In this document: piece after piece, positions 1 through 64,000 of the stretch
Numbering within the stretch: position 1 is the stretch's first letter
Layout of the letters: the number at the start of each line of letters is the position of its first letter
Source: Bacteroidales bacterium
GTDB taxonomy: Bacteria > Bacteroidota > Bacteroidia > Bacteroidales > UBA3824
Assembly: GCA_016293845.1 (NCBI GenBank)
Contig: JAEDDH010000004.1
Span: forward strand, 142,084 to 206,083
Length of the DNA stretch: 64,000 nt
Direction of reading: 5' to 3'
The notes under the pieces: model-generated
Databases searched by the model: none
Told to the model about the DNA's origin: nothing
Seen by the model: only the letters and a program-made list of their open reading frames with translations
Translations under genes and position numbers: made by a program

Positions 1-1
1 T

Positions 2-463
2 CCAACGCTCTCGACCAAAGATTTATCACTTTTGCACGATTTTGTAAAAATAATGAAAGGCAAACACCGCAGGCTAAATCTTGTTTTGGGCAATCACGAC
101 CGACCATTTATCCAAACAATTATGAATCTCGGTTTTGATTATATCTACGATTATCCTGTGCTGATAAACCAAAGATACATTCTAAGTCACGAACCCGTAT
201 TTTTATCAGATAATCAATTCATTAACATACACGGACACACGCATCAGAAATATGTTGGCAGCGACTATTTTTGCTGGGTTTTAGAAAACAAAGAAATGGT
301 GGTAAAGGCGTACAAAGATGCCCGCCGCAAATGTCCATTCAACCCCGAACTAAAAAAGGAAAATTGGCAGCAACTGATAGTTAATCCCACGCAATACAAA
401 AATATATGTTGGGATGCCAATAATTATAAAGTTTTAAATTTGTGGAAGGTAATGGATAATTAA
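2..463 (+). CDS. Calcineurin-like metallophosphoesterase, C-terminal part (5' end lies left of the window)
   Basis: The frame stays open to the left window edge; the listed ORF 32..463 begins at an internal TTG. The translation carries LGNHD and HGHTH metal-ligand motifs of the calcineurin-like phosphoesterase fold. Confidence 0.7.
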   Translation, partial: PTLSTKDLSLLHDFVKIMKGKHRRLNLVLGNHDRPFIQTIMNLGFDYIYDYPVLINQRYILSHEPVFLSDNQFINIHGHTHQKYVGSDYFCWVLENKEMVVKAYKDARRKCPFNPELKKENWQQLIVNPTQYKNICWDANNYKVLNLWKVMDN

Positions 464-493
464 GTCTGCATTTGTCGTAACGGAGAATTTTAT

Positions 494-742
494 ATGTGGA
501 AAACTTTGATTTATTACAAGCCTGAGCACTTTGATATAGCAAATAAACTACAAGGCAACTATTTAGCACATAAAAAAATAGCAGATATCATTTCAGAAGA
601 CAAACAGGATGATATTGAATATGCCATAGTCCAGCAATACGACGAGGCAATTTTTATCGAAGACTCTGAAACAGTGATTATACACAAAATAAAATCGGGT
701 TATACAAATAGATGTAATATCTCAGAGGTGTGGTATCAGTAA
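494..742 (+). CDS. Hypothetical small protein (82 aa)
   Basis: ATG-initiated ORF 30 nt after the phosphoesterase stop, on the same strand. I recognise no motif. Confidence 0.35.
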   Translation: MWKTLIYYKPEHFDIANKLQGNYLAHKKIADIISEDKQDDIEYAIVQQYDEAIFIEDSETVIIHKIKSGYTNRCNISEVWYQ

Positions 743-753
743 TTATTTTGAAC

Positions 754-2059
<1,306 letters not shown>

Positions 2060-2172
2060 TTATTATCAATAAGAAGTTCCAACGTAGCCCATAGTCTATA
2101 TTTACGTGCTTGATACATTCTGCCACGGTTCTCTTTTAGGTTCGCTCCAAGGTAATGTCTATTTTAACCCTC

Positions 2173-2209
2173 TCAAAAAAAATAGCGGCAACCAATTAAG
2201 ATTGCCGCC
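2173..2209 (-). terminator. Intrinsic terminator of glyA
   Basis: On the minus strand, GCGGCAA-10 nt loop-TTGCCGC (2208..2185) is followed by TATTTTTTTTG. It lies about 25 nt downstream of the glyA stop. Confidence 0.65.
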
Positions 2210-2234
2210 ACTTTAATCCATATAGTTTTCAAAA

Positions 2235-3512
2235 TTACTTATCCAAGGGGAAGCCAGCCATTAGTTCGTTTACTTGGGCTTTTACTTTGGCGATAACGTC
2301 ATCGTTGGTGATGTTTTTGATAACGGTGTCGATAAAGTCTACAACTTGCATAATTTCAGTCTCTTTGAGTCCGCGTGTGGTGATGGCTGCTGTGCCAAGA
2401 CGTACACCTGAGGTCTGGAATGCCGAACGTGTATCCCACGGAACCATATTCTTGTTGGCTGTGATGTCGGCTTTTTCGAGTGCCAACTGAACTTCCTTAC
2501 CAGTGATGTCGGGGAAGTTTTTGCGGAGGTCAACAAGCATAGAGTGGTTGTCGGTACCGTCGGAAAGAATCTTGTAACCACGGTTCATAAGTTCGTTTGC
2601 CATTACGCGAGCATTGGTCTGAACCTGTTTAGCGTACTCTTTGAATTCGGGTGTGAGAGCCTCGCCGAATGCAACAGCCTTGGCAGCGATAACGTGCTCT
2701 AAAGGTCCGCCCTGAACGCCGGGGAATACTGCAGAATCCAACAGCGACGATATTTTGCGGATAACGCCTTTGGTAGTGGTTTTGCCCCACGGATTGTCGA
2801 AATCTTTGCCGAGGAGGATGATGCCGCCACGAGGTCCGCGGAGGGTTTTATGTGTGGTAGATGTTACGATGTGAGCGTATTTCAACGGGTTTTTGAGGAT
2901 GCCGGCAGCGATAAGACCTGCGGGGTGAGCCATATCGATCATCATCAATGCTCCCACCTTGTCGGCAATAGCACGCATACGTTCGTAGTCCCAATCGCGA
3001 GAGTAAGCCGAAGCACCACCGATGATAAGTTTCGGTTTGGTTTCGAGGGCAACTTTCTCCATTTGGTCGTAGTCGATAAGACCGGTTTCTTTGTTGATAT
3101 TGTACGAAACGTGGTTGTAGAGCAAACCAGAAGAGTTAACGGGCGAACCGTGGCTGAGGTGACCGCCGTGATCGAGGTCTAAGCCCATAAATGTGTCGCC
3201 GGGTTTCAAAACGGTCAAGAGCACAGCCATATTAGCCTGCGCACCTGAGTGGGGTTGAACGTTTACCCATTCGGCGTCGTAAAGTTTTTTAAGACGTTCG
3301 ATAGCGAGAGTCTCCATTTCGTCAACGAAGTGACAGCCGCCGTAATAGCGGTGTCCAGGATATCCCTCGGCGTATTTGTTGGTTAGTACCGAACCCATTG
3401 CACGCATTACGTTGGCGCTTACAAAGTTTTCGGAAGCAATAAGCTCGATGCCGTTTTTCTGACGGCCGTATTCTTTCTCGATAATGTCGAATACTGCGTT
3501 GTCTTGTGCCAT
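2235..3512 (-). CDS. glyA: Serine hydroxymethyltransferase
   Basis: Full-length 425-aa ORF. It has the N-terminal ELIASENF motif and the PLP-lysine motif [14 protein letters not shown], with SHMT-typical sequence throughout. Confidence 0.97.
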
Positions 3513-3654
3513 AATATTGATATGAATGTTTTAAACAATGCGGCAAATTTAAACATTTAGGTTTGTATAATCAATTTTTGTAAAAATAATTTTTTGTTAA
3601 TATAATGTTGGCGCAATAAGTTTTAATTTGCAACCCACAAACATTAAGGTAATA

Positions 3655-5463
3655 ATGGGCATAGACAAGTGTACAAAGCGACGTTGGAAGATGAGACGGG
3701 CGTTCGGACGTTTTTACGAATGGCGTATCCGTCATATAGGCACTACACAGTACCTTACTATACTTAGCATAATAGTGGGCGCTATTGCTGGCATTACGGC
3801 AGCGGTGCTCAAAACCATCACCCACCATATCAGCGGATTCTTGTCGGGCACTATCAATCCATTGCTCGGTTTCGACGGAAATCTTATTTTTCCATTTGTG
3901 GGTATCGCCATTACCGTTGGTTTTATTAAGTTTATATTAAGACAAAACATCAGCGGCGGAATTCCCCGAGTGCTTTACTCCATATCAAAAGAGGAGGCGG
4001 TGATAAAGCCTCACAATATGTATTCGTCGGTGATAACTTCCGCAATAACAGTAGGTTTCGGAGGAAGCGCGGGATTGGAGGGACCTACAGTGGTAACAGG
4101 CGCGGCAATTGGCTCAAACATTGGTAAGTTTCTGCACCTCAATTTCAAACAGCGTCTTTTGATGCTGGGATGTGCCACTGCTGCGGCGTTGGCTGCCATA
4201 TTCAAAGCCCCGATTACGGGAGTGGTTTTTGTGATGGAGGTGTTTATGCTCGACCTTACAATGAGTTCGCTCGTACCTTTGCTAATATCCTCAGTAACAG
4301 GTGTTTTGATTTCGTATATGTTATCGGGCAGCAGTCCTGTCTATTTTTTCCGCATGACCGACGCTTTCACAAGCAACGATGTGCCATACTTTATACTCCT
4401 TGGATTGGTTTGCGCCTTTACATCTATCTATTTTACAAGAAGTTACATTTGGCTATCGCAACAATTCCGCAAAATCAACTCCACCGTTTGGAAACTTGTT
4501 TGGGGTGCGCTTCTGCTCACAGGAATGATTTATCTATTTCCGTCGCTCTTTGGCGAAGGTTACGACATAATCTCCAATAGTCTCAACGGCAACATCAAAC
4601 CCATCTACCGCAACAGCATTTTTTCATCGTGGCACAGCGGCTGGGGAACAGTTCTCTTGCTCACCGCCCTCACGCTTGCAAAACCCATTGCCACATCAGC
4701 CACATTTGCAGCCGGAGGCGTGGGAGGTATATTTGCACCCTCGTTGTTTGTGGGCGCAACCACGGGACTGCTACTCTCTACCGTGCTCACACGTCTGGGA
4801 TTTCAGGATATTCACGCAGCCAACTTTGCCCTTGTAGGAATGGCAGGAACAATTGCCGGAGTGCTTCACGCACCTCTCACAGCGGTTTTTCTAATTGCCG
4901 AACTCACAGGAGGTTACAAACTTTTTGTGCCGCTGATGATGGTGAGCGTGCTGTCGTATATTTTTACTAAGAAATTCATTACCAATTCGATATACACTTA
5001 TCAACTTGCCCGCCGCAACGAACTTCTCACTCATCACACCGACAAGAATGTGCTCAACCTTATGAAGTTAGACAAACTTATTGAGACCAATTTTGCCGTT
5101 GTTTTCCCCGAAGACACTTTGCGCGTGCTTGTGAAGGCAGTTGAAGACACCACCCGAAACATTTTTGCCGTTGTCAGCCGCACCGACAACACCTTTATTG
5201 GAATAATCAAGATGGACGACATCCGCAAACTGATGTTTCACCCCGAAAAATATGACCAAATATTTGTAAAAGACCTCTGTTTCCGACCCGAATACACCGT
5301 GCGCATCGACGAGAGTATGGATTCGGTAGCCACCAAATTCACCACCTCCGACAAGTTCAACATTGCCGTACTCGACGAAAACAACAAGTATATCGGCTTT
5401 GTATCCCGCGCCAAAGTATTCTCAACGTATAGGCGAATGAGCAAACAGTTGTCGGAAGATTAA
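3655..5463 (+). CDS. ClC-family chloride channel/antiporter with C-terminal CBS pair
   Basis: Multi-TM protein with ClC selectivity motifs (GGIPRV, GLEGP, GIFAPS) and a C-terminal ~140-aa CBS-like region. The ORF finder starts at TTG 3628; I place the start at the first ATG (3655), which is uncertain. Confidence 0.88.
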   Translation: MGIDKCTKRRWKMRRAFGRFYEWRIRHIGTTQYLTILSIIVGAIAGITAAVLKTITHHISGFLSGTINPLLGFDGNLIFPFVGIAITVGFIKFILRQNISGGIPRVLYSISKEEAVIKPHNMYSSVITSAITVGFGGSAGLEGPTVVTGAAIGSNIGKFLHLNFKQRLLMLGCATAAALAAIFKAPITGVVFVMEVFMLDLTMSSLVPLLISSVTGVLISYMLSGSSPVYFFRMTDAFTSNDVPYFILLGLVCAFTSIYFTRSYIWLSQQFRKINSTVWKLVWGALLLTGMIYLFPSLFGEGYDIISNSLNGNIKPIYRNSIFSSWHSGWGTVLLLTALTLAKPIATSATFAAGGVGGIFAPSLFVGATTGLLLSTVLTRLGFQDIHAANFALVGMAGTIAGVLHAPLTAVFLIAELTGGYKLFVPLMMVSVLSYIFTKKFITNSIYTYQLARRNELLTHHTDKNVLNLMKLDKLIETNFAVVFPEDTLRVLVKAVEDTTRNIFAVVSRTDNTFIGIIKMDDIRKLMFHPEKYDQIFVKDLCFRPEYTVRIDESMDSVATKFTTSDKFNIAVLDENNKYIGFVSRAKVFSTYRRMSKQLSED

Positions 5464-5586
5464 AAAATTTTCTCAAAAAAAATTTGCATATTCCAAAATG
5501 TTTCCATATATTTAGCACTTGGAAAAATGACCCTTTGTGCGTATATCAGTACGAGGGATAGAAGAGTTTTTAACAATACCTAAAAG

Positions 5587-7614
5587 ATGAATAAACAAAG
5601 CGTTATAATACTTACAACTACTATTTTGCTGCTTATGGTGGCGTTTACAGCTGTGATGTGCAATTCGGGTAATGATGAAAAAGTGTACCGAATTGGACTT
5701 TCGCAATGCGCCGACGACACACAATGGCGCAAGCAAATGACCCGCCGACTAAGAGCCAACGCCGTGCAAGAAGGCAACATCGAACTCATTGTTACCAACG
5801 CCGACAATAGTAGTTCAAAACAAGTGAGAGATATTGATTCACTTTCGTCGATTGGTATCGACCTTCTGCTTGTTTCGCCAAACGACGTAGATTCCATCAC
5901 CGACGCTATCCGCCGAATACACAACAAGGGCATTCCCGTAATCGAGATCGACCGTCAAACTTCCGACTCTACTTCGTTTTCGTGTTTTATTGGTGCCAAC
6001 AACATCCACATAGGTATTGAGGCAGCCAAATTAGCCGACAATATGTGTCCCAAAGTAGTTGATTTTGTGGAACTTTACGGACAAAAAACAGCTTCTGCTA
6101 CCATTGAGCGTAGCAGAGGATTCAACGAGGCAATACAATACCGCCAATTTACCAACAAAAAATTCAATAAAGTGCATGAACTTTATTGCAATTTCAGCGC
6201 TACAGAAGGTTACGTCAAAATGAAAAATCTGTTGGAAACCGACACCAATTTCAATCTTGTATACTCTCACAACGACGATATGGCTATTGGAGCCAGCCGT
6301 GCCATCCGCGAAAAAGGCATCAAACATAAGATTTTCATCATTGGTATCGACGCCGTGCCATCCGAAGAAGGCGGAATCCTTGCCGTATACAATCGCGAAA
6401 TGGACGCCACTATCCTCTACCCCAACGGCAGCGATGAGGCTATCGAAACCGCTATGAAAATTTTGAAAGGTCAACCTTACGAACGCAATATCCAACTTGC
6501 AACATTACCTATCGACACCAATAATGCATTCGGACTCTACAAACAGCTCAACAGTTCAAAAGAACTCGACGAAAAACTCTTGAAACAAGATGCCAACGTT
6601 AAAAGTATGGTGTCGCGAATTTCTACGCAGAACAATATCATACTCCTTATTATCATAATGCTTGCCGGTGCGTTTATCTTGATTTCGGTAATATTCAGGC
6701 TCTACGCCAACAACAAAAAGCAGAATACTATACTCTGCGAACAAACCGCCGAAATTCTCGCACAAAAAGAGGAACTTGAAAGTCAGTCGGTATACCTCAG
6801 CCAAATCAACGAGGCATTACGCCGCAGCAAGGAGAACACTCTCGGCAGTATCCGCTACGCACAAACCATTCAAACAGCAATGTTGCCCACCACATCCGAT
6901 TTAGACAAGGTGTTTAAATCGTTTGTAATATATCTGCCCAAAGACATTGTAAGTGGCGACTTCTACTATTTCCATTATATCAAATACGATGAGCGTGAGG
7001 TAGATTTTGTAAGCGTTATCGACTGCACAGGTCACGGCGTGCCGGGCGCGTTTATGAGCCTTATAGGTATCAACCTTTTAGACCAGATTATCAAACAGCA
7101 GTTTATCCACTCGCCTGCCGAAATTCTCGACGAACTCAACCGCAACGTGCGCAAGATGCTCCGTCAAGAAGAAACCGACAACGACGACGGTATGGAGGCA
7201 ATATTCTGCAAAGTAGAAAAATGGTCAGACGGACGTCGCCGCCTCACCTACGAGGGTGCTAAATTCCCTGTTCACCGCTACAACTCGCAATCTGGCGAAA
7301 TTGAAACCTACAAAACATCGCGAAAGGGTATCGGTGGCAAATTCCGCAATAGAGAATCGGCTGTAACTTTTACAGACAAAACCATAGACCTCAACATCGG
7401 CGACCGTCTTTATATGACCTCCGACGGCATTGGCGACCAAAACAACTACGAGCGCAAACGCTACACTATCAAACGTTTGCTCGATGCTATCAAGGATTCT
7501 GTAAAAATGGACATCGACCAACAGAAAAATCACATACTCAACGACCTCAACAATTTTAAAGGCGACTGCGACCAGCGCGACGACATCACCGTTTTAGGCG
7601 TTGAGATTGTTTAG
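5587..7614 (+). CDS. Membrane sensor: periplasmic sugar-binding-protein-like domain, one TM, PP2C/SpoIIE-type phosphatase domain
   Basis: The N-terminal signal/TM is followed by ~300 aa resembling the RbsB/LacI-type periplasmic binding fold (IGLSQC...VSPND...IGIDA). A TM segment follows (IILLIIIMLAGAFILISVIF). The C-terminal region carries PP2C/SpoIIE motifs (VSGDFYYF, DCTGHGVPGAF, SDGIGDQ, DDITVLGVE). Confidence 0.8.
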   Translation: MNKQSVIILTTTILLLMVAFTAVMCNSGNDEKVYRIGLSQCADDTQWRKQMTRRLRANAVQEGNIELIVTNADNSSSKQVRDIDSLSSIGIDLLLVSPNDVDSITDAIRRIHNKGIPVIEIDRQTSDSTSFSCFIGANNIHIGIEAAKLADNMCPKVVDFVELYGQKTASATIERSRGFNEAIQYRQFTNKKFNKVHELYCNFSATEGYVKMKNLLETDTNFNLVYSHNDDMAIGASRAIREKGIKHKIFIIGIDAVPSEEGGILAVYNREMDATILYPNGSDEAIETAMKILKGQPYERNIQLATLPIDTNNAFGLYKQLNSSKELDEKLLKQDANVKSMVSRISTQNNIILLIIIMLAGAFILISVIFRLYANNKKQNTILCEQTAEILAQKEELESQSVYLSQINEALRRSKENTLGSIRYAQTIQTAMLPTTSDLDKVFKSFVIYLPKDIVSGDFYYFHYIKYDEREVDFVSVIDCTGHGVPGAFMSLIGINLLDQIIKQQFIHSPAEILDELNRNVRKMLRQEETDNDDGMEAIFCKVEKWSDGRRRLTYEGAKFPVHRYNSQSGEIETYKTSRKGIGGKFRNRESAVTFTDKTIDLNIGDRLYMTSDGIGDQNNYERKRYTIKRLLDAIKDSVKMDIDQQKNHILNDLNNFKGDCDQRDDITVLGVEIV

Positions 7615-7629
7615 AAGTTAAGGAGATGA

Positions 7630-9135
7630 TTAACCATCGTACTCCTCGTCTTGAGTAATTGAGAACAGCACCCATGAGAAATTACCGTCGGTGATCTTAG
7701 AACCACAGTAGCCACACACACCAGCCTGTCCCATATTGTCGGCAGGTGCTCCACAGTTGGGGCAACGTGATGTAGCTTTGCTTTCGATGCTTACACCCTT
7801 GCGGCTAACAAAAGTCCAATACTCGCTAAATACACGTTCGCGGTGATTGTTGCCAGCTATTACATTACCATTGTTGTCAACATAATAGTCGTAACAATAG
7901 GCAAAAATTCTCACCGTTACCGAATCGTAGTATTTGTCGGTTTCGTATTTTACAGTGTTAACCTTTTGAATAGTAACATTGTCGAGAGCATTACGACAAC
8001 CGTATTCTTTGCAGAAAGTAATCCAATAGTTCATACTTTGCCATAGACGGTCGCTGAGCAGGTGTCGAGCTTGAGCCCACTGCAGAGATGAATACAATTT
8101 GTAAATATCCAAGAAATAAGGAGTTGCAATATTCTGTTCAAATTCTCTGTAACCCATATTGTTGTGAGTGGCGGCAAATGCACCAGCACGCTCTTGCAGA
8201 TGACTGTCGTAGATGGTGGCATTGTCAGTACCCATTTCAGCAGAGTAAGTAATCACGTCTGAAGTTTTTACCCTCTCGGTAGATACCACTGTTACAGCAT
8301 TTACAATCCACGCATTGTCGGTTTGCGAAATCATATTGCCACAGTGAGCACACGTACCTGCATCGGTAAACTCGGCAGAAGCTCCACAGCAAGGACATTT
8401 AAGCACGCCCATACCGTCGGGAACAGGCGACACAACACCCGCGTTGCGCACAAACTGCCAGTTCTCTACAGTAAAACAACGGAAAACTGCGCCATTGGCC
8501 TTTGCCTTGGCGGTATAGTTGGCATTAAACTCAACGGTTATCTTGGTGATTTTCTGGTGAGTTTCGTGATAAACATCGTTTGAAATCGACACAATAGAAG
8601 CCTTGCCAATCACAACTTCTGAAATATCATAGTTGCTCCATTTTTCGAGATTAGTGCTAAAAAACGGCTGAATCTCCTTAAGTCTGTCGCCACTGATATA
8701 AAGGTGCATCTTGGTAAAGAGCAGCGAAGCATAATCTAAGAACACAGGAGTAGAAAAGTTGGGATCGGAACTTTTTAAACGAGCCAGCATAGTGTCGCGT
8801 TGTGCTGTGCTACTCATGATATTACGCTGCGTAGGTGCCGAAGATATAGTTGAATTTTTTGAACTCTTTTCGGCAATCTTGTAAATAATAAACAGAATAG
8901 CCAGCACTATAAGCGTAGGTATAGGATAATTTAAAAAGCAGTAAACAATCAAACTTGCAAGACCGTCGCCGCCGCTGCCACTACCGCCGTTGCCACCGCC
9001 TCCGCCGTGATAGCCATGTCCGCCACCGGGTCGAGCTTCGGCAATTTCGGGTAAAAAGATTACAAAGATGGCTATAATTACTAAAGATACAAGTATCAGC
9101 CAATTATATCGATTATTCAAAAATTTTTTCATCAT
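7630..9135 (-). CDS. Membrane protein with Gly-rich segment and two Tim44-like modules, each ending in a C-x2-C...C-x2-C zinc ribbon
   Basis: N-terminal TM, then RPGGGHGYHGGGGGNGGSGSGG, then a second TM, as in bacterial Tim44-like proteins. Two zinc ribbons are present: CPCCGASAEFTDAGTCAHCG and CPNCGAPADNMGQAGVCGYCG. The family call is from general resemblance. Confidence 0.55.
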   Translation of the reverse strand: MMKKFLNNRYNWLILVSLVIIAIFVIFLPEIAEARPGGGHGYHGGGGGNGGSGSGGDGLASLIVYCFLNYPIPTLIVLAILFIIYKIAEKSSKNSTISSAPTQRNIMSSTAQRDTMLARLKSSDPNFSTPVFLDYASLLFTKMHLYISGDRLKEIQPFFSTNLEKWSNYDISEVVIGKASIVSISNDVYHETHQKITKITVEFNANYTAKAKANGAVFRCFTVENWQFVRNAGVVSPVPDGMGVLKCPCCGASAEFTDAGTCAHCGNMISQTDNAWIVNAVTVVSTERVKTSDVITYSAEMGTDNATIYDSHLQERAGAFAATHNNMGYREFEQNIATPYFLDIYKLYSSLQWAQARHLLSDRLWQSMNYWITFCKEYGCRNALDNVTIQKVNTVKYETDKYYDSVTVRIFAYCYDYYVDNNGNVIAGNNHRERVFSEYWTFVSRKGVSIESKATSRCPNCGAPADNMGQAGVCGYCGSKITDGNFSWVLFSITQDEEYDG

Positions 9136-9171
9136 TGCAATAGTTTATCATTACACCTTATATAATAGTAA

Positions 9172-9795
9172 CTACAAATCCACGTCAAGGTCGTCGGGAA
9201 GTTCGTTGATGTCGTCCTCGCGATGAGGCAAGTATTTTGCAAAAATAGGAACTGATTCGTGCATCACTCTTAGAATTTCGGCGGGAACATCATTTGCAGC
9301 AAAAATGTTGTTGACCATTGAGTTGAGTTTCTGCATATCCACATCATCAAAGAGGAGAGTGATCCCGTGGTCGGGCATAAAGATAGCCTCTTGTTCGGTA
9401 ACAGAGCAGTAAATCAGAAAACCTGTGTGCTCCATAGTATTGTAAATCATCCCCTTTTGAAAAATAGCACGGGCATAGATTTCGGCATTTTTGCGACGAA
9501 CTTTTTTGGGTATAATCAACCGCTGAAGCGCAGGCACAAATGTAAACAACGCCAATGCCGCTCCAAACACAATCACCGAAATACCATACATAAAATAGAT
9601 ATCAAAATCTATCGGAGCAAACATAAAAAAAGTAAACACCACAAAGCACAATATTGCAGCGGCGGCAAAAGAATATGGAGTATACCGTCCAGACGACTTT
9701 TTTATTATCACCACAGCCTCGGCTTGCGAGTTGTTTTCAATCTCTGCCACACCATCGTAAAGTTTAGTGCGGAAATTGTCATCGAATCTTTTCAT
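9172..9795 (-). CDS. Membrane protein with TPM-like domain interrupted by two TM helices
   Basis: 207-aa ORF. QAEAVVII near the N-terminus and IYARAIFQKGMIYNTMEHTGFLIYCSVTEQEAIFMPDHGI after two hydrophobic helices resemble the two halves of a TPM domain. The tail is acidic. Tentative. Confidence 0.45.
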   Translation of the reverse strand: MKRFDDNFRTKLYDGVAEIENNSQAEAVVIIKKSSGRYTPYSFAAAAILCFVVFTFFMFAPIDFDIYFMYGISVIVFGAALALFTFVPALQRLIIPKKVRRKNAEIYARAIFQKGMIYNTMEHTGFLIYCSVTEQEAIFMPDHGITLLFDDVDMQKLNSMVNNIFAANDVPAEILRVMHESVPIFAKYLPHREDDINELPDDLDVDL

Positions 9796-9900
9796 ATTTT
9801 TATATCCTATTCAACTATTAAGTACAAAATCACTCTGTTAAAATTTTTTATAAATATACGGATATTTTTTAAAATATCACCGTTTGGCAAAAATATTTTT

Positions 9901-9908
9901 TAATTTTG
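9901..9908 (+). promoter_or_regulatory. Bacteroidota -7 promoter box (TAATTTTG)
   Basis: Exact match to TAnnTTTG, 27 nt upstream of the ATG at 9936. Confidence 0.4.
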
Positions 9909-9935
9909 TAAACTGAAATTTATCCACAACTAAAA

Positions 9936-10982
9936 ATGAGCAACGAAGTAAAAGAATACAAACCCAAATCGTTTTGGAGCCGTCCCGAAGGCAAACTGGG
10001 TGCAGCAGTGCTTATTACAGGGTCTGCAGCATTAGGCATATTCCACAATCCTGCATTAGATTTGTTGCGCTCGATGTTTGAAACGCCATTCAGCACAATG
10101 GGATTGTTTGCCATATTAGGCACTGTGGCTCTGATATTTACCGATTCGCGTGCAAGGAAACTTGTAAGTTTTGCATTTAAAGGAATAATGCGCAAAATAA
10201 CAGGATGGTTTGTACAGTTAGACCCGATCAAAATATTGGAATCGCACATCGAGTACCTCAAAAAAAACCGCGAAGAGATGAACTCCAATATCACCAAACT
10301 GCGCGGACAACTATCCAAACTTCGCAGCATTGTTACTCAAAACAACAACGAAATGGATCAGAAAATACGCATAGCACGTCAAGCCAAGTTGCAAAACCGC
10401 AACGAACTCGTGGCTATCAACACCCGTCAATATGGTCGTTTAAAAGAACTCAACACAAGGTACGAAACTATGATCAACAAGATGAACGTACTTTACAATG
10501 TGTTGACCAAAATCTACAACAGCACCGCATACCTTATTCAAGATACCGAAAACGAAGTTAGGCTCAGAAAGCAAGAGGCAACTGCCATTATGACAGGTTA
10601 TTCCGCTATGAAACACGCCATGAACATTATCAACGGCGACCCCGACCGCAAGATGATGTTTGATATGGCAAACGAAGCTCTTGCCGACGACATTTATGCT
10701 AAAATCGGCGAAATGGATACCTTTATTGAACTTTCAGGCGACTTTATCGACAATGTTAATCTTCAAAATGCCGCATTTGAACAGCAAGGCAACGACCTTA
10801 TAGCCAAACTCGAAAAAATGGAGAAAGAAGGCTTATCTTACTTAGAATCTGCCGACAAAGGACTTCCGCAAGGCGACGTTACCCACATGACCGCCGCAGA
10901 AATAGACGCTGCTATCAGAAACCAAGGCGGAAAAATTCCTGCCGGTGCTCCTCGCGACTTCACAAATATTTATAACCACTAA
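9936..10982 (+). CDS. PspA/IM30-like coiled-coil protein with hydrophobic N-terminal extension
   Basis: After ~85 hydrophobic residues, FKGIMRKITGWFVQLDPIKILESHIEYLKKNREEM parallels the PspA start (FSRFKDIV...DPEKMLDQAIREM). About 200 aa of heptad-rich helix follow. TelA-like is an alternative. Confidence 0.5.
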   Translation: MSNEVKEYKPKSFWSRPEGKLGAAVLITGSAALGIFHNPALDLLRSMFETPFSTMGLFAILGTVALIFTDSRARKLVSFAFKGIMRKITGWFVQLDPIKILESHIEYLKKNREEMNSNITKLRGQLSKLRSIVTQNNNEMDQKIRIARQAKLQNRNELVAINTRQYGRLKELNTRYETMINKMNVLYNVLTKIYNSTAYLIQDTENEVRLRKQEATAIMTGYSAMKHAMNIINGDPDRKMMFDMANEALADDIYAKIGEMDTFIELSGDFIDNVNLQNAAFEQQGNDLIAKLEKMEKEGLSYLESADKGLPQGDVTHMTAAEIDAAIRNQGGKIPAGAPRDFTNIYNH

Positions 10983-10994
10983 AACCTTTTAGCC

Positions 10995-11183
10995 ATGAAA
11001 CAGAAAAGAATGAAACTCATCTCCAAATTACTTATATATATATTGGTGTTCGCTATTGGCGGATATTTTTTCTATAAGTATATGCCGCAAGGGTTTAAAG
11101 AATTGGTAACGCCTGCCACTACTTCACCCGCACCTGCAGAACCTACTTCACCCGCATCTCCAGAAGTTTCTCCTGTCCAATAA
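10995..11183 (+). CDS. Small single-TM protein with Pro/Ser/Thr-rich tail (62 aa)
   Basis: ATG 12 nt after the PspA-like stop. It has a clear TM helix (LLIYILVFAIGGYFFY) and the tail TPATTSPAPAEPTSPASPEVSPVQ. It overlaps the 3' end of the convergent FAH gene. Confidence 0.4.
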   Translation: MKQKRMKLISKLLIYILVFAIGGYFFYKYMPQGFKELVTPATTSPAPAEPTSPASPEVSPVQ

Positions 11184-11757
11184 AAGCCTCGCAAAAGTCG
11201 CCGATTTTGAGCGGTCCAACGCCAGCCGGTGTGCCTGTATATATCAAATCGCCAGTTTTGAACATCACAAACTGCGAAATATACGACACAATTTCGTCAA
11301 ACGAAAACATCATATCAGCGGTATTGCCTTGCTGAACGGTTTTATCATTGATTTTGAGCGAAAAATCTATATTGCGCATATCTGCAAACTGAGTTTTGGG
11401 CAAAAACACTGGCGAAATAGGTGCAGCACCATCAAAACCCTTACTCAAAAACCACGGCAAACCCTTTTGACGGCATTCATTTTGAATATCTCGGGCTGTG
11501 ATATCAAGTCCGATACCAATTTCGTCGTAATATCTGTGGGCAAATTTAGGACTTACACACTTGCCAACCTTACAAATTTTTAGCACTATCTCGGTTTCGT
11601 ACTCGATCTGAGAAGAAAACTCTGGATAATAAAAATCAGAATTGTTGCGCAGCAATGCGGTTTCGGGCTTGATAAAGAAAACCGGCTTTGATGGAGTTTC
11701 CATCTCAATTTCGGCATTGTGCTTACGATAATTGCCAGCGATACAAAATATTTTCAT
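11143..11757 (-). CDS. Fumarylacetoacetate hydrolase (FAH) family protein
   Basis: Starts MKIFCIAGNYRKH, then PVFFIKPETAL, and ends ...GDLIYTGTPAGVGPLKIGD, typical of the FAH/HpcE-like family. I moved the start to ATG 11757; the upstream extension to 11823 is hydrophobic nonsense. Confidence 0.85.
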   Translation of the reverse strand: MKIFCIAGNYRKHNAEIEMETPSKPVFFIKPETALLRNNSDFYYPEFSSQIEYETEIVLKICKVGKCVSPKFAHRYYDEIGIGLDITARDIQNECRQKGLPWFLSKGFDGAAPISPVFLPKTQFADMRNIDFSLKINDKTVQQGNTADMMFSFDEIVSYISQFVMFKTGDLIYTGTPAGVGPLKIGDFCEAFIGQEKLLEMRVK

Positions 11758-11968
11758 AGTTACAAATATTACAAAACGTGGCAAAATTATAAAAAATAGA
11801 AAAAAAAAACAGAAATTTAACAATAGTTAAAGTACCAAATTGCCAAAATAATTTGTAATTTTGGAACGCAAACTATACAAGTAATGTTCGCACTGTTTGA
11901 TACGCTCAAAAAATCGGTATACATATTGCATTTTGATACAAAGAAAACAAAAACAGCACGCTAATTAA

Positions 11969-14900
11969 ATGAAGAAACTTAGCCACTTTTTAATAAAGAA
12001 TTTCGAGTTGAAACCTCAAGAAATCAATATTTTCTTGATGTTGTTCCTACATTCGTTTTTTCTCGGGCTTGCGGGTGCGTTCTATTTTACACCTGCCAAC
12101 TCGGAGTTTATCAAGTTCTTCGGCAGCGAACAATTGCCCTACGCGTACATTGCAGCTGGCATTGGCGGATACATTTTCACTTCGATTTATTCGTGGTTTC
12201 AAAAACGTATTGGCAGCCGCTCGCTATTTATGGGCACGCTGCTAACTATGACTATATTAACACTTTGCTGCCGAATATTCTTGCACACCATACCAGACAA
12301 ATGGCTGAGTGTGTTTGTGTTTATTTGGGCATGGCCATTTTTGTCGATGATAGGCATCGAGTGCGGCGCTTTGTCGCTCAAATTCCTCAACTTAGTGCAA
12401 GTTAAGCGTATTTTTGCACTGTTTAGTATGGGTGGCGTGTTGGCGGCGATTATTGGTTATTTGGCGATCCCGCTGTTAAACAAAGTAATATCTCACCCTT
12501 ACGACTTATTATATATCAGCACATTAGGATTTATTCTTGGTATTGTGTTCCTGATAATGCTTTACAACAAGTATCCCGAAAAACTTGTCGACGAAAAGGG
12601 TAAAAAATTTCAACTCATCAAAAAAGAGACAAACGACGGCACGGGATTTCTCCAACTTATTAAAAAAGACTACTTTAAATACATATTTATATGTGCCACC
12701 CTCTCGATGACCATTATATATGTAACCGACTTCTCGTTTCTTTCAACAGTAAAAATACACATCGCACCCGAAAACATTTCGCAATATTTAGCACTTGTAT
12801 ATGCGGGATTAAAAATTGGCGAATTTGTAATTTCCTATTTTTCAAGTCGTCTGCTTAGCCGTTATGGAGTAAAATTAGGATTAATGATTTTGCCAATTGC
12901 CATGGGGGTGGTGGTAACTCTTGCCGCCATAATTGGTATCGCCCCGGGTGTGGAATGTCTTATGTTTTTGATACTTATTACAATAAATAAATCGCAAGAA
13001 AGAATTTTGCGCCGAGGTCTCGACGACCCAGCTTTCAACATTCTCTACCAACCCCTTCCCGACAACGAAAAATTTGCCGTTCAAACCAAAGTAGGTGTGG
13101 TTCAGCAATTTAGTACGGCCATTGCAGGATTGTTTATTCTTGGTGTCAACAAGATTATAACCATCGGCGGCGAATACGATTTCAAATGGTTTATGTGGTT
13201 CTTTGTGCCGGTTTTGGTGGCTTGGGTAATATCTTCGCGCAACCTTTACCTAAGTTACAAAGATAATATCCGTCAGATACTTGCCGACATCAGCAAAGAA
13301 AAACGCCGCGACACATCAAAATATCAGTACGGTGCGGAAGTTCTCAGAAAATATATCAAAAAGTCGAGCCAAAAATTCACCAACCTTGCCGTAACAATTC
13401 TATCCGAAACCAATCCACGTTCGCTTGAGGCTTACGCAGGAACACTTTTGGAAAGCGACGACGAAGTGGTAAACAAGGCTGTGCTCCGCAATATCGACCC
13501 CACCTGGCGACGCCGTATTGCTTCGCCGTGCCAAAAAATTTACGAAACATCCAATAGTCCCGAAATACGACTGCTTGCCGAACGAGCCAAAAACTATCTT
13601 GATTTTTCGGAAATCAAGACTCCTCAGCCTGACGAACTTAACGCTCTCGCCGCTTCGGAATACGTTTCAGACAAAATCAAGTTGGTGAAATATATGTTTC
13701 AAGACGACAACTTGTTAAACGAAGGTATTATTCTCGGACTTTTGGACAGTACCGACAAAAACGTTAAATCAGCCGCCATCACTCTTGCAGGCAAACTCCG
13801 CACACAAAAGATGATTGCCAAACTGATTTCGCTGCTCGAATCGGTAGAATATTACAACACAGCCGGCGCAGTGCTGTTAGACATAGGCGACAAGGTGTTG
13901 CCCGCGCTCAACGAATACTTTGAAAAATGTGTTCAACCTGTTATCCTTCTGCGCATTATTGAGCTGTACGGAAAATTTGGTTCGGCCCCGGCCCGCGCCT
14001 ACCTTGTGCATAATATCAACTATCCAAACCGCGAGGTGCAGCAGGCTATTATCTACGCTATGTATTTTTGCAAGTATCAGGCTGAGCCCGAAGATGTTGA
14101 CACTATTAAACAAAAAGTAAGCGAAACTGTTGAAAACATTGTTTGGATAATGTCGGCTCTTGAAGATATTGAGGACGAGAAAAACACCCTCAAACTGTTT
14201 CAAGCCCTTGATATTGAGAAACAAAACAATCTTGAACAATTGTTCTTGTTGCTCAGTTTTATCTACGAACCTCGTATTATCGCATTGATACAGAAGAATA
14301 TCATTGGAAAAAACACAATATTTGCATTAGAAATTATCGACAACTTCTTTTCGCAAGATGTTAAGCAGATAGTTTCGCCATTGTTCGACGATATGTCGGC
14401 AGTGCAGAAAATCAAGAAGTTAAGTCATTTCTTCCCGCAAAACAAATATTCGTTTAGCGACCGATTGAAAGAGATTATCAAGCGCGACTTCAACAAAATA
14501 GACAATTGGACAGTAAGCAAGGCAGTTGAATTGCTTGGACGTTTGCACAAATCAAAATCTTCCGCAAGTTCAAACTCAGGCGTGATGGACTATAAAGACC
14601 TCAGCCTTTGGGTACGCTCTAACTTAGACGAACTGCTCACCAAGATACGCAAGAGCGAAATGCCCGACGAGATTTTCCTCTGTCTCTACCACACCGACGA
14701 AATGGTATACTCTTCGGCAGCAAAAATTATTTACGAAGAGAACCCGATTAAATGCTCCGACTACCTTACCAATATGTCGCCCAAAAAGCAGCAGTTGCTT
14801 TCTGACCTTACCAACAACCAGCCCATCTTGTTAGACAAGGTTAAGATGCTCAAAAAGCACCCGATGTACTTCAATGTGCCTGAAAACCTGCTTGTTAAGA

Positions 14901-15238
14901 TGGCAGAACATATCCGCATCAAACAGTTGCAAAAAGGCGATGAAATAATGCCAACAGTTCCCGGAGCCGCCGAAGATATTGTGATTGTGCTAAAAGGAAC
15001 TCTGTGCGTTAACGAAACATTTGGCGACGACACCTATTTCTTTAAAAACGATATCATTATCAAAGGTCTCAACCTTGACCAAGGTGCCAATGTACTCACA
15101 GCTAAAAAAGACAGCACAGTATTGTTAATCAGCCGATTTGAGTATTTCAACATCCTCATCAACGAAACCGACATCATCCGCTACGTATTCAACGAAAATA
15201 CACAAGGCAGATTAGCCGACAAACCTGAGGATGAATAA
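11969..15238 (+). CDS. Polytopic transporter-like domain (MFS / ATP:ADP-antiporter-like) fused to HEAT-like repeats and a C-terminal cyclic-nucleotide-binding domain
   Basis: About 430 aa with ~11-12 hydrophobic helices. A ~500-aa helical repeat region follows (LLDSTDKNVKSAAITLAGKL...). The last ~130 aa resemble a cNMP-binding beta-roll (IKQLQKGDEI...IVIVLKGTLCV...LLISRFEYFNIL). A TAATTTTG box lies at 11856-11863. Confidence 0.7.
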   Translation: MKKLSHFLIKNFELKPQEINIFLMLFLHSFFLGLAGAFYFTPANSEFIKFFGSEQLPYAYIAAGIGGYIFTSIYSWFQKRIGSRSLFMGTLLTMTILTLCCRIFLHTIPDKWLSVFVFIWAWPFLSMIGIECGALSLKFLNLVQVKRIFALFSMGGVLAAIIGYLAIPLLNKVISHPYDLLYISTLGFILGIVFLIMLYNKYPEKLVDEKGKKFQLIKKETNDGTGFLQLIKKDYFKYIFICATLSMTIIYVTDFSFLSTVKIHIAPENISQYLALVYAGLKIGEFVISYFSSRLLSRYGVKLGLMILPIAMGVVVTLAAIIGIAPGVECLMFLILITINKSQERILRRGLDDPAFNILYQPLPDNEKFAVQTKVGVVQQFSTAIAGLFILGVNKIITIGGEYDFKWFMWFFVPVLVAWVISSRNLYLSYKDNIRQILADISKEKRRDTSKYQYGAEVLRKYIKKSSQKFTNLAVTILSETNPRSLEAYAGTLLESDDEVVNKAVLRNIDPTWRRRIASPCQKIYETSNSPEIRLLAERAKNYLDFSEIKTPQPDELNALAASEYVSDKIKLVKYMFQDDNLLNEGIILGLLDSTDKNVKSAAITLAGKLRTQKMIAKLISLLESVEYYNTAGAVLLDIGDKVLPALNEYFEKCVQPVILLRIIELYGKFGSAPARAYLVHNINYPNREVQQAIIYAMYFCKYQAEPEDVDTIKQKVSETVENIVWIMSALEDIEDEKNTLKLFQALDIEKQNNLEQLFLLLSFIYEPRIIALIQKNIIGKNTIFALEIIDNFFSQDVKQIVSPLFDDMSAVQKIKKLSHFFPQNKYSFSDRLKEIIKRDFNKIDNWTVSKAVELLGRLHKSKSSASSNSGVMDYKDLSLWVRSNLDELLTKIRKSEMPDEIFLCLYHTDEMVYSSAAKIIYEENPIKCSDYLTNMSPKKQQLLSDLTNNQPILLDKVKMLKKHPMYFNVPENLLVKMAEHIRIKQLQKGDEIMPTVPGAAEDIVIVLKGTLCVNETFGDDTYFFKNDIIIKGLNLDQGANVLTAKKDSTVLLISRFEYFNILINETDIIRYVFNENTQGRLADKPEDE

Positions 15239-15264
15239 ATTATCAAATCAAGAAACCACTACAA

Positions 15265-17388
15265 TTATTTATACTCTTCATAACTCTCATCAAGTTGAGA
15301 GTATTCGTCTTCGAGTTTAATATCAAATCCAGGATTATGATTTTGATTTTCGTCTGCTGTTTCTTCTGACTTGTTGTCTGCGGCTTTATTATCAGCCTTT
15401 GTGTCTAACTCTTTGAATGCAGAAATGTTGGCAGAGCTATTTAGATTTTCGCGTTCGAGTTCGGCATTGAGTTGAGTTTTAAGGCGGAGAATTTCGGTAG
15501 AATGTTCTTCGATAAGTTTCTGCAATTGCTGCTTTGAAGCCATATCTTCTCGGGTAAGTTTAAAGAAATCAACCGATTCGTTGAGATTACGCCAAAGCGA
15601 AATCATAGATTCCGACGAATGTAACATCGATTCCGACGAACGAGCATTAGATTGAGTAATATTTACAAGTTGCTGAATAGCGTGATTGATAGAAACCGTA
15701 CGGTCTAACTGTTCGTTGCACGAGTTGGCAATATCAGATACCATAGAGGCCTGTTTTCGGATTCGCGGAGTAATTTTGTCAATAAGATCAGACGAACGCT
15801 CAGTAATTTTAAGGCTTCGAGCACTTGATTCGTTGATTTGAATAGAAGCCTCTTGACAGTGCTCGGCAAGTTTTCGGATTTCGGCAGCCACCACAGCAAA
15901 ACCTTTACCATGTTCGCCAGCGCGGGCAGCCTCCACAGCAGCATTGATAGCAAGGAGGTCGGTACGCGAAGCAATCTCATTGATAATTTGAGCCTTAGTA
16001 ATAACGCTTTGAATACAAGCAAGAGTACTTGCCGACGATTTTGTAATAGTAAGCACATCTTCGGCAATGCTTTCAGAAGATTCGCAAGTTGCTTTTGCTT
16101 TGGCAGTGTTTTGTTCTATCGACATTGCCATATTCTCTAACGCAGCCGACATTTCTTCCACAGCGGCAGCCTGTTTTTGTGTATCGTCAGAAAGTTTTGT
16201 TACCACATCGGCAAGCCTTTTACCACTATGAGCTGTATCTAAAGAGTATTTGCGAATAGATTCAATAGCTGAGCGAAGGCGTTCTTTCATGTTTTTAACA
16301 TTGCGGACAAGTTCACCAATTTCGTCATCGCTCTTAATATGATCGGCAGCGGTAGAATAAAAGCGACCTTGCGCAAAATCTTGTGTCAGATTGTTGACAG
16401 CCTTGATGGGAATAACCACACTAAATCTGATTACCAACCACAACAGCAACGATAACAACAAAATTGTAACCACAGCTATGCCAATAAACACAAGAAACAT
16501 CTCTTTGTCGCCTTTGTACAGTTGTGCAGATTCAACAATAATACCGAGAGTCCAAGGGGTTTTATCTACATGATGATAAAAAATTTCAACATCTTGATTG
16601 TAGTTGTTGACACAATGCTCTATACCCGAAACACTCTTATTTTTAGTAAGTTGTGTAAAAAAATCGTCGAGACCCTTAAAGTCTACCGATTTTGCTGTAT
16701 TTAAACTTAAAGTGTTGATATATTGCTGTTTTGGATAGGCAATAAGAGTGGTATTTTCGTCAACCATGGCACCCATTCCGTGTTGAGAAATCTCCATATC
16801 AGCAACATACGAATTAATACGGTCGTTGTCGATAACAGCGGTTAACACACCAACACACTTATTGTTGCGATCGCGAATTGCCACCGACACGTTGAATACA
16901 GCACTATCGCCAATATATTGTTTGGGCATAGTTAGCATCACATTCAGGTTTTGATCGCTCCGCATCTTAGAAAGATAGTAGACACAATCGGGATCAGACT
17001 CGGGAACAGAATCAAGAGGAATCCCTGTTAAATATTGCCGTCCGTCGGGCAGTGAAAGCCTAATGGAACGATATTTTTCATAATTATCATCCACCAAAAA
17101 CTGCGAAACCTGCATAACTCGCTCAGGATTAAACCTTTTGGATGTTTGAGTTGCAATTAGTTTCAATTCATCAACATAACCATAAATATAGTTAGAAATG
17201 TTATTACTTTGAATTTCAAGCATTTGCAAACCCATACTATGAATAGTTTCTCTATTTTTATCATACAACGATTTAAAAATATAATAATCAGAGAAAATTA
17301 TAATCAACGCCACTATGGGAATTAAAATCATCGTTAGCTTTACCCAAAGACTGCGTCCGCGGTGGTGAAATATATTGGATTTTGCCAT
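15265..17388 (-). CDS. Methyl-accepting chemotaxis protein-type receptor (Cache-like sensor, HAMP, MCP signalling domain)
   Basis: Architecture is TM, ~260-aa periplasmic Cache-like region, TM, HAMP. The canonical MCP hairpin tip [35 protein letters not shown] is present. The protein ends in a coiled coil and an acidic tail. Confidence 0.85.
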
Positions 17389-17398
17389 AATAACTATA

Positions 17399-19354
17399 TT
17401 AAGTGGTTGTATTATTGTCTTTTAAATTATTTTCAGTATTGGTATTATCAATAAAATTTCTTGCATCTAATTCTTCTTGAAGCCGTTCAAGCTCTGCAAT
17501 ATGAGTTTCGAGTTTCCGCTGAATAGCTAATGTACGATCGGATTCTTCGCTCTTGAAAAAGTTGACAACCTCAACAAGACCGTCGGCATACTTAGAAAAT
17601 ATTTCAGCCTTTTTGAGCATAGCTTCTGCAGCATTAGCGTTATTGGCGGCAATTTCGGCAAGTTGCTGAATAGACAACAATATCTGTTGCGAACTTTCTT
17701 CCTCTTCTTTAATAGCAGCAGCAATAGACGAAATTTTTTCGCCTGCCGTATTAACCGCAGGAAGCAACAGTCCAAACTGCTTAAAAGCACGTTCAGAAAT
17801 TTGGATATTATCGGCACCGGCTTCGTCGATTTCTACGGCGGCAGCACGACAGCGTTCTGCAAGTTTTTTAATTTCACCTGCCACCACAGCAAAGCCTCTA
17901 CCCTCATCGCCCGCCTTGGCAGCTTCTACTGCAGCATTGATAGCAAGAAGTTCGGTTTTGGAGGCTATCTCGTTGATAACGTGGATTTTTTCGGTAATCT
18001 GTTTTGTACTTTCAAGTGATTTGGCAATAACCTGCGAAACCGAATTCATACTACCAACAATTTGTTCACTTGTACGCTGTGTATCAGCTGCATACAACGA
18101 ACTACGCGAAATAGATTCTTGCATTAATCTCATCACTGCATTAATCTCGTCGGCTGCCATCGACTGATTAGCAACGCTTTCGGAAATATGCTCTGCCGAG
18201 GTGTTGAGTTCGCGGCTATCACTCACAATCAAAGCTGCCTTGGTGCGTATATCTGTGGTTATCGACTGCAATTTGCGCGACATTTCAGCAATACCGTCAA
18301 GCATTTTACCAATCTCATCGTTGCGCATAGAATGTATTTCAGCCACCTTATATAATTTGCCCGCCGAAAAACACTCTGTTGCTTTCAAGAGATATTGCAC
18401 TGGTCGATTAACATACTTAGTAATAAGCCAATAAAGCACCACCGAAAACAAAATTATCGCCACTGGAACAAAAATATAAAACAACCTGATTAATACTATG
18501 TTGCGATTTTTCAACGTTTCCACAGGCATCACAAACACATAGTGCCAATCGGTGAAATCGATTTTTCGCCAAAGCAAAGCAAACCTTGCGCCAGAAGGAT
18601 GTTTAATAACAAGCGGATATTTTAAATCGTGACCTGCCATTATCTCTTTGCCAATAATATCCAGACCTTTGTAGATAGAAGAATCGGTAAGTTTAAATTT
18701 ATTAATCCACTCAGGATGCATATTAGAAGCTTGCACAAGTGCCGAATCGCTTGTAACTATCATTCCAACACCATCGCCAAGTACTTGTTTGTTGCAAACC
18801 AAATCGCTAACCCGCTGAGCGTCCAAAGCTACCGAAACAAGTCCGGTCATGGTATCTTTTTGCATAAACGGTGCATAAATAACAAAAACATCTCCCTTGC
18901 CATCGCGTGCAGGACGACGATTGGATACAAAAAAACGATTTCTGGTAAAAATTTTTATATTCTTTGGGGTAATTTTAAATGTATGATTGGTGTCGGTAAG
19001 AGTGGTAATGGTAGAACCTTCGTAATTAGAAAAGCCGCCGTAACGAAACCAACCTTCGCTTTTGTCTACAAGCAATTGCATCATACCAAGGCTAACAGTA
19101 TCGTTAATACGCTGAGCAGTGCGAAACACCGAAAGCATTTCTAACTGAGATACAACGTTTTCGAAATGTTTAGATATATAATCGGCATTATTAATAACCA
19201 TTTCGTACATTGCCTGACTCAGGGACTCTTTGTTGTTATGGCGAATTATCAAAAACAAAGTAAGGTTTACCCCCAATACCAAAAAGAATACCAGGGGTAC
19301 AAGAACCTTCATCATATTACCAGTAATGGTCTCTTTCTTTGGGCTTTTGTCCAT
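17399..19354 (-). CDS. Methyl-accepting chemotaxis protein-type receptor, paralog of 15265..17388
   Basis: Same architecture as its neighbour. The hairpin tip is [35 protein letters not shown]. The stop lies 10 nt before the start of the downstream paralog. Confidence 0.85.
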
Positions 19355-19443
19355 GACTTTACAAAAAATATCTGCCTATAAAGATACAATATATTTGCGT
19401 ATTGGCGAATAATATTTTTTGAATTTTTTAAAACAAATACACC

Positions 19444-20610
19444 TTATTTAAAAAGTTTCTGCGCAAAATCGCGGATAGATTTTCGCCACGGCTGCCATTC
19501 GTGATCGCCAGGGAAAGAGTTAAAAACTACGTTTACACCTGCATCTTGCATTGTTTTAACAACAGCTTTGTTGTATGTGATGCGGGGGTCTTGCTCGCCA
19601 CAACTGATGTATACCACCTTGCGTTGGCTGTTGAATTTTTTGGTATCGGTAAGTATTCCGGGACACTCTTTTTCAAGGTTGAAATTAGACGAACCCTGTA
19701 TGCCGCCAAACATTCCTGTTGAGAAAATACCCACATTTGCAAAAACTTCGGGAGTAAGCAATCCAACGTAAAACGACTGCCCCCCTCCCATCGACAATCC
19801 ACACATAGCACGATTATGAGCATCGGCTTTGGTACGGAAGTTTTTGTCTACAAAAGGGACGATGTTTTCAACCATCTCTTGCTTAAAGGTTTGCATTCCC
19901 TGTGCAGAGTAAGCGGGGTAACCCGGAACGCGTTTTTTAACATTTCCGTTGGCACAAACCACAATCATAGGCACAGCGCGCCCCGAGGCAATAAGGTTGT
20001 CCATAATATTAGCCAAACGTCCTTGCTGAACCCATCCTCGATGATCTTCGCCGCCACCGTGCTGAATATAAACTACAGGATAACTCTTTTTAAGGTCGTC
20101 GGAATATCCTGCAGGAGTGTAGACCCACAGCGGACGCCATTCGTTATCTACCTTAGAATAATAGTTGTGGATAGATACTTGACCGTGAGCAACATTCTGA
20201 ATTTCAAAATCTTCAGTATTGTCTTCGGGAATATCCACAGCGCTCATCATTTTGCCGCAGCCATAGAATGTTTCGGAGGCGGGGTCGTTTACCGAAACGC
20301 CGTCTACTACCAAGGCATAATAATGAAAACCAGGCACTTGCTCTGGAATTTCAACATACCATACGCCTTTGTCGTTTTTGGTCATATCATACTTTTTGCC
20401 GCAGATATCCACCTGAACATTATTGGCAGAGGGAGCATTGAGCGAGAATGCAACTTTTTTGTCCTTTAATATAAAAGGATATGAGTTTGGGCTGATATTG
20501 GTAGCCAAAGGTTTAGCACCATCGGGAATTTGAATTTGAGGTGCAAATTGAGCTGATGCGTTGATATTCAACAGCAAAACAAATGTAGGAATAAATAAAA
20601 ATCTTTTCAT
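19444..20610 (-). CDS. Secreted esterase (alpha/beta hydrolase, enterochelin-esterase/CE1-like) with N-terminal Ig-like domain
   Basis: Signal peptide MKRFLFIPTFVLLLNINASAQ. The nucleophile elbow is GLSMGG, and the HGGGEDH segment is typical of esterase D / CE1-type enzymes. Start moved to ATG 20610. Confidence 0.75.
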   Translation of the reverse strand: MKRFLFIPTFVLLLNINASAQFAPQIQIPDGAKPLATNISPNSYPFILKDKKVAFSLNAPSANNVQVDICGKKYDMTKNDKGVWYVEIPEQVPGFHYYALVVDGVSVNDPASETFYGCGKMMSAVDIPEDNTEDFEIQNVAHGQVSIHNYYSKVDNEWRPLWVYTPAGYSDDLKKSYPVVYIQHGGGEDHRGWVQQGRLANIMDNLIASGRAVPMIVVCANGNVKKRVPGYPAYSAQGMQTFKQEMVENIVPFVDKNFRTKADAHNRAMCGLSMGGGQSFYVGLLTPEVFANVGIFSTGMFGGIQGSSNFNLEKECPGILTDTKKFNSQRKVVYISCGEQDPRITYNKAVVKTMQDAGVNVVFNSFPGDHEWQPWRKSIRDFAQKLFK

Positions 20611-20687
20611 AGGTGGTTTATTTAAGATGTTATAAAAAAATGTAGAGACGCACCATGGCACGTCTCTACAAAAGAATAGATAAAATT

Positions 20688-21878
20688 TTATTTCAGCAAT
20701 GCCAAAGCCTTGTTGATACGTTTGAAAGCTTCGTCGATACGGGGGAAGTCAACAACGTAACTCATACGTATACAAGCATCTACGCCAAATGCGCTACCGG
20801 CAACTGTAGCCACGTGAGCCACATTGAGAAGGAAGTCGCAAAGTTCGTCAGATCCTTTGATAACCTTGCCTTCGTAAGATTTGCCATAGTAAGCCGAAAA
20901 ATCGGGGAAGGTGTAGAATGTGGCAGGAGGTACATTGAGTTTTACACCCGGAATTTCGTGGAGATATTTTACCATAAGGTCGCGGCGTTTTACAAGCACC
21001 TCGTTGTTTTTAGCGATAATAGATTGGTTGCCATTAAGAGCCTCAATAGCAGCACGTTGAGTAATAGAGCATGTACCCGAAGTGGTTTGACCTTGAAGTT
21101 TTTTGCAAGCTTTAGCCACCTCAACAGGACCAGCCATATAGCCAAGACGCCAACCTGTCATAGCGTAAGCCTTTGAAAGACCGTTAATTACAATTGTTTG
21201 ATTGTAAACATTAGCAAACTGAGCAATAGATTCGTGTTTGCCAACATAATTGAGATGTTCGTAAATTTCGTCAGAAATAATAGCGATTTCGGGATATTTA
21301 GCAAGCACATCGGCAAGAGCTTTGAGTTCGTCTTTGGTGTAAATGCTTCCCGAAGGATTTGACGGAGCGTTGAGAATAAAGCCGTGAGTTTTTGGTGTGA
21401 TAGCCTTTTCAAGTTGCTCAGGAGTAATTTTGTAGTAATTGTCGGGTTTGCCTTCGATAATCACAGGCTTAGCGTTGCACAAGTGTGCAAGTTCGATATA
21501 CGAAACCCAATAAGGTGTGGGAATTATCACCTCGTCGCCCTCTTGAAAAAGGCATTGCATAGCATTAGCAAGGCACTGTTTAGCGCCGGTAGATACTACA
21601 ATCTGATTTTCAGCATATTCGAGGTTGTTTTCACGTTTAAATTTACCTTGAATTGCCTTAATCAAATCTTTGTAACCCGGTACGGGCGAATAGAAAGAGT
21701 AATTGTCGTCGATGGCTTTTTTGGCAGCCTCTTTAACGTTGTCGGGTGTGAAAAAATCGGGCTGACCAACGGTCAGGTTCACAACGTCGATACCTTGCTC
21801 TTTTAGTTCGTTGCTCTTTTGGCTCATCGCAAGCGTCTGCGATTCGGCCACTCTGTTGATTCTTGATGATAATCTCAT
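20688..21878 (-). CDS. Pyridoxal-phosphate-dependent class I aminotransferase (aspartate aminotransferase-like)
   Basis: 396 aa with VNLTVGQPDF near the N-terminus and the PLP-lysine motif GLSKAYAMTGWRLGY. Confidence 0.9.
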   Translation of the reverse strand: MRLSSRINRVAESQTLAMSQKSNELKEQGIDVVNLTVGQPDFFTPDNVKEAAKKAIDDNYSFYSPVPGYKDLIKAIQGKFKRENNLEYAENQIVVSTGAKQCLANAMQCLFQEGDEVIIPTPYWVSYIELAHLCNAKPVIIEGKPDNYYKITPEQLEKAITPKTHGFILNAPSNPSGSIYTKDELKALADVLAKYPEIAIISDEIYEHLNYVGKHESIAQFANVYNQTIVINGLSKAYAMTGWRLGYMAGPVEVAKACKKLQGQTTSGTCSITQRAAIEALNGNQSIIAKNNEVLVKRRDLMVKYLHEIPGVKLNVPPATFYTFPDFSAYYGKSYEGKVIKGSDELCDFLLNVAHVATVAGSAFGVDACIRMSYVVDFPRIDEAFKRINKALALLK

Positions 21879-21914
21879 TTTTGATAACGTTTTATGATGT
21901 TTTAATAAATTTCG

Positions 21915-24395
21915 TTAAACAGGGTCAACATTTACAGCGGTTATTAATCCCGCGTGTGTTGCTGTTGACTTTACATATCCAATTGCATCGGTGATAATCT
22001 TTTTGGCAGCGTCGCCATAATGGGTTCGGCTTATTTTCAGCATTATCTCCTTTATATATAGTGTTTGAATACGGCTTATAAGCGGGTATTCGGGACCAAG
22101 TACGCCTGCGCCAAACGAATTTCGAAGAATTCCGGCAAGACGATCCGCCTCAGAATCAAGTAAATGCGGTTCTTTGTGTTTCAATTGTATTTTTATCAAC
22201 CTTGTAAACGGCGGATAAAGAAATTTGCTGCGCTCGGCTATCAAACGATTATACATTAGCATATAATTATTTGAAATAATATCTTGAAACACAGGATGTT
22301 CCGAGTTGTTTGTCTGAATAAGCACCTTGCCTTTGAGTTGAGAACGTCCTGCGCGACCTCCAACTTGCGTAATCAACTGATATGCACGTTCTTCGGCTCT
22401 AAAATCAGGATAATTCAACATACTATCGGCATTAAGTATTGCCACAAGTCTAAGCTTCTTAAAATCAAAGCCTTTTGAAATCATTTGCGTACCTGCAAGA
22501 ATATCTATATTGCCATCTTCAAAATCCGAAATAATTTTTTCGTAACGCGACCGCGATGTGGTAACATCCGAATCCAATCTTGAAATACGTGCTTCGGGGA
22601 AAAAGAGTTTAATTTCGTCCTCAATTTTTTCGGTTCCAAAACCCATAGTTTTCAACGATACATCGCCACACGCCATACAATGATGTGGCATTTCGATGCT
22701 GTATCCGCAATGATGACAAACAAGACGGTTGTCGCGCTTATGGTAAGTAAGGCTAACGTCGCAGTTTTCGCAAACGGGAATCCACCCGCAAGTTTGACAT
22801 TCAACGTAAGGCGAAAATCCTCGGCGGTTTCTAAATAATAATGTCTGTTCGTGGTTTTCGATGCAGGTTTTCACCTCGCCCAAAAGTTGTGGCGAAAACA
22901 GCGATTTCATCTGACGACGTTTGGCGGCGTCTAATGTATTGACAATCAGATATTGTGGTTGTCCATGCTCCGAAAAACGCTTGGTAAGCTCAACAAGACC
23001 GTATTTTCCGCTTTTGGCATTAAAAAACGATTCTAACGATGGCGTAGCCGACCCCAAAAGCACCTTTGCACCCATTATCTGCGCAAGCACAATGGCACAA
23101 TCGCGTGCATGATAGCGCGGTGCAGGGTCAAATTGCTTAAACGAAGTTTCGTGCTCCTCGTCAACAATCACAAGACCAAGGTTTTTGAAGGGTAAAAAAA
23201 TCGACGAACGCACACCGAGTATCAGTTTTGGTTCGTCGCCCGAAATAAGAGATTTCCAAATTTCGGAACGCTCGGCATCCGACATTTTGCTGTGATAAAT
23301 ACAAACCGAATTACCAAAAACCTTTTGCAATCGTCTAATAATCTGCGAAGTAAGCACAATCTCTGGCAAAAGGTAAAGAACATTCTTCCCTTGCGCTAAC
23401 AGTTTATCAATCAGCTTGATATATATTTCAGTTTTGCCGCTTCCCGTTATACCATACAGCAACACGGTGTTTTTTTCGGCAAAATGGTTTTCAATTTGGT
23501 CGAAAGCGGTTTGCTGCTGCGGCGTAAGGTCGTGATATAGTTCTATTTCGCCATCGTATTTTTCTATTCGGCTAACCTCGCGTTCGGTTTCTACCAAAAC
23601 AGATTTTTGAATCAAAGCCGAAAGTGAGGCCGGCGAAAGGTCGTAATTGCTCAACAGTTTTTGACGAGAAATTTCGCCACGGCATTTAATTTCACCGTTT
23701 TCGATTTTCACACCTGCGCCAGCAAGATATGCCATTAGCACATGCAACTGCTTGAGAGCACGGCGTTCAAGGTCGTCAAAAAGTCCTTTGAACTGAATTT
23801 CAAGAGTAAAGCTATCGTGAAGAGAAACAAACTTTTCGGTTTTTGGCTTAATTTTTTCCTCGATAATGCGGTCGGGCACCAAATAACCATTGGCTATAAG
23901 GTTGTTAACCACCGAAATATAGTTTTTAGCAGAAATAATCTTGCCCACTTTCGACATGGGTATTTCTGTAACCTTGTCGTTGAACGCGCCAAGAAGCATT
24001 AGTTCCTTAGGTTTCAACGAGTTATAATCAGCGATTTTTGTTGTGCGGAAAAGGATGGTTTCACTTTCTAATTTCATTCCTGAGGGCAATGCAGCACGGT
24101 ATACCTCTCCTATTGTGCACATATAATAATTGGCAATCCAATACCAAAACTTTATCTGATATGGAGTTACAACAGGAGTTTGGTCTAAAAGCTCAACAAT
24201 CTCCTTAACTTCGTACGAATCAGGTTTTTTGTCGGTGATATTGCAGAGAATACCCGAATACAATTTCGACTTGCCACACGGAACAACAACACGACATCCC
24301 GGTGTGCATTGCTCTATCATATTGTCGGGAATGACGTATGTTAGAAGGTTTGGCAGCGGAATCGGTAATATTACTTCTGCATATCGTGGCAACAT
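21915..24395 (-). CDS. priA: Primosomal protein N' (replication restart helicase PriA)
   Basis: 826 aa. Walker A is GITGSGKTEIY and the DEEH box is VIVDEEHETSFKQ. The cysteine-rich zinc insertion is CQTCGWIPVCENCDVSLTYHKRDNRLVCHHCGY. Confidence 0.95.
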   Translation of the reverse strand: MLPRYAEVILPIPLPNLLTYVIPDNMIEQCTPGCRVVVPCGKSKLYSGILCNITDKKPDSYEVKEIVELLDQTPVVTPYQIKFWYWIANYYMCTIGEVYRAALPSGMKLESETILFRTTKIADYNSLKPKELMLLGAFNDKVTEIPMSKVGKIISAKNYISVVNNLIANGYLVPDRIIEEKIKPKTEKFVSLHDSFTLEIQFKGLFDDLERRALKQLHVLMAYLAGAGVKIENGEIKCRGEISRQKLLSNYDLSPASLSALIQKSVLVETEREVSRIEKYDGEIELYHDLTPQQQTAFDQIENHFAEKNTVLLYGITGSGKTEIYIKLIDKLLAQGKNVLYLLPEIVLTSQIIRRLQKVFGNSVCIYHSKMSDAERSEIWKSLISGDEPKLILGVRSSIFLPFKNLGLVIVDEEHETSFKQFDPAPRYHARDCAIVLAQIMGAKVLLGSATPSLESFFNAKSGKYGLVELTKRFSEHGQPQYLIVNTLDAAKRRQMKSLFSPQLLGEVKTCIENHEQTLLFRNRRGFSPYVECQTCGWIPVCENCDVSLTYHKRDNRLVCHHCGYSIEMPHHCMACGDVSLKTMGFGTEKIEDEIKLFFPEARISRLDSDVTTSRSRYEKIISDFEDGNIDILAGTQMISKGFDFKKLRLVAILNADSMLNYPDFRAEERAYQLITQVGGRAGRSQLKGKVLIQTNNSEHPVFQDIISNNYMLMYNRLIAERSKFLYPPFTRLIKIQLKHKEPHLLDSEADRLAGILRNSFGAGVLGPEYPLISRIQTLYIKEIMLKISRTHYGDAAKKIITDAIGYVKSTATHAGLITAVNVDPV

Positions 24396-24403
24396 CGCTT
24401 ATT

Positions 24404-26533
24404 TTAAATTTCAGATTCCGGCGTACCTGGTGCTTTTTCGTAATCCCTTTGGTAAAGCGGGTTAAGATACTTGTCGGGAACAGTAGTAAGTGGTCGTATC
24501 AACAGAGTTTCTTTTGATCCCTGCTGTTTCATTCTAAACTCAACGCGGCGGTTGTAAGCCTTGGATTCATCATCGTATTCGCCATTAATAATATTAAACG
24601 AAATCGGGTTTTCTTCGCCCAAACCATTAACAACCATTTGTTTAGGTTGAACACCATGCTGAAGCAGATAGTTGTAGACCACTTGTCCGCGTTTTTTCGA
24701 CAATTTAAGGTTATATTCTGCACTACCTTTGGCATCGCAATAAGCTTTGATTTCTACAACGGCATCTCTATTGTTTTTCAAATACTTAGCAAGAGTATCA
24801 AGACTTGCATTCGGTTTCAGAGCCTTAGCATCGCCAAAGGGGAACGAAATATCTTCGATTTCGGCAAGACAATCGTACATCACACCATTTTCGTCGTAGA
24901 ATTTACCAGCAATGTGCTCAGATTCTTCGGATGGCACACGAGGTTCGGGACAATTGTGTTCGGGGTCGAGCTGAATTGTCTTGTAAGTCATTTGAGCGGC
25001 AGCGTTAGAAGCAATGTCGAATGTTTCGGCATAAACCTGTTTGCCATCTACCGAAGCAGTAATGGTATAGTTGTGAGCGCGGCGGCCAATAAAGATATAT
25101 TTGCCGGTAGATTTGTTGGGCAGAGCAGTATTTGTTATGCCAAGGCTATTATCACGAATGGTGATAAGGCTTTCGGGCACTTTGCCTTCGCACACACCAA
25201 CAAAACCTGTTACAACGGTAAGCTCGGTTTCCATAACAGAGGGAAGACCCATTACATAAATATCAGACCTACCGATGCCATCTTTACGCTCAGATGCAAA
25301 ATACGAACGTGCACTTGTAGGTGTAATAAAGAGGAATACATCGTCTTCGGCGGTATTAATGGGGAAACCTGCGTTTACTGCTCGCGACCAAGTGCCAAAC
25401 TCGGTAGCATCGCTATAAAATATATCGTATCCGCCTAAACCTCTGTGCCCCTTGCTACTAAAATAGAGTTTTGAGTTGTCTGGCAAGATAAAAGGACCTT
25501 CTTCGTCTTCGGCAGTGTTAACAGCATCGCCAAGGTTTGTTGCCACACCCCACGTTCCATCGGGCTGACGTTGCGATACATAAATATCATATCCGCCATA
25601 TCCTCCGGGACGGTCGCTTGCAAAATACAACCTTTGACCATCGGTAGATATACATGCACCAGTTTCGCGGTATTTGGTATTGATGTTTTCGTTGAGTGGA
25701 ATAGGCTCTGTCCAATCATCGCCATTAAATTTCGACAGCAACAGAGTTCCATTATCATCTTCGCGATAGATATAAAGTTCAGAACCATCGTACGATAGCG
25801 ACACAGTAGCCTCATGCTCAACTGTATTGATTTTATCGTTGAGCGGCTCGGGTGCCGACCATGTGCCAGTTTCTAATTTGCGCGACATGTAGATGTTTTC
25901 ATCGTATTGGTCGTCGGCTTCAATCTCGTGACCTTTGTAGGGACGGCGCGAAGTAAACAGCAACATCGATTCGTCGGCGGTAAGCACGGGGCTGTGGTCT
26001 GAGAACTCACTATTAACAATAGCTCCAAGATTCTGCACCTGTATTTCCACGGGATGACTTTTCATTTCGTTGGTAAGGTTGCAGAGGTCGATTTCTTTGT
26101 CGATAATTTCAAGAAATCTTTTGTTAGAAACGCTGCGTCTTAGTTTTTCGAGAGTGCTAAGTGCTTGGTCGATAGAATCATTAACGCGATAGGCACGTCC
26201 AAGATAAAATTCAGTTTCGATACCTTGAGTACCCTTGCGCTGTTTTGGTTTGTAGGTGCTGTATGCTTTTTTAAACTCGCTTATCGAAGAATCTTTTTTA
26301 GCAGAAGTGTTGAGGTAACAGAAACCGAGTTGAAAATGGTAAAGGCCATTGTCGGGCTCCATCTCAATCATTTTTTTATAGAGCGAAATTGCCGACGAAA
26401 AGTCTTCGTTAAACACCATTGATTCGGCCATTCCAATGTTAATATCGTCTTGGGCAGACGCTGTTTTGGTTAAACATAAAGAGCCTGCAAATACCGCAAT
26501 CACAACGATAAATGAAAAAAATGTTTTTTTCAT
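24404..26533 (-). CDS. OmpA-family envelope protein with TPR, TolB-like (PD40/WD40-like) repeats and C-terminal OmpA domain
   Basis: Signal peptide, then recurrent S..G..LYF.S.R.GG.GG.DIY repeats (PD40-type). The OmpA-like C-terminus has YNLKLSKKRGQVVYNYL...NRRVEFRM. The start is ATG 26533 (MKKTFF) or 26545. Confidence 0.8.
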   Translation of the reverse strand: MKKTFFSFIVVIAVFAGSLCLTKTASAQDDINIGMAESMVFNEDFSSAISLYKKMIEMEPDNGLYHFQLGFCYLNTSAKKDSSISEFKKAYSTYKPKQRKGTQGIETEFYLGRAYRVNDSIDQALSTLEKLRRSVSNKRFLEIIDKEIDLCNLTNEMKSHPVEIQVQNLGAIVNSEFSDHSPVLTADESMLLFTSRRPYKGHEIEADDQYDENIYMSRKLETGTWSAPEPLNDKINTVEHEATVSLSYDGSELYIYREDDNGTLLLSKFNGDDWTEPIPLNENINTKYRETGACISTDGQRLYFASDRPGGYGGYDIYVSQRQPDGTWGVATNLGDAVNTAEDEEGPFILPDNSKLYFSSKGHRGLGGYDIFYSDATEFGTWSRAVNAGFPINTAEDDVFLFITPTSARSYFASERKDGIGRSDIYVMGLPSVMETELTVVTGFVGVCEGKVPESLITIRDNSLGITNTALPNKSTGKYIFIGRRAHNYTITASVDGKQVYAETFDIASNAAAQMTYKTIQLDPEHNCPEPRVPSEESEHIAGKFYDENGVMYDCLAEIEDISFPFGDAKALKPNASLDTLAKYLKNNRDAVVEIKAYCDAKGSAEYNLKLSKKRGQVVYNYLLQHGVQPKQMVVNGLGEENPISFNIINGEYDDESKAYNRRVEFRMKQQGSKETLLIRPLTTVPDKYLNPLYQRDYEKAPGTPESEI

Positions 26534-26605
26534 ACTGTCAAACATTAGAATGTTATGTAATTTATTTTGCTACAAATTTATTAATTTTCTGTTACCTCAA
26601 AAAAT

Positions 26606-27757
26606 TTATTCAAAAAAATATGCCTTTGCCAAATCTCTCAGATTGTAGCGCGAAGCCATAATTTCGCCGTATGCTCCCGCCGAACGGAAAGCAATTAAGT
26701 CGCCACGTTGAGTAACGGGCAGCTTGTAGCCCTGAGCAAATACGTCGGTAGATTCGCAAATAGGGCCTACCACATCGTAAGTTTCGGTTTCGTTTGAAGG
26801 CGAAGTTATATTTTCGATTTTGTGATACGAACCGTAAAGAGCAGGACGAATCAAGTCGTTGAATCCAGCGTCTACAATTGCAAACGTGGTTTTGCTTGCC
26901 GGCTTGGTATACAAAGTACGGGCAATCATTGTGCCACATTGCGCAACCACAGCTCTACCAAACTCAAAATGAACTTTTTGACCTTCGCGAACGTCAAGAT
27001 TTTGATGAATTGTATCTAACAAGTTTTCAAAATCGGGAATCGGATTTTGGTCGGGATTGTAATAATCAACGCCAAGACCGCCTCCGAGATTGATTTCGGG
27101 CAAATTGAGACCCAACAATTGCAATTTTTGCTGCATTTCGTTGCTGCGTTGGCACAAAAGGCGATAAGGTTCTAAATCGAGAATTTGCGAACCAATATGG
27201 AAATGAATACCCACAAGGTTGATATTTTTTAGCACCATAACCTCTTTAACCACATCTTCTAAATAGTTGAAGTTGATACCAAATTTGCTGTCTTCCAAGC
27301 CAGTGTTGATACATTTATTGGTGTGGGCATCGATACCGGGATTGAGTCGCAATGCAATACGAGCGATTTTGCCACTTTGCGAAGCCAACTGATTGATTAC
27401 CTGAATTTCTTGTATAGATTCGCAGTTGAAACAAAAAATATCGTGTGCAAGAGCATCGTTGATCTCCTTGTCGGATTTTCCGACACCGGCAAACACTACT
27501 TTTGACGGGCTAAAACCACATTCAATAGCCTTGAGAACCTCGTTGCCGCTAACGCAGTCGGCTCCAAAGCCATATTCGCAAATGGTTTTTAAAATTTCAG
27601 GATTAGCATTGGCTTTTACAGCATAATGAATTTTGTAGCCATATTTGCTTGCCGCCTTCAACAGTGTGTCGAGCGTGCGGCGCAATAGCGACAAATCATA
27701 ATAATAAAAAGGTGTGGGAGTAGTTTCAAACTTTGAAATTAATTCTTTGGTAAACAT
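26606..27757 (-). CDS. lysA: Diaminopimelate decarboxylase
   Basis: 383 aa with TPFYYYD, the PLP-lysine motif HYAVKANANP, and GGGLGVDYY and CESTD motifs of the group IV decarboxylase fold. Confidence 0.92.
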   Translation of the reverse strand: MFTKELISKFETTPTPFYYYDLSLLRRTLDTLLKAASKYGYKIHYAVKANANPEILKTICEYGFGADCVSGNEVLKAIECGFSPSKVVFAGVGKSDKEINDALAHDIFCFNCESIQEIQVINQLASQSGKIARIALRLNPGIDAHTNKCINTGLEDSKFGINFNYLEDVVKEVMVLKNINLVGIHFHIGSQILDLEPYRLLCQRSNEMQQKLQLLGLNLPEINLGGGLGVDYYNPDQNPIPDFENLLDTIHQNLDVREGQKVHFEFGRAVVAQCGTMIARTLYTKPASKTTFAIVDAGFNDLIRPALYGSYHKIENITSPSNETETYDVVGPICESTDVFAQGYKLPVTQRGDLIAFRSAGAYGEIMASRYNLRDLAKAYFFE

Positions 27758-27937
27758 AATCAGTGTGTTAATAAAAAAAATGCTACATAATTTTTCGGGT
27801 TCAAAAATACGTTTTCAATTTTTTTCTGCAAAATTTTTTGTAAAATAATATATATATTAAACAATTTGTTAATTTTGTAACAAAACAAAGCAAGATAAAA
27901 CTCTGCTCAAAACGGCAAGATGTTTGTTTTTATCTAA

Positions 27938-27954
27938 TATATTTGCTACCTTTG
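27938..27954 (+). promoter_or_regulatory. Two adjacent -7 boxes (TATATTTG, TACCTTTG)
   Basis: Both match TAnnTTTG and lie 42-58 nt upstream of ATG 27996. They sit at the end of a 240-nt AT-rich intergenic region. Confidence 0.4.
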
Positions 27955-27995
27955 TAATTGCAAATGATTAATATTAAGAAATAAAAAACGGCAAA

Positions 27996-29900
27996 ATGAA
28001 CACACCCGAACAGCTATCGGTAAAATTTAAATTCAGAATAATGCTCATCTGTTTTGCGGCATACGCCGTACTTACAGGACTGTCGTTTATATATCTGACT
28101 ATCCACTACAACCAAATAGACGCAAGCTATCAAACCGAAACCACGATAAAAAACGAACTTGGCGAAATCCGTAACCTTCAATACGAACTCTTTGGTCTTT
28201 ACTCATCCACCCGAAACAAAGAGAAAGAAGATACGCTTATGTCGGAAATCAACAAGTTGTGCGCTCGTATCGACAAAGGAATCAACACATTATCAGAAGT
28301 AGAGCCCGAGCTCAACCGCAAAACCGTTCAATCAATATCCATACTGCGCGAAGAGTTCGACAACTACCAAAGCAAAATTAAAGAAATAGCCAAAACCAAA
28401 GAAGACATCAACGCCCTCATTGAAGACGCAGGCCGCCTCAATACCGACCGCAACACTGTGCGCAAAACCCTATTCCAGTTTACTCTCGCAGGCATGAGCA
28501 AAATGTTTGACGAAGCTTGCAAAAACGAAAAAGCATTCTTAGACAACAGCAGCATAGAGTATTACGAAAAATTCAACAAGCAAATCGATGGCATCAACAA
28601 TATTCTAAAATCTACCAACACAAGCAATATTTTGATAAAGTATCAGATGTCGAAACTGATGGATCAATTGTCGGAATATCGAATGACATTTAACCTTGTG
28701 TTTTCTAAACAGTTGCTACTCGGTCTTAACAACAACGACGGATTCAAAGGTGAAGCTGTGGCTCAAGTAAAAACCATGCAAAACGATATCGACGAGCTGA
28801 TTTTAGAATCCGACATTCTGCGTGCCGAAAAAAAGAAAAAAACCAACACTATAGTAGCTGTGGTGCAGATTTCGGTTATCATAATTGGCTTAACATTCTT
28901 CTTGATACTATTCTCGTCGGTAAACCACCCGATAGAAAAGATGAACGGCTATCTCGAAAAAATGCTAAAAGGCGACCTCACTCCGCCCAACATCAACGAA
29001 AACAGCAACAGCGAAATGAACGTGATGGCTAAAAAATTAGCCCTGTTTATCAACAATTTGAAACAAAAGCAGCTCTTTACCCAAGATATTGGCAGCGGCG
29101 ACACCCAAAAAGAGTTACCACTGCTAAGCGAAAACGACGAACTTGGAATTTCGCTCATCAACATGAAGAAAAATCTTGAAGAGCTATACGAATCGTATAA
29201 AAAACGCCGCGAAGCCGACGAAATTCAAGACAAAATCAACATCGGACTTGCCGAGTTTGGCGACATTCTGCGCAAAAACAACAACAATATCGACACTCTC
29301 TGCGACGAAACCACTCGCAACCTTATACACTATATGGCAGCCAATTACGCAGCCATGTATATCTATGTGGACGACAATCCTACCGACATTCACCTCGAAA
29401 TGAAAGCCACATACGCCGCCGACCACAAAAAATTTGTTCAGAAAAAAATCAGCCTCTACGAAGGCATTGTGGGAACATGCGCAGTGGAAAAAAATATTCA
29501 AATAATCGACGATATTCCTGCCGATTACATAAAAATTGGCTCGGGGTTTGGATTTACAAAACCAGGACACCTTATTGTAGTGCCCCTTATGCTCAAAGAC
29601 GAAATTTATGGTATTATCGAACTCTGCCGCACCGACAAGTTTGAAGATTACCGCATTAAATTTATCGAGCACCTTGCCGAAGATATTGCAAGCACTATCT
29701 CGTATGTAAAAGAAAACGCCAAAAACCTCTTTAAACTACACGAGGAAGGCAAACGTCTCGACGATTATTCGCAACGGATTCAAAAACTTGAAAAAGAAAA
29801 CGCTGCTCAAAACGCCGAAATCAAAAAATACAAAAAAGAGATTGAAAAGTTGAAAAGAGAAAACGAAAAACTCACCGACCAACAAATTTTAAACCAGTAG
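27996..29900 (+). CDS. Membrane sensor: helical extracytoplasmic domain, TM, HAMP-like segments, GAF domain, C-terminal coiled coil (no enzymatic output domain)
   Basis: Two TM segments flank ~250 helical residues. HAMP-like linkers are present (HPIEKMNGYLEKML..., ...SENDELGISLINMKKNL). A GAF-like region follows (LYEGIVGTCAVEKNIQIIDDIPADY...VVPLMLKDEIYGIIEL). The protein ends in KLEKENAAQNAEIKKYKKEIEKLKRENEKL. Confidence 0.7.
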   Translation: MNTPEQLSVKFKFRIMLICFAAYAVLTGLSFIYLTIHYNQIDASYQTETTIKNELGEIRNLQYELFGLYSSTRNKEKEDTLMSEINKLCARIDKGINTLSEVEPELNRKTVQSISILREEFDNYQSKIKEIAKTKEDINALIEDAGRLNTDRNTVRKTLFQFTLAGMSKMFDEACKNEKAFLDNSSIEYYEKFNKQIDGINNILKSTNTSNILIKYQMSKLMDQLSEYRMTFNLVFSKQLLLGLNNNDGFKGEAVAQVKTMQNDIDELILESDILRAEKKKKTNTIVAVVQISVIIIGLTFFLILFSSVNHPIEKMNGYLEKMLKGDLTPPNINENSNSEMNVMAKKLALFINNLKQKQLFTQDIGSGDTQKELPLLSENDELGISLINMKKNLEELYESYKKRREADEIQDKINIGLAEFGDILRKNNNNIDTLCDETTRNLIHYMAANYAAMYIYVDDNPTDIHLEMKATYAADHKKFVQKKISLYEGIVGTCAVEKNIQIIDDIPADYIKIGSGFGFTKPGHLIVVPLMLKDEIYGIIELCRTDKFEDYRIKFIEHLAEDIASTISYVKENAKNLFKLHEEGKRLDDYSQRIQKLEKENAAQNAEIKKYKKEIEKLKRENEKLTDQQILNQ

Positions 29901-29915
29901 CAAACCACACCAACA

Positions 29916-32600
29916 ATGGAAAACGACAAAACAAGGAGTCACAAACTAAACACTATTAGATGGAAAGTCGTAATGTCGGCATCGATTGCCGCTATACTGC
30001 TGTGCGCCGCTGTGTTGTTTGTATTTCACAAAGTTGTAGACCAAAAGCTGTCGGATTACAGTCGACAAAAAAGCAATATCACCACCGATAAATATACTGT
30101 GTTTTTTGAAAAACAACTTAACACCACAATATTCAACCTCAACGCTCAAGCCAATGCTCTTTCGGCTCTTATTCAGCAGACTGGAAATGCAGCAAGAGAC
30201 ATTTCGGTGAGCACTCTGTCGTTGTATCTACAAAAAGATCAGACCATAAAATCTATTTTTATAATTTCCGAGCCATATATTCTCACCAATAGCGACAGCC
30301 TGTTGGTAAACACAAATCCCGGATTTCCTATTGGATGGTATGGCAAAATTACACGTCACGAAAACACCGACACTCCCGAAATCACCAACGATTTACTCGC
30401 CACATCCACAGAGGTTTACGACCTTTATCGCGATACCAAGCACGACCTTGCGTCAAAAATTCTCGCTCTCGACATCGACGGTGAAATCACAAACACGTTA
30501 GTATGCCTTATTCCGTTTTTTCACAAAGATAAATTTGCCGGTGTAATTGGTGCCGACATCGACCTAAAATATTATCGAAACATACTCGACGAGCTGATTC
30601 CATCAGACCAATACGTAATTATCGCCGACAAAAACGGCAAAATATTCTACTCGCGCAAAAAAGAATTTCAAAACCACTATATAACAGAAACTCTGCGTTT
30701 TACCGAGGAACAATACAATATTATGGAAAAAACCAGCGAAAATCTTTCTGCCGATATTGAAACCAACCTTGCCGAAAACGACAACCAAAGCGTTTATATT
30801 CACAACAAACGCATCTCGATACCGTCCACCAACGATTTTTTTGCGCAAATTACTATCACCCCATCCATATCGCTCAAAACCGACCAATTAAAAGCAGAAG
30901 GTTCGGCGGTAATAATTTCGTTGTTGCTGCTCACTATCTTTATTATAGCAGTAATAATTATTTCGGGATACATAACCAAACCCCTCACCGCTCTCCGCGA
31001 TATTGTTAAACAAATAGCCGGAGGAAATTTTGAAATAGAGACATGGTCAAACTCTCAAGCATTGCACACAACCGAATTTGATTCGATATTGCGGTCGCTC
31101 CACTGGCTCACCAACTCACTAAAACAAACTGCCGAATTTGCATCCGACATTCGTGATGGCAACTTAGACGCAGAATATAAGGTATCTATAAAAAATAATG
31201 CTATAGGCACAGCCCTTGTTTCGATGCGCGACAGTATGATAGAGACTCGCGAAAAAGAACAAAAACGTATTGCCGAAGAAAAACGCACCCAGTGGGCTAC
31301 CGAAGGTCACTCTATATTTAGTGATATTCTGCGAAACAGCGTTTCAGACATTCACAAGCTTAGCAACGCCGTTATCGACAACCTTGTACCTTATATTAAT
31401 GTAAACCAAGGCGGTATCTTTATCCGCACCAAAGACCCCAACGATCAAGAAAAAGAAATACTTGAACTATATGGAGTGTTTGCATTTGGACACGAGAGGT
31501 TTCACAAGCGCACCTTGCAGTTAGACGAAGGTCTTATAGGTGCCTGTGCAATGGAAAAACACACTATTGTGCTCAACAATGTGCCCGACAACTATGCTGA
31601 CATCAGTTCGGGACTTGGCAAGGCTAAGCCCAAAGCCATAATGTTTGTACCCCTTGTCTACAACGATACTCTTTATGGTGTAATGGAATTTGCATCGTTT
31701 AAAGAATTTGAACAATATCAAATATCATTTGTGGAGCGTATTTCTGAAAACGTGGCTTCGACCATTGCCAACGCAAAAATCAACGAACAGACAGCCGAGC
31801 TGCTTCAACAGTCGCGTCTGCAATCAAAACAGATGGAAGAAAAAGAAGCCAACCTCCGCAGCGAAATCGAAACCCTTACAAGTCTTGTAGAAACATCTCA
31901 ATACGAACTATCGCAAATAGAAAAAACTCAATATGCCCTCAACCGCACCATTATGAGCGCAGTATTTAGTATCAAAGGCGAAACTCTCGATGCCAACCGA
32001 AAATTCTGTTTACGTTACACATTGGATGTCAACGATATAAAGCGCAAAAACATCTACGAAATTTTGCAATTGACCCTTGCTAAATACGATGACTTTAAGC
32101 GTGTTTGGGACAGCGTTAAGCAGGGCAGCACCGAAACCTACGTTTCTGAATTTAAAATCAACAATTCGATTCGTAAGATCAAAAACATACTTGTGCCCAT
32201 CTACAATTCTGACAACTCAGTAGAAAAAATACTCTGCCTTGCATTCGACGTTACCACACAGCTCAACACCGAAGAAGAACTCGCCAAAATACAAAAGCAA
32301 TACACATCGGTAAGCGAAGAATCTAAAAACATGAAAAAAAAGATCAAGCAGTTTACCGAAGATATCGAACAGCTTAACCGCGAACTTACTGATTCTAAGC
32401 GTCAGAATGTAGAAAACCGTCAAAAATTTGACAAGGCATCTGCGTCAGAAGCATTCTTCAAGCGCGAACTCGAAAAACGCATCACCAAGTTCCGCAAAAT
32501 TGAAGCTAACCTCAAAACCAAAGTTAAAAACCTTGAAACTCAATTAGAAAGCTACACCAAAAACAACAACGACGAAAACAATAAGAATATCACTCAATAA
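29916..32600 (+). CDS. Membrane sensor: Cache-like domain, TM, HAMP, GAF, PAS-like domain, coiled coil (no enzymatic output domain)
   Basis: The periplasmic part resembles a Cache domain ([14 protein letters not shown]...[12 protein letters not shown]). It is followed by HAMP ([20 protein letters not shown]) and GAF ([25 protein letters not shown]...[16 protein letters not shown]). Next comes a ~110-aa PAS-like segment and then a long coiled coil. The stop overlaps the next ATG (TAATG). Confidence 0.7.
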
Positions 32601-33286
32601 TGAAAAAAATATTTTTCTATATTATCATTGTAACGCTCAGTATACTACCAAATATTACAAAGGCGCAAACATTCGACTATCAGAACATTCTGAAGTTTGC
32701 CCACTATGTATATTGGCCGGAGCTCCAACAAGGCACAGGTCTTAGACTTGCCATATCTAAAAAACTTGTAGAACTACTCAGCGGCAAAATGTGGGTAGAA
32801 AGCGAAGAAGGCAAAGGCAGCACATTCTTCTTTACCCTTCCTTACGACCCCGAGCTCAACACAGCCGACAAATACGGAGCATCAGGCTCGTCGGACGATG
32901 CCGAAGTTACCCTCAATGGTAAAAAAATAATGGTGGCCGAAGACGAAGAAATAAACCGTATGCTAATGAACGAAATTCTTGCCGAAACAGGCGCAGAGAT
33001 AATTTGGGCAGAAGACGGCGGACAAGCTGTGGAAATAGCAAACAGCAGAACAGACATCGACCTGATACTCATGGATATAAAGAAGCCTGTGATGGACGGT
33101 TACGAAGCCACACGTGCCATTCGTGAGTTCAACAAAGATATTATTATTATAGCGCAAACCGCCTACGCCCTTAGCGACGAAAAAGAAAAAACCATTAAGG
33201 CAGGTTGCAACTACTATCTTACCAAACCGCTCAACATCAGCCTTTTGATGAAAGTGCTTGGCGGATTCTTAAAAAAGAAGAGTTGA
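32600..33286 (+). CDS. Chimeric ORF: signal peptide/YfiR(DUF4154)-like N-terminus joined to the last ~40 aa of an HATPase_c domain plus an intact receiver (REC) domain
   Basis: [23 protein letters not shown]...[15 protein letters not shown] looks like the start of a YfiR/DUF4154 protein. From about nt 32730 it continues as [38 protein letters not shown], the G2 box to the end of a histidine-kinase ATPase. REC follows (MVAEDEE...[13 protein letters not shown]...YLTKP). No HisKA, N-box or G1-box is present. Confidence 0.6.
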
Positions 33287-36200
33287 GCAAGACAGATATA
33301 TTTGTAGGACGCGAAAAAGAACTCCACCGTATGCACAACCTCTACGAGCAGGTGTGCAACGGTAAGGGGCAAATTGTGCTCATAGGTGGCAAATCGGGAT
33401 GCGGCAAATCGGCTTTGGCAAAAATGTTTGCACAGAAAACCGCCGCGGTTTCTATGTGCACCACTATATCGTTCAAATGCCGTTGTGCAAGCGAGGCATT
33501 ATCGTATGGTATGCTTTACCACACACTTACGCAGCATAAGCCATCCAAAGAGCAGCGCGACAGCTTTGCTAAGTATTCGCCCGACGAAGCTGCAGACTTT
33601 TTTTTCAAATATCTGCAAGATAGTTCGTCAGAGAATCCAACAATAATCATCGCCGACGATTTTCAACACTGCAATCCCGACATTTACAATATGATATACG
33701 CTCTTGCACAGCATATTGTAAGCAATAATTGCAAAATAATGGCTGTGGTGGCGTACAATATGGCAGATCAGGTTATCAAGGCAGACCCACTCATCAACCG
33801 CATCTCGCGCGACCTGTTTCCAATAAAAATAGGCAGCATCACCCAAGCATGGAAAACAGGAGGATTTTGCGAACTCGTTCCCGAGCCGTTGAAACTATCT
33901 GACACAGCCGACATGATATCCACAATGTTTACTGGCAACGAGTTTCCGTCAGACACTGCCAACATAATTCATTCTGTTACACAGGGCAATCCCGCATTTC
34001 TTACAGGTTTGCTCAAATATATGCAGCAAAACGGCGACATCAAGCAAATAGACGGCAGATGGATAATTGATAATCTGAACTTCTATTCAAACGCTAATCA
34101 TTTGCAAGACGTTTTGCCTAAGCCTATTGCACATTCAAAATACCGTTACACCGCCATCAAGGAAAACGGAATTGGCAATCCAAAAGAATTGTTAGACAAG
34201 ACGATAGCAGCAGTACAAAAGCCATCAATGCCCGAGGCTGTGAAACTCGCCGACAAAACTTGGAATGCTTTAGCTCATTACCGCTCGTCGGAAGCCGTTT
34301 GGGAATACCGCGCCACCTCATTACAAGCCAAATACCTTGCCCTATCATGGCTCGGATATCACAAAGAGGCTCTCGAATGTGGAACGGCATTGCTCGGCTG
34401 TTCAAAAAAATTAGACAACAAATACTACTTAGTGGCAGGCTATTACTTTGTAGGTCAAGAATATCTGTACCTTTCAGATCACGACAAGGCTATAAAATAC
34501 ATACAAAAAGCAATCGACTATCTTAAAGAAAACCCAAAACATCCCGCATTAGCCGACTGCTACTATGCTTTGGGCAAGGTGTACCTCACCCGAAACAACC
34601 ATACTTCTACAGACTATTTTTTGAATCTCGCGCTCAAAGGTTTCACCGAAAAAAAAGACGAAGACAAGCTTGCTCTGGTGAAAATAGACCTTGCCACGCA
34701 CAAACGTTCTGGCAAAGACAATGCAAGTGCATATTTGCTGCTCAAGGAGGTGATAGACTATTGCACCAAAGCCGTTAAGCCGCACATTCTTGCCAAGGCG
34801 TATATCAACCTCGGACTATCTTACGACAACGACAACCGTTTTGCCGAAGCAAAAAAATACTACACAGAGGCTCTCAGGCTATGTTTCCACACTGGCGACC
34901 GCATCAACCTTGCCAACTGCTACAACAATATGGGTCTGTCGAAAAACTCTCAGAGCAAATTTACAGAAGCGTTGGCATACTTTCACAAAGCATTGGAAAT
35001 CGACCGTATGCTTGGCAATACTGCCAAGATATCAATAAGTTACAACAACATAGGTCTTGCGCTGCTCAACAACGGCGACATCAACGGTGCCGAAAAATAT
35101 TTCAACGCCGCATTAGAAAATGATTCAAATGCGCCCAATAAGTATGGCATTGCATTAACATACAGCAATTTAGGTGCACTATATTCGCAAAAATCCGACA
35201 CCGAGAATGCTCTTCGTTACTACAAATTAGCCCTCAAAGAAGACCACGCCAACAACTATATTGAAGGAATGATAGCCGACTACAACGCTATTGGCAACAT
35301 TCATTACGGCAACGAAAATATAGAAGAAGCAATACAGTGCTTCAACAAATCGCTTGAACTGTCGCAGCAAAGCAACGACGAAGCTGCTCTTGCTGCTGTA
35401 TGCAACAATATTGGAAACATATATTTTGCTCAAAAAGACAACGAAAACGCCACACAGTATTACACCGAGGCACTCAACATAAACACTCGCATCGGCTACA
35501 ACGCCGCCGCTGCGCTCAACTACTCTAACCTCGCCAACATCTACGAAGAGCAAAACAATGCCGCACGTGCCGAAACCTATTACGACCAAGCCATTGAATT
35601 ATATCACAAAGCGAAACTCAAGGATCAAGAAGCCTACAATCTGAGTTCGCTTGCTATGCTCTATTATCGCAACAACAAATACAACAAAGCCAAAGTTACA
35701 TACCTTCACGCCGCCAAACTATACAAAAACATCAACAACACAAAGGAATACATCCGCATGATTACCTTTGCCGGCGACTCTATGCGTATGCTATCCGAAT
35801 ACAAAGAAGCTCAAAAACTTGTAGAAGAAGCAATAGAGTTGAGCCGAAATTTAGGCGACACCCACTCCGAGGCTCTTGCCGATGGCACTATGGCTTGTTT
35901 GTATACCGAAATGTACGAATATGAATGTGCCGTAGATTATTACAAAAAGGCAATAGAACTATACCGAAACGACAACGACCTTGAAATGTACGCTGATATG
36001 CTGTCGGCACTTGCCTACCTACACAACGACAACGGAAACACTGACGAGGCTCTGTTATGTCAGCATCAGGTAATCGACACCTACCGACAAATTGGCAACA
36101 CCGAACTGTTAGCGGCTTCGTATGCCGAAATGGGCTTGTTTTACGAAGAAAACAACTACGAACAGTCGGCGGAAAACTACATATTGTCGGCACAACATTA

Positions 36201-37692
36201 CAACATAGCCGACAAACCCGGACGACAAGCCGACGCACTTATACACGCTGCCAACGCGCTTATGCACACACAAAACCGTGGCAAAGGGTACGAATGTCTC
36301 ACCACGGCTGTGGATATTCTGCAAAAGATGAAGCAAGAGCACGGCGAAGAAGTGTCAGAATCCGACATCAACGACAAACTTGTTCAGGCATTCACCGCCA
36401 TTGCCGACTACTTTTTTGAAATCAAAGATTATTTTGCGGCGGTGGCAAATTACACCACAGCATTAGATATCAGCTCAAAGACAGAATCGCACACACGCAC
36501 CGCCTACATCTGCAACAATATCGGATATACTTACGATACAATAGGCTACTTTAATCGCGCTCTCGAATACTACAACAAGGCGTGTCAAGAATACGACCAA
36601 GAAGAATTTAAAAGCGAAGGTCTTTTCAACAACCTTAAAAACGTGGCTCTTATGTACGAGCGTTTAGGCAACGACCAAAAAACTACAGAGTATTACCGCA
36701 AGGCTTTCGACACTTTTGAAAACAAATTTCACATAGATATTTCCGCACTTGCTGGCTGCGCTCTTTCGGCTGCCAACGCTATTTTTAATTCAAATGGCGA
36801 CATCGAAACTGCCACACAATACTATCAAAAGGCACTTCACCTTTACAAAAAAGACGACAACAACAAAGGAATCATCAATACATTGCTTAGCAGAGCGATT
36901 TCCAACGCTATTGGAAATCGCAACAGTGAAGCCTTATCGCTTGCAAGTCAGATTATGCGCATATTTGACATTGCTTCTGACATCGAAACCAAATGCAATG
37001 CACTCCGCGCTGTGGCTCAGATACATATCAAACTCGGAAACTTAAACGATGCGGTAAAATATTATCAACAGGCATTAGACATACTGTTTGCCCGTGACCT
37101 TTGGGATGCAGCCGCACACCAATATTATAACATGGCAACGCTTTTTGCCGAACACTGTGGCAAGATGGCGGCTACTATCGATTTCAACGGTAGCACGCTA
37201 ACTATCTACAATTTCATTTCTAAATTGATGTCAAATGCTGTGGAACTCGCCAAAACCGAAAAAGACATCGAACTTGAAATACAGGTGCTTTCGTCGCAAG
37301 CAAGGTATAATGTGCAGTGCAACGAAAAAAATCTCGGACTTGAATATATGACCAAGGCAGTGGAAGTGGCAGGTGGTACTGGCGACCCCGAAACCGAAGC
37401 CGCTACCCTATTAGAAATGGCCGACTTTCTTATGCACTACTATAGACACTTTGACGGAGCCGAGCAATGCATCAACCGTGCTATTTATAATTTAGAACCT
37501 TTAGGAAATTATCATATTAACTTAGCGTTGGCCCGTGTACTTAAATTCGTAGCGCTTGTTTTTCAACAAAAATACGACGAGGCTGGCAGTATATTCAAAT
37601 TATATTCACAACTATTTGCAGGTTACATAAAAAACATACCCATGCTACTACCTGCACTACAAGAGTTTCACAACAATTACAGCCCTAAATAG
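33283..37692 (+). CDS. STAND-like P-loop NTPase (AAA_16-type) followed by ~1200 aa of TPR repeats
   Basis: FVGREKEL...[18 protein letters not shown] (Walker A) and IIIADDFQH (Walker B) are present. TPR-type repeats then run to the C-terminus. There is no ATG upstream of the FVGRE motif. Candidate starts are TTG 33283 (TTGA overlap with the REC stop) and TTG 33205, so the start is uncertain. Confidence 0.8.
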
Positions 37693-38308
37693 TTTGCAAT
37701 ATCATCGCACCAAGTTGATCTGCTGAGTCTGCCACATTGTTGTTTGATGCTAACAATGCTTCGCGTGAATTAAATCCCCACGACACCGAAATAATATCCA
37801 AACCCACTTTGCGGCAGGCCTCAATATCACGTATTTCGTCGCCGACATATAATATAAAGGTGTAGTTTCTATGTAAAAATCTTACTGCACGCCTTAGAGC
37901 ACGGCTTTTGCCAAACAATGGAACGTTGGTCTTAATATAGCAAAAATAGCTATCTAACGCATTATTAGTTAAAAACTTACCAACAGTTTCGGCAGAATTT
38001 GTGGATAATATACCCACATCGCAATGCTGCGAAAGTTGCCGCACCATTTCTACCACTCCATTAAAAGGTTTAATTTCATCGGCACGTTTGGAAGACTCTC
38101 TGCGAAAGAATCGCACAAGGCGTGGTATCTGCCACCATTTTACACCCGAAAGTTTTACCAACTGACGTGCCGAATGGTCTTTGTGCTTGGCAAAATCTAT
38201 CTTACTATAGCCAAATTGTTCGGCAAACTGGTTGATAAGTCTTGCCCCCGACTCAAAAGTATCGGCAAGAGTGCCATCAAAATCAAACAAAACAATAGAA
38301 GACTGCAT
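37685..38308 (-). CDS. HAD-superfamily hydrolase (phosphoglycolate-phosphatase-like)
   Basis: Motif I is VLFDFDGTLADT, with ILSTNS and a late VGDEIRD motif. Start set to ATG 38308 (MQSSIVLFDFDG), 1 nt after the stop of the upstream gene. Confidence 0.8.
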   Translation of the reverse strand: MQSSIVLFDFDGTLADTFESGARLINQFAEQFGYSKIDFAKHKDHSARQLVKLSGVKWWQIPRLVRFFRRESSKRADEIKPFNGVVEMVRQLSQHCDVGILSTNSAETVGKFLTNNALDSYFCYIKTNVPLFGKSRALRRAVRFLHRNYTFILYVGDEIRDIEACRKVGLDIISVSWGFNSREALLASNNNVADSADQLGAMILQTI

Positions 38309-38309
38309 A

Positions 38310-40952
38310 TTAAATAGCACTTCGCGACACAGTTTCGGTGGCGGTTCCGTTTGCAAAAATAATGTCTACATCCTCGTTGAAATTGCCAATGGCTATCATA
38401 TTGCCCACGTTGCTCATAGTTATAAGTTTTGGGAAATACATCATAAAAATCTCGCGACCTTTTTCGGATGTAGAAGAATTGTAAAATCTAAGTTTGCGGT
38501 CGGCACCGAGCACCGAAAAGAATTGCGAATCGCTGCTAATCTTGATGTCGATAACTTCGCAGTCGATATTAAATTCGGCAACAGGTATCGGTATCTGAGG
38601 ATTATACACACACACACGACCATCTTTGAATCCATAAATAAGCCTTGTGGCATCAGAGTTTACCGACATCGACTTGATTTCTGACGAGCTTTCGATGCCG
38701 AGTTTAAAAATCTCCGATAGAGCGTTGATACGGTAAATCTTCAAGTTGTGAAAATAGTCGTAGCCAGCCACATACTGCATATCACGCGAAACCGACATCA
38801 GCCTAAAGTCGGCAATAGCCTTGTTGATCACCTTGGTTCTGATGTCAACCTTATAGAGCGAAAAGTTGTCGCTTACAAAGAGGGTCTCGTTGTTAAACGG
38901 GTGGAAAAACATCTTTTTGATAGTGCCGGTGTAGTTTATAATATCGGAGAAAAGGCTGAAACCACCTGTAGATACGTTCATTACACGCAAGAAACTCTGT
39001 CCGCCCACAGCCATAAATTTATTGTTGCGGCTAAATGCCATAGCAGTGGCGTTAACATCTTGTTTATGAATAGTTTCCCACGATGAAGTATCAAATACAC
39101 GAAGTTTTCGGCTCTGATCGGCAATAGCGATATACTCATCGTTGAAACTGAAGCATATATCTGTAACACCCTCATGCGCTATCTTGATATTTCGTGTATT
39201 GAATCCTTTAAACTGATTGTCAGCGTTTTTGCCCTCGTCTTGTTTTTGTTTTATAATCATAACACGGGCAGTTTGATTGCCAAGCGAAGCCGACTGTTGC
39301 AAATATTCGTTGTAGCCCGATTTGTCGCCAATTTTTTCGTACACTCCGGCAAGGGTAAGCAATACGTCTTCGGGATGGGCAATCTTGTGCGAAATTGCAT
39401 ATTTGAAATACTCAATTGCCTTGGGATAACGGCTAAGCATAAGGCTTGCCACAGCCGCATTGTAATAAGCGTCTGGATTATCGGGATTCAATTTGATAAC
39501 GGTTTCGCAGTCTTCGATGGCGAGTTCCAACTTGCCGAGATTGCCGTATGCAGTGCTTCGACGGAGATAAGCAAGTTGGAAAGTTGGGTCGATGGCAATC
39601 ACCTTGTTGCAACAGTCGAGCAAAAAATCCCATTTTTCAAGATTGTGGCATTCGTTCATCTTAGCCACAAGTTCCACAATATTTTTTTTCTCCACAGAAC
39701 GGGGATCAGAAAACACAGGTTCGGGAGCAGGTTGCGGCTCAGGCTCAGAAGCGGGTTCTGGAGTAGGCTCAGGAGCGGGTTGAGGCTCAAGTTCGGGTTC
39801 AGGATCGGGCAACGGCTCGTCGATAGTGTTCATAAAGTGGGGATTTGGATTCTCTCCGGAGTCGGTAATTTCGGGGGTTTCTTGCTGGATTTCCATTTCT
39901 GATGATGTTTCTTCTATTGTATCGATTTCTTCTTCGGTTTTTGAATCTTCATCTTGATTTGTGATTTCTTCGGGCTCTGGTTCCTCCATGGGTTCAGGAA
40001 TTCCGAGATAGTTTTCGCGGTAACGCTCTTGGCGGAGTTGTAAGCAGCGGTCGTAGGTCCACATATCCAAAGGCTGAATATTGTCCACTGTATTGAACTT
40101 TTGCAGCACGGTGTCGTCGCCAATAATTTCGTAAATAGTCTGAGCAATATATTTGCAGCAACTAATAGGCTGTTTTACAATTTGTTCCTCGGCAAAACGG
40201 ACAATAAACCATCCAGCCTTTTCAAAAAAAGTATCGTGTTCTTGCTTAGAAAACTCGCAGCTATCCTTCTTCACAAATGTAGTGGGTTCGCCCGACTCCA
40301 TATCATAAGGAGAATCAATTTCTACATCAATATAAAGTTTTTTGTCGGAAACCGAAACAATATAAGTAGGCACAAAACCTTTACTATCAAGACTTTGCAA
40401 AATAGTGTAATTAATAAGCACCTTGTCGGGAAAATATTCGTTGAGTATTTTGTAAAAATCATCGTTGCACCCAACGCCACATTCGTCGGCAGGTTTCAGT
40501 TGACAATTGGTAAACTGCAAAGCGTCAGCAACTTTAACACTACGAAAACGGGCAAGAGAAGCACGGTCGTTGTTTTGACGGTTGGCCTCATCAATGGCGG
40601 CAAGTTCGTCGTTGTAACCACGCATCAGGTATTCGTAGTTGGCAAGCGCCTTTTGATTCGAAAGTTTTTTCAACCGGTTGAGAATGCAGTCGTATACAGC
40701 CAAACCAACAGAAGCCACCAAAAAAACAGTGAGCAAAGCTGTTAGCCAAGTGAAAGCAGGCAGAGGGCAAAACTTGTATCCTGCCACTAATCCTACAGCC
40801 ACTGCGGATAATACAAATCCTGTGTAACGCATTTTGGCAAGCGTTGGACGTTGGGGCATTATGGGTGAAACGGGCACGGGGATACGACTGTCCTGCGCCT
40901 CTAAAATATTACGCGGAATTATACTTGCTGGATATTGAGTGTAATTGTACAT
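38310..40952 (-). CDS. Large membrane-anchored protein: 2 TM, restriction-endonuclease-fold-like domain, Pro/Glu-rich linker, TPR repeats, WD40-like beta-propeller
   Basis: Two TM helices lie near residues 45-95. LYIDVEIDSPY...DTFFEKAGWFIVRFAEEQI fits the DUF559/DUF2726-type pattern (hhhEhDG...D..L...GW.hhRF). The PEPEPELEPQPAPEPTPEPASEPEPQPAPEP linker is encoded at about 39700-39830. TPR-like repeats follow (AYLRRSTAYGNLGKLELAIEDCETVIKLNPDNPDAYYN). About 290 C-terminal residues have WD40-like periodicity. Domain calls are by eye. Confidence 0.6.
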   Translation of the reverse strand: MYNYTQYPASIIPRNILEAQDSRIPVPVSPIMPQRPTLAKMRYTGFVLSAVAVGLVAGYKFCPLPAFTWLTALLTVFLVASVGLAVYDCILNRLKKLSNQKALANYEYLMRGYNDELAAIDEANRQNNDRASLARFRSVKVADALQFTNCQLKPADECGVGCNDDFYKILNEYFPDKVLINYTILQSLDSKGFVPTYIVSVSDKKLYIDVEIDSPYDMESGEPTTFVKKDSCEFSKQEHDTFFEKAGWFIVRFAEEQIVKQPISCCKYIAQTIYEIIGDDTVLQKFNTVDNIQPLDMWTYDRCLQLRQERYRENYLGIPEPMEEPEPEEITNQDEDSKTEEEIDTIEETSSEMEIQQETPEITDSGENPNPHFMNTIDEPLPDPEPELEPQPAPEPTPEPASEPEPQPAPEPVFSDPRSVEKKNIVELVAKMNECHNLEKWDFLLDCCNKVIAIDPTFQLAYLRRSTAYGNLGKLELAIEDCETVIKLNPDNPDAYYNAAVASLMLSRYPKAIEYFKYAISHKIAHPEDVLLTLAGVYEKIGDKSGYNEYLQQSASLGNQTARVMIIKQKQDEGKNADNQFKGFNTRNIKIAHEGVTDICFSFNDEYIAIADQSRKLRVFDTSSWETIHKQDVNATAMAFSRNNKFMAVGGQSFLRVMNVSTGGFSLFSDIINYTGTIKKMFFHPFNNETLFVSDNFSLYKVDIRTKVINKAIADFRLMSVSRDMQYVAGYDYFHNLKIYRINALSEIFKLGIESSSEIKSMSVNSDATRLIYGFKDGRVCVYNPQIPIPVAEFNIDCEVIDIKISSDSQFFSVLGADRKLRFYNSSTSEKGREIFMMYFPKLITMSNVGNMIAIGNFNEDVDIIFANGTATETVSRSAI

Positions 40953-41030
40953 AACATAAAAATAATTTCTTTAGTAAAATTGTAAACATAATTTGTGCCA
41001 CGAGTTATTGGTAAAATCATTTTTTTAGTT

Positions 41031-41038
41031 TATCTTTG
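41031..41038 (+). promoter_or_regulatory. Bacteroidota -7 promoter box (TATCTTTG)
   Basis: Matches TAnnTTTG, 36 nt upstream of ATG 41075. Confidence 0.4.
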
Positions 41039-41074
41039 TTTTCGAAAATTGCATAACCTTTTAAACACCATTAT

Positions 41075-43294
41075 ATGAAAAAAGTACTTTTGGGAATGTT
41101 TATAACCCTCGGAGTGGTGGCACTCCTTGTAGGGGGTTTTATCGGATACCACAAACTATTCAGAAAGACTGTCAACATCAACGCTTTTTCAGCCGTGCCG
41201 AGCGATGCCGCATTCGTTATCGAAACCGAAAACCTATCCAAGGCGTGGTCTACTCTCAGCGGAAGCGCTCTGTGGCAATACCTTAAATCAACAGAATATT
41301 TTGCCGACATCAACGCAGATATCCAAACTGTGGACTGGTTTCTCAACAACAACAAAGCCGTTGACAAGATTCTCTCAGACCGAAAACTATTGGTTGTTGG
41401 CTGTATGCCCAACGACCGCAACTGGGATCTGGTATACCTCATCGACCTTCAAGAGTTTGCAGAATATTTCCCCGAAATCAAAGCGTCGCTAAAACTTGTA
41501 AAAGGTTTCAAATTTCTTGAATCACAGATTGAAACCAACGAAGGCAAATACAACATCTACACCCTCCGCGACATTGAAGACCCTACTTTCGACATCAATA
41601 TCTCATTAATAAACAACATCTTAGCCATAAGTCTCGACAAAAGTCTTGTAGAGCGTGTTATCCGTCACCACAATACTCAATTCTGGGACAACAACCTCAA
41701 TTTCAAGGTGGTAACCTCAGGACTCTCCAATAGAAAAATGTTCAAGGCGTATGTCAACTACAAACTTATCCCCAGACTTTACTCAATATACTCCACCGAC
41801 CCGAGTGATGTGATGGATATGCTCGGAGCATCGTTGGCATATACAGCCGCCGAAATCAACTTAGACAACGACCAAATACACTTAGACGGTTTCACAAGTC
41901 TCGACAGTGTATATTCATATATCAGGGCATTTTCAAATGTAACACCCGGCAAATCGCGTTCTTTTGAAATAATGTCTGACCAAACAGCATTGTATTTATC
42001 GTTGAATTTCAGCGACTTCATGCGTTTTTACTCCGCACTTATGGACGAATACGCCAAGGGCAACCCCGCCGAAGTAAAAACTATGGAAACTGATATCAAA
42101 ATAGTAGAAAAATTGCTTGGATTTAGTCTCAAAGATGATTTCTTAGGCTGGATAGGCTCCGAAATTGCTATTTGCAAACTCCGTCCGCTAAGCGAAAAAT
42201 CACGCGACATCGACGGTGTTGTGTTCGTAAACGCTTCCGACATCAAACGCGCCAAAGAATCTCTTGGTAAGATAGTTACGCATCTCAACCGACGCACACC
42301 TGTAAAATTCAAAATTGAGCCTTACCGCAATTTCGACATCCAATACCTCGGCATTAAGGGCATTTTCAAAATGTTCCTCGGTAAACTGTTCAAGGATATC
42401 GAAAAGCCATTCTTCACCTACATCGAAGACTACGTGGTGTTTGCCAATTCGCAAGAATCTATCCATCAGATAATCGACGACTATCTGCAAGGCCGCACTC
42501 TCAACAAAAACCCCAAGTTTGCCGACTTCAAAGACCAATTTGACATCAAGACAAACATTTCGCTCTTTGTGCAAACTCCCAAAATGTACGAAACCCTCCA
42601 CAAATACTCTCCCGCCGAAGACCGCAAGAGTTTGGAGGAGAATAAGAACCTTATTTGCTCATTTGCCCGCGTGGGTTTCCAATTGGTCAACGATGCAGGA
42701 CTTTTCCGCTCGTCGTTCGCCATCCAATACGACAGCACCGCAGCCGCAGCCGACTCGCTTCAAATGTTTGAATCATTAGCCGAAAACTCATTGGAAATGA
42801 AAGACTTAAATTCACTCGACTTTAAAGCCGCATTAACCGAAGATATGGATTTCGACGACGGAGCAGCCAAAATCAATTACGACAGCACCGAAAACATCCA
42901 CTACGAAGGCAATATCGAAGACGGTAGAATTGAAGGCATTTGGCGCACCTATTATCCATCGGGAAATCTCTATGCCACAGCCAATTATCACAAAGGAAAA
43001 CTCGACGGCATAGCATATTTCTATCACGACAACGCCCGTCAGGTAAAAATGGCCGAGGCAGAATACGATAGCGATGTTCTCGACGGCACTTACACCGAAT
43101 TTTATACCAACGGCAAGGTGAAAGCCCGCATAATGTACGAAGACGGCGTTCGTCACGGCGAAACCGTTTTCTTCTACGACAACGGCAACATAAAAATGCA
43201 AAGCAAATACAAAAAAGGCAAACGCAGCGGAAAATCAACCGTTTACGACCAAAATGGCAAAAAACTCGGTCGCCTTGATATTGACACCTATTAA
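41075..43294 (+). CDS. Membrane-anchored protein, DUF3352-like body with C-terminal MORN/YwqK-type repeats
   Basis: N-terminal TM anchor and a large region without motifs I can name (it resembles Bacteroidota DUF3352 proteins). The C-terminal ~130 aa hold repeated Y..G.....A.Y..GK.DG units (YYPSGNLYATANYHKGKLDG, FYTNGKVKARIMYEDGVRHG, FYDNGNIKMQSKYKKGKRSG). Confidence 0.55.
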   Translation: MKKVLLGMFITLGVVALLVGGFIGYHKLFRKTVNINAFSAVPSDAAFVIETENLSKAWSTLSGSALWQYLKSTEYFADINADIQTVDWFLNNNKAVDKILSDRKLLVVGCMPNDRNWDLVYLIDLQEFAEYFPEIKASLKLVKGFKFLESQIETNEGKYNIYTLRDIEDPTFDINISLINNILAISLDKSLVERVIRHHNTQFWDNNLNFKVVTSGLSNRKMFKAYVNYKLIPRLYSIYSTDPSDVMDMLGASLAYTAAEINLDNDQIHLDGFTSLDSVYSYIRAFSNVTPGKSRSFEIMSDQTALYLSLNFSDFMRFYSALMDEYAKGNPAEVKTMETDIKIVEKLLGFSLKDDFLGWIGSEIAICKLRPLSEKSRDIDGVVFVNASDIKRAKESLGKIVTHLNRRTPVKFKIEPYRNFDIQYLGIKGIFKMFLGKLFKDIEKPFFTYIEDYVVFANSQESIHQIIDDYLQGRTLNKNPKFADFKDQFDIKTNISLFVQTPKMYETLHKYSPAEDRKSLEENKNLICSFARVGFQLVNDAGLFRSSFAIQYDSTAAAADSLQMFESLAENSLEMKDLNSLDFKAALTEDMDFDDGAAKINYDSTENIHYEGNIEDGRIEGIWRTYYPSGNLYATANYHKGKLDGIAYFYHDNARQVKMAEAEYDSDVLDGTYTEFYTNGKVKARIMYEDGVRHGETVFFYDNGNIKMQSKYKKGKRSGKSTVYDQNGKKLGRLDIDTY

Positions 43295-43306
43295 TATATA
43301 GCAAAA

Positions 43307-43561
43307 ATGTTTTTAAAAGTTTTTTTAGTAGTATTAGTAATATTGGCGCTGTGCTTTCTTGGTCTCGGCGTGCAGACGTTTTTCTCTAAGAAGAAAAAAT
43401 TCCCCGACTACGAGGTAGGGCACAACAAAGAAATGCGCAAACGCGGCATCTACTGTATGCGCACCCAACAGAAGATTATCGACAAAGAATTGATAAAAAA
43501 ACGCTTAGAAGGCGGCTGCGACGGCTGCGAATTGATAAAGGAGCATAATAAGGAGGAATAA
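43307..43561 (+). CDS. Small membrane protein (84 aa)
   Basis: ATG 12 nt after the preceding stop. It has one N-terminal TM helix followed by a basic, Cys-containing tail. Confidence 0.5.
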   Translation: MFLKVFLVVLVILALCFLGLGVQTFFSKKKKFPDYEVGHNKEMRKRGIYCMRTQQKIIDKELIKKRLEGGCDGCELIKEHNKEE

Positions 43562-43662
43562 TTCGGTTTAAAATAATTTTGCCGTGCGGCGAAAAACTAT
43601 TATATTTACCGCAAAATATGCGGTGAATAGTTTAATTATTTGCCGCAATAAAGAGAAAAGGT

Positions 43663-44253
43663 ATGTACATTTGGCAAGAAAAAGCATTTCCAAACTTTGA
43701 ATGGAACAAAGAGAACGTATTACAGAGGCTTTCTGATGCTAAATTCGAAATTGGAAAACTTGCGGGAATGATGGGTGCGTTGGGTTCTGAAATAAAAAAA
43801 TCAGCCGCACTTGATTCGATCACAGCAGATATTCTGATGTCGTCGGCAATAGAGGGCATTATGCTCAATCGCGACGACGTTCGCTCGTCGGTGGCTTGGC
43901 AATTGGGTATCGACAAAGCGGGAGTGCCAGTGTCAAACAGATATATCGAAGGTGTAGTAGAAGTAATGTTTGATGCAGTGAGCAATTACAACGTTCCGTT
44001 AACAAGCAACCGATTGTTCAAATGGCATACATTACTTTTCCCTTCGGTAAAAAGTTACGAAAAAATCACCGTTGGCGCTTACCGCAATAGCAGTCAAACG
44101 ATGCAAGTGGTTTCGGGACGTTACGGCAGCGAAAAAATCCACTACGAAGCGCCATCGTCGGCACAAGTGCCTGAAATGATGGATGTTTTATTAAAATATA
44201 TAGAAACTGCCAAAGTAGACGGCATATTAAAAGCCGCGATAGCGCACCTCTGA
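43663..44253 (+). pseudogene. Truncated Fic/DOC-family gene (DUF4172 N-terminal region only; catalytic Fic motif missing)
   Basis: MYIWQEKAFPNFEWNKE...SSAIEGI...AAIAHL* matches the N-terminal half of DUF4172-Fic proteins. It stops exactly where HPFxDGNGR normally follows (AIAHLWF..HPF). Downstream sequence is antisense to the rluA-like gene, so the 3' half has been deleted. Confidence 0.7.
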
Positions 44254-44269
44254 AAAAGAGCGATAACCG

Positions 44270-44950
44270 CTATTTTACACACTCCTCAAAATACCCCCAC
44301 AACTTGTCGCCCTCGGGCACGGGAGCGGTAACGTTGATTTCATTTTTACTCACGGGGTGGATAAATTCTACCTTGCGGGCGTGGAGCGAAAGTCCGCCGT
44401 CGGGATTTGAACGCGGATAGCCATATTTCAAATCGCCCTTTATGGGACAGTTGATGGCTGCTAACTGACAGCGTATCTGATGGTGGCGACCTGTGAGGAG
44501 GTTTATCTCCCAAAGATAATACCGGTCTGATTTTGAGATGATACGGTATTTAAGGATAGCTTTTTTAGCCTCTTTTGTCTCTTTGGGCGCGATAAAACTT
44601 TTGTTGAGTTTCTCGTTTTTTTGGATAAAGTTTTCGAGCGTGCCCTCGGTCTCTTTTGGACAGTTGGCAGTGATAGCCCAATAGGTTTTGTGGATTTCAC
44701 CGTCGCGAAACATAGCGTTGAGACGGCTCAGAGCCTTGCTTGTGCGCGCAAAAACCACAATACCCGATGTGGGACGGTCTAAGCGGTGGGCAAGACCAAG
44801 AAACACATCGCCAGGCTTGTTGTATTTTACTTTAATGTATTGTTTTACAGAGTCGATGAGGGTCGTATCGCCAGTTTTGTCGCCTTGCACAATTTCGTTT
44901 ACCGTTTTCGACACTATTATTATATGATTATCTTCGTAGAGTACTTGCAT
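44270..44950 (-). CDS. RluA-family pseudouridine synthase
   Basis: 226 aa with the catalytic motif HRLDRPTSGIVVFART and RluA-type HQIRCQL. Confidence 0.9.
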   Translation of the reverse strand: MQVLYEDNHIIIVSKTVNEIVQGDKTGDTTLIDSVKQYIKVKYNKPGDVFLGLAHRLDRPTSGIVVFARTSKALSRLNAMFRDGEIHKTYWAITANCPKETEGTLENFIQKNEKLNKSFIAPKETKEAKKAILKYRIISKSDRYYLWEINLLTGRHHQIRCQLAAINCPIKGDLKYGYPRSNPDGGLSLHARKVEFIHPVSKNEINVTAPVPEGDKLWGYFEECVK

Positions 44951-44951
44951 A

Positions 44952-45188
44952 TTAAGCCACTTTTTCGCCGTGTTCTAATAAATATTCAGGAGCAATGTCC
45001 GCACCATTAGACCAAAAAATAGTATCCAAAAGTCCGAATTGCACAAACATTTTTTCATCTTTCAATTCCTCAAAGGCGGGATATTTTAACAGAGGGGCAA
45101 AATCCATCTTGCGTTTTTCGCCATTGTTGAATCCGCAGAGCAAAGTATGTCCGCCCAAGTATTCCACATTAGTAACTTTCAGTATCAT
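44952..45188 (-). CDS. DUF2442 domain protein
   Basis: 78 aa. MILKVTNVEYLGGHTLLCGFNNGEKRKMDF...FWSNGADIAPEYL has the DUF2442 pattern. It starts 2 nt after the DUF4160 gene stop. Confidence 0.7.
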   Translation of the reverse strand: MILKVTNVEYLGGHTLLCGFNNGEKRKMDFAPLLKYPAFEELKDEKMFVQFGLLDTIFWSNGADIAPEYLLEHGEKVA

Positions 45189-45190
45189 AA

Positions 45191-45442
45191 TTATTTAATT
45201 TTATTTATTTTACCTCCCTTTTGAGCAATCTCCCAAAGTTCAAGGAGTTCTTGTTGGTGTTCGTCTATAAACTGATTTACAATAGCAATAGTTTTAGAAT
45301 GAGCCTTACCTTCAACAATACGGTCTTGAATAGTAATAGTAAACTCATCATCGGCACCGCTACGTATATGAATATGCGGTGGATTATGGTCAAAACCATA
45401 GATATAAATCAAAATACCGTTGATAATAAAAATCGAGCCCAT
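45191..45442 (-). CDS. DUF4160 domain protein
   Basis: 83 aa containing the characteristic IYGFDHNPPHIHI motif. Confidence 0.75.
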   Translation of the reverse strand: MGSIFIINGILIYIYGFDHNPPHIHIRSGADDEFTITIQDRIVEGKAHSKTIAIVNQFIDEHQQELLELWEIAQKGGKINKIK

Positions 45443-45570
45443 ATTTTAACTTTAAAACTATTGGCAAAGGTACAAATATTATTTTACAGACGACAAATAA
45501 ACGATGAGAATATTGCAACAATAAGAGAAAGCTTCAACAAAAAATGGACACATAGAGAGGTTGAATTGCG

Positions 45571-45612
45571 AAAAAAAGTCCTTCGCATAGTATTTGTTGC
45601 GTTGCGAAGGAC
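45571..45612 (-). terminator. Intrinsic terminator after the 45653..48242 operon
   Basis: On the minus strand, GTCCTTCGCA-15 nt loop-TGCGAAGGAC is followed by TTTTTTT. It lies about 40 nt downstream of the stop at 45653. Confidence 0.6.
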
Positions 45613-45652
45613 GGTATTTAAAAATAAAACATTCAAATAGGAATATTTAAGA

Positions 45653-46192
45653 TTAATTAATAATCACAAAAGACACATCATCTACTCCAATAGGATCAGA
45701 TGAAACATTCAATTTTCCACCGATTGTTTTTCTATAAACATCTGTTTCTACGTCCCAAGTAAAAGAATCTCCATTTTGGCATTTTAAATATACATACATT
45801 TTCCAATACCTCTTAGATGGATTAACAATATCACATTTAAAATAATAATCATACGTTCTATTGCTTTCGAAAAGAGCAACATTAGTGTTTTCTTTTATTA
45901 TTTCAGCATTTTCAATTGTTACTCCTTTTTTATCAAATTCCCGTTGTTCATCTAATAATTCCATTTGTGCATTAAAACGTACCTTATCTATAATTGCTTT
46001 AATTCCAAAACCCACCACAATGAGAACAACTACTGCTATTATTACCTTAATAGGTTTTGTCATTCCTTTTCTCTTAGGATTGTTGCTATTAGAGGATTCA
46101 ACATCGTGATTAATTTGCGAAAGGTTACATCCACACGCAGAACAGAATTATGCGCCGGCTTCGTTAGCGGCATTACATTTTGGACAATTCAT
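45653..46192 (-). pseudogene. Zinc-ribbon + single-TM protein gene interrupted by an in-frame TAA
   Basis: ATG at 46192 gives MNCPKCNAANEAGA, then TAA (46148-46150). The same frame continues FCSACGCNLSQINHDVESSNSNNPKRKGMTKPIKVIIAVVVLIVV... into ORF 45653..46063. The stop sits where CPxC...GAKFCxxCG zinc ribbons have Lys (AAA/AAG). Confidence 0.6.
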
Positions 46193-46219
46193 TATTCTTA
46201 TATTTTAATAGTTAATATA

Positions 46220-46555
46220 TTAATCTTCAAAACCTACATACACAGTCTTAGAATCACCATTTGCGACATTCACATCACGGTTATTTACCGTCGGTGAGAA
46301 CATATAACCTGAAACTTGAACTGCTTTGATATGATAATATCCTGGCTCAACCTCTTTCTCGTATGTGCGTCCACCACCTAAATTACCGATAACATCTCCA
46401 TTAATAGATATCTGATATGGATTAGAGGATTTGTTGACAATTTTGATTGTCGCAACCTCCCTGTCATATTCTTTGAAGAAATTATAAATGATGTCTAATG
46501 CACCTTTTCGCATATCATTTAAATGTAAGTCGGCATCAGAATAACAAATTGACAA
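46220..46555 (-). CDS. Hypothetical protein (111 aa)
   Basis: ORF in the minus-strand operon, 16 nt after the upstream stop. The start is uncertain (TTG 46555 or ATG 46513). I recognise no motif. Confidence 0.45.
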   Translation of the reverse strand: MSICYSDADLHLNDMRKGALDIIYNFFKEYDREVATIKIVNKSSNPYQISINGDVIGNLGGGRTYEKEVEPGYYHIKAVQVSGYMFSPTVNNRDVNVANGDSKTVYVGFED

Positions 46556-46570
46556 AATATCTTTTACAGG

Positions 46571-47131
46571 TTAGATGAATCCCTCTTGTGTTCCCATCGG
46601 AGTTACATCACCAACAAATCCCATAGAATACTCAATGGCTATCATACTATTTATGATATCTGTTGCTTTTGACAAACCAGTGGTATTCATATTTTCGATA
46701 TTCTGCTCGTTGGCTTTCTTTGCTAACGATACGGCGTGTTCATTTAATGGGTCACAGTATATACGATATAGTTGCAAACTCATTGTTGCGGAGATACCGC
46801 TAATATCTATAACATTAGCCCAATAACCATTTTCATAGTTTGCTTTGAGATAATCAGAACAAAATTTCTCATTTGCTTCTCCATTGTTTGCAGCCTTACC
46901 ATCAAAACCTAGGGCATTTACGATTGCATATTTTACATCAGCCGGATTAGACTTTTTCATAATAAAGTCCATCATTTCTTCTGACATTTTGCCATTGGCG
47001 AGACTTGCCTTTTTAACAATTGGCACATCCAAATATTTCTGATAAAAGTTTACTCTTGTAATGAGAGTGTATTGTGCAAATGACATCATAGTCACAAACA
47101 CTGCACAAAGTGTTAAAATCAATTTTTTCAT
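46571..47131 (-). CDS. Secreted hypothetical protein (186 aa)
   Basis: Clear signal peptide MKKLILTLCAVFVTMMSFAQ. I recognise no domain. Confidence 0.55.
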   Translation of the reverse strand: MKKLILTLCAVFVTMMSFAQYTLITRVNFYQKYLDVPIVKKASLANGKMSEEMMDFIMKKSNPADVKYAIVNALGFDGKAANNGEANEKFCSDYLKANYENGYWANVIDISGISATMSLQLYRIYCDPLNEHAVSLAKKANEQNIENMNTTGLSKATDIINSMIAIEYSMGFVGDVTPMGTQEGFI

Positions 47132-47186
47132 CTTTTTAAAATTTTAATGGTCATTTATAACTTTTTTTCTGTTAATCCACATATTA

Positions 47187-48242
47187 TTATTCTTCCACTT
47201 GAATTGCGAGGTCATAATTTACGTACACTTTCGACCAGTTAGGGTTGTGAAATACAAGGTAGTATTTACCCGGTGCAACATCGGTATAATTTTGGTAAAT
47301 ACCCGACTTATAACCCTTGTGTACAGATAAGGATGACGCACTTTCACCATTCTGCCATCTATGGAAGTTTTCTTCGTTGAAAACATAAAAGTCACAAGCC
47401 TCAGTGCCGTCGGGTGTGGCTATTTTGTCAACTGCACTCATTACAAGACCAACCCTTTTGTCAAGTATATTGGCAAGGTCGGCAGCAATTGCCAGTCCAG
47501 AACGTTCTGTGGCAGCGTTGCACGTCATCTGAACATACCAACTTACTGTATTCTCAGGAATTGTGATTGAAAAATACGAACTTGCATTGTCGCGAAGCCA
47601 CGGCAAAGTAAGTTGACCCTCAGACTCCACTTTCTGCACTGCGTATGTTTTGAAAAGTTTGGAATATTTTGCACCAGTGGCTTTCTCTCCTGTGGTATAG
47701 ACATTTGCGTCGGCCACTTTTCCAAGATTTAGCGTGATAGTTGCAGGCAGAGCGGCTTTTTTGTTATCGTCATAGGCGACAAACACGTAATCAGTAAGTA
47801 AACCGTCGAACCATTCTTCATCAAACTCGAAACGTGCAATACCCTGTTCATCGGTAATAACACGCTCCACACACGAATCTTTGCTTATTGATGCTCCGTA
47901 CTTGTCCCAATCATCGAAATTGTACATATACACCATTGTGCCTTGAACACCTTCTGAATAAGTGTATGTTTCCTCAATAGTAGGGGCATTACCTGATTGT
48001 ATCAAGTCAATAATCTCATCATCGGTAAAGCCTTCTAATGCACTTTCGTCAAGAATTTCATATGTGTCAGTTTTTGTTTCAATAACGTGGATATTGACTC
48101 CTGACACATTACCTTTGAGGTTGCGATACTCGGAATATTGATCTTCCGATGGTGTTGGTTCCTCTTCTTCTTCACCGCACGAGTTTGCCGTAAGCGCAAA
48201 CGCTATCATTGCCGCCGGCATCCAATAAAACAACCGTTTCAT
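47187..48242 (-). CDS. Lipoprotein, unknown function (351 aa)
   Basis: Signal peptide with a lipobox (FALTANSCGEEEEE) followed by an acidic linker typical of Bacteroidota surface lipoproteins. Confidence 0.6.
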   Translation of the reverse strand: MKRLFYWMPAAMIAFALTANSCGEEEEEPTPSEDQYSEYRNLKGNVSGVNIHVIETKTDTYEILDESALEGFTDDEIIDLIQSGNAPTIEETYTYSEGVQGTMVYMYNFDDWDKYGASISKDSCVERVITDEQGIARFEFDEEWFDGLLTDYVFVAYDDNKKAALPATITLNLGKVADANVYTTGEKATGAKYSKLFKTYAVQKVESEGQLTLPWLRDNASSYFSITIPENTVSWYVQMTCNAATERSGLAIAADLANILDKRVGLVMSAVDKIATPDGTEACDFYVFNEENFHRWQNGESASSLSVHKGYKSGIYQNYTDVAPGKYYLVFHNPNWSKVYVNYDLAIQVEE

Positions 48243-48351
48243 AATAATAAATTATATTCGCTCCGTCTGCGGCTTGGGCGGAATTTGTTATTTTGTTTAC
48301 TACAAAACGAAAGCGCAGACCGCATATACTATTTATATCCGAAAATGAAGG

Positions 48352-48455
48352 TCGTGAGAATTACCTAAGTACAAGGATATAATGATAGCAGTCTACGCCT
48401 ATGCCATAGGCGACACCGCTATGCTATCTCTTGTACTTGTTGAAAATTTCTCACG
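48352..48455. other. Long (~100 nt) imperfect hairpin in the intergenic region
   Basis: Nested complementary blocks: CGTGAGAA/TTCTCACG, TAAGTACAAG/CTTGTACTT, GATAGCA/TGCTATC and CGCCTATG/CATAGGCG. On the plus strand it is followed by TTTTCATTTTC. Confidence 0.45.
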
Positions 48456-48594
48456 TTTTCATTTTCAAGAAAAGCATAACGCTTCCGTAAAATCTTATGT
48501 CGGACGGCGGGTATGTAGAGCCACCAATCCGAAAACAAATATACGAAAAGATTTAATTGATGTTATCAAAAAAGGAATTATTTTTTAGAATAAC

Positions 48595-48629
48595 AAAAAA
48601 AAACACCTTATTAAATTAAGGTGTTTTTT
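48595..48629. terminator. Bidirectional intrinsic terminator (ends higBA on the minus strand)
   Basis: ACACCTTA-6 nt loop-TAAGGTGT is flanked by A9 on the left and T6 on the right. Read on the minus strand, the hairpin is followed by T9, about 100 nt after the higA stop. Confidence 0.65.
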
Positions 48630-48725
48630 GTAAATATTATACATAATAGATTTTCAGTGTATTATCGCTTTATCAATTTCATCTTGTTCCTAATATATTT
48701 CAACAGGAAAGTTGTTAATATTCTT

Positions 48726-49094
48726 TTACCCCAATCCCAAAACAACTTCGGGAGAAATGTCAAGTTTCTGACTTATTACTTTTCCAAAAGCAAGAGTTGG
48801 CTCGGTTTTGCCGGTAATATATTCCTCGGTTTTTGATGTAGAAATACCGAGAAACGATGCAAGTTTTTCCGTTGTTATACCAGTTTCATACATACGCAGT
48901 TTTATGAGGTCGAAAAGCGATGGTTCGCCCAAAGAATAATGGACATCCTCGTAATCGGCGACAAGATTGCCCAACATCTCAAACTCAATATAGTTAGGGT
49001 CGGTTTTAGGTGTTGAGTCATTAACCAACGGAAGTAAAGATTCGATGCGCTGCATTAATGCATTATATTGTTCTTCGTTTTCTATTTTTGTCAT
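48726..49094 (-). CDS. higA: HigA-type antitoxin (XRE-family HTH)
   Basis: MTKIENEEQYNALMQRIESLL... is an HigA-type N-terminal helix, and the C-terminal HTH is ITTEKLASFLGISTSKTEEYITGK. Start set at ATG 49094. Confidence 0.75.
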   Translation of the reverse strand: MTKIENEEQYNALMQRIESLLPLVNDSTPKTDPNYIEFEMLGNLVADYEDVHYSLGEPSLFDLIKLRMYETGITTEKLASFLGISTSKTEEYITGKTEPTLAFGKVISQKLDISPEVVLGLG

Positions 49095-49104
49095 AACTAT
49101 TATG

Positions 49105-49401
49105 TTAAATTGTTGAACAATCAGTAATTTTATCATATTCGGCGTGTGTACCTACAAATCTAATCAATACAAATTGAGGAGTAAATTGTATCACAACTAT
49201 CAATCTAAAATCATTACCTTTAATGTTAAAAACATAATGCTGGTTACCAACATTGTCTGCGGTGGAAAAATCTTTTTTTACATCAGCAAAATTTTTCCAT
49301 TGGGCTTTTTGAACTTTTTTCGCCCATCGTTGAAATGCAGTTTTTGACTCAGGATGCTGTTCAACGTAGATTTTGATTGTTTTTAAAGATATAATCCTCA
49401 T
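49105..49401 (-). CDS. higB: HigB-type toxin (RelE/ParE superfamily mRNA interferase)
   Basis: MRIISLKTIKIYVEQHPESKTAFQRWAKKV...GNDFRLIVVIQFTPQFVLIRFVGTHAEYDKI is the typical HigB pattern. The toxin lies upstream of the antitoxin, as in higBA. Confidence 0.8.
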   Translation of the reverse strand: MRIISLKTIKIYVEQHPESKTAFQRWAKKVQKAQWKNFADVKKDFSTADNVGNQHYVFNIKGNDFRLIVVIQFTPQFVLIRFVGTHAEYDKITDCSTI

Positions 49402-49432
49402 TATCAATATTTTGTTTATTAAATATCACATT

Positions 49433-51577
49433 TCACTCCTTCACCAATCCCAATCCTATCCTATTTCGATCCACATCTACTGTAAGCACTTTTACTCTTA
49501 CGGGTTGGTTGATTTTGAGGACGTCGGAGGGGTTGACGGGGTTGCGACGTGTGCCGCCAAGTTGAGATACGTGGATGAGTCCGCTGACGTGAACACCAAG
49601 GTCTACAAACGCTCCAAAATTAGTAACGTTGGTAACTATTCCGTTGAGTTCCATTCCCTCTTTTAGGTCGGTGATTTTTTCTACACTTTGTTCAAACTCA
49701 GGCACTTTAAACTCGCCACGAGGGTCGCGACCGGGCTTTTCCAACTCGGTGAGGATGTCGGTGAGAGTGGGCAGACCGGTTTTGTCGTCGACATATTTTT
49801 TGATGTCGATTTGTTGGCGCATATCCTTGTTGGTGATGAGGTCTTTGACACCGCAGCCAAGGTCTTTTGCCATTTTGTTAACAATGTAATATTTTTCGGG
49901 ATGGACGGCGGAGTTGTCTAACGGATTGTCAGCACCTTCGATACGAAGAAATCCTGCGCATTGTTCAAAAGCCTTGTCGCCCATTCGGGGAACCTTTTTT
50001 AGTTCGGTGCGCGAGCCAAATGGTCCATTTTCTTTGCGGTAGTTGACAATGTTTTGCGCCAAAGCAGGCCCCAGACCCGAAACGTAGGTCAAAAGGTGCT
50101 TGGAGGCAGTGTTGACATTTACGCCCACTTGGTTTACGCAACTGATTACCACATCGTCGAGACTCTCTTTAAGTTTGGTTTGATTTACATCGTGCTGATA
50201 CTGACCCACTCCGATGGATTTTGGGTCTATTTTTACGAGTTCGGCAAGCGGGTCTAACAAGCGGCGGCCAATCGAAACTGCACCACGCACAGTAACATCG
50301 TACTCAGGAAACTCCTCGCGGGCAACCTCCGAGGCAGAATAAATCGACGCTCCCGATTCCGAAACAATATACACCTGAATATCACGATCGAAACGCACCT
50401 TTTTGATAAAGCGTTCGGTTTCGCGACTTGCTGTGCCATTGCCGATGGCAATGCAGTCGATTTTGTATTGTTCCACAAGCGTTGTTACCTTGCTCATTGC
50501 GGCAAAAGCCTCTTTCATACCCGAATGTGGATAAATGGCCTCGTTGTGCAAAAGATTACCTTGCTCGTCGAGACAAACAAGTTTGCAGCCGGTGCGGAAA
50601 CCAGGGTCGAGAGCGAGAATACGTTTTTTACCCAACGGACTTGCTAACAATAGGTTGCGAAGATTTTCGGTAAACACTTTGATAGCCTCCTCGTCTGCCT
50701 TTTCTTTGGCAATGTTGGCAAATTCGGTTTCCATAGAGGGTTGAAGAAGACGGTTGTAACAGTCTTCGGCGGCAATCTTAATTTGCTCTGCGCCATTACC
50801 GCGACCTTTAACATATTGACGTTCAAGCATATTAATAGCCTTATCGTCGTCGGGTTTGATAGTAATCTTTAAAAAGCCTTCGTTTTCGCCACGCATCAAT
50901 GCAAGCAAACGGTGCGAGGGAATGCGAGAAAGCGGTTCTGAATAGTCGAAATAATCTTTGAATTTTTGCGCCTCCTCATCCTTACCTTTCACTAACTTAC
51001 TGAAAATTATTGCCTCGCGGTTGTAAAGATTTCGCATACGATTGCGAGTGTCAACATTTTCGTTGATATGTTCGGCAATAATGTCGCGAGCGCCTTGGAG
51101 AGCATCGTCGATAGATTCCACCTTGTCGTTGAGAAATTGTGCGGCAATTTTTTCGGGGTCGGCGTTCTGTTGAAGAAGAATTGTGTCGGCAAGCGGTTCG
51201 AGACCTTTTTCATTAGCCATCGAAGCGCGGGTCTTTTTCTTCTGTTTATACGGCAGATATAGGTCTTCAAGGTCGGTCATAGTAATCACCTCATCGATTT
51301 TTGCTTTAAGTTCGTCGGTGAGTTTGCCCTGACTTTCAATGGATTCGAAGATCGAAGCCTTACGTTTTTCGAGTTCCTCGTATTTTTTAATTTCGTCCTT
51401 GATTTGCGCCACCTGCACCTCGTTGAGCGTACCGGTTTGTTCTTTGCGGTAACGGCTTATAAATGGCACAGTTGCGCCCTGCGAAAATAAGAAAGCGGTG
51501 TTTTTTACCTGAATTTCGCGGATGCCGAGTTTTTCTGCTATGAGTTTTATGTATTTGTCTTGCATAATATTAATCAA
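49433..51577 (-). CDS. tex: Tex-like transcription accessory protein (YqgF/HhH/S1 domains)
   Basis: 714 aa. N-terminal ATVPFISRYRKEQTG, a central YqgF-like region, and the C-terminal S1 domain GMELNGIVTNVTNFGAFVDLGVHVSGLIHVSQL. Confidence 0.95.
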   Translation of the reverse strand: MINIMQDKYIKLIAEKLGIREIQVKNTAFLFSQGATVPFISRYRKEQTGTLNEVQVAQIKDEIKKYEELEKRKASIFESIESQGKLTDELKAKIDEVITMTDLEDLYLPYKQKKKTRASMANEKGLEPLADTILLQQNADPEKIAAQFLNDKVESIDDALQGARDIIAEHINENVDTRNRMRNLYNREAIIFSKLVKGKDEEAQKFKDYFDYSEPLSRIPSHRLLALMRGENEGFLKITIKPDDDKAINMLERQYVKGRGNGAEQIKIAAEDCYNRLLQPSMETEFANIAKEKADEEAIKVFTENLRNLLLASPLGKKRILALDPGFRTGCKLVCLDEQGNLLHNEAIYPHSGMKEAFAAMSKVTTLVEQYKIDCIAIGNGTASRETERFIKKVRFDRDIQVYIVSESGASIYSASEVAREEFPEYDVTVRGAVSIGRRLLDPLAELVKIDPKSIGVGQYQHDVNQTKLKESLDDVVISCVNQVGVNVNTASKHLLTYVSGLGPALAQNIVNYRKENGPFGSRTELKKVPRMGDKAFEQCAGFLRIEGADNPLDNSAVHPEKYYIVNKMAKDLGCGVKDLITNKDMRQQIDIKKYVDDKTGLPTLTDILTELEKPGRDPRGEFKVPEFEQSVEKITDLKEGMELNGIVTNVTNFGAFVDLGVHVSGLIHVSQLGGTRRNPVNPSDVLKINQPVRVKVLTVDVDRNRIGLGLVKE

Positions 51578-51656
51578 AATATTTAGGTCAGTACAAAGCG
51601 ACTGAATTTTTTTACAAATCTATAAAAAAATAAAATTAAATGAAGTTTTTTTTAAT

Positions 51657-51664
51657 TACATTTG
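51657..51664 (+). promoter_or_regulatory. Bacteroidota -7 promoter box (TACATTTG)
   Basis: Matches TAnnTTTG, 20 nt upstream of ATG 51685. Confidence 0.4.
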
Positions 51665-51684
51665 CAAAAAGAATTTGATTAACT

Positions 51685-53274
51685 ATGGGAATTTACGTAA
51701 ATCCGGGCAACGAACTTATGCAAGACGCTCTCAATTCAATGATTTATGTTGATAAATCATTAATAGTAAGAGAGTTGAATAAGATGATTGGTACACGTCA
51801 AAAGTATGTCTGCGTGTCGCGTCCGAGGCGTTTCGGCAAATCGATGGCTAAGGCATTACTTATGGCTTACTATTCCCGAGGCTGTAAGTCGCACCGTCAA
51901 TTCAAGAACTTGAAAATAGCCCAGGAACCGAGTTATAGAAAATATCTCAACAAATTGAATGTCATTGCGATAGATTGCGTTGACTTTTCATCGAACCTGT
52001 TTAAAACAAGCAAGGATAGTTTTGTAAACAGGATGACTGAAAAGATTAAGAGGGAATTTGTTGAAGAATTTTCTGATGTTGATTTCTCTGATTGTCAAAG
52101 TATTGCTGATTGCATCAAAATCGTTTATAAAAAAACAGGTGTAAAGTTTGTAATACTCATTGATGAATACGATTTGCCGATACGCATCGAACAGCCTGAA
52201 TCTCTTTTTAAAGAGTATCTTAATTTGTTGCTTTCATTGTTCAAAAGCGAGGCTACAAGTCAGGCGACGGCTCTTGCCTACATTACTGGTATATTGCCGA
52301 TTGTTCGCGATAGGGTAGAGAGCAAACTTAACAATTTTAGGGAATATACATTTCTCGAACCGGCTAATTTTGCCGAGTTTACAGGGTTTACAGAACAAGA
52401 GGTGCAGGGACTTTGCGACAAATACAATGTCAATTATCAGGAATGTCTCAATTGGTACGACGGTTACGATGTAGAAGGCATTAACATTTGCAATCCTCAC
52501 GCAATAGTCGAGAGTATTACATATAAAAAGTTAAAGCCATTTTGGTCTAATACAGGTACTTACGAAACCATTGCGCCATACATAAAAGGCAACTATCAAG
52601 GCATCAAAGACGACCTGATTAAAATGCTTTCAGGCGGCAGTGTTCCGGTTAACATAACTTCATTTGCCAACACGCTTTCCGACATAACTTCTAAGGACAA
52701 ATTGTTTACGTACCTGATGCACACGGGTTTTCTCGCCTACAATCTCGATGAAAAAACCTGTCGTATGCCAAACCTCGAAACTCAGGACATTTGGGGCAAC
52801 GCTTTGGAAAATACCGAGTCGTTCAAAGTTTTGGGCGAGTTCATCAAAAACTCGGAACGTCTTCTCAAAGCCACACTTGCAAAAGATGGCGAAACTGTTG
52901 CAAATGCCTTGGAAGTGCTTCACGGCGAGGTAACGTCGCATTTGAGTTACAACCACGAACAATCGTTGCAGTCGGCGATTGACATTGCGTATATGCACGC
53001 AAAGACATATTATCGGATTTTCAACGAAGTTCCGACGGGCAACGGCGTTGCAGACGTGGTTTTGGTGCCGCTGTATCCCAATTGGCCCGCAATAATCATC
53101 GAACTAAAACGCAACTCGTCCACCGAGTCCGCCCTCAACCAAATCAGCGAAAAGAAATATTCTGCGCGGCTCAACGATTATAACGGACGCCTACTTTTCG
53201 TCGGAATTAACTACGATGAAAAGAAAAAGCACACTTGCGAGATAGTGGAGGTGGAAAAGAATGGTGGCTGTTAG
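51685..53274 (+). CDS. AAA-ATPase_like + PD-(D/E)XK (DUF1703-type) protein
   Basis: IYVDKSLIVRELNK...VCVSRPRRFGKSMA is the hallmark N-terminus of the predicted AAA-ATPase family common in Bacteroides. The C-terminal ADVVLVP...IIIELKRN has a D...ExK nuclease-like motif. Confidence 0.8.
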   Translation: MGIYVNPGNELMQDALNSMIYVDKSLIVRELNKMIGTRQKYVCVSRPRRFGKSMAKALLMAYYSRGCKSHRQFKNLKIAQEPSYRKYLNKLNVIAIDCVDFSSNLFKTSKDSFVNRMTEKIKREFVEEFSDVDFSDCQSIADCIKIVYKKTGVKFVILIDEYDLPIRIEQPESLFKEYLNLLLSLFKSEATSQATALAYITGILPIVRDRVESKLNNFREYTFLEPANFAEFTGFTEQEVQGLCDKYNVNYQECLNWYDGYDVEGINICNPHAIVESITYKKLKPFWSNTGTYETIAPYIKGNYQGIKDDLIKMLSGGSVPVNITSFANTLSDITSKDKLFTYLMHTGFLAYNLDEKTCRMPNLETQDIWGNALENTESFKVLGEFIKNSERLLKATLAKDGETVANALEVLHGEVTSHLSYNHEQSLQSAIDIAYMHAKTYYRIFNEVPTGNGVADVVLVPLYPNWPAIIIELKRNSSTESALNQISEKKYSARLNDYNGRLLFVGINYDEKKKHTCEIVEVEKNGGC

Positions 53275-53347
53275 TAATAAGTAGATTGATGTTTGAGTCA
53301 AAATGTTGACGAAACAATACTTTTGGCAACCTTTTGGTTTGTTACAA

Positions 53348-54679
53348 TCATATTTTTAATAAATTAGAATTGCTTTGTTTGAATATGTCGTTTATTTGTG
53401 CATTACTAAATCCAGTCAATGATAAAACACAGCAAATTAGTAAAATTCTTAATTTGTTAGTAAGGTGGTATAGTTCATAACCCACTAAAACAATTTCACT
53501 ACTCTTTGGTGCATAAAAATGGGAGTAATAGTCCCTTGAATTAACGCAGGCTCGAATACATATATTAGCATTTTGGATTATTTCAATATTTGAAAATTCA
53601 AACAGTAGTTCGCCTATTTTATCTTTTAACGCTACTCTATTCTTGGCGTTCAAATTATTATTACGCTTATATGTATCTTCTCTAAATCGGCTCCAAAAGC
53701 CATCAAGTGCTTGAATAACAATTAAAAAATCAACGCTACTAAATGAACGTTTTCGTTCCAAACTATCAATTAAGTGTGTTCTAATTGGAGTAATTTCTTT
53801 TGGAGCGTTGTACCATTCTTTTAGAATCTGGGAATAGTAATTTTGTATAGTAGAGTAACTGTACAAAAAGTCAATAGAATTTATTTCTTTTGCCTTTATC
53901 TCTTTGAAATTTCTGCGAGATTGGACTATGTAAATTGGTTTATAGCGTTTTACATTATCTACATCTTGATATAGATTACTGTCGAACACTTTAATACAAG
54001 AACTTTTTACAATATTTGATGTTGCAACAGAAAGAAATTGTTCAAACATTAAAATATCTGATAACAATTCGCTAATTGAACAAGGCGAATTTTTCGAAAT
54101 ATCAATGGATACAAATTGCTTTATGTTGATTTCTTTTTGGCTTTTAGAGTACGAAATTTCTTGTAAAAGAGAAATGCTTGTTGTATCATTTATTGCAGTC
54201 TTGTTCAAAAGACATTTTTCTTTGCCGTTGGTTTGAAATGAAATATTAGTATTTTCATTTCCTGTTGAAAAAGATATTGCATTGTTAGGGCACCAATCGG
54301 ACAATTCAGGTATGATAGCATTAGCCCAATAGTTACACTTTTCGTCTAATCCCTTAATATGCTTACCAATAATCATATATTTGCAGATGTATTCTACAAT
54401 AGCAAAACCCGCTGTCCAATTGAAATTTGCTTTTTTAAAGACCTGTAATAATGTTATATCTTTTGAGTCAGAAGTGCGACCATATATAACAATGTCGTTT
54501 GTCTTTTTATCAAAAAACTGTTCCAATGGATGTCCAAAACTTCCGATGAGTTTTAACACAATTTTATCTTCTGGATAATATGTAAGTATTCCAGCAACAA
54601 GATTATCAGGCTGTTCTGGCAAGTACCAATAACCTTCGAATACTAATTGAGAACTCAAATTCAAAGCATCCATAATCAA
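53348..54679 (-). CDS. ApeA-like protein: ApeA_NTD1-like N-terminus and C-terminal HEPN (R-x4-H) motif
   Basis: The N-terminus FEGYWYLPEQPDNLVAGILTYYPEDKIVLKLIGSFG fits the ApeA N-terminal pattern (G.WWLP.....V.G.L......I.LEL.G.F). The C-terminal part has NSRDYYSH (R-x4-H). The gene is conspicuously AT-rich compared with its flanks. Family assignment is from memory. Confidence 0.5.
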   Translation of the reverse strand: MIMDALNLSSQLVFEGYWYLPEQPDNLVAGILTYYPEDKIVLKLIGSFGHPLEQFFDKKTNDIVIYGRTSDSKDITLLQVFKKANFNWTAGFAIVEYICKYMIIGKHIKGLDEKCNYWANAIIPELSDWCPNNAISFSTGNENTNISFQTNGKEKCLLNKTAINDTTSISLLQEISYSKSQKEINIKQFVSIDISKNSPCSISELLSDILMFEQFLSVATSNIVKSSCIKVFDSNLYQDVDNVKRYKPIYIVQSRRNFKEIKAKEINSIDFLYSYSTIQNYYSQILKEWYNAPKEITPIRTHLIDSLERKRSFSSVDFLIVIQALDGFWSRFREDTYKRNNNLNAKNRVALKDKIGELLFEFSNIEIIQNANICIRACVNSRDYYSHFYAPKSSEIVLVGYELYHLTNKLRILLICCVLSLTGFSNAQINDIFKQSNSNLLKI

Positions 54680-54923
54680 ATATTAAATTTTAATAAAAAA
54701 CACAAAGGTACAAATAATACGAGAGACATGCAAGTATTAATGATAATAATCCTGCATGGTCTCATATATAAAGATTACAAATTGTCATCAAATTTCATCC
54801 AATGTTCCGTTTATCTCGATACCTTGAATTTGGAATGCACTTATCCTTCTTGTGAAAATGCTGAAAACGGAATCAGAATAAACAAGCATAGGATTCATAT
54901 TAATTTCATTATATTTGTAAGTT

Positions 54924-55511
54924 TTAGAAGTTATCTCTAATATTATTTTCTTGATTAGATGCTGTTTTGACATTTTCATAAAGGTCTTTCAGACCCTCAG
55001 AGAATCGACTTTTTGCTGATTTCTTTTTGATACCCTTCAACTCTCTATCCAAATATCCGACCTCATGTTCTATTCGCAGTTTAATAACATTACCGTTGAT
55101 TATCTGTTGGATTTGGTCTTCGGTTATGTTGTAACTTGGATAAACATAGTAATTTGTTCCATATTTTGTTACCTTATACTCATAGTCGGCAGGTCCTATT
55201 TCTTTTGCGTTTTCAAGTTCGATTATTGTACCATCATCAAATTTAAGCAATAACTTACGACCGATGCCAAATTGAAGTTTCGTTTCATTTAGACACAATT
55301 CTAACTGCCAAAGATATAGATTGTTCTTGGTGATTGCGTATCCAACTGAAAAAGATGCGGCAGAAGACCATTCTGTGTAAAGATTTTTCCAATACGAGAG
55401 CACAATTCGTGTGCTGTCTTCAACAGAATACTTATCAATCCTAACATTTTGGGAGTAACCAAAAATTGGAAAGAGTAGTACACAAAAAACAATTGTCAGT
55501 ATTTTTTTCAT
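54924..55511 (-). CDS. Exported hypothetical protein (~195 aa)
   Basis: Signal peptide MKKILTIVFCVLLFPIFGYSQ from ATG 55511. The ORF finder extends it to TTG 55541. I recognise no domain. Confidence 0.55.
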   Translation of the reverse strand: MKKILTIVFCVLLFPIFGYSQNVRIDKYSVEDSTRIVLSYWKNLYTEWSSAASFSVGYAITKNNLYLWQLELCLNETKLQFGIGRKLLLKFDDGTIIELENAKEIGPADYEYKVTKYGTNYYVYPSYNITEDQIQQIINGNVIKLRIEHEVGYLDRELKGIKKKSAKSRFSEGLKDLYENVKTASNQENNIRDNF

Positions 55512-55585
55512 TTTATTTCTATTTTTCCGCGAACTTCCCAAACACGGTGTTTATTTTTCTAATTAACTACAAGACCTATATAAAC

Positions 55586-55870
55586 AAAAAACGTGGGATT
55601 TTTACAGTCGCTCGTTCCACTTGTTGAGGCTCTTGCATTGCCCATCCTGTCAGAAACGAGCAACACTCAAAGCCCACGCATTATGTATATACAACAAACC
55701 CCAAGAGTTTGAGATGATACATATTCGAGGGCATTACCGTGTTGCTTTGTACTTGACAGGATTTGGAATTTGCAAGATTTCAACAAGTCAAAAACAAAGC
55801 GTAAGTAACGCCTTTATTTTATAAGTCTGTTCTCATCCTACTTCTGCCCGAAGGCTTTTTGGATTTTAAA
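55586..55870 (-). ncRNA. Unclassified ~285-nt structured RNA or leader, copy A
   Basis: On the minus strand the order is a -7 box, ~285 nt with no conserved ORF, then a T6 run. It aligns end to end with 62251..62534, with compensatory substitutions in several helices (see findings). Confidence 0.55.
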
Positions 55871-55875
55871 CACAG

Positions 55876-55883
55876 CAAATATA
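55876..55883 (-). promoter_or_regulatory. -7 box TATATTTG driving RNA copy A
   Basis: The reverse complement of CAAATATA at 55876-55883 is an exact TAnnTTTG match. It sits at the same distance from the conserved RNA blocks as the box of copy B. Confidence 0.5.
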
Positions 55884-55927
55884 CATCATTTTTCAACACA
55901 ACGTATTTCATTTTCTCTTTTTTTATC

Positions 55928-55935
55928 TATATTTG
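55928..55935 (+). promoter_or_regulatory. Bacteroidota -7 promoter box (TATATTTG)
   Basis: Lies 20 nt upstream of ATG 55956. Confidence 0.4.
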
Positions 55936-55955
55936 CAAAAAATCTTTTAGAAAGT

Positions 55956-57524
55956 ATGAAAGAATTCAACACCACAGGCATTTGCTACCCCGATGAGCAT
56001 TATATGGTGGACATCAGCACCCGACTCGCCGACATAGAACGGAGAGTTGCCAAAGGAGAGTACATCACCATCAACCGCGGTCGTCAGTATGGAAAAACTA
56101 CTACTTTGTTTCATCTGGCCAAAAAGTTGATGGAGAAATACGTGGTGTTTTCTATTAGTTTTGAAGATTACAACCAAAAGGATTTCAATTCAATAGAATC
56201 TATTGCGTTTACTTTGTTGGAAACATTGCAGACGGCTATTGACGACTTGCCTGAACTTAATGTTGATCAATCTGTCAAAGACTTGATTGTAGACACATTA
56301 ACCGCCAATCAAGAGAAAAGGGAAATTATAAAAAGCGTTTTTGCAAAACTTTTAACCGATATCTGCCGAAATTCTTCAAAACCTATCGTCCTGATAATCG
56401 ACGAAGTGGACAATGCAAGCAACTACGAATCGTTTATCGAATTGCTAAGGATGTTGCGAAGCAAGTATCTTAAACGTGCCACAGTTCCAACATTCCAATC
56501 GGTAATTCTCGCTGGTGTGTACGACATTAAGAATCTCAAACTCAAAGTTCGCCCCGACAGCGACCACCAATACAATTCGCCGTGGAATATCGCCGTGGCG
56601 TTCACTTCCGATATGTCGCTACTATCTGAGGGTATCAACCAAATGCTGCAAGAATACGAAAACGACCACCACACAGGGATGGACATTTCGGAAATAACTC
56701 AATTAATCACCGACTACACTTCGGGCTATCCATTTTTCGTATCAAGGGTATGCCAACTTATTGACGAACAGAATCTTTCGTGGAGCAAAGAGGGTGTTAT
56801 CAATGCAGTAAAACTATTGCTAAGAGAAAAAAACACATTCTTCGATGATTTGCTGAAAAAATTAGACGACTATGTAGAAATCAACAAATTACTGAAAGAT
56901 ATTTTGCTTTATGGCAATTCGGTTTCGTTCAATATCGACAACAAGTTTCTCAACCTTGCGGCTATGTTCAATTATATAAAGGAAGAAAACGGTAAAGTTA
57001 AGATTTTTAACCGAATAATTGAAACGCGCCTTTACAACAAGTTTATGAGCGATGAGGAAATTACAAATACCTTATACAAACAGGGAGATATCGACCGCAG
57101 CCAATTTATTGAAGGCAAATCTCTCAAAATGGACAAAATTCTCGAAAAATTCGCAGTTCATTTCAACGATATTTACGGAAACAACGAACTGACTTTCAAG
57201 GAGGAAGAAGGACGGCGTTTCTTTATGCTCTACATCCGTCCGATAATCAACGGCGTGGGCAACTATTACATCGAGGCACAAACCCGCGACCGCTCTCGCA
57301 CCGATATGATTATCGACTATTACGGTCAACAATTCATCATTGAGATGAAGATATGGCGCGGCGACTCTTACAACGAACGCGGCGAAAAGCAACTATTTGA
57401 ATACCTCGACTTTTACCACACCAACAAGGGCTATCTTCTGAGTTTCTGTTTCAACAAAAAATCCAAACCCAAGGCTAAGGCTATTACGCTGGGAGATAAG
57501 GAGATTGTTGAAGTGGTGGTGTAA
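55956..57524 (+). CDS. P-loop ATPase + C-terminal PD-(D/E)XK-like nuclease domain protein
   Basis: Walker A is INRGRQYGKTTTL and Walker B is LIIDEVDN. The C-terminal TDMIIDYYGQQFIIEMKIWRG has a D...ExK motif. The architecture is analogous to 51685..53274, but the sequence is clearly different. Confidence 0.7.
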   Translation: MKEFNTTGICYPDEHYMVDISTRLADIERRVAKGEYITINRGRQYGKTTTLFHLAKKLMEKYVVFSISFEDYNQKDFNSIESIAFTLLETLQTAIDDLPELNVDQSVKDLIVDTLTANQEKREIIKSVFAKLLTDICRNSSKPIVLIIDEVDNASNYESFIELLRMLRSKYLKRATVPTFQSVILAGVYDIKNLKLKVRPDSDHQYNSPWNIAVAFTSDMSLLSEGINQMLQEYENDHHTGMDISEITQLITDYTSGYPFFVSRVCQLIDEQNLSWSKEGVINAVKLLLREKNTFFDDLLKKLDDYVEINKLLKDILLYGNSVSFNIDNKFLNLAAMFNYIKEENGKVKIFNRIIETRLYNKFMSDEEITNTLYKQGDIDRSQFIEGKSLKMDKILEKFAVHFNDIYGNNELTFKEEEGRRFFMLYIRPIINGVGNYYIEAQTRDRSRTDMIIDYYGQQFIIEMKIWRGDSYNERGEKQLFEYLDFYHTNKGYLLSFCFNKKSKPKAKAITLGDKEIVEVVV

Positions 57525-57531
57525 CCCTTCA

Positions 57532-58287
57532 CTAATACTCAAAATTACCTCCTGCGTCGTATCCGTCGGTACCGTCGGGGTTGATATTCAATGGTTTGGT
57601 GGTAACGGTGTGGTTGTAACGGTCGGTGATGCGGAATGTGAGCGGATGGTCGTATTTACCAAACGGACATTGCAGTTCCCAAAAGGCGTTGTATTTATAA
57701 GGTGTCATCTCGTAAAACTTCTTGCCGTCGTCGGATACCTCCAACTTCTTTATGCCGTAGCGTCCGTTGAACACAAAAACGCCAAGAAACCAAGCATTTG
57801 AACCAGCTTTTACACGGATTTCGATATTCTTGTCGGTGTAATATGGAGTTTCGCGCCATTTTACGTTAACCTTGCCGAGTTTTTTGTCGCCGGTGAGATA
57901 CTCAAAGCCTTCGGGAGTGTTGTCAAACCACGAATTGTCGCCGTCGGGACAAATATCCTTGCCCACCACGCGGATAGTCTTGTCGCCATATTTGATTTCG
58001 TAAGCCGAACCGAGAATATAGTCGGGAAAGAAATATACGCCCACAGCCACGTTGTAATAGCCTTTTTCCATTTTTGGGAGGGGATATGGATAACTGTCGT
58101 TGTTGGCCGGTTGGTCGTAATATGTAATGTAGCCGACTTTCCAGTCGGTAACCTTGCCGCCAGTTTCAGGGTCGGTTACGGTTTCTTCTTGATTATCTTC
58201 GGGAGTGCTGTCGTCTTTGCTGCACGATGAGAATGTTGCCAAAAGCGCGCACAAAACAAGGTTGATAAATAAATGTTTTTTCTTCAT
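57532..58287 (-). CDS. Expansin-like lipoprotein (EXLX1/YoaJ-type DPBB + CBM63-like domains)
   Basis: Lipobox LLATFSSCSKDD. GKVNVKWRETPYYTDKNIEIRVKAGSNAWFLGVFVFNGRYGIKKLEVSDDGKKFYEMTPYKYNAFWE aligns well with my memory of B. subtilis EXLX1 (GKINIKWRVV...YRIKEGSSRWWAAIQVRNHKYPVMKMEYEKDGKWINMEKMDYNHF). Start set to ATG 58287. Confidence 0.72.
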   Translation of the reverse strand: MKKKHLFINLVLCALLATFSSCSKDDSTPEDNQEETVTDPETGGKVTDWKVGYITYYDQPANNDSYPYPLPKMEKGYYNVAVGVYFFPDYILGSAYEIKYGDKTIRVVGKDICPDGDNSWFDNTPEGFEYLTGDKKLGKVNVKWRETPYYTDKNIEIRVKAGSNAWFLGVFVFNGRYGIKKLEVSDDGKKFYEMTPYKYNAFWELQCPFGKYDHPLTFRITDRYNHTVTTKPLNINPDGTDGYDAGGNFEY

Positions 58288-58307
58288 AACGTTAGTCAAA
58301 TTTTTAT

Positions 58308-58315
58308 CAAAAGTA
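58308..58315 (-). promoter_or_regulatory. Bacteroidota -7 promoter box (TACTTTTG on the minus strand)
   Basis: The reverse complement of CAAAAGTA, 20 nt upstream of the expansin-like ATG at 58287. Confidence 0.4.
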
Positions 58316-58401
58316 AGGATAATATTTGAAAGAATCAAATAATTTAGTATATTCGCAAAAGAAATATAGGTTTTGATGACAATTGATATCAAATATTTTA
58401 T

Positions 58402-58409
58402 TATATTTG
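58402..58409 (+). promoter_or_regulatory. Bacteroidota -7 promoter box (TATATTTG)
   Basis: Lies 38 nt upstream of the GTG start at 58448. Confidence 0.4.
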
Positions 58410-58447
58410 AAAACAGACAAGATGTCGGTTAGAACTTTTATAAAATA

Positions 58448-60007
58448 GTGATATACAAGGTATTAATAGCAGACGATGACACGCTCAGCCGCACTATTAT
58501 GAAATCGGTGCTGTCTAACGACGACACCACGGTTTACTCTGTGGACGAGTGTTCAAACGGCTTGGAGGCTTGGGCTAAGATACAGTCCGAACCGCCCGAT
58601 CTTGTTTTGCTCGATTGGCAGATGCCCGGAATGTCTGGTCTGGAAGTCACCAAGTTAATCAAAAAACGCTTTAAAACCACTTCTGTAATCATTGTTACTG
58701 GCAAAATCGACAGCAGCGACCTAAGCCTTGCCTTAAACTCTGGCGCAAACGACTATATCAAAAAGCCGATCGACAAGGTGGAGTTTCTTGCCCGAACCAA
58801 GTCGGCGGTAATGCTGCACGATAGTCTCGAAGAACTCGAAATCAAAAACCGTAAAATCCTCAACCAAAACGAGGACCTCAACAAATTGTCGCTAATTGTA
58901 AGACAGACAGCCAATTCGGTAATACTTTTCTCGCCCCACGGCGAAATAGAATGGGTAAACGAAGGATTCCAACACATGTACGGATACACCTTAGACGAGT
59001 TTATCAACAAACGCCGCGGCACCAACATTCTGAAACTCAGCTACAACGAGGACATCAACAAAAAATTCAAAGAACTATTTAGCAAGCAGCAGTCGGTAAA
59101 CTATATCACTCAATGCCGTGTAAAGTACGGCGCAACAAAATGGATTCAAACCACCCTCACACCCATCTTCGACGGTCGCAGAATAGAAAAATTCATTGCC
59201 ATCGAAACCGACATTTCGCAGCAAAAACACGTGGAGTTGGAACTTGAACGGTCGCGAACCGAAATTCTCAAAAAAAACGAAATCATCGAGAAAGAACGCT
59301 CCAAAACCGACAACCTCTTGCTCAACATTCTGCCCGTGTATGTGGTGTCGCAGTTAAAAGACGACGGATTCTCCTCGCCGCGAAACTACAAGATGGCAAC
59401 CATTATGTTCACCGATTTTAAGGGATTTACCAAATCGTGCGAAAACCTCACGTCAGACCAAATTGTGGCGGCACTGCATTTTTTCTTCTCCAAGTTCGAC
59501 GACATCATCTCGTGCCATTACATCGAAAAAATCAAGACCATTGGCGACTCGTATATGTGCGTAGGCGGCATTCCCCTTAGAAACAAAAGTAACCCTATCG
59601 ACGTGATACTCGCGGGGTTAGAAATCAACAACTTTATGGCAAACTACAAGCAGCGTTTTCCCGATATGAACCTTCCCGATTGGCAGTTGCGCATTGGCAT
59701 ACACACCGGAGCACTTATGGCGGGGGTTGTGGGCAAAATCAAATTTGCCTACGACACTTGGGGCGATGCCGTAAACGTGGCTAAACGTATGGAAAGTGCC
59801 GACGAGGTAGGCTGCGTAAACATCTCTGCCGAAACTTACAAATACGTAAAAGATTATTTTGTGTGCCGCTATCGTGGCTCGGTCGACATCAAAAACCACA
59901 AAAACATCGATATGTACTTTGTTGACCGCCTTTTGCCAAAATATTCGCTCGACGAAGAAGGAATTTTTCCTAACGACACCTTTATTGATATACTAAATTC
60001 GATTTAG
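58448..60007 (+). CDS. Response regulator with PAS domain and class III adenylate/guanylate cyclase output
   Basis: REC is VLIADDD...LVLLDWQMPGMSG...DYIKKP. A coiled coil and a PAS-like region follow (SVILFSPHGEIEWVNEGFQHMYGY). The cyclase catalytic motifs are ATIMFTDFKGFT, IKTIGDSYM and YDTWGDAVNVAKRMES. The start codon is GTG. Confidence 0.85.
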   Translation: MIYKVLIADDDTLSRTIMKSVLSNDDTTVYSVDECSNGLEAWAKIQSEPPDLVLLDWQMPGMSGLEVTKLIKKRFKTTSVIIVTGKIDSSDLSLALNSGANDYIKKPIDKVEFLARTKSAVMLHDSLEELEIKNRKILNQNEDLNKLSLIVRQTANSVILFSPHGEIEWVNEGFQHMYGYTLDEFINKRRGTNILKLSYNEDINKKFKELFSKQQSVNYITQCRVKYGATKWIQTTLTPIFDGRRIEKFIAIETDISQQKHVELELERSRTEILKKNEIIEKERSKTDNLLLNILPVYVVSQLKDDGFSSPRNYKMATIMFTDFKGFTKSCENLTSDQIVAALHFFFSKFDDIISCHYIEKIKTIGDSYMCVGGIPLRNKSNPIDVILAGLEINNFMANYKQRFPDMNLPDWQLRIGIHTGALMAGVVGKIKFAYDTWGDAVNVAKRMESADEVGCVNISAETYKYVKDYFVCRYRGSVDIKNHKNIDMYFVDRLLPKYSLDEEGIFPNDTFIDILNSI

Positions 60008-60012
60008 ATTGC

Positions 60013-60020
60013 TAACTTTG
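60013..60020 (+). promoter_or_regulatory. Bacteroidota -7 promoter box (TAACTTTG)
   Basis: Lies 24 nt upstream of ATG 60045. Confidence 0.4.
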
Positions 60021-60044
60021 CAGCCAAATTTAAAACATTAATAG

Positions 60045-61367
60045 ATGAAATACCATTTGGTTACGCTTGGCTGTCAGATGAATATATCCGACAGCGGCAG
60101 AGTTAAGACATATATCGAAAAACTTGGTTACGAATCTACCGACAATCCGCACGAGGCTGATTTGTTGGGAGTTATCGCTTGCTCGGTGCGTCAAAAAGCC
60201 ATCGACAAGGTGTACAACCTGATTGCAATTTGGAACCGTCAAAAGGCGTCGCGCCCCCTCACCACATTCCTCACAGGCTGTATTTTGCCCGACGACCGCG
60301 AAAAGTTTCTCAAAACTTTTGATATGGTTTTTGATATGCGCGACCTCACCAAGTTTGCCGAAATGCTTGCCGAGCACACCCACGAAGGCACCTATTATCC
60401 GAAACTTAGCCGCGAAGAACAAGCATATCAAATGGACTATTTTTGGCGTTTGGAAGGGCGTCAGCCCGACAAATTTGAAGCCTTTGTGCCAATTCAAAAC
60501 GGTTGCGACAAATTCTGTACATATTGTGCAGTGCCCTATACACGTGGAAGGGAAGTTTCGCGCTCGTCGGCAGAAATTGTTGAGGAGGTAAAATGCCTTG
60601 TCAATGCTGGTTTTAAATCAATTACGCTTTTAGGTCAAAACGTAAATTCATACGGCTTGGATAAAAAAGGCAACGAAATCAACTTTGCGCAACTGCTCGA
60701 ACTCATAGGACGTTACGGCGACGAAAGCGGCAAAGAGTTCTATGTATACTTTACATCGCCACATCCCCGCGATATGACCGACGACGTGCTTTACACCATA
60801 GCCAAATATAAATGTCTCGGCAAATGGATTCACATTCCCATCCAAAGCGGTGATACAGAGATGCTTAAACGAATGAACCGCAAATACGACATTGAGCGTT
60901 ACCGCAGCGTAATACATTCAATACGCACCATTTTGCCCACAGCCACCATTTTTACCGACATCATCGTTGGCTTTACCGGCGAAACCTTAGAAGAATTTGA
61001 AAACACACGCCGCGCCGTCAAGGAGTTTAAATACAATATGGCGTTTATAGCAATGTACTCGCCGCGTCCGGGAGCAAAATCGTCGGAATGGGTAGACGAC
61101 ATTCCAAAAGACGAAAAATCAAGACGTTACAGCGTTCTCTCCGACGATCTCAAATCGGTATCGTCGCTCTACACGGCAAGTATGGTGGGCAAAGAGTTCC
61201 GCATATTGGTAAATGGACACGACCGCTTAGAAGGCTACCTCTCTGGAATCACCGAAGGCAAAATTACCGTCCGCTTCCGTTCTGACAACGAGGCACTTAT
61301 AGGCAGTTTTATCAATGTAAAAATCACCAAGAGCAGCGATTTTTCAGCAGAAGGGGAGATGATTTAA
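60045..61367 (+). CDS. miaB: MiaB-type radical-SAM tRNA methylthiotransferase
   Basis: TLGCQMN in the N-terminal UPF0004 domain, the radical-SAM cluster CDKFCTYCAVPYTRG, the FTSPHPRD motif and a C-terminal TRAM-like segment. A MiaB versus MtaB assignment by eye is not certain. Confidence 0.8.
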   Translation: MKYHLVTLGCQMNISDSGRVKTYIEKLGYESTDNPHEADLLGVIACSVRQKAIDKVYNLIAIWNRQKASRPLTTFLTGCILPDDREKFLKTFDMVFDMRDLTKFAEMLAEHTHEGTYYPKLSREEQAYQMDYFWRLEGRQPDKFEAFVPIQNGCDKFCTYCAVPYTRGREVSRSSAEIVEEVKCLVNAGFKSITLLGQNVNSYGLDKKGNEINFAQLLELIGRYGDESGKEFYVYFTSPHPRDMTDDVLYTIAKYKCLGKWIHIPIQSGDTEMLKRMNRKYDIERYRSVIHSIRTILPTATIFTDIIVGFTGETLEEFENTRRAVKEFKYNMAFIAMYSPRPGAKSSEWVDDIPKDEKSRRYSVLSDDLKSVSSLYTASMVGKEFRILVNGHDRLEGYLSGITEGKITVRFRSDNEALIGSFINVKITKSSDFSAEGEMI

Positions 61368-61403
61368 TGCATAATTCATAATCGGCATCTGCATTTTAGG
61401 GAA

Positions 61404-61530
61404 ACATTTCGCGGAAAACGGGAAAAACACACTAAAACATTTCGCGGATTTCCGCAAAAATATTAAAATAAAAGTGCGGATTTCCGCAAAAATGCTAAAA
61501 TAAATTTGCGTATTTCTGTAAAATGTTTAT
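61404..61530. repeat. Four tandem degenerate ~32-33-bp repeats, each with a GCGGAnnTCCGC-type palindrome
   Basis: Cores lie at 61411 (GCGGAAAACGGG), 61444 (GCGGATTTCCGC), 61476 (GCGGATTTCCGC) and 61508 (GCGTATTTCTGT). Each is followed by AAAAAT..TAAAATAAA-like sequence. The spacing is 33, 32 and 32 bp. Confidence 0.55.
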
Positions 61531-61600
61531 TTTTACGCAGTTATAAAACCCTAAAAACTCTAAGAAAAATGACGGTTTTTAAACGCAAAATATACCAAAA

Positions 61601-62168
61601 ATGCTTGATTGGAAAAAGCGTAAGGGTGAAACGGCATTGTTGATTAAAGGTGCAAGGCGCAGCGGCAAATCGACAATAGTCAGGCAATTTGTTGAAAATG
61701 AATACGAAACATACATCTTTATAGACTTTTCAAATGCAAAGAAAGAGGTATTTGATTTGTTTGAAGATGTGTCGGACCTTGATTACATCTTTATGCGCTT
61801 GCAGGTCATTTATAAAATTCAATTGATTGAGCGCAAGTCGGCGATTGTTTTCGACGAGGTACAGAAACAACCCTATGCACGTCAGGCGATTAAGCATTTA
61901 TCTACAACAAACTTTTGAGCGACAAACTTGACACTAACCTTGGCTATATTTATGAGAATATGGTGTCGCAAATTTTCAGCACCTCAGGCTACGAACTTTT
62001 TTATCACACAATTAAAAAAATGAGGGCAAAAGTTACTACGAAGTTGATTTCCTTTTATCCAAAGGCAACAAATTGATACCTGTTGAAGTAAAGTCATCGG
62101 GCAACAAATCGCACACATCGCCCGACAGGTTTTGCGAAAAAGCAGGTGTTCTCATCCTTTCAATATAA
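61601..62168 (+). pseudogene. Decayed AAA_14/DUF4143-type ATPase gene
   Basis: The N-terminal 105 aa (LLIKGARRSGKSTIVRQF, IVFDEVQ) end in a stop. The C-terminal DUF4143-like part (NLGYIYENMVSQIF...YYEVDFLLSKGNKLIPVEVKSSGNK) follows in two other frames, with a shift at an A7 run near 62020. About 200 aa of the middle are missing. Confidence 0.65.
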
Positions 62169-62237
62169 TTGTCCTAAAAAAAATCGGTCGCGGTCATTTT
62201 TTTTTCATTTTTTTTAATCACATATCAAAATAAGGCT

Positions 62238-62245
62238 TATATTTG
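62238..62245 (+). promoter_or_regulatory. -7 box TATATTTG driving RNA copy B
   Basis: Exact TAnnTTTG match, at the same relative position as the box of copy A. Confidence 0.5.
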
Positions 62246-62250
62246 TGATG

Positions 62251-62534
62251 TCCTTTGTTACCGAAGTCCGCCAACGGAGTAACGGGCAGGGGGCAGACAT
62301 ATATTTAAAGGCGTTACTTACGCTTTGTACTTGACATACTGAAATTTGGTCGTTTCTTATCCTGTCAAGAGCAAGGCAGCACAGTAATGCCTGCGGGTTA
62401 TGGTATATACAGACCTGTAAGGGTCTGCGTGTACATATAAAACGTGGGCTTCGGTGTTGCTCGTCTCTGACAGGAGGGCAGACCAAAGCCTCAGTATGTG
62501 GGACGGGCGCAGCAAAATCCCACGTCTTTTTTTT
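62251..62534 (+). ncRNA. Unclassified ~285-nt structured RNA or leader, copy B
   Basis: It runs from just after the -7 box to a T8 run (62527-62534). Conserved blocks and covarying helices are shared with the minus-strand copy at 55586..55870. The overlapping 157-aa minus-strand ORF has no coding support. Confidence 0.55.
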
Positions 62535-62581
62535 GTAATTCCGAGTTTGGGAAGTTCTCCGGAGCAAAACTTGTTTGAAAA

Positions 62582-63859
62582 ATGAACATATTAAAAAAAG
62601 TGTTCTGCATTTTGCTGTTAGCCACTTTGACATTGAGTCTGAGGGCGCAGGATTCGGCTTTGGAGTCTTCAACGACCGACTGGACATTCGGCTTAGGCTT
62701 TGGCAAACGTTGCAACTTTATGAAAATCACAGAACTCGCATCAGGCATCGACGGCGACAAGGAGATGCGGGGCGGCGGACTGTTCTCGCTGTTCGCCTAC
62801 AAGGAAACGGCTGACGGCGGTAAAGCCATCAGGCCGCAGATAACATTCATAAGCCGTGGCGCAAAATACGCAAACTTAACATCCAAATCCTGGACAGAAG
62901 CATCATACTGCGTGGATGCCAAGTACATAGATTTCAGGCTGCCCCTGATAATGAACCTTGGCACATACCGCAGCGGAGGAATACAGCCATACTTCTACCT
63001 CGCGCCGATAATGGGAATGGCAAGCGGCGGAGAAATCTCTTTGACCGAAGCCAAGGAGGGCGGAAAGTCTGTTTCCGCAGACGTGTCAAAGTCTAACCTT
63101 GCCTCGTGGTATGTGGGCGCGGGCGCGGCTCTCGGTGTCAAATACAATCTCGAACTCAACGACGCCCGCTTGTATCTCGGTTTCGAGTGTATGTACGACT
63201 ACGGCATCACCAACACCTACGGCAAGAAGGAGAAAGACGGCGACATCAACGACATCGCCAACATCGTGAACTACACCGACTATTCGCTTGACGGCAAGCG
63301 CAAGTTTTCGGGACTTGAATTTCAAGTTGTGGTAGGCGTTCCGCTCACTGTGTTCAAGCGCAAAACAAAGCAGCCCACTCCGCCGCCGACAGTAGAAGAA
63401 CAGCCTGTTGTTGAGGCAGATACGGTAGCTGTGGAAGAAAAGCCTTGTTTCGACCTCGACGAGATTAATGAGATGATTGCCAACGGCGAGGATGTGCGAG
63501 GAAAGACCATCTGCGCCGTAAACAACACCATTAACTTCGATTTCGGCAGCGCGAAAATCAAGCCCGAAAGTTACCCATATCTCGACAAACTTGCCCTCAC
63601 GCTCAAAAGCACCGGCGCAAACATCAAAGTCAACGGACACACCGACAACAAAGGCACAGAGGCGTACAACCTGAAACTTTCGCGCGACCGTGCCAAATCT
63701 GTGGTAGAATATCTTGAAAAACAGGGCATTGAGCGGGATAAATTATCATCGGAAGGTTTCGGCCCTAACCGCCCCATATCCGACAACGCCACCGAGGAAG
63801 GACGCGCTATGAACCGCCGTGTAGAGTTCGAGATTCTCCGCGAAACAGATAACAATTAA
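62582..63859 (+). CDS. OmpA-family outer-membrane protein (N-terminal beta-barrel, Pro-rich linker, OmpA C-terminal domain)
   Basis: A signal peptide and an alternating-hydrophobic barrel region, then the KQPTPPPTVEEQPVVE linker. The OmpA-like domain has NFDFGSAKIKP...GHTDNKGTEAYNLKLSRDRAKSV...NRRVEFEI. Confidence 0.85.
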   Translation: MNILKKVFCILLLATLTLSLRAQDSALESSTTDWTFGLGFGKRCNFMKITELASGIDGDKEMRGGGLFSLFAYKETADGGKAIRPQITFISRGAKYANLTSKSWTEASYCVDAKYIDFRLPLIMNLGTYRSGGIQPYFYLAPIMGMASGGEISLTEAKEGGKSVSADVSKSNLASWYVGAGAALGVKYNLELNDARLYLGFECMYDYGITNTYGKKEKDGDINDIANIVNYTDYSLDGKRKFSGLEFQVVVGVPLTVFKRKTKQPTPPPTVEEQPVVEADTVAVEEKPCFDLDEINEMIANGEDVRGKTICAVNNTINFDFGSAKIKPESYPYLDKLALTLKSTGANIKVNGHTDNKGTEAYNLKLSRDRAKSVVEYLEKQGIERDKLSSEGFGPNRPISDNATEEGRAMNRRVEFEILRETDNN

Positions 63860-63885
63860 CATTCAACCATTTAATACTAAGCATT

Positions 63886-64000
63886 ATGGACAGAAAAATA
63901 AGAATACTTTTGGCGGCAGTGCTATTGTCAGCGCCGCTTCTCCCGTCGTGCCTGAGCGATGGCGACGACACAATCGTTCTCGAAGGCAAAAATCCCACAG
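63886..64000 (+). CDS. Lipoprotein, N-terminal fragment (runs off the right window edge)
   Basis: ATG at 63886 gives MDRKIRILLAAVLLSAPLLPSCLSDGDD, a signal peptide with a lipobox Cys. The frame is open to the end of the window. Confidence 0.5.
   Translation, partial: MDRKIRILLAAVLLSAPLLPSCLSDGDDTIVLEGKNPT

Follow-up and report, generated by a model that had tools for sequence, protein, structure and literature searches.

Two membrane receptors, S1 and S2, encoded in tandem within a Bacteroidales window (the whole stretch of 64,000 nucleotides that was analysed), have probably always been input-only members of a four-gene operon in which a separately encoded kinase is the sole catalytic part. 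The kinase has been lost here through a deletion of ~2.1 kb, and we infer that signals pass from the receptors to the kinase by contact. Features are located in Table 1.

Table 1. Positions of features at and around the receptor locus (nucleotide positions count from the first letter of the window; aa, residues of the encoded protein)
Feature	Position	Strand	Description or basis
PD40-OmpA gene	24404-26545	other strand	two genes upstream of the cassette
TAnnTTTG motifs (three)	27870, 27938, 27947 (span 27870..27954)	+	in the 238-nt intergenic region 5' of S1
S1 (634 aa)	27996..29900	+	TM1, all-helical periplasmic domain, TM2, HAMP, GAF, C-terminal helix
S1 HAMP	aa 308-356; nt 28917-29063	+	weak Pfam match
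S1 GAF	aa 431-568; nt 29286-29699	+	Pfam 4e-14
S1 C-terminal helix	aa 551-633; nt 29646-29894	+	AlphaFold2 model
S2 (894 aa)	29916..32600	+	TM1, dCache, TM2, HAMP, GAF, helix, PAS, long C-terminal helix
S2 dCache	aa 111-316; nt 30246-30863	+	AlphaFold2 model and Foldseek
S2 TM2 and HAMP	aa 352-407; nt 30969-31136	+	Af1503 HAMP match
S2 GAF	aa 477-617 (479-600 in AlphaFold2 model); nt 31344-31766	+	Pfam 7e-15
S2 inter-domain helix	aa 600-678	+	AlphaFold2 model
S2 PAS	aa 680-778; nt 31953-32249	+	AlphaFold2 model
S2 C-terminal single helix	aa 782-884; nt 32259-32567	+	AlphaFold2 model
S2 C-terminal helix motif	aa 839-873; 32430..32534	+	best-conserved S2 segment, ~35 residues
ORF3 part 1, codons 1-41	32600..32722	+	YfiR-like (DUF4154) 5' end: signal peptide and first ~18 mature residues
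Deletion junction, codon 42 CTC	32723..32725	+	base 32724 (T) matches neither flank
ORF3 part 2, codons 43-228	32726..33286	+	3' end of hybrid histidine kinase
ORF3 HATPase_c G2-box end	aa 43-83; nt 32726-32848	+	last 41 residues; profile positions 70-110 of 111
ORF3 REC, complete	aa 110-219; nt 32927-33256	+	Response_reg 1.3e-22, profile positions 1-109 of 111
AAA_16 P-loop/TPR (STAND-like) gene (1469 aa)	33283..37692	+	conserved TTG start overlapping the ORF3 (kinase) stop as TTGA

Receptors without an output domain

As an earlier note on this DNA had described, the two receptors are encoded by consecutive genes on the + strand, 15 nt apart, and are TM-HAMP-GAF proteins that end in long helices and carry no catalytic module; Pfam, NCBIfam and AlphaFold2 bear this out, and the PAS domain assigned to the second receptor appears in its model. 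The periplasmic domain of S1, modelled as entirely helical, lies between two TM helices, and the GAF domain of this protein resembles those of PtsP and Lcd1 (Foldseek TM ~0.7). The two proteins are paralogous across HAMP and GAF (29% identity), and S2 has a dCache domain that resembles those of chemoreceptors (Foldseek TM ~0.7; 3lib is matched at 3e-5). Neither Pfam nor NCBIfam finds a kinase, cyclase, GGDEF/EAL, phosphatase, MCP-signal or DNA-binding domain in S1 or S2, nor any HisKA or HATPase_c match, and NCBIfam has no name for either. Both models end in a single helix, and the sequence of the S2 C-terminal helix contains no histidine. The input parts of the receptors (periplasmic dCache or helical bundle, two TM helices, HAMP) are like those of MCPs and dCache-HAMP histidine kinases, but the MCP signalling hairpin, the DHp and the ATPase domain are missing; the likeness to chemoreceptors is confined to the ligand-binding domain, with no MCPsignal match in Pfam.

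Judged by comparison with relatives, this output-less state is ancestral, because in every relative with the kinase still present, S1 and S2 terminate at the same point. Across ~50 Bacteroidales relatives (35-98% identity), their stop codons and lengths are maintained (633-644 aa for S1, 869-908 aa for S2), with dN/dS of 0.05-0.09 (0.07-0.09 for S1). In the window copies, none of the family-invariant positions is altered (0 of 173 in S1 and 0 of 214 in S2). The layout of HAMP, GAF, PAS and helix does resemble the input half of many kinases, and a kinase fragment does follow the receptors in the window, so that they could be read, as the earlier note had considered, as the N-terminal pieces of a hybrid kinase that was split or cut short, or else as decaying relics themselves. 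We give next to no credence to either version. The shared stop codons speak against a split, as does the neighbouring kinase of relatives, which is complete and has TM segments, HAMP and PAS of its own; hhalign assigns a probability of 0.1% to a match between the S1 or S2 C-terminus and the DHp of that kinase. The low dN/dS and the intact invariant residues argue against decay.

The ~35-residue motif in the C-terminal helix of S2 is likely, from its conservation, to be a candidate interaction (output) surface. Its invariant columns run from K840 to K869 (alignment A1), and a protein with only 35% overall identity to S2 (P0112) shares 27 of the 35 motif residues and terminates right after them. 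Among the 149 nearest representatives of S2, an HMM of the motif matches the orthologous group only. By eye the motif faintly resembles an H-box whose His is replaced by Arg; as a degenerate DHp it was rejected, since hhalign gives a match to the kinase family a probability of 0.1% and the AlphaFold2 model gives one helix instead of a hairpin.

A conserved cassette and a deletion within it

In every relative with enough flanking sequence, S1 and S2 are followed by a YfiR-like (DUF4154) gene and a hybrid histidine kinase gene, in that order. The count comprises 31 locus entries at 35-98% S2 identity, including a few that repeat a contig already counted, and co-location with the kinase gene, as expected of accessory sensors, is conserved in all 31, in two genomic neighbourhoods (the second is that of L044). 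The S2 stop codon overlaps the start of the YfiR-like gene or sits 3-15 nt from it. The intact hybrid kinase that the earlier note proposed to look for between the sensors and the TPR protein is thus present in relatives, the closest intact ones being L016 (97% nucleotide identity) and L015 (about 94-95%). This kinase comprises two TM helices, a periplasmic domain, HAMP, PAS, HisKA, HATPase and REC, an output other than GGDEF. Precomputed matches identify the periplasmic domain as CHASE8 in L007, L008 and L010 only; a domain scan of the L015 kinase does not recognise it. The YfiR-like protein, which is periplasmic, is found in all intact relatives (PF13689 at 1.3e-14; NF053591 at 5.6e-10, below its cutoff).

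In the window, S2 is followed by ORF3 (32600-33286), in which 41 codons of the YfiR-like gene run in frame into the final 186 codons of the kinase gene. Its N-terminus corresponds to that of the DUF4154 proteins of L009 and L015, blastn finds the window collinear with L015 up to 32723, and ~2135-2139 bp are missing relative to the intact L015 and L016. Apart from one base, no microhomology or repeats occur at the deletion ends. The junction creates GAGCTC at 32720-32725, which looks like chance and was set aside as a meaningful sequence. An assembly artefact is ruled out, since six independent assemblies carry the deletion; they are 99.94-99.98% identical in nucleotide sequence, a nearly clonal lineage. 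By sequence comparison, the deletion in this rumen bacterial strain is recent. The proposal that the output was lost in this way holds in so far as a histidine kinase was removed, but that kinase was a separate, complete gene and never the C-terminal part of S1 or S2. The loss applies to this locus, the genome being viewed through 64 kb only, and a second kinase copy elsewhere is possible.

ORF3 had been taken for a REC remnant. It does contain a complete REC domain with the acceptor Asp retained, now placed behind a signal peptide, but it also keeps the last 41 residues of HATPase_c and has a foreign N-terminus; with no HisKA in Pfam and an incomplete HATPase_c, it does not qualify as a hybrid histidine kinase. 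As its substitutions indicate, the kinase remnant is relaxed or decaying, whereas S1 and S2 are not. Four of 81 kinase-invariant positions are changed in it (G49R, G61S, E91K, M162K), against none in the six closest intact relatives, and M162K replaces an invariant Met at the third position beyond the acceptor Asp (DIKMP motif). On the window branch the remnant has acquired 6 nonsynonymous and 4 synonymous changes (pN/pS 0.40), against 0 and 18 on two sister branches. S2 shows 3 nonsynonymous changes on the same branch, where ~26 would be expected at the remnant's rate, and a pN/pS of 0.02. This pattern suggests that S2 retains function without a neighbouring kinase.

Upstream of S1, three copies of TAnnTTTG, the Bacteroidetes-type -7 promoter consensus, fall within 238 nt (window density, 0.83 per kb) and likely mark a putative operon promoter. 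A sigma-70 promoter scan of 27700-38400 gave counts at shuffle level and is uninformative, as expected for Bacteroidetes; a terminator scan of the same interval found no + strand terminator at any gene junction. The PD40-OmpA gene, which may be a YfiB-like (OmpA/Pal lipoprotein) partner, is not adjacent to the cassette in L044.

The AAA_16-TPR gene

The translational coupling described downstream of the sensors is confirmed by two overlaps, TAATG between the S2 stop and the ORF3 start and TTGA between ORF3 and the AAA_16-TPR gene. The latter is conserved in 10 loci, and a downstream ATG at 33331 is not. Because ORF3 is joined in frame, ribosomes should still reach the TTGA overlap, leaving the AAA_16-TPR gene translatable. 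This gene, on present comparisons, is a clade-specific addition at the 3' end of the cassette. It occurs only in L011, L012, L015-L020, L033 and the window lineage, all from the closest clade (S2 identity of ~85% or more among loci with downstream flank), and it is absent downstream of ~20 loci (S2 at most 68% identical) that keep the S1-S2-YfiR-like-kinase order, as well as in L044.

These distributions bear on the sensor-to-STAND pathway raised in the earlier note, in which the terminal coiled coils of both receptors would touch the AAA_16-TPR protein. Some observations are in keeping with it: the STAND-like gene is transcribed in the same direction and translationally coupled to the gene before it, it is still constrained after loss of the kinase (pN/pS 0.13), and other relatives, too, repeatedly have large STAND, WD40 or TPR genes close to the cassette. 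We nevertheless consider it very improbable. First, the gene is confined to the closest clade and is therefore not co-conserved with the sensors. Second, its coupling, in the loci that have it, is to the kinase/REC gene and not to S1 or S2. Third, the STAND and WD40 genes that neighbour the cassette elsewhere come from different families and are encoded on the opposite strand. Finally, genomes without the gene at this locus conserve the S2 motif just as well.

Signal transfer and related systems

In the mechanism that we favour, S1 and S2 would homo- or heterodimerise through their HAMP, GAF and helix segments, and signals sensed in the periplasm (dCache, helical bundle) and in the cytoplasm (GAF, PAS) would be passed on by direct physical contact with the kinase, the contact surface being the invariant C-terminal helix motif of S2. 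By analogy with YfiR and YfiN (PMC2837407, PMC4887326), the YfiR-like protein would have the kinase's periplasmic domain as its target; IgaA-RcsC is a further analogue (PMC12471899). After the deletion, S1 and S2 are left without a cis-encoded kinase, yet they stay under purifying selection.

The receptors may instead signal by themselves to a partner encoded elsewhere, through the S2 motif, the PAS domain or both, the neighbouring kinase being merely co-regulated or one of several partners. We think this unlikely, although several findings would fit it. Over residues ~317-790, from HAMP to PAS, S2 matches (E ~1e-100 to 1e-160) a very large group that has no name, the input-only (dCache)-HAMP-GAF-PAS(n) proteins from Bacteroidales and other uncultured bacteria. 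The 149 nearest representatives are all input-only (0 of 149 with a kinase core), no output domain was found in the 38 long-tailed members scanned with Pfam, and wider members, such as those of L042 and L043, often lack an adjoining kinase; the class therefore needs no neighbouring kinase. S2 remains far more constrained than the remnant where the kinase has been lost, and neither receptor has lost an invariant residue. Against this, the YfiR-like and kinase genes accompany the orthologous group without exception, in a constant order, overlapping or nearly abutting, in both neighbourhoods, and the constraint on S2 may largely pre-date the deletion.

Contact with the neighbouring kinase, which we prefer, has precedents among accessory two-component sensors, in which an output-less protein, like S1 and S2, has its gene next to that of a (hybrid) histidine kinase, which it presumably controls through direct contact. 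UhpC-UhpB, H-NOX-HnoK and NosP-NahK are examples. IgaA is an inner-membrane protein that acts on the hybrid kinase RcsC (PMC12471899). S1 and S2 differ from IgaA, UhpC, H-NOX and NosP in that they have no sequence relation to them, form full receptor-like chains (periplasmic sensor, TM, HAMP and GAF, with PAS in S2) and occur two in tandem; their contact with the kinase is suggested by gene order only. The second comparison is with YfiBNR, which consists of the periplasmic repressor YfiR, whose mechanism has been described (PMC2837407, PMC3375315, PMC4887326), the CHASE8-HAMP-GGDEF cyclase YfiN and the OmpA-like lipoprotein YfiB. As there, the YfiR-like gene of intact relatives lies directly 5' of a gene for a membrane protein with a small periplasmic domain and HAMP. 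Unlike YfiBNR, the partner ends in histidine kinase and REC rather than GGDEF, in the closest relatives it matches CHASE8 weakly or not at all, the cassette contains no YfiB gene, two additional sensor genes precede the YfiR-like/kinase pair, and the window keeps just 41 codons of the YfiR-like gene.

A tandem pair of input-only receptors also occurs in L043; in contrast to the wider input-only group, only the S1-S2 orthologues have the S2 motif and a constant association with YfiR-like and kinase genes. Almost none of the nearest representatives of S2 carries a name (one is a 'cache domain-containing protein [Bacteroidales bacterium]'), and a literature search returned YfiBNR papers and general reviews, none describing the group. 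Tentatively, the invariant S2 helix may be an undescribed output device that passes signals from enzyme-less receptors to separate kinases or other effectors, and the terminal PAS or helix of the wider HAMP-GAF-PAS group may serve likewise. If this is true, the constraint on S1 and S2 in the kinase-deletion strain would point to one or more partners other than the adjacent kinase.

The oddity of output-less receptors followed by a kinase fragment is, on this evidence, explained by a strain-level deletion in a conserved four-gene signalling cassette, without invoking a new sensor-to-STAND pathway. There are thousands of unnamed membrane-bound HAMP-GAF-PAS proteins without an output domain, and one subgroup of them is fixed beside a YfiR-like protein and a hybrid kinase. 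Together with a strain that has naturally lost the kinase, this subgroup offers a concrete place to test how input-only receptors signal.

Sensor architecture and relatives

S1 and S2, tandem membrane-sensor genes of the HAMP-GAF type, open a run of four genes in the window. A GAF domain and a weak HAMP match are all that Pfam finds in either protein, and an NCBIfam search assigned neither of them a name. In the AlphaFold2 model of S2 (pLDDT 72), TM1, a dCache domain (aa 111-316), TM2 with HAMP and a GAF domain (aa 479-600) are followed by a helix (aa 600-678), a PAS domain (aa 680-778) and one last helix (aa 782-884); in that of S1 (pLDDT 79.5), two TM helices flank an all-helical periplasmic domain and lead into HAMP, GAF and one helix (aa 551-633). 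Searches with Foldseek and of PDB sequences bear out dCache, HAMP and GAF. The two proteins are paralogous across the HAMP-GAF region (29% identity), S1 stopping where S2 goes on into PAS and the second helix. The earlier note had described receptors with no catalytic or DNA-binding part, and Pfam, AlphaFold2, Foldseek and the PDB searches all agree.

Positions of features in the window and in loci of relatives (L numbers)
Feature	Position	Strand	Remarks
PD40-OmpA gene	window 24404-26545	-	two genes upstream of cassette
LysA-like/S1 interval	window 27758-27995		
S1	window 27996-29900	+	634 aa
S2	window 29916-32600	+	894 aa; 15-nt gap after S1
ORF3	window 32600-33286	+	228 aa; ATG overlaps S2 stop (TAATG)
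ORF3 signal peptide	window 32600-32668		aa 1-23; Sec-type
GAGCTC (SacI site)	window 32720-32725		around unmatched T
Deletion junction	window 32723-32725		one unmatched base, T at 32724
AAA_16/TPR (STAND-like) gene	window 33283-37692	+	1469 aa; fourth consecutive gene
TPR/WD40 repeat protein	window 38310-40952	-	880 aa; downstream of cassette
Aspartate-kinase gene	L007 6458-7801		
Aspartate-kinase gene	L009 5781-7899 (includes ~215-aa ORF)		
Aspartate-kinase gene	L010 5780-7887 (includes ~215-aa ORF)		
nSTAND1-WD40	L009 15803-19201	-	1132 aa; downstream of cassette
WD40 protein	L007 22373-end	-	1065 aa; downstream of cassette
P0108, paralogue and neighbouring genes	L043 3363-14938		1030 and 1018 aa, in tandem

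Full-length relatives form about 47 clusters for S2 (883-908 aa, 52-97% identity) and about 45 for S1 (633-644 aa), and wherever a source is named, it is an uncultured member of the Bacteroidales sampled from rumen or hindgut (yak, sheep, goat, horse, deer). For S1 and S2 alike, pairwise dN/dS is 0.05-0.09, and both proteins end at the identical point in every relative; the missing output is thus a family trait and not a truncation. The best-conserved part of S2 is the final ~35 residues of its helix (aa 839-873), nearly invariant among relatives at 52-97% identity and kept at 27 of 35 positions in P0112, a relative that is 35% identical overall and ends directly past the motif. Comparison of this motif with the kinase DHp gave no similarity.

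An exhaustive profile search defines a wider group of 4310 representatives at E below 1e-30. The best 149 of these are all (dCache)-HAMP-GAF-PAS(n) proteins with no kinase core among them, and 38/38 long-tailed members scanned with Pfam hold sensor domains only (PAS, GAF, HAMP, Cache, and hemerythrin in five). Given this search and the sensor-only domain content, S1 and S2 are members of an unnamed and very large group of input-only receptors. Within alignment A3 of long HAMP-GAF-PAS members (P0122 to P0259), hemerythrin domains occur in 5/30, and some proteins are longer than 2000 aa, with at least 10 PAS repeats. Peculiar to the S1-S2 orthologous group are its C-terminal motif and its linkage to genes for a YfiR-like protein and a kinase. 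Output-less accessory sensors encoded beside a kinase are a well-known general kind; the searchable literature yielded no description of the S1/S2 family or its cassette.

A conserved cassette and a deletion within it

Gene context comes from tblastn, with 41 loci surveyed in addition to L044. In all relatives with enough downstream sequence (31 locus entries, a few being duplicate views of one contig; S2 identity 35-98%), the order is S1, S2, a 170-aa DUF4154/YfiR-like gene and a 745-762-aa hybrid histidine kinase. Two TM helices enclose the ~130-aa periplasmic domain of the intact kinase; HAMP, PAS, HisKA (its H-box canonical), HATPase_c and REC follow. L044 holds the same four genes in another neighbourhood, ribosomal protein L28 replacing the LysA-like gene upstream, and the four therefore move as a unit. 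The PD40-OmpA gene is syntenic in most relatives and does not adjoin the cassette in L044; YfiB of the YfiBNR system is an OmpA-like lipoprotein. In relatives with S2 at most 68% identical, S1 is separated from the LysA-like gene by an aspartate-kinase gene, with an additional ~215-aa ORF in L009 and L010; the window clade has neither, so a second rearrangement took place locally.

In the window, the last two cassette genes are fused into ORF3, in which Pfam finds a complete REC and the final 41 residues of HATPase_c. Its residues 1-41 match the YfiR-like N-terminus (signal peptide plus a 17-residue stretch), and residues 43-228 match the final 186 kinase residues (QQGTGL... to the end). In nucleotide alignment, window 27001-32723 is collinear with L015 6361-12101, and window 32725-38500 with L015 14238-20013, L015 being without any loss; 2135 bp are missing relative to L015 and 2139 bp relative to L016. 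The parent genes lie in different frames, which the net loss brings into one. No useful microhomology was seen at the deletion ends. The GAGCTC at the junction is probably there by chance, because the identical junction occurs in six metagenome assemblies. These six are independent, come from at least two projects and are 99.94-99.98% identical to the window in nucleotides, and the closest relatives are intact (L016, 97% nt; L015, about 94-95% nt), as is L033 (about 93% nt, 97% S2 amino-acid identity). The deletion is a real and recent event at the level of the strain. The signal peptide of the YfiR-like gene now precedes the HATPase fragment and full REC; the REC would be exported or mislocalised, which should make it useless.

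The proposal that output was lost by deletion therefore stands for the adjoining kinase gene and falls for the sensors themselves, which lost nothing: they end as in their relatives, where the kinase is a complete separate gene. Readings of S1 and S2 as parts of a split kinase or as relics are accordingly most improbable.

The AAA_16-TPR gene

The large fourth gene encodes AAA_16 and many TPR repeats by Pfam. In 10/10 loci of the closest clade, the TTG in gagTTGA overlaps the stop of the kinase (or ORF3), protein similarity begins at this TTG, and the ATG at 33331, which gene callers take as the start, is Leu in two relatives; the proposed coupling of its translation to the gene before it is thus genuine and survives the in-frame deletion. 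The gene occurs only in loci with S2 at least ~85% identical; about 20 more distant loci, and L044 too, lack it behind the cassette. It is an addition downstream of the kinase that is confined to this clade. The suggested signalling from the sensors to this STAND-like protein through coiled coils thus failed the co-conservation test, and we regard such a link as very unlikely. Some relatives have other large STAND, WD40 or TPR genes near the cassette, of other families and on the other strand.

Selection after kinase loss and signalling partners

For the counts by branch, L016 and L015 served as references and S1, which L016 lacks, was left out. At positions invariant across 20 intact kinases, the ORF3 remnant has changed 4/81: G49R, which falls in the G2 box, G61S, E91K and M162K, the last in DIKMP, the invariant motif of the acceptor Asp. 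The six nearest intact relatives show no change at such positions. The remnant shows 4 synonymous and 6 nonsynonymous changes on the window branch (pN/pS 0.40) and 18 and 0 on two sister branches together; it is drifting. S2, with 0/214 invariant positions changed and 34 synonymous to 3 nonsynonymous changes (pN/pS 0.02), is still constrained, and so is S1 by the invariant-site test (0/173). For the AAA_16-TPR gene, the window branch (54 synonymous, 27 nonsynonymous; 0.13) may reflect mild relaxation after kinase loss but resembles the L015 branch (0.10); the L016 branch has 28 and 2 (0.02).

S1 and S2 are probably extra sensors for the kinase of their cassette. They would contact it directly, with the C-terminal motif of S2 as a candidate interface, and the YfiR-like protein may act on the periplasmic domain of the kinase, by analogy with YfiR-YfiN (PMC2837407, PMC3375315, PMC4887326). 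IgaA-RcsC, in which a membrane protein is accessory to a hybrid kinase, is a further parallel (PMC12471899). In the chief rival reading, S1 and S2 have another or an additional partner, which we hold to be possible if rather unlikely; the continued constraint on S2 after kinase loss speaks for it, as does the occurrence of the wider group in kinase-independent contexts. No kinase adjoins either of two distant members with readable context. One of these, the input-only relative P0108 in L043, stands in tandem with its paralogue between an upstream SiaC-like gene and a downstream cyanophycin synthetase gene, with no kinase nearby. The more interesting question is how so large an input-only group transmits its signals.

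Follow-up and report, generated by a model that had tools for sequence, protein, structure and literature searches.

The protein analysed here, encoded by 880 codons plus a stop in the open reading frame list, is best explained as an inner-membrane-anchored cytoplasmic scaffold that carries a non-cutting nuclease fold, works with the HAD phosphatase encoded next to it and is limited to uncultured gut Bacteroidales, a reading to which we give about an even chance of being correct. We infer the scaffold role from the types of domain present, and a docking scaffold is considered likelier than a DNA-cutting defence enzyme because nearly all of the catalytic residues of the family have been lost. 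The analysis defines a conserved two-gene unit, a putative scaffold and an HAD phosphatase, in rumen Bacteroidales, and presents what is probably an example of a nuclease fold converted to non-catalytic use, its active site having been eroded lineage by lineage after fusion to docking repeats. It also reveals a large unannotated family of Vsr/DUF559-like membrane-anchored proteins that lies outside the models of Pfam and NCBIfam and has no known role, and it cautions that resemblance in motifs alone is a poor basis for an endonuclease or defence-gene annotation of this protein.

Domain architecture and parent family

The recovery of 16 full-length homologues, at 46-99% identity, indicates that the open reading frame is a real gene. 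In agreement with the domain order originally predicted, the protein begins with a tail and a two-helix membrane hairpin, continues through a helical stalk and a DUF559-like domain to a very acidic Pro/Glu linker, and ends in TPR repeats followed by a WD40 propeller (Table 1). By tblastn the TPR-WD40-fused architecture was found in only about 10 gut Bacteroidales MAG species, from ruminant and horse gut, and the possibility of a ubiquitous core gene was rejected as the orthologues are confined to these species. The original statement that no described system has this architecture held, since PADLOC, NCBIfam and the literature gave none.

Table 1. Features of the gene and its surroundings, in positions of the window (the whole 64-kb stretch of DNA analysed)
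Feature	Coordinates	Strand	Evidence
Whole gene	38310..40952	-	ORF list; full-length homologues, 46-99% identity
Residues 1-45, N-terminal tail (predicted cytoplasmic)	40818..40952	-	motif YP-x-x-I-I-P ... IPVP-x-x-P-x-x-P-x-RP
Residues 46-92, two hydrophobic helices, putative membrane hairpin	40677..40817	-	hydropathy, basic flanks; inferred topology
Residues 93-160, helical stalk (possible coiled coil)	40473..40676	-	low-confidence model, conserved pattern
Residues 161-316, DUF559/Vsr-like domain with degenerate active site, and C-terminal helical extension	40005..40472	-	HMMER, hhalign, AF2, residue census
Residues 317-415, disordered acidic Pro/Glu linker	39708..40004	-	composition, charge -31
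Residues 416-572, TPR repeats and helical connector	39237..39707	-	Pfam TPR profiles at 437-520
Residues 573-880, WD40-type beta-propeller	38313..39236	-	PF00400, beta-propeller families
HAD-IA phosphatase gene, 207 aa	37685..38308	-	HAD_2, DFDGT and GDEIRD motifs
Divergent intergenic region, 122 bp, presumed promoter of the gene pair	40953..41074	.	sequence

The two predicted N-terminal transmembrane helices were recovered as hydrophobic segments at approximately 46-64 and 66-92, with hydropathy windows above 1.65 at 46-64 and 61-94, and basic residues lie on both sides of the hairpin (K40 and R42; R93, K95 and K96). Owing to this positive-inside pattern, and to the presence of a UvrD helicase behind the same hairpin in one relative (P0047), both ends of the hairpin and the domains downstream are predicted to lie on the cytoplasmic side of the inner membrane. 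The tail contains residues that are invariant in the TPR-WD40-fused family (Y7, P8, P13, I24, P25, P30, P33 and P36), its YP..I.IP start being common to the fused proteins and to relatives that lack the fusion, and a hydrophobic segment occupies the same N-terminal place in 95 of 101 such stand-alone relatives. The hairpin region of one stand-alone relative gave a single weak NCBIfam match, to SLATT_4 (E 0.047). The stalk appeared as long helices of low confidence in the model built from a shallow alignment, with the pattern Y106, Y113, E122, N127 and R137 conserved among homologues.

Profiles from Pfam, NCBIfam, PADLOC and the PDB gave no match within residues 1-430, and sequence searches of the PDB by profile and by consensus returned either nothing or membrane and coiled-coil noise. 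An exhaustive HMMER profile search revealed instead a parent family of 1,863 clusters (E<=1e-3; clustering at 50% identity), with stand-alone members reaching E-values down to 1e-41; most members are 300-350 aa long, typically about 310 aa, carry the domain at approximately 95-310 and are hosted mainly by Cyanobacteria and Bacteroidota. In tblastn, query residues 1-316 are spanned by matches in Nostoc, Microcoleus and others, and the alignments show that these residues are homologous, as one unit, to the parent family. Invariant residues common to both include E211, D213, P215, Y216, W248, F253 and Q257, together with C265-C266, which forms part of an invariant SCCK in the C-terminal helical extension of the domain. 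No family was assigned to the stand-alone relatives by NCBIfam, and clustering of the open reading frames around 67 of them (GTDB loci) yielded no neighbour common to more than 12 loci, and thus no conserved partner to hint at function.

The same comparisons show that in Bacteroidales this tail-hairpin-stalk-domain unit was fused, through the acidic disordered linker, to TPR and WD40 repeats. The linker contains 26 Glu and 22 Pro, and its P-E/A/Q repeat at approximately 379-413 corresponds in the DNA to a 12/24-nt repeat at 39716-39789; the acidic and proline-rich character that had been predicted was therefore found, at a measured length of about 99 aa rather than about 70 aa. Among homologues the linker varies from 73 to 259 aa and is acidic in every lineage without conservation of sequence. 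Pfam profiles above cut-off bore out both of the predicted repeat regions, with TPR_1 (51.4 bits, cut-off 27.8), TPR_17 (45.5, cut-off 24.4), TPR_2 (39.4, cut-off 27), TPR_16 and TPR_11 at 437-520, and WD40 PF00400 (39.2 bits, cut-off 27) accompanied by several beta-propeller families over 552-871. The TPR-WD40 part is the most conserved of the protein, at 83-89% identity among close homologues; used by itself as a query, it retrieved only proteins of the same architecture and generic TPR proteins, never another N-terminus, so that there is no sign of module swapping.

Nuclease-like fold and its eroded active site

The restriction-endonuclease-like fold of the original prediction, suggested by the motifs LYIDVEID (206-213) and AGWFIVRF (246-253), was recovered through transitive homology and structure modelling. 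Residues 96-318 had no match in Pfam even at E<=10, and so none to DUF559 (PF04480, gathering cut-off 20.6 bits). This threshold was passed by the relative P0041 (24.3 bits) and by the family consensus (24.9 bits); at E<=0.1 the profile matched 32 of 41 relatives. DUF2726, placed with DUF559 in one structural clade (PMC3424549), matched neither the protein nor the 41 relatives nor the family consensus. The predicted DUF559/DUF2726 resemblance is borne out only by way of intermediate homologues. Alignment by hhalign with a canonical DUF559 protein placed PDF, E-x-D, H, D..R and V-x-RF in register (E 0.003), and an AF2 model from a deep alignment (pLDDT 94.9, pTM 0.90) had an alpha-beta-beta-beta-alpha-beta core with helices at 165-173 and 237-245 and strands at 182-184, 197-201, 206-213 and 249-254; a first AlphaFold run, from a 10-sequence alignment, reached a pLDDT of 58 and was left out of the fold search. 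Foldseek against the PDB returned nothing statistically significant (best E 0.06, none below 0.05); its list was populated by PD-(D/E)XK nucleases, a suggestive enrichment, and included the DUF559 structure 3hrl at a TM-score of 0.57 normalised by the target and a probability of 0.54. Taken together, the homology and the model lend indirect support to a Vsr/DUF559 type of restriction-endonuclease-like fold.

The catalytic residues that a nuclease would require fared differently. Six polar residues, namely the helix-1 Glu, the PD Asp, E214, the His and the D..R pair, are each at least 90% conserved in the non-fused family, and among 137 non-fused relatives D196 is present in 133, E214 in 134, H225 in 133, D/E236 in 131 and R239 in 132. 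All six hallmark positions are changed in the protein studied here (E to N163, D to T196, E to S214, H to T225, D to K236 and R to H239), and by the sequence register the lost residues would cluster in space. Absence of the catalytic residues had been named with the original prediction as an outcome that would go against it. Different subsets have gone in sister TPR-WD40 lineages: three of them (P0032, P0066 and P0080) keep D196 and have lost D209, E214, H225, D236 and R239, and the P0200 lineage has lost E211 as well. Relatives fused to TPR-LRR, TPR alone, SF1 helicase or UvrD retain all hallmark residues. The replacement of all six residues, coupled with the loss of different subsets in sister lineages, suggests that the domain is probably a pseudo-nuclease. 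PD-(D/E)XK enzymes can relocate catalytic residues (PMC3424549), and as the protein retains D209, E211 and D213 and carries a clade-specific conserved H239 and D240, residual or altered catalysis is possible. R252 is also retained. Close homologues share 66-74% identity over the nuclease-like domain, and the alignments show a fold apparently held under purifying selection while the hallmark residues went after fusion, a different subset in each lineage.

Gene neighbourhood and rival readings

The stop codon of the gene (TAA, 38312-38310) is followed after one base by the ATG of the HAD gene at 38308, as originally noted. The HAD product matches HAD_2 PF13419 at 104.9 bits (E 7e-30), with DFDGT as an intact DxDGT motif, and its best NCBIfam match is the phosphoglycolate-phosphatase-like PRK13225 at 122.9 against a cut-off of 368, no equivalog being reached. 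The proposed pairing is conserved in six of seven lineages, the lineages spanning 24-98% identity; in these six the HAD gene lies next downstream at 1-5 nt or with one inserted gene between, and the HAD neighbour is absent in the P0200 lineage; such conservation of gene order among related genomes is a weak sign of joint function.

The strongest of the rival readings, although an unlikely one, is that of an active membrane-tethered nuclease directed against phages or plasmids, in which the TPR/WD40 region would sense an invader protein and free the nuclease or the hairpin, with cell death or DNA degradation as the outcome. Its appeal lies in relatives with intact motifs that are fused to MkoA-like SF1 and GajB-like UvrD helicases, but the protein itself has lost the six hallmark residues, and its sister lineages different ones. 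Stand-alone relatives were found on 44 plasmids of Cyanobacteria, of which 27 are conjugative, and one stand-alone relative adjoins Cas6, Csx3, Card1 and a DUF559 gene; PADLOC-DB 2.0, however, contained no family matching the protein, the HAD protein, the DUF3352 neighbour or five stand-alone relatives, and searches of phage genomes gave no match. In the 64-kb window a convergent gene for a 1,495-aa STAND-type NTPase-TPR protein and, further off, an ApeA-HEPN gene are present, the only PADLOC match of the STAND protein being to a generic TPR model, and the block 32725-41002 is 72-77% identical to two related genomes (L001 and L011) as compared to 94% in the adjoining 3 kb, the identity break lying in the intergenic region upstream of the gene. 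Across deep Bacteroidales lineages, on the other hand, the gene is single-copy and its order near nrdD/nrdG, a MiaB-like gene, gpsA and an actin-like gene is conserved, so that a location in defence islands was rejected for most lineages, in which the neighbours are housekeeping genes. Neither does the slow evolution of the supposed sensor, found on no other N-terminus, favour the defence or DNA-uptake sensor of the original prediction.

Next in order, and improbable, is a nucleic-acid-binding membrane tether in which the dead DUF559 fold would keep chromosomal or incoming DNA at the inner membrane, the acidic linker would compete for the DNA-binding surface and the TPR/WD40 region would link the tether to other machinery. 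Some inactive PD-(D/E)XK homologues do have roles in DNA binding (PMC3424549), and the fold and its basic motifs (R252, K267 and 'RFAEEQ') appear to be retained under purifying selection behind a linker that is strongly acidic in all lineages despite its lack of sequence conservation. This reading leaves the HAD partner unexplained, DNA binding is itself deduced from sequence, the conserved neighbourhood holds no competence, segregation or replication gene, and the clade of the window lacks the actin-like ALP_N neighbour.

The intact relatives on conjugative plasmids, and once beside CRISPR-associated genes, together with the divergent block spanning the gene, its HAD partner and the STAND gene, give a hint of a role in conflict. 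It may be imagined, at a low probability, that the protein and the HAD phosphatase constitute a hitherto unrecognised membrane signalling or immunity module of gut Bacteroidales, in which a protein ligand on the TPR-WD40 region would free the linker from the nuclease-derived domain, and this domain, by binding nucleic acid or by oligomerising through the hairpin, would set off a response, and that the intact stand-alone relatives represent a new class of membrane-tethered Vsr-like nucleases engaged in conflict with plasmids or phages. Least probable is a membrane adaptor for an ALP_N filament and an ADP-ribosylglycohydrolase that would anchor or regulate a cytoskeletal element, with the HAD and ADP-ribosylglycohydrolase enzymes reversing modifications on it. 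In five deep lineages ALP_N (81-91% identical between lineages) does stand head-to-head with the orthologue, on its upstream side, with ADP_ribosyl_GH between the two in four of them. Neither these genes nor a 307-aa signal-peptide gene that flanks orthologues elsewhere is present in the window, whose clade has a DUF3352/MORN gene in their place, and divergent orientation with high ALP_N conservation would fit inherited gene order as well as functional linkage.

Under the scaffold reading, the domain would no longer cut nucleic acid and would serve instead as a binding or oligomerisation module, possibly keeping DNA binding through R252, K267 and the 'RFAEEQ' surface. The TPR and WD40 regions would provide docking sites at the membrane for at least one conserved protein of the cell, with the acidic linker acting perhaps as a spacer or as an autoinhibitory mimic of DNA. 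The HAD phosphatase, presumably translationally coupled, would share in the process, either recruited by the scaffold or acting on the same substrate.

Comparison with known systems

Among bacterial conflict-system proteins are some in which TPR or WD40 repeats serve as sensors for a nuclease or transmembrane effector (PMC7159879), and the protein studied here likewise combines similar building blocks in one polypeptide. It differs from them in that it has no NTPase switch, its effector-like domain is degenerate, its repeats are conserved rather than variable, its context is not mobile or variable in most lineages and it has no match in PADLOC. Homology is found with the stand-alone family, to which residues 1-316 align end to end at 25-37% identity, from the YP..I.IP peptide through SCCK. 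These relatives, listed as 'hypothetical protein' in GenBank/RefSeq, end after the domain, keep all hallmark residues, are often plasmid-borne and have no conserved neighbour, whereas the gene studied here has an HAD partner and encodes the additional linker-TPR-WD40 portion.

The order of core elements is the same as in the Vsr/DUF559 proteins (1cw0, 3hrl and 3r3p; group 58 in PMC3424549), and the parent family shares with DUF559 the motif register PDF ... E-x-D ... H ... D..R ... V-x-RF. In contrast to DUF559, the protein has no profile match of its own and is without the PD Asp, the His and the D..R pair, while its domain carries a C-terminal helical extension of about 60 residues with an invariant Cys-Cys, is preceded by the membrane hairpin and stalk and is fused to TPR-WD40. 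Catalytically inactive PD-(D/E)XK homologues that act as structural modules include RecC and Sen15 (PMC3424549); these have no sequence kinship to the protein, and a membrane anchor and a TPR-WD40 fusion are not described for them, but here too a fold is retained under selection without its catalytic set, inside a larger assembly.

Modular anatomy of the target protein

The minus-strand ORF encoding the 880-residue target is judged to be a genuine gene, as 16 full-length homologues (46-99% identity) were found in metagenomes and metagenome-assembled genomes (MAGs) labelled Bacteroidales, while the nearest GTDB genome is that of a Bacteroidales MAG from yak omasum (98% identity). In agreement with the original prediction, two N-terminal hydrophobic helices, the motif strings LYIDVEID and AGWFIVRF, TPR repeats and a C-terminal WD40-like propeller were all recovered, and the reported distance to the downstream HAD-IA phosphatase gene (the HAD gene), whose product retains the DFDGT and GDEIRD motifs, was borne out by the sequence and a HAD_2 match. 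The Pro/Glu-rich linker was indeed acidic with P-E/A/Q repeats, which represent a 12/24-nt repeat at the DNA level, but it comprises ~99 rather than ~70 residues; across homologues it spans 73-259 residues with a net charge of -8 to -37, its acidity being constant and its sequence and length not conserved. Basic residues flank the hydrophobic hairpin on both sides (K40 and R42; R93, K95, K96 and K101), and the relative P0047 carries an ATP-dependent UvrD helicase C-terminal to the same type of hairpin, on which grounds both ends of the hairpin are probably cytoplasmic, and with them the nuclease-like domain, linker, TPRs and propeller. A search with the TPR-WD40 half alone located it in this architecture only; the architecture itself is limited to Bacteroidales, in roughly ten species-level MAGs from the gut of yak, goat, cattle and horse.

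Coordinates of the target, its parts and other features (window positions unless stated)
Feature	Location	Particulars
Target ORF	38310..40952 (-)	880 residues
Hydrophobic segments	residues ~46-64 and 66-92	hydropathy
Vicinal Cys-Cys, motif S-C-C-K	codons C265-C266; 40155-40160
Acidic Pro/Glu linker	residues 317-415	26 E, 22 P, net charge -31
TPR repeats	residues 437-520	Pfam scores above cut-offs
WD40	residues 552-871 (propeller families aligned)	39.2 bits vs cut-off 27
HAD gene	37685..38308 (-)	207 residues; 1 base between target stop and HAD ATG; HAD_2 E 7e-30
Divergent block: STAND-type NTPase-TPR gene, HAD, target	32725-41002	DNA identity only 72-77%
Adjoining DUF3352/MORN gene, small ORF, DUF4172	41073-44252	94% DNA identity
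Further segment	44285-45487	92% DNA identity
228-residue ORF	32600-33286 (+)
STAND-like gene	33205-37692 (+)	1,495 residues
DUF4172 ORF	43663-44253 (+)	196 aa, DUF4172 only
AAA-ATPase_like + PDDEXK_9 gene	51685-53274 (+)	adjoins ApeA-type gene
ApeA-type gene	53348-54679 (-)	ApeA_NTD1 + Apea-like HEPN domain
~307-residue insert gene	L004 8468-9394; L005 11230-12150; L015 ~8421-9341
ALP_N/ADP-ribosylglycohydrolase regions	L004 3430-5433; L005 5876-7857; L006 3897-5861; L092 4654-5646
Stand-alone relative after canonical DUF559 gene	L086 5288-6945	near Cas6, Csx3, Card1

Origin of the N-terminal module and loss of hallmark residues

Target residues 1-430 had no match in Pfam, NCBIfam or PADLOC, residues 96-318 had no Pfam match even at E<=10, and a profile of the 10 closest homologues retrieved nothing from PDB sequences. 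An exhaustive HMMER search with this profile yielded 1,863 cluster representatives at E<=1e-3 (1,325 at E<=1e-10), mostly of 300-350 residues and matched over the region ~95-310. The stand-alone relatives, membrane-anchored proteins of ~310 residues that end after the DUF559-like domain, have the entire N-terminal unit in common with the target, as they begin with the same YP-x-I-x-IP peptide, carry the hydrophobic hairpin (95 of the 101 examined) and continue through a helical stalk into a domain with an invariant S-C-C-K at its end; tblastn of GTDB genomes likewise matched query residues 1-316 in Nostoc, Microcoleus, Calothrix, Chitinophagales, Cytophagales and others. The vicinal cysteines of S-C-C-K, located in the helix following the last core strand, show no variation in the fused clade and almost none in the stand-alone relatives (136 and 131 of 137), and to our knowledge have no counterpart in DUF559/Vsr.

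Among 41 relatives, a Pfam search gave a weak DUF559 match in 32 and REase_MTES_1575 in six. Both the relative P0041, with 24.3 bits, and the consensus of the family, with 24.9 bits, pass the DUF559 gathering score of 20.6, and hhalign (E 0.003) against a canonical DUF559 protein placed PDF, E-x-D, H, D..R and V-x-RF in register. A confident AlphaFold2 model of target residues 140-320 (132-sequence alignment; pLDDT 94.9, pTM 0.90) has the secondary-structure order of a restriction-endonuclease core (helix 165-173; strands 182-184, 197-201 and 206-213; helix 237-245; strand 249-254). Foldseek against the PDB returned no significant match (best E 0.06), although its list includes the DUF559 structure 3hrl (TM 0.57 normalised by target, probability 0.54) along with 3ijm, Bax1, MunI, FAN1, the R2 endonuclease and the arenavirus cap-snatching endonuclease. 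The nuclease fold of the proposed DUF559/DUF2726-like segment is thus supported by transitive homology and the model, and not by a direct profile match of the target itself. DUF559, Vsr and DUF2726 form a single clade within the PD-(D/E)XK superfamily (PMC3424549).

For the residue census every retrieved relative was aligned to the domain HMM and the columns were read, with 137 relatives without TPR-WD40 as the comparison set. By the original prediction's own test of catalytic residues, a working nuclease was not supported, as E/D/E/H/D/R at 163, 196, 214, 225, 236 and 239 are all replaced in the target.

Residue census of the nuclease-like domain
Position	Relatives	Target
163, helix-1 Glu	E >=90% (132-row alignment)	N
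196, Asp of 'PD'	D in 133/137	T
209	D in 131/137	D, kept
211	E in 137/137	E, kept
213	D in 136/137	D, kept
214	E in 134/137	S
225	H in 133/137	T
236	D or E in 131/137	K
239	R in 132/137	H

In Vsr, the metal ligand is the PD-motif aspartate (Asp51), and a His further on is essential for catalysis. The closest homologues of the target have N/T at 196, S/A/T/V at 214, T/A/S at 225, variable residues at 236 and H at 239, and other losses are seen in more distant Bacteroidales proteins of the same architecture: P0032, P0066 and P0080 keep D196 with A209, K/I/V214, D/N225, F236 and S/E/I239, while P0200 has N196, A209, F211 and N225. The full set persists in fusions to TPR-LRR (P0067), TPR only (P0024) and UvrD helicase (P0047), as well as in fusions to an SF1 helicase together with a ParA-like ATPase (P0041, P0136). 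Such loss, differing by lineage, reads as a signature of relaxed selection on catalysis, and since the domain is still constrained (66-74% identity where TPR/WD40 have 83-89%) it is most likely a pseudo-nuclease. Activity is improbable, and we put it no more strongly because D209, E211 and D213 remain and catalytic residues of PD-(D/E)XK enzymes can relocate (PMC3424549).

Linkage to the HAD gene and genomic setting

The expected pairing with the HAD gene was found to be conserved in nearly every lineage, P0200 being the sole one to lack the gene downstream of the orthologue. Target orthologue and HAD gene are 1-5 nt apart in the P0009, P0080 and P0066/P0181 lineages and the window's clade, whereas the P0015, P0016 and L015 lineages have a single additional gene between them, encoding a ~307-residue protein that bears a signal peptide and lacks any Pfam match. 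HAD identity declines from 93% to 52% as target identity declines from 98% to 24-30%, which argues for a long-standing association of the pair. An actin-like ALP_N gene (81-91% identity between lineages) lies upstream of the orthologue, head-to-head with it, in five deep lineages, of which four also have an ADP-ribosylglycohydrolase gene, usually between the two; the ALP_N genes encode 330-349 aa, and the target family is only 24-50% identical across the same lineages. Both genes are absent from the 64-kb window, a DUF3352/MORN gene taking the place of ALP_N in its clade. Elsewhere, the further neighbours have housekeeping roles (nrdD/nrdG, MiaB-like radical-SAM genes, gpsA, acyltransferase).

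Comparison of window 32725-45487 with same-genus MAGs (L001, L003, L011) revealed a sharp similarity break within a 122-bp intergenic region in three independent assemblies, with protein identities across it of 98% (DUF3352), 73% (target), 67% (HAD) and 74% (STAND), which suggests that one side recombined or was allelically replaced. The STAND-like protein, with an AAA_16/ATPase_2 N-terminus and about a dozen TPR_12/TPR_1 repeats, has no recognisable effector domain and matched only a generic TPR model in PADLOC; its gene is convergent with the HAD gene, overlapping the HAD 3' end by 8 bp, an arrangement kept in the close clade only. The 228-residue ORF, in which a DUF4154-like signal-peptide N-terminus runs into the end of a HATPase_c domain plus a receiver domain, resembles a chimera left by a deletion; at this position L001 has an intact 172-aa DUF4154 gene as well as a hybrid histidine kinase of 761 aa, and the DNA alignment starts only at kinase codon ~575. 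In L001 the orthologue of the DUF4172 ORF encodes a 361-aa DUF4172+Fic protein, after which come three further genes, and the window seems to have undergone a ~3.3-kb deletion truncating the Fic gene. ApeA-type proteins, one of which is encoded in the window, are linked to anti-phage defence.

Forty-four (44) cyanobacterial plasmids, 27 predicted as conjugative, carry intact stand-alone relatives, which are annotated only as 'hypothetical protein' (examples at plasmid loci L090 and L091) and have no conserved neighbour gene; no stand-alone relative was found in phage genomes.

Possible function and comparison with known systems

The modular build of the target, the descent of its N-module, the loss of hallmark residues and the HAD linkage are established. 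On the best-supported reading, to which we give an even chance, the target is a membrane-anchored cytoplasmic scaffold, in which the dead nuclease fold would now bind nucleic acid or protein, or oligomerise, the TPR and WD40 parts would dock conserved cellular partners, the acidic linker may act as a spacer or autoinhibitory DNA mimic, and the HAD phosphatase would be active in the same process. An active defence nuclease or sensor, as originally proposed, would accord with the helicase-type fusions and plasmid context of the relatives and with the divergent block around the target, but it is unlikely and was not supported, as PADLOC models matched no component, the hallmark residues are lost, synteny is retained and the repeats are conserved. 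A tether between DNA and the membrane is rather improbable, and an adaptor for the actin-like neighbour highly so.

As had been anticipated, no described system combining hairpin, pseudo-nuclease, acidic linker, TPR, WD40 and HAD partner was found in PADLOC, NCBIfam or the literature. The architecture is real and unusual, with a fold confirmed indirectly, catalysis probably lost and the HAD pairing conserved. The target domain descends from the DUF559/Vsr clade, but in two of three tests of DUF559 membership, profile score and hallmark residues, it departs from that family, and annotation as a DUF559 endonuclease is therefore unwarranted; the target is instead a member of the uncurated family of membrane-anchored DUF559-like proteins.

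Follow-up and report, generated by a model that had tools for sequence, protein, structure and literature searches.

Two sets of HEPN-domain proteins go by the name ApeA. One was defined computationally as the ApeA/BMEI1217 family, whose HEPN domain was noted as embedded in restriction-modification (R-M) systems (Anantharaman et al. 2013, PMC3710099) and whose N-terminal domain, ApeA-NTD1, was described as about 300 amino acids (aa) long and "mostly beta strands" (PMC3710099). A published experimental test of an ApeA_NTD1/HEPN_Apea family member was not found in the searchable literature. The other is the validated ApeA of the type reported by Gao et al. (2020), represented by Ec1ApeA, in which the N-terminal region senses and the HEPN RNase executes (bioRxiv 10.64898/2026.01.26.701840, 10.64898/2026.03.20.713152). 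Decamer rings, a deoxydinucleotide pocket and cleavage of tRNA and phage RNA have been described for E. coli-type ApeA only (same preprints), and Ec1ApeA and Ec2ApeA are the precedent for single-gene HEPN defence with a separate sensing pocket.

We analysed a gene initially annotated as ApeA-like and as a candidate single-gene defence system, located in a 64,000-nucleotide stretch of Bacteroidales DNA (the window). The features referred to below are:

53348..54673, minus strand: ApeA-like coding sequence, ATG at 54673, 441 aa, stop codon at 53348-53350
53813..54637, minus strand: ApeA_NTD1 domain (PF18862), aa 13-287 of 441, presumed sensor/regulatory domain
53399..53725, minus strand: HEPN_Apea domain (PF18739), aa 317-425 of 441, helical, predicted RNase effector
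53519..53536, minus strand: Rx4H motif RDYYSH, predicted catalytic, R380/H385 in 441-aa numbering and R382/H387 in 443-aa numbering
54703..54710, minus strand: TACCTTTG, putative own promoter of the gene, which lies 29 nt upstream of the ATG and fits the -7 consensus TAnnTTTG
54924..55541, minus strand: AT-rich upstream gene of 205 aa (GC 0.337), whose N-terminus resembles a signal peptide and which matched no family

The open reading frame 53348..54679 on the minus strand is present as annotated, with 443 codons counted from a TTG at 54679, which is how far the mechanical reading frame runs. The ATG at 54673, two codons past the TTG, is the start used in metagenome gene calls and the one that agrees with the N-termini of homologs. 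To judge from these sequences it is most likely the real start, giving a protein of 441 aa.

The family assignment was examined with profile models, whose lack of support would have counted against the initial annotation. Both Pfam models matched far above their curated cut-offs: PF18862 with E=1.1e-32 (114.1 bits against a cut-off of 25.5, profile positions 3-271 of 271) and PF18739 with E=2.8e-15 (57.4 bits against 24.4, positions 1-135 of 136). PADLOC models for the HEPN domain of Cas13-ApeA matched the same C-terminal domain (E=3.8e-18), and the PDC-S58 models matched the protein at E=1.3e-53 (PDLC05048) and E=2.4e-40 (PDLC05046), membership in PDC-S58 being read here from these matches and the stand-alone gene rather than from PADLOC's full system-calling rules. 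PDC-S58 is one of PADLOC's 145 phage-defence candidates, a set put forward explicitly without experimental validation, whose members were defined by embedding in BREX, DISARM or R-M systems. On these sequence criteria the window protein is a member of the known, computationally defined ApeA_NTD1 + HEPN_Apea family, which comprises 5,274 representative clusters at E<=1e-3 and spans phyla. It shares with the family of Anantharaman et al. both domains, a beta-rich N-terminus with conserved aromatic residues, and the Rx4H motif. It shows no essential difference from the Pfam family, whose members are ~440-470 aa long, are encoded by stand-alone genes and are associated with R-M systems or defence islands.

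The N-terminal residue pattern on which the gene was first recognised is present as GYWYLPEQPDNLVAGILTYYPEDKIVLKLIGSFG (aa 14-47 of 441), with one spacer of 7 residues in place of the 6 originally written. The HEPN signature SRDYYSH also lies near the C-terminus, as had been noted, and RDYYSH is the sole Rx4-6H motif in the protein. Because 14% of shuffles of the protein contain an Rx4H, the motif alone is weak evidence, and it is invariance in homologs, not mere presence, that gives it weight. R380 and H385, whose conservation the initial annotation had set as a test, are unchanged in 119 of 119 relatives, down to 23% identity, and with G65 they are the only invariant columns among these sequences; at least 90% of the family sequences also retain W16, W127, F213 and W287. 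In cross-phylum relatives with the full architecture (Bacillus, Burkholderia, Synechococcus) the R, Y and H of RxYxxH are invariant, and these relatives carry a segment of ~25-35 aa in the HEPN domain that the Bacteroidota clade lacks.

An AF2 model of the protein (pLDDT 93.4, pTM 0.91) predicts two modules. The N-terminal domain is modelled as beta-rich, with ~14 strands, spread over aa 10-251, and one long helix. The C-terminal domain is modelled as helical over aa 273-433, with RDYYSH at the end of helix 373-385; by this model and the Pfam HEPN_Apea match, the protein displays the HEPN superfamily feature of an Rx4-6H motif on a helix inside an all-alpha domain. With this model as the query, Foldseek returned nothing at E<=1e-3 from the PDB or from predicted structures of viral proteins, and in these databases the HEPN assignment found no structural match to add to the sequence profiles. 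The weak local Foldseek matches were to phage tail-tube-like proteins, a lead rather than evidence. The protein itself and a profile built from 24 sequences were also searched against PDB sequences, covering entries other than the 9HX* ApeA cryo-EM structures; nothing relevant was returned, the best match being SmiF at E=0.33.

The marked AT-richness ascribed to the gene was borne out. Its GC content of 0.303 (GC3 0.25, z = -3.17) is the lowest among the 36 window genes of at least 150 aa, which have 0.423 +/- 0.038; the composition is foreign and the gene is horizontally acquired. Comparison with four related copies gave dN/dS values of 0.11-0.31, and the intact gene is under purifying selection. 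The sequence TAnnTTTG, which the putative promoter fits, is the Bacteroidetes -7 promoter consensus, established for Bacteroides promoters.

The initial annotation had taken the genes on either side as consistent with a small defence islet. Their identity was correctly read, as each combines a P-loop ATPase with a PD-(D/E)XK nuclease: the gene at 51685..53274 matches PF09820 and PF08011 above cut-off, and the gene at 55956..57524, separated from the ApeA-like gene by the 205-aa gene, matches AAA_35/AAA_14, with a PDDEXK_3 match that is sub-threshold only. In themselves, however, they are not evidence of a defence islet, being DUF1703-type paralogs. That family is paralog-rich and has no known defence role, the two genes share 22% identity, and neither recurs beside relatives of the ApeA-like gene in a neighbour scan of 28 loci. 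A defence function of their own is not supported, PADLOC giving no match for one and a marginal match (E ~1e-3) for the other. PADLOC recognised no defence genes among the immediate neighbours of the ApeA-like gene in the window. Better evidence for a variable islet comes from related strains, which keep the ApeA-like gene and exchange its neighbours, among them a HepT/MntA-like pair and the 205-aa gene. The latter is present in three of the related loci (L135, L133 and L021) and absent from a fourth, L134, in which the segment corresponding to window positions 54641-55875 is missing; since L134 and the more distant loci lack this gene, it was ruled out as an obligatory partner.

When the flanks of the AT-rich block were checked for direct repeats and att-like scars, only short repeats of low identity turned up, and the window contains no tRNA genes or Rfam families. 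A HigB toxin gene lies 4 kb from the ApeA-like gene. In a synteny test anchored on the Tex gene, the nearest metagenome relative (85% identical) was on a short contig that covered the wrong side, and the remaining relatives had at most 60% identity; exact-protein look-ups returned the same arrangement only. With so poorly sampled an organism, no presence/absence polymorphism of the gene itself came to light.

The surroundings of relatives were surveyed in the same 28 genome loci, and no conserved partner gene was found next to the ApeA-like gene in them. Their neighbours are rich in Type IIG R-M (Eco57I in 4 loci), RhuM, AbiL-like AAA_15/21, Fic, Schlafen/AlbA_2, putAbiC and integrase genes, and metagenome contexts included AAA_15/21 with RloB, AbiEi_2, a KAP NTPase, a fused R-M enzyme ending 15 nt before the gene, and an integrase-bearing element. 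Relatives also occur in Abi and toxin-antitoxin clusters, integrative elements, plasmids and prophage-like contexts, and the distribution of the family is patchy across phyla, on plasmids and islands. Phage-borne copies were found neither in INPHARED (three queries) nor in IMG/VR. The description of the gene as a candidate single-gene defence system fits the PDC-S58 match, the finding that no partner gene is conserved, and the defence or mobile settings in which relatives occur.

We consider it probable that the gene encodes a self-contained defence protein that joins a sensor to a HEPN RNase. The beta-rich ApeA_NTD1 domain would serve to detect a signal and to keep the enzyme switched off, and the fused C-terminal HEPN domain would act as a ribonuclease with R380 and H385 of the Rx4H motif as its predicted catalytic centre. 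Other HEPN enzymes suggest by analogy that a composite, metal-independent RNase site would arise from the pairing of two copies. We infer, in a mechanism borrowed from the validated ApeA by analogy only, that an infection-associated cue would trigger the cutting of RNA, which may be host tRNA or mRNA or the RNA of the invader, and that this cutting would keep a phage or other mobile element from replicating. Such a gene, acquired horizontally and held in a small strain-variable locus, would work without a dedicated partner gene. A bolder proposal, that ApeA_NTD1 is a new sensor fold that senses an infection cue directly and activates the HEPN RNase, so that the family constitutes a distinct immune system, is one we advance tentatively, with rather more doubt than belief. 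If true, it would describe a very large single-protein immune family that is mechanistically independent of E. coli-type ApeA. Being large and spread across phyla, with a beta-rich domain for which the PDB and the viral library gave no significant structural match, the family is a reasonable target for characterising a new sensor-HEPN system, including in gut and rumen Bacteroidota, for which few defence systems have been experimentally tested.

Alternatively, the protein might be a HEPN toxin whose role is to keep the variable island stable or to compete with other mobile elements, restrained by autoinhibition or by an unrecognised antitoxin, and not dedicated to anti-phage activity. Toxin-antitoxin systems commonly employ HEPN toxins, relatives are carried on plasmids and integrative elements, and toxin-antitoxin modules adjoin several of them: a HepT/MntA-like pair in L133, an MNT-like nucleotidyltransferase in L021 and BrnT/BrnA in a Synechococcus relative, to which the HigB gene of the window may be added. 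The toxin-antitoxin pairs beside relatives are, however, complete by themselves, the MNT genes belonging to a separate pair with, in L133, a HepT-like partner of their own, and no small antitoxin-like gene is conserved next to the ApeA-like gene in the 28 loci. HepT/MntA toxins likewise have a HEPN fold with an Rx4-6H motif, but HepT is ~130-155 aa long and needs an adjacent MNT antitoxin, whereas the window protein carries an N-terminal domain of about 255 aa and no MNT nucleotidyltransferase gene adjoins it in the window. A two-domain layout of 441 aa that includes a large sensor-like domain is what single-protein defence sensors typically show, unlike minimal toxin-antitoxin toxins, and we regard a toxin of this kind as unlikely.

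The association of the family with R-M systems raises the further alternative of an R-M accessory, a backup RNase in the style of PrrC or RloC that fires when R-M is inhibited and that has become an orphan in the window. R-M embedding was reported by Anantharaman et al., PDC candidates are embedded in R-M, BREX or DISARM systems, and the pooled neighbour scan contains Type IIG R-M matches. In L023, L026, L027, L028 and L014-L016 the gene follows an enzyme of 1222-1503 aa on the same strand at a distance of 15-30 nt, a close downstream position that would suit an accessory; in L014-L016 this enzyme is a fused R-M protein with N6_Mtase, Eco57I and Methylase_S domains. PrrC and RloC are themselves HEPN-type RNases encoded in or next to R-M operons, as are some relatives of the window gene, but they carry an N-terminal ABC ATPase (PMC3710099), and no ATPase domain is present in the window protein. 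R-M neighbours are confined to a minority of the loci (Eco57I in 4 of 28), and neither in the window nor in the closest relatives does an R-M gene adjoin the ApeA-like gene. A promoter-like box of its own and purifying selection without an R-M partner also speak against this reading, and we regard dependence on R-M as quite improbable.

That the gene has no part in conflict, and is instead an enzyme of housekeeping RNA processing or the remnant of a decaying gene, is very improbable: some HEPN proteins do act in RNA processing (PMC3710099) and the copy in the close relative L021 is broken into two pieces of 311 and 109 aa, but that contig is labelled cov_0.83 and the split may be an assembly error, and the reading is opposed by the foreign composition, the patchy cross-phylum distribution on plasmids and islands, the variable neighbours, and an intact reading frame with invariant predicted catalytic residues and dN/dS well below 1.

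"ApeA-like" stands in the sense of Pfam and of Anantharaman et al. (2013), but a relation to Ec1ApeA was not detectable. In searches with Ec1ApeA and 17 of its relatives, neither Pfam ApeA model matched at E<=1. In PADLOC, Ec1ApeA is recognised by the ApeA model PDLC02157 (1389 bits), which gave no match to the window protein at E<=1, the latter being recognised as PDC-S58. Alignment with hhalign gave a probability of 0.27% for the family profile against Ec1ApeA and 0.22% for profile against profile, the aligned stretch in the latter lying outside the catalytic site. A search with the first 133 residues of Bm1ApeA, a "minimal" homolog with reported protection against DNA phages, returned short fragments only. 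HEPN domains being very divergent, remote homology of the HEPN core to Ec1ApeA is conceivable.

The name is therefore misleading, since with current models the Pfam "ApeA" domains and the characterised "ApeA" system are not detectably one family. The window gene can be confidently annotated as an ApeA_NTD1/HEPN_Apea (PADLOC PDC-S58) protein and is likely a defence gene, and we regard caution over the name as the more useful outcome. Because the validated ApeA is not detectably related, the results on tRNA cleavage and abortive infection are not simply transferable to the window protein. For genes annotated with PF18862 and PF18739 in general, the anticodon cleavage, deoxydinucleotide activation, decameric rings and RNA-phage genome cleavage of Ec1ApeA and Ec2ApeA should not be carried over.

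The two proteins also differ in construction. Ec1ApeA has 601 aa against 441 in the window protein, and is mostly alpha-helical, with catenin-like and PafA-like domains, whereas the N-terminal half of the window protein is predicted to be beta-rich. Ec1ApeA-type proteins are ~600 aa long with N-terminal, Mid and split-HEPN domains, a layout that the window protein does not have, and the HEPN motif is RNKITH in Ec1ApeA and RDYYSH here. The Ec1ApeA type is further characterised by a decameric or dodecameric ring, a ligand pocket between the N-terminal and HEPN domains, and HEPN-dependent protection against phage. Both proteins are encoded by a single gene, end in a HEPN domain and have just one Rx4-6H motif; both also reside in regions that are mobile or variable, the E. 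coli ApeA copy adjoining a MobQ relaxase and Tra genes.

The gene that the initial annotation read as an ApeA-like HEPN gene is present as an open reading frame at 53348..54679 on the minus strand, encoding 443 aa when counted from a TTG start. Independent gene calls on metagenome contigs with an identical locus favour an ATG at 54673, two codons past the TTG, and homolog N-termini line up with this ATG. On these grounds the coding sequence, and with it the smaller gene next to it, is given as follows.

53348..54673, minus strand: ApeA-like coding sequence, ATG start, 441 aa
54924-55541, minus strand: 205-aa gene, GC 0.337, signal-peptide-like N-terminus

A TACCTTTG box 29 nt 5′ of the ATG fits the Bacteroidetes -7 consensus and is a putative promoter. 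The N-terminal pattern described earlier was found as GYWYLPEQPDNLVAGILTYYPEDKIVLKLIGSFG at aa 14-47, but one spacer is 1 residue longer than had been written. The marked AT-richness was borne out: the ApeA-like gene has a GC content of 0.303 and a GC3 of 0.25, the lowest value (z=-3.17) among 36 window genes of at least 150 aa (GC 0.423 ± 0.038), and the 205-aa gene is also GC-poor. Purifying selection was evident from dN/dS ratios of 0.11-0.31. The ApeA-like gene is of foreign origin and under selective constraint. In a single pairwise comparison with L135, a closely related locus, nucleotide identity fell to 90-94% over 53490-54340, the centre of the gene and its HEPN-proximal part, against 97-100% in the surrounding region; either allelic exchange or faster evolution might explain this divergence.

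Profile searches placed the protein in a known family. Pfam ApeA_NTD1 (PF18862) was matched over nearly its full length (E=1.1e-32, 114 bits against a cut-off of 25.5), as was HEPN_Apea (PF18739; E=2.8e-15, 57 bits against 24.4). Both PADLOC models of the phage-defence candidate PDC-S58 also matched (E=1.3e-53 and 2.4e-40), together with PADLOC HEPN models labelled Cas13-ApeA; NCBIfam gave no match. The HEPN signature, RDYYSH at 53519..53536, is the sole Rx4-6H in the protein. As 14% of shuffled versions of the protein contain a bare Rx4H, the motif by itself means little, and its conservation was examined in relatives. A word-indexed search recovered 156 relatives, all with ApeA_NTD1 and HEPN_Apea, and when 1.84 billion cluster representatives were searched exhaustively with a profile, 5,274 proteins passed E<=1e-3 and 436 passed E<=1e-30. 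In an alignment of 119 sequences reaching down to 23% identity, the only invariant columns were G65, R380 and H385, the catalytic R and H being present in 119/119. Plasmid-borne, full-length relatives from Bacillus subtilis, Burkholderia latens and Synechococcus elongatus (19-21% identity) share the two-domain architecture and retain R380, Y382 and H385. These three carry a HEPN segment of ~25-35 residues that is missing from the Bacteroidota clade (alignment columns ~389-415, near aa 345-350 of the window protein). The initial annotation had named two findings that would speak against its reading, a lack of profile support and a lack of R and H conservation in homologs; with the profiles matched and both residues conserved, neither was seen. 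Judged by sequence comparison, the protein adds one more ordinary member to a known candidate family, PF18862+PF18739 / PDC-S58, which is defined computationally.

An AlphaFold2 model built from the 119-sequence alignment (pLDDT 93.4, pTM 0.91) predicts a beta-rich domain at aa 10-251, with ~14 strands and a single long helix (200-218), and a helical domain at aa 273-433 in which the Rx4H would sit at the end of helix 373-385. The predicted two-domain fold fits the 2013 account of ApeA-NTD1 as a domain of ~300 aa that is "mostly beta strands", has conserved aromatics and is fused to Apea HEPN (PMC3710099). Foldseek searches of the PDB and of viral predicted structures returned nothing significant, a weak negative given that the query was the unsplit two-domain model. 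The recurring hints were limited to weak, non-significant local similarity to beta-sandwich proteins of phage tail-tube or terminator-like type; for the N-terminal domain the matches were to Mu 9ki1_4 (probability 0.94, E=0.035) and to a viral tail tube protein (E=0.22, TM 0.52 on target).

We then considered the flanking genes (51685..53274 and 55956..57524), which had been described as ATPase-nucleases consistent with a small defence islet. A P-loop ATPase and a PD-(D/E)XK nuclease domain were found in both, but the pair is not in itself evidence of an islet, because PADLOC gave no real support for either gene, the two proteins are 22% identical to each other, and their families do not recur beside relatives in 28 loci. 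The first has the PF09820+PF08011 "DUF1703" architecture of a paralog-rich Bacteroidota family of unknown function. The two genes share a promoter/leader repeat (D3) of 41 nt, 76% identical between 51647-51687 and 55918-55958, which contains a TAnnTTTGC promoter-like box and terminates at each ATG, suggesting common regulation.

Loci of four close relatives were more informative. L135 (92% aa identity) has the gene order of the window. In L133 (86%) a 178-aa gene is added, and the first ATPase gene is replaced by a HepT/MntA-like toxin-antitoxin pair (3114-3871), a nucleotidyltransferase with a 155-aa HEPN protein of motif RNLTSH. In L134 (80%) the 205-aa gene is absent and the ApeA-like gene abuts the second-ATPase homolog. 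L021 (78%), on a contig labelled cov_0.83, retains the 205-aa gene and has the ApeA-like gene split into 311 + 109 aa; an MNT-like nucleotidyltransferase (1818-2087) occupies the first-ATPase position, with nothing further visible before the contig end. Nucleotide homology between related loci and the window stops 25-50 nt beyond the stop codon. This comparison identifies the ApeA-like gene as the constant element among variable neighbours, which is better islet evidence than the flanks. The 205-aa gene, which adjoins it in L135, L133 and L021 and has no match in Pfam, PADLOC or NCBIfam, was ruled out as an obligatory partner by its absence from L134. Searches near the ApeA-like gene turned up neither att-like repeats nor tRNA genes nor Rfam elements.

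Neighbourhoods were sampled more widely in 28 loci from species-representative genomes, nearly all Bacteroidota (two ORFs per side, 104 ORFs scanned). Conflict genes dominate: Type IIG R-M (Eco57I, N6_Mtase, TaqI_C, MmeI), RhuM, DUF1016/YhcG, AAA_15/AAA_21, Fic, Schlafen/AlbA_2, putAbiC and integrases. The most recurrent family occurs in no more than 4-5 of the 28 loci, and there is thus no conserved partner gene. Several loci have a same-strand gene of 1222-1503 aa 15-30 nt 5′ of the ApeA-like gene; in three of them (L014-L016) it encodes a fused R-M enzyme. A backup nuclease once dependent on R-M and now orphaned is a less likely reading than a self-contained defence protein, and so are a selfish toxin or addiction element and a role outside conflict. 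Other metagenome contexts comprised an AbiL-like ATPase with RloB, AbiEi_2, a KAP NTPase and an integrase-bearing element. The B. subtilis copy (L136 5953-8917, SH1 "plasmid" NZ_CP064819.1) is full-length and, within an SPbeta-like element, lies directly 5′ of the arbitrium lysis-lysogeny module aimR/aimP; the Burkholderia copy is flanked by integrase and IS66 elements, and BrnT/BrnA lie near that of Synechococcus. Sequenced phages and IMG/VR yielded no copies.

Further genes of note lie elsewhere in the window.

33205-37692, plus strand: 1495-aa protein, N-terminal AAA_16 (STAND-like) NTPase and long TPR array
38310-40952, minus strand: adjoining 880-aa protein, TPR and WD40
43663-44253, plus strand: 196-aa protein, DUF4172 and partial Fic (profile positions 1-68 of 93, the first two-thirds)
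48726..49136, minus strand: 122-136 aa gene in the HigA-antitoxin position, no Pfam match
49105..49407, minus strand: HigB-type toxin gene (PF09907, E=5.6e-32)

The first two resemble signal-transducing or NLR-like NTPases in architecture, and the third may be a truncated Fic/Doc-type gene. The HigB-type toxin-antitoxin pair (48726-49407) is 4 kb from the ApeA-like gene, between the Tex gene and an AT-rich stretch. A second AT-rich patch at 45221-46063 (GC 0.29-0.33, z down to -3.6), possibly another acquired cassette, holds two small convergent ORFs (139 and 136 aa) without Pfam match.

Taken together, the profile matches, the invariant R and H, the lack of a conserved partner and the conflict-gene neighbourhoods of relatives uphold the initial proposal of a candidate single-gene defence. 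The evidence best supports a protein that is sensor and effector in one, for which we infer RNase activity, dimerisation, a trigger and an RNA target, and whose outcome may be abortive. The beta-rich ApeA_NTD1 module would keep the C-terminal HEPN RNase off until an infection-associated cue; the HEPN domains would then dimerise to form a composite Rx4H site, as in other HEPN enzymes, and this site would cut RNA. No experimental evidence for the ApeA_NTD1 + HEPN_Apea family was found in the searchable literature. PDC-S58 is mentioned there solely as predicted by PADLOC in Streptococcus thermophilus ST55, outside the systems tested in that study; the PDC set comprises 145 candidates chosen by "guilt-by-embedding" in BREX, DISARM and Type I R-M and called untested by its authors.

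The name ApeA also denotes the tested defence system of Gao et al. (Ec1ApeA), described in two 2026 preprints (bioRxiv 10.64898/2026.01.26.701840 and 10.64898/2026.03.20.713152) as a "predominantly alpha-helical" protein of about 600 aa that combines catenin-like, PafA-like and split-HEPN domains. It assembles into decamers or dodecamers and cuts tRNAs in their anticodon loops; for Ec2ApeA the activating ligands are 5′-phosphorylated deoxydinucleotides, bound in a pocket that lies between the N-terminal domain and HEPN. Defence can be abortive (DNA phage) or non-abortive (RNA phage), Ec1ApeA also cutting ssRNA-phage genomes without killing the cell. One preprint reports Bm1ApeA as protective against DNA phages; this appears to be its "distant 467-aa minimal homolog", without BLAST similarity to Ec1ApeA. 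The window protein belongs to the Pfam/Anantharaman family, but it failed three defining tests of the validated system. The full Ec1ApeA gene, recovered from an E. coli genome via 5′ sequence in a supplement, matched the PADLOC ApeA model alone (1389 bits); the Pfam ApeA models found no match in it at E<=1 and matched 0/18 Ec1ApeA-family members. Aligned with hhalign, the window-family profile reached a probability of 0.27% against Ec1ApeA and 0.22% against the 18-sequence family profile, with the aligned stretch outside the catalytic site, and the N-terminal halves are clearly different. UniRef names P0274 (Vibrio panuliri, 57% identical to Ec1ApeA) an "Apea-like HEPN domain-containing protein"; current PF18739 models matched neither it nor 17 other members at E<=1, so that link was not reproduced and annotation is inconsistent between sources. 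The catalytic HEPN domains may still be remotely homologous, since HEPN cores are highly divergent. E. coli ApeA, in which one HEPN protein has a distinct pocket for sensing and works as sensor and effector, serves here as an analogy for the sensor-effector reading rather than as evidence on the PF18862+PF18739 family. As the most useful by-product of this analysis, sequence profiles detect no common family for the Pfam "ApeA" and the "ApeA" described in work on defence, and the Ec1ApeA and Ec2ApeA mechanism should be carried over to genes like that of the window only with a test.

Follow-up and report, generated by a model that had tools for sequence, protein, structure and literature searches.

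An apparently undescribed family of structured leader RNAs with mutually exclusive conserved pairings in Bacteroidales of the rumen and gut

Attenuators of the trp and his type are promoter-proximal leaders of four segments, in which a 5' strand pairs with a 3' strand, this 3' strand with the 5' strand of a terminator, and the two terminator strands with each other, each pairing excluding the next; the final hairpin is followed by a U-run and by a gene that has no promoter of its own. Riboswitches that work by termination and antitermination (e.g., c-di-GMP-I, GEMM) are likewise structured 5' RNAs acting in cis, with an intrinsic terminator, alternative pairings and a mixed set of genes. In the protein-dependent antitermination systems, such as BglG/LicT RAT, ANTAR, PyrR, TRAP, LoaP and the Bacteroides UpxY leaders, an early conserved hairpin precedes the terminator, and one trans-acting factor can govern many unrelated operons. 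The element described here shares the architecture of all three groups, its early conserved hairpin being the one designated P1. It is found in Bacteroidales, which are dominant in the gut and rumen and use neither Shine-Dalgarno-based translation initiation nor Hfq, and for which, to our knowledge, few cis-regulatory RNAs are known.

The window analysed is a stretch of 64,000 nucleotides from a Bacteroidales contig (JAEDDH010000004.1, positions 142,084 to 206,083). It contains two copies of the element, copy A on the minus strand and copy B on the plus strand, which a preliminary description had interpreted as promoter-proximal leaders of two unrelated genes for exported proteins. Direct reading of the sequence reproduced all the positions given there for both copies, with the T-run of the terminator stopping at 55586 in copy A and at 62534 in copy B. 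The copies are approximately 75% identical across about 250 nt (nhmmer E = 2.4e-30), and a search of the whole window found no third copy, leaving A and B as the sole pair. Their folding energies are -88 and -97.9 kcal/mol, respectively (z = -7.3 each versus shuffled controls). The term promoter-proximal proved correct, given that a TATATTTG -7 box of the Bacteroidetes type lies upstream of each copy; position 55883, the end coordinate assigned earlier, is base 1 of the -7 box of copy A. The two genes that follow are indeed unrelated (BLASTP E = 0.51) and both encode a signal peptide. Finding two signal-peptide genes out of two is unremarkable, as about 43% of 556 background ORFs from related loci pass the same test for a hydrophobic N-terminus.

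Both copies are members of a large, apparently undescribed family of structured leaders of rumen and gut Bacteroidales, with a length of about 285 nt from the start site to the U-run. The family comprises at least 110 unique cores from Bacteroidales MAGs and from rumen and human-gut metagenomes, with three loci in the MAGs and at least 120 in the metagenomes. The three genome hits understate the taxonomic spread because the pattern used for the genome collection, based on GTGTTGCTCG, fitted only the sub-branch of the window, the main family carrying GCGTTGCTCG. None of the 4227 models of Rfam 15 matched anywhere in the window; for copy A, matches at E <= 10 were at chance level (best 18 bits versus a threshold of 59), and the leader gave nothing in 20 diverse loci and nothing at E <= 1 in locus L041. 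No published description was found by sequence or by topic in the literature, which was covered incompletely; the family is not described in the Segatella copri sRNA paper, and the leader is absent from the first 200 of the 408 supplementary files of a structured-RNA survey of the human microbiome (PMC8040213). Multiple leader copies were found at no locus.

In copy A (all positions on the minus strand), the -7 box TATATTTG, read directly at 55876..55883, places the predicted transcription start at about 55868-55872. The transcript would begin with a variable 5' hairpin domain, P0 (55826..55872), which contains GCCUUCGGGC and is closed by CUGUGUUU:GAGAACAG; in the alignment of 85 5' domains, this region varies in length and sequence and is shrunken or missing in some members. 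It is followed by the 5' UAUA box (GACUUAUAAAA, 55815..55825), defined by column pairing with a box right behind the terminator, and by the P1 hairpin AAGGCGU-UACUU-ACGCUUU (55796..55814), defined by alignment and folding. P1 is identical in copies A and B; its invariance in the metagenome set was built in by the search pattern, and the only independent test comes from the three genome hits, which were retrieved with a different search key and also contain P1. Covariation delimits both strands of the rod. The 5' strand (55729..55791) is composed of UUGAC, an outer helix, H2, GUCAA, CAAAGCAACAC and GUAAUGCCC, the apical hairpin (55680..55728) differs in length and sequence across the family, and the 3' strand (55619..55679) includes segment b, GCGUGGGC, at 55672-55679 and GUUGCUCGUUUCUG at 55651-55664. 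The terminator region (55586..55620), delimited by sequence and folding, contains segment c (GUGGAA), the loop CGAGCGACUGUAAAA, the terminator 3' strand or segment d (AUCCCACG, 55591-55600) and the U-run (55586-55591). Behind it, the post-terminator box UUUAUAUAGGUCU (55572..55584) was read directly as the complement of AGACUUAUAAA in the 5' box, a pairing found family-wide, and the hairpin CCGUG-UUUGGGAAGUU-CGCGG (55527..55547, from sequence and folding) exposes in its loop segment e, UGGGA (55536-55540), which complements UCCCA of the terminator 3' strand. The gene behind the leader (54924..55511) starts MKKILTIVFCVLLFPIFGYSQ and its translation gives 195 aa with an N-terminal signal peptide and without a Pfam match. 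A spacer of 74 nt separates the T-run from its ATG at 55511; the distance of 45 nt mentioned previously refers to an alternative start, a TTG upstream at 55541.

In copy B (plus strand), the -7 box TATATTTG at 62238-62245 places the predicted transcription start at about 62250-62253. The variable 5' hairpin domain (UCCGCCAACGGA) and the 5' UAUA box (CAUAUAUUU) together span 62250..62307 in the alignment, P1 occupies 62308..62326 by alignment and folding, and the rod, defined by folding and covariation, extends over 62331..62499, with its 5' strand at 62331-62392, its apical hairpin at 62393-62441 and its 3' strand at 62442-62499, the last including segment b (ACGUGGGC, 62442-62449) and GUUGCUCGUCUCUG (62456-62469). 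Sequence and folding place the terminator at 62497..62534, with segment c (GUGGGAC), the loop GGGCGCAGCAAA, segment d (AUCCCACGU, 62516-62525) and the U-run (62527-62534). The post-terminator hairpin UCCGAG-UUUGGGAAGUU-CUCCGGA (62540..62563) holds segment e, UGGGA (62548-62552); relative to copy A, about 27 nt of spacer behind the terminator are absent, the 3' box included. The gene that follows (62582..63859) starts MNILKKVFCILLLATLTLSLRAQ and encodes 425 aa that include a signal peptide and, at the C-terminus, an OmpA domain (PF00691, E = 5.5e-24). The competing elements that had been pointed out by eye are all in place, that is, the hairpin ATGTGGGA...TCCCACGT and the upstream ACGTGGG in copy B, and the two alternative partners of TCCTGTCA, TTGAC upstream and TGACAGGA downstream.

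The published consensus of Bacteroides promoters is a TAnnTTTG box centred near -7, and scanners for sigma-70 are not applicable to Bacteroidetes. This box occurs within 200 nt upstream of 96 of the 102 leaders versus 12% of shuffled sequences, most often 56-76 nt ahead of P1, and the predicted start sites would be those of the Bacteroidetes primary sigma factor. At the other end, most members have a predicted intrinsic terminator, CGUGGGA...UCCCACG followed by U5-8, which a simple terminator scanner missed, since that scanner allows loops of up to 8 nt and the loop here measures 15-17 nt. A same-strand ORF starts 40-100 nt past the T-run in 65 of the 80 leaders versus 21% at random positions, with a modal distance of 60-78 nt. 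Since the orientation relative to the next ORF and the distance to it are both conserved, the sequence supports a leader-like behaviour of the element rather than that of a randomly placed free-standing gene. A promoter belonging to the downstream gene itself was rejected, given that a -7 box was found in none of the 65 spacers between terminator and ATG; spacer promoters for alternative sigma factors could still exist.

The reading that we favour, and hold to be somewhat probable, is that of a cis-acting leader of the attenuator type, which gates transcription into whatever gene follows. It is rather unlikely that the element is instead the gene of a free-standing, trans-acting, rod-like sRNA next to an independently transcribed gene, with the pairing between segments d and e serving as an antisense-type kissing control through contact of the terminator loop or 3' strand with the 5'-UTR loop of the adjacent mRNA. 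A promoter box of its own and a strong hairpin with a U-run would suit such a gene; nonetheless, with no -7 box in 65 spacers, the target mRNA would be left without a visible promoter, and it is not easy to see, unless leader and gene are co-transcribed, why genes so different should keep a spacing of 60-78 nt.

The preliminary description had also argued against a leader peptide, on the grounds that a 28-codon ORF at 62248 in copy B has no counterpart in copy A, and the family bears this out. The ORF is present in copy B, with its ATG 3 nt behind the -7 box and its start probably at or before the transcription start, and the rest of the family shows no conserved equivalent of it. An ATG ORF of at least 4 codons is missing in 28 of 89 leaders, and the stops of leader ORFs, instead of lying in the rod 5' strand, cluster at a conserved UAG (UAUA box) or UGA (P1 loop). 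A leader-peptide attenuator was consequently rejected, as there is no conserved short ORF that overlaps the first pairing segment.

Structure statistics were obtained from 45 non-redundant sequences (alignment A4). Segments a (GCCC) and b (GCGUGGGC) belong to the 5' and 3' strands of the rod, c (GUGGGA) and d (UCCCACG) to the 5' and 3' strands of the terminator, and e is a UGGGA-type loop 3' of the terminator; the AT helix joins the inner-rod 3' strand GUUGCUCGUUUC to GGGACGAGYRAC, which covers the terminator 5' strand and loop. For the rod with the terminator, 95.2% of the cells are paired versus 37-46% in slid controls, and the rod helices and terminator contain 214 compensatory cells versus 57 +/- 8 in shuffles, none of 500 shuffles reaching this value. 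The set formed by AT, b:d and the box pairing is paired in 95.7% of cells (slid controls 37-60%) with 54 compensatory cells versus 17 in shuffles (0/500), and the set of d:e and the box pairing in 91.8% (24-59%) with 60 versus 20 (0/500). Compensatory changes can already be seen between the two window copies, where CUUGUUGA/UCAACAAG of the rod in copy A becomes CAUACUGA/UCAGUAUG in copy B, and a second rod helix changes from UCUUGCA/UGCAAGA to UUUGGUC/GACCAAA. The competition noticed previously between TTGAC:GTCAA and TGTCA:TGACA of the rod, and between ACGTGGG (b) and GTGGGA (c) for TCCCACG (d), is real and conserved, and the rod, AT/b:d and c:d constitute mutually exclusive conserved pairings that end in a hairpin and U-run. 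Rod pairs include 159 G-U cells versus 32 A-C cells, and this excess indicates that the strand that folds is the one given.

Given its shape, in which the ends are paired and an asymmetric internal loop lies near the closing helix, the rod could be compared to 6S RNA, a promoter mimic that binds RNA polymerase. We find this hardly credible, as the 6S families of Rfam were unmatched in the window and in 20 other loci, the rod is almost fully paired with no large central bubble, and the many divergent paralogues each accompany a different gene, with 2 copies within 7 kb, whereas ssrS is a single-copy gene.

The conserved pairing does not stop at the terminator. RNAalifold selects d:e unprompted, and the d-e duplex energy is -13.1 kcal/mol with the own partner versus -10.6 kcal/mol with permuted partners, with none of 5000 permutations as good; duplex energies with permutation were used for this test, a search for the longest complementary run having been set aside as too noisy. 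At least eight matching d/e sequence types were found, such as AAUCCC:GGGAUU, GUUCCC:GGGAAC, GAACACCCA:UGGGUGUUC, GAUUCUC:GAGAGUC and GGCUUCC:GGGAGCC, while the match in both window copies is limited to 5 bp (UCCCA:UGGGA). In 91.6% of cells, the 5' UAUA box (alignment columns 5-9) is paired to columns 320-324; changes on both sides have occurred in three of the five pairs. As far as sequence comparison can tell, these results support three alternative partners for the terminator 3' strand, one of them beyond the terminator, and a covarying conserved pairing that extends past it. We know of no well-described precedent for a terminator 3' strand with conserved pairing to a loop downstream of the same terminator. 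A local hairpin around e was dropped as a family feature, being MFE-predicted in just 21 of the 45 members.

These pairings bear on two of the alternatives. Segment e opens with UUGG, which we take to resemble the YUNR recognition loop of antisense RNA systems, as an sRNA would have it, but pairing of the 5' box with the post-terminator box needs one continuous transcript. Such a transcript is also presumed by a precursor-processing module, which we consider quite improbable, in which the closing helix, formed by the 5' UAUA box and GAAAGGCGU with ACGCUUUUU and the 3' box, would be the site of a double-strand-specific RNase, as in rRNA operons. Cleavage there would yield a stable rod-shaped RNA together with an mRNA whose 5' end is defined, and the module would chiefly serve the maturation or stability of RNA instead of regulating termination. 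Over about 14-18 bp the closing helix runs without interruption; it encloses the whole element and has compensatory changes in its box part, with conserved elements flanking the U-run on both sides, all of which would fit processing; yet a canonical GC-rich hairpin with U6-8 in the middle should halt most transcripts first, and the 3' box is missing in copy B and in some other members.

When the 5' half is folded alone, the same alpha/beta/gamma hairpin, which folds back on P1, appears in every subfamily with a mean of -27 kcal/mol, although this fold was drawn from the same sequences and has zero pair changes on both sides, its variable partner swapping only bases that preserve the pair (GC/GU 23:20 and 27:17; UG/UA 27:17). 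The 3' half alone folds to b:d + AT, also in the divergent L062/L101 subfamily with altered AT strands, where it is the only hairpin at that place. The b:d + AT hairpin has a median of -37 kcal/mol and its end abuts the U-run, while the c:d hairpin has a median of -9.3 kcal/mol and is missing in one subfamily. In the window, c:d is predicted to be weak in copy A (-3.3 kcal/mol) and to reach -10.2 kcal/mol in copy B, versus -36 kcal/mol for the b:d + AT hairpin in each. In the rod fold, nothing pairs with the conserved terminator loop ACGAGYRAC. The AT pairing may account for its conservation, the other candidate being the closing-rod pairing with the P1 3' strand that the end-to-end rod fold contains.

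A simple reading of the long-range ACGTGGG pairing as the antiterminator is not supported, since the b:d + AT hairpin is very stable and ends right at the U-run. For the same reason, and because the divergent subfamily has it alone, AT + b:d was rejected as a clean antiterminator; in the folding models, this hairpin looks like a second, stronger terminator. The wider idea of a cis-acting leader choosing between termination and antitermination retains the leader placement, the conserved spacing and the alternative pairings, and loses the simple ACGTGGG antiterminator.

In the attenuator-type reading that we favour, RNA polymerase would start at TAnnTTTG and the majority of transcripts would stop at the U-run. 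Three folds would be in play. In the first, P1 is followed by the rod of about 85 bp made from the 5' and 3' strands, and the short, large-loop c:d hairpin would stand alone before the U-run. In the second, the 5' strand would fold onto the opened P1 (alpha, beta, gamma) and the 3' strand on itself as b:d + AT. The third would be available to read-through transcripts only, with d and the 3' part of the terminator loop pairing with e, which lies about 20-45 nt ahead of the start codon, and the 5' UAUA box pairing with the matching box just behind the U-run. The balance of these folds would set the strength of the hairpin before the U-run and hence the fraction of polymerases that continue, and the downstream gene, having no promoter of its own, would depend on read-through of the leader.

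The subfamily that lacks c:d suggests that the rod corresponds to read-through and the two-hairpin state to termination. A further combination, beta/gamma + a:b + AT, would leave d unpaired; among the conserved folds, none was demonstrated that clearly frees segment d. Since d sits in a GC-rich helix before the U-run in both major folds, the alternative folds may secure termination and not regulate it. That d stays paired before the U-run in every fold, favouring efficient termination, would also be expected of an sRNA gene, as would the prediction that the terminated RNA forms, from end to end, a highly stable rod (27 of 45 members have the closing helix; z = -7.3); in the attenuator-type reading, the terminated product would refold to this same rod and may persist as a stable RNA. 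No aptamer-like conserved junction was identified in the leader, and the predicted folds offer a sole candidate for a ligand pocket, in the internal loop that separates helices alpha and beta.

The genes downstream of the leaders are very diverse and include protein kinases, Dcm and Dam methylases, AbiH, TerD, LytTR proteins, OmpA, lipoproteins and small peptides. Hydrophobic N-termini are found in 48% of 58 unique downstream proteins versus 43% of background ORFs, rising to 61% versus 43% for proteins of at least 100 aa (p = 0.026). The link to exported or envelope proteins seen in the window fails family-wide, given the diverse cargo and the barely enriched signal-peptide-like N-termini; a survey had been suggested of whether homologs always precede envelope genes, and kinases, methylases, AbiH and TerD follow leaders too. 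The exported-protein theme was ruled out as a family property on both counts. In the near-identical strain L001, the flanks are 96-98% identical and the leader 76%, everything 3' of the leader has been replaced, and homology stops 8 nt past the T-run.

A more speculative and rather doubtful extension is that the leader is a portable switch module at the 5' boundary of hypervariable slots for accessory and defence genes, which would sense a global signal and use d:e as the private address of each paralogue. The signal could be a second messenger, an RNA-binding antiterminator, or infection or stress, and the terminated product or the leader's own 3' strand would lock onto the downstream 5'-UTR loop through d:e, this address coupling the state of the leader to expression of the cargo. 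If true, the leader would represent a new RNA architecture and a new riboswitch or attenuator class.

Hypervariable cargo, its replacement in the sister strain up to the element, the orphan methylases and Abi genes within it, and a long imperfect palindrome with a reverse-strand self-match might also call to mind a repeat acting as DNA, be it a MITE-like palindrome, a cassette recombination site or a single-stranded promoter hairpin as in plasmid leading regions. This is very improbable and largely contradicted by the strong strand asymmetry of the rod (G-U 159 versus A-C 32), by the many helices that depend on G-U pairs, and by the fixed arrangement of the promoter box 5', the U-run 3' and the orientation to the next gene. 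Terminal repeats, target duplications, transposases and integrases were not noticed among the adjacent ORFs examined, and phage or plasmid copies were found neither in 2.9 million viral contigs nor in PLSDB or INPHARED. The fixed orientation to the ORF, the asymmetry and the lack of such copies led us to reject a mobile palindrome.

At least 110 distinct sequences make this a large family, and its covariation is unusually clear for several mutually exclusive folds. If the leader controls read-through, as in the attenuator-type reading, the surface, defence and modification genes under its control, which vary between strains and shape phage resistance and host interaction, would constitute a regulon, and the leader would offer both a tractable model of multi-state co-transcriptional RNA folding and a portable part for the control of expression in Bacteroides engineering.

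Compared with the trp and his attenuators, the leader has no conserved peptide and, having a rod of about 85 bp, is far larger; what competes with the short terminator is another hairpin ending at the U-run, the pairing passes the terminator, and the controlled genes are mutually unrelated. With riboswitches it has in common what the predicted folds suggest to be an expression platform, namely the alternative terminator-related pairings, but it has neither an Rfam riboswitch match nor a compact multi-helix junction, and its conserved nucleotides are mostly accounted for by alternative base pairing. Unlike in the protein-dependent systems, Rfam detects neither a RAT nor an ANTAR motif and no linked regulator gene was identified, the upstream neighbours differing in family and orientation; GGCGUUAC presumably bears a weak resemblance to an ops-like element. 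The integron attC cassettes and defence-island hot spots are similar in that a structured element bounds a slot, the content of which is swapped between close strains and across the family; the leader differs in lying 5' of the gene, carrying a promoter and a terminator and having neither an integrase nor tandem arrays, and the evidence for it points to a function at the level of RNA. At this level, SreA/SreB of Listeria and EutX/Rli55 of Enterococcus are comparable, as abundance and stability are predicted for the terminated leader, the 3' part of which complements an mRNA 5'-UTR (d:e). The leader differs from them in that its target sits on its own downstream transcript and covaries with it.

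The two leader RNA copies of the window, copy A on the minus strand and copy B on the plus strand, share about 75% identity across roughly 250 nt, and a search of the whole window found none beyond these two. Re-reading the sequence of both copies showed that all coordinates in the preliminary description were right. The T-run of copy A ends at 55586 (minus strand), and after a 74-nt spacer the ATG at 55511 opens an ORF for a 195-aa protein with a typical signal peptide. The T-run of copy B ends at 62534 (plus strand), followed by the ATG at 62582 of a 425-aa protein that combines a signal peptide with an OmpA domain at its C-terminus; in pairwise comparison it is unrelated to the protein that follows copy A. 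Both copies fold far more strongly than shuffled sequence (z = -7.3 each) and have a Bacteroidetes -7 promoter box, TATATTTG, on their 5' side (55876-55883, minus strand, for copy A; 62238-62245, plus strand, for copy B), with about 285 nt from the predicted start site to the U-run. The 28-codon ORF reported at 62248 in copy B is present; given that it begins 3 nt past the -7 box, it is probably not transcribed in full.

A genome scan with the 3' motif, a key specific for one sub-branch of the family, covered one genome per GTDB species and matched three Bacteroidales MAGs: one from goat, one from yak and one from another metagenome. One of the three is L001, whose flanks are 96-98% identical to those of the window, so the window derives from an uncultured Bacteroidales bacterium of rumen or gut. 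In JGI metagenomes, a search with the P1 hairpin, whose constancy in this set is forced by its use as the key, yielded at least 120 loci with at least 110 unique cores from rumen and human-gut samples.

The anatomy drawn from the family alignments runs, from 5' to 3', through a -7 box TAnnTTTG, a variable 5' hairpin, a box UAUAUAUAG, the P1 hairpin AAAGGCGU-UACUU(G)-ACGCUUU, and a rod (about 85 bp) whose outer helix is hypervariable and whose apical hairpin varies. Next comes the terminator region, with GUGGGA (segment c), the loop CGAGYRAC..., UCCCACG (segment d) and U5-8. Beyond it stand another UAUAG box and, past about 20 variable nt, a UUGGGAGU-type motif (segment e), with the AUG about 20-45 nt further on. 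In the variable 5' hairpin of most members, a CCGAAGCCC...GGGUGG motif often recurs; examples of the 5' domain lie on the minus strand at approximately 3150-3210 in L035 and 1560-1660 in L041, and in one subgroup the domain has an extra insertion of ~40 nt (GCUGGCUUGCUGCCAUCGGGA...). A divergent subfamily (L008, L022, L023, L037, L044, L062, L064, L068, L101, L113 and L120) is set apart by the P1 loop UUUA, a rod sequence of its own and the lack of the short c:d hairpin; in some of its members the distance from the first T-run to the start of the first long ORF is about 285-350 nt. In four of these loci (L008, L064, L113 and L120) the leader lies upstream of DNA methyltransferase-like genes, which we take from their N-terminal sequence to be Dcm- or Dam-like.

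With genes called by ORF heuristics, 65 of 80 members among the matches listed have a same-strand ORF (ATG start, at least 50 aa) that begins 40-100 nt past the T-run, versus 21% at random positions, and the mode of this distance is 60-78 nt. Also among the matches listed, 96 of 102 members have a -7 box no more than 200 nt upstream, versus 12% of shuffles; it is mostly 56-76 nt before P1, and none was found in the spacers between T-run and ATG (0/65). Upstream neighbour genes differ in family and orientation. The element behaves as a leader rather than as a gene placed at random.

Across 45 sequences of less than 92% identity (alignment A4), the rod and the short terminator have 95.2% of cells paired, versus 37-46% with slid partners, and 214 compensatory cells versus 57 in shuffles (0/500 as high); positions in the outer rod helix show as many as five pair types each. 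The excess of G-U over A-C cells in the rod (159 versus 32) fixes the folding strand. A DNA-level repeat or mobile element is hardly credible in view of this strand asymmetry, the fixed orientation and the outcome of searching the mobile-element collections IMG/VR, PLSDB and INPHARED, which hold zero leader copies.

A scan of all column pairs with pair counting brought out other conserved pairings, which are incompatible with parts of the rod. The AT helix (12 bp) joins GUUGCUCGUUUC of the inner-rod 3' strand to GGGACGAGYRAC of the terminator 5' strand and loop, and immediately outside it is nested a helix between GCGUGGG (segment b, rod 3' strand) and CCCACGC (d). Together with the pairing of the 5' UAUA box with the post-terminator box, these reach 95.7% of cells paired versus 37-60% when slid, and 54 compensatory cells versus 17, in counts made on the same sequences from which the alternative structures were derived. 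In the 5' half, the P1 5' strand pairs with GUAAUGCC or UGACGUC, the P1 3' strand GCUUUGU with ACAAAGC, and UUGAC with GUCAA. This half-fold (89.7% of cells paired versus 33-45% slid) is predicted for every subfamily, its variable partners change between pair-preserving bases only, and the mutually exclusive TCCTGTCA pairing proposed earlier proved to be part of it.

Segment e pairs with the 3' part of the terminator loop and UCCC, with 92% of cells paired and both-side changes in five of six pairs. RNAalifold picked this d:e pairing unprompted, and the duplex energy with the own partner is -13.1 kcal/mol versus -10.6 kcal/mol with permuted partners (0/5000 permutations). Such pairing could also serve an independent small RNA that targets the neighbouring mRNA, but this is unlikely given that the spacer has no promoter box, the distance to the downstream gene is fixed, and the 5' box pairs with the post-terminator box. 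The box-pairing helix runs on into GAAAGGCGU:ACGCUUUUU, which closes the terminated RNA as an end-to-end rod in 27 of 45 MFE predictions; a processing module that frees a rod RNA is improbable, more so than the small RNA.

Folded alone, the 3' half of copies A and B and of two divergent loci (L062 and L101) gives a b:d plus AT hairpin of -33 to -46 kcal/mol. In the divergent loci both AT strands have wholly different sequence and the hairpin still forms, which is the strongest support for the AT pairing being real. This hairpin abuts the U-run exactly and should, therefore, terminate by itself; a role as antiterminator was dropped since the hairpin ends at the U-run. Once the rod forms, what remains is the short and much weaker c:d hairpin (median -9.3 kcal/mol, loop of 15-17 nt; -3.3 kcal/mol in copy A and -10.2 in copy B), which is missing in L062 and L101. 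Three partners of segment d are thus conserved: b, c and e. The rod fold and the two-hairpin fold, which combines the 5' half-fold with b:d and AT, are predicted to differ chiefly in the strength of the hairpin before the U-run. Because a subfamily lacks c:d, comparison suggests that the rod would correspond to read-through and the two-hairpin fold to termination. Hypothetically, two of the 5'-half helices (beta and gamma), a:b (GCCC of the rod 5' strand with b) and AT together would free d.

The proposal that the leaders serve exported-protein genes did not hold for the family. By a hydrophobicity rule, 28 of 58 unique downstream proteins (48%) have a hydrophobic N-terminus versus 43% of 556 background ORFs, so that two of two in the window is unremarkable; among those of at least 100 aa the count is 27 of 44 (61%, p = 0.026). 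Surveying the genes downstream of homologues showed that envelope genes are not constant: the cargo includes protein kinases, C5 and N6 DNA methylases, an Eco57I/MmeI-type enzyme, AbiH and TerD, besides LytTR, Sel1, Big_2, dockerin, BspA-LRR and OmpA proteins. Pfam matches to C-5 and D12 methylases occur among these genes. Many downstream proteins have no Pfam match, including ORFs of 52-60 aa; the conserved ones (L018, L019, L041, L046, L074 and L076; L031, L055 and L080), possibly small proteins or peptide precursors, form two groups, MDKTI(I/V)GRIGEK...AAQGY and MNTKIYSAPQCEVRKTRVRMS....

Comparison with a near-identical strain (L001) shows flanks 96-98% identical to the window, while identity is only 76% over leader copy A and the divergent AAA-ATPase gene. 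Homology stops 8 nt past the T-run, and window 53263-55578 is unrelated to L001 705-3910. With unrelated content from that point between near-identical flanks, the leader looks like the 5' boundary of a slot whose genes can be exchanged. The slot holds the 195-aa protein and an ApeA-like HEPN protein in the window, and a Big_2 lipoprotein, a 176-aa protein and a 579-aa protein, presumably DUF262/GmrSD-like judging from its sequence, in L001. The ApeA-like defence gene (ApeA_NTD1 and HEPN_Apea; 53348-54679, minus strand) follows the 195-aa gene on the same strand after about 245 nt and could belong to the same leader-controlled unit. Directly 5' of copy B, an AAA_14-type ATPase gene in two short ORFs (61601-61918 and 61915-62076, plus strand) is probably a pseudogene; intact AAA-ATPase/PD-(D/E)XK paralogues lie at 51685-53274 and 55956-57524, and similar genes stand divergently upstream of five other leaders (L003, L060, L085, L086 and L095).

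The earlier view of a cis-acting leader that ends in a terminator with competing pairings is largely borne out by the conserved pairings, the upstream -7 box and the fixed ORF spacing, and the family is probably of the attenuator type. Beyond the pairings, which conservation and covariation show, we infer that transcription would begin at the -7 box promoter and that the U-run would stop most transcripts, the strength of the terminator being set by the fold taken during transcription. The cargo gene would lack a promoter of its own and rely on read-through; in read-through RNA e would capture d and the two boxes would pair, while terminated RNA would settle into the stable rod. The ORF survey of the family found no conserved leader peptide, the 5' domain alignment no aptamer-like junction, and the upstream neighbours of family loci no linked regulator gene. 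Between the two copies, 58448-60007 (plus strand) encodes a protein that fuses a response-regulator receiver and a PAS domain to a class III adenylate/guanylate cyclase. A cyclic nucleotide produced there would be a candidate for the signal, but nothing ties it to the leader.

The window copies match no family in Rfam 15, and 20 diverse family members gave zero Rfam matches. A 6S-like RNA is very improbable, given zero model matches, no central bubble and many paralogues. No description was found in the searchable literature, and the leader family appears undescribed. It is unusual in its many conserved alternative partners, its covarying pairing across the terminator and its hypervariable cargo.
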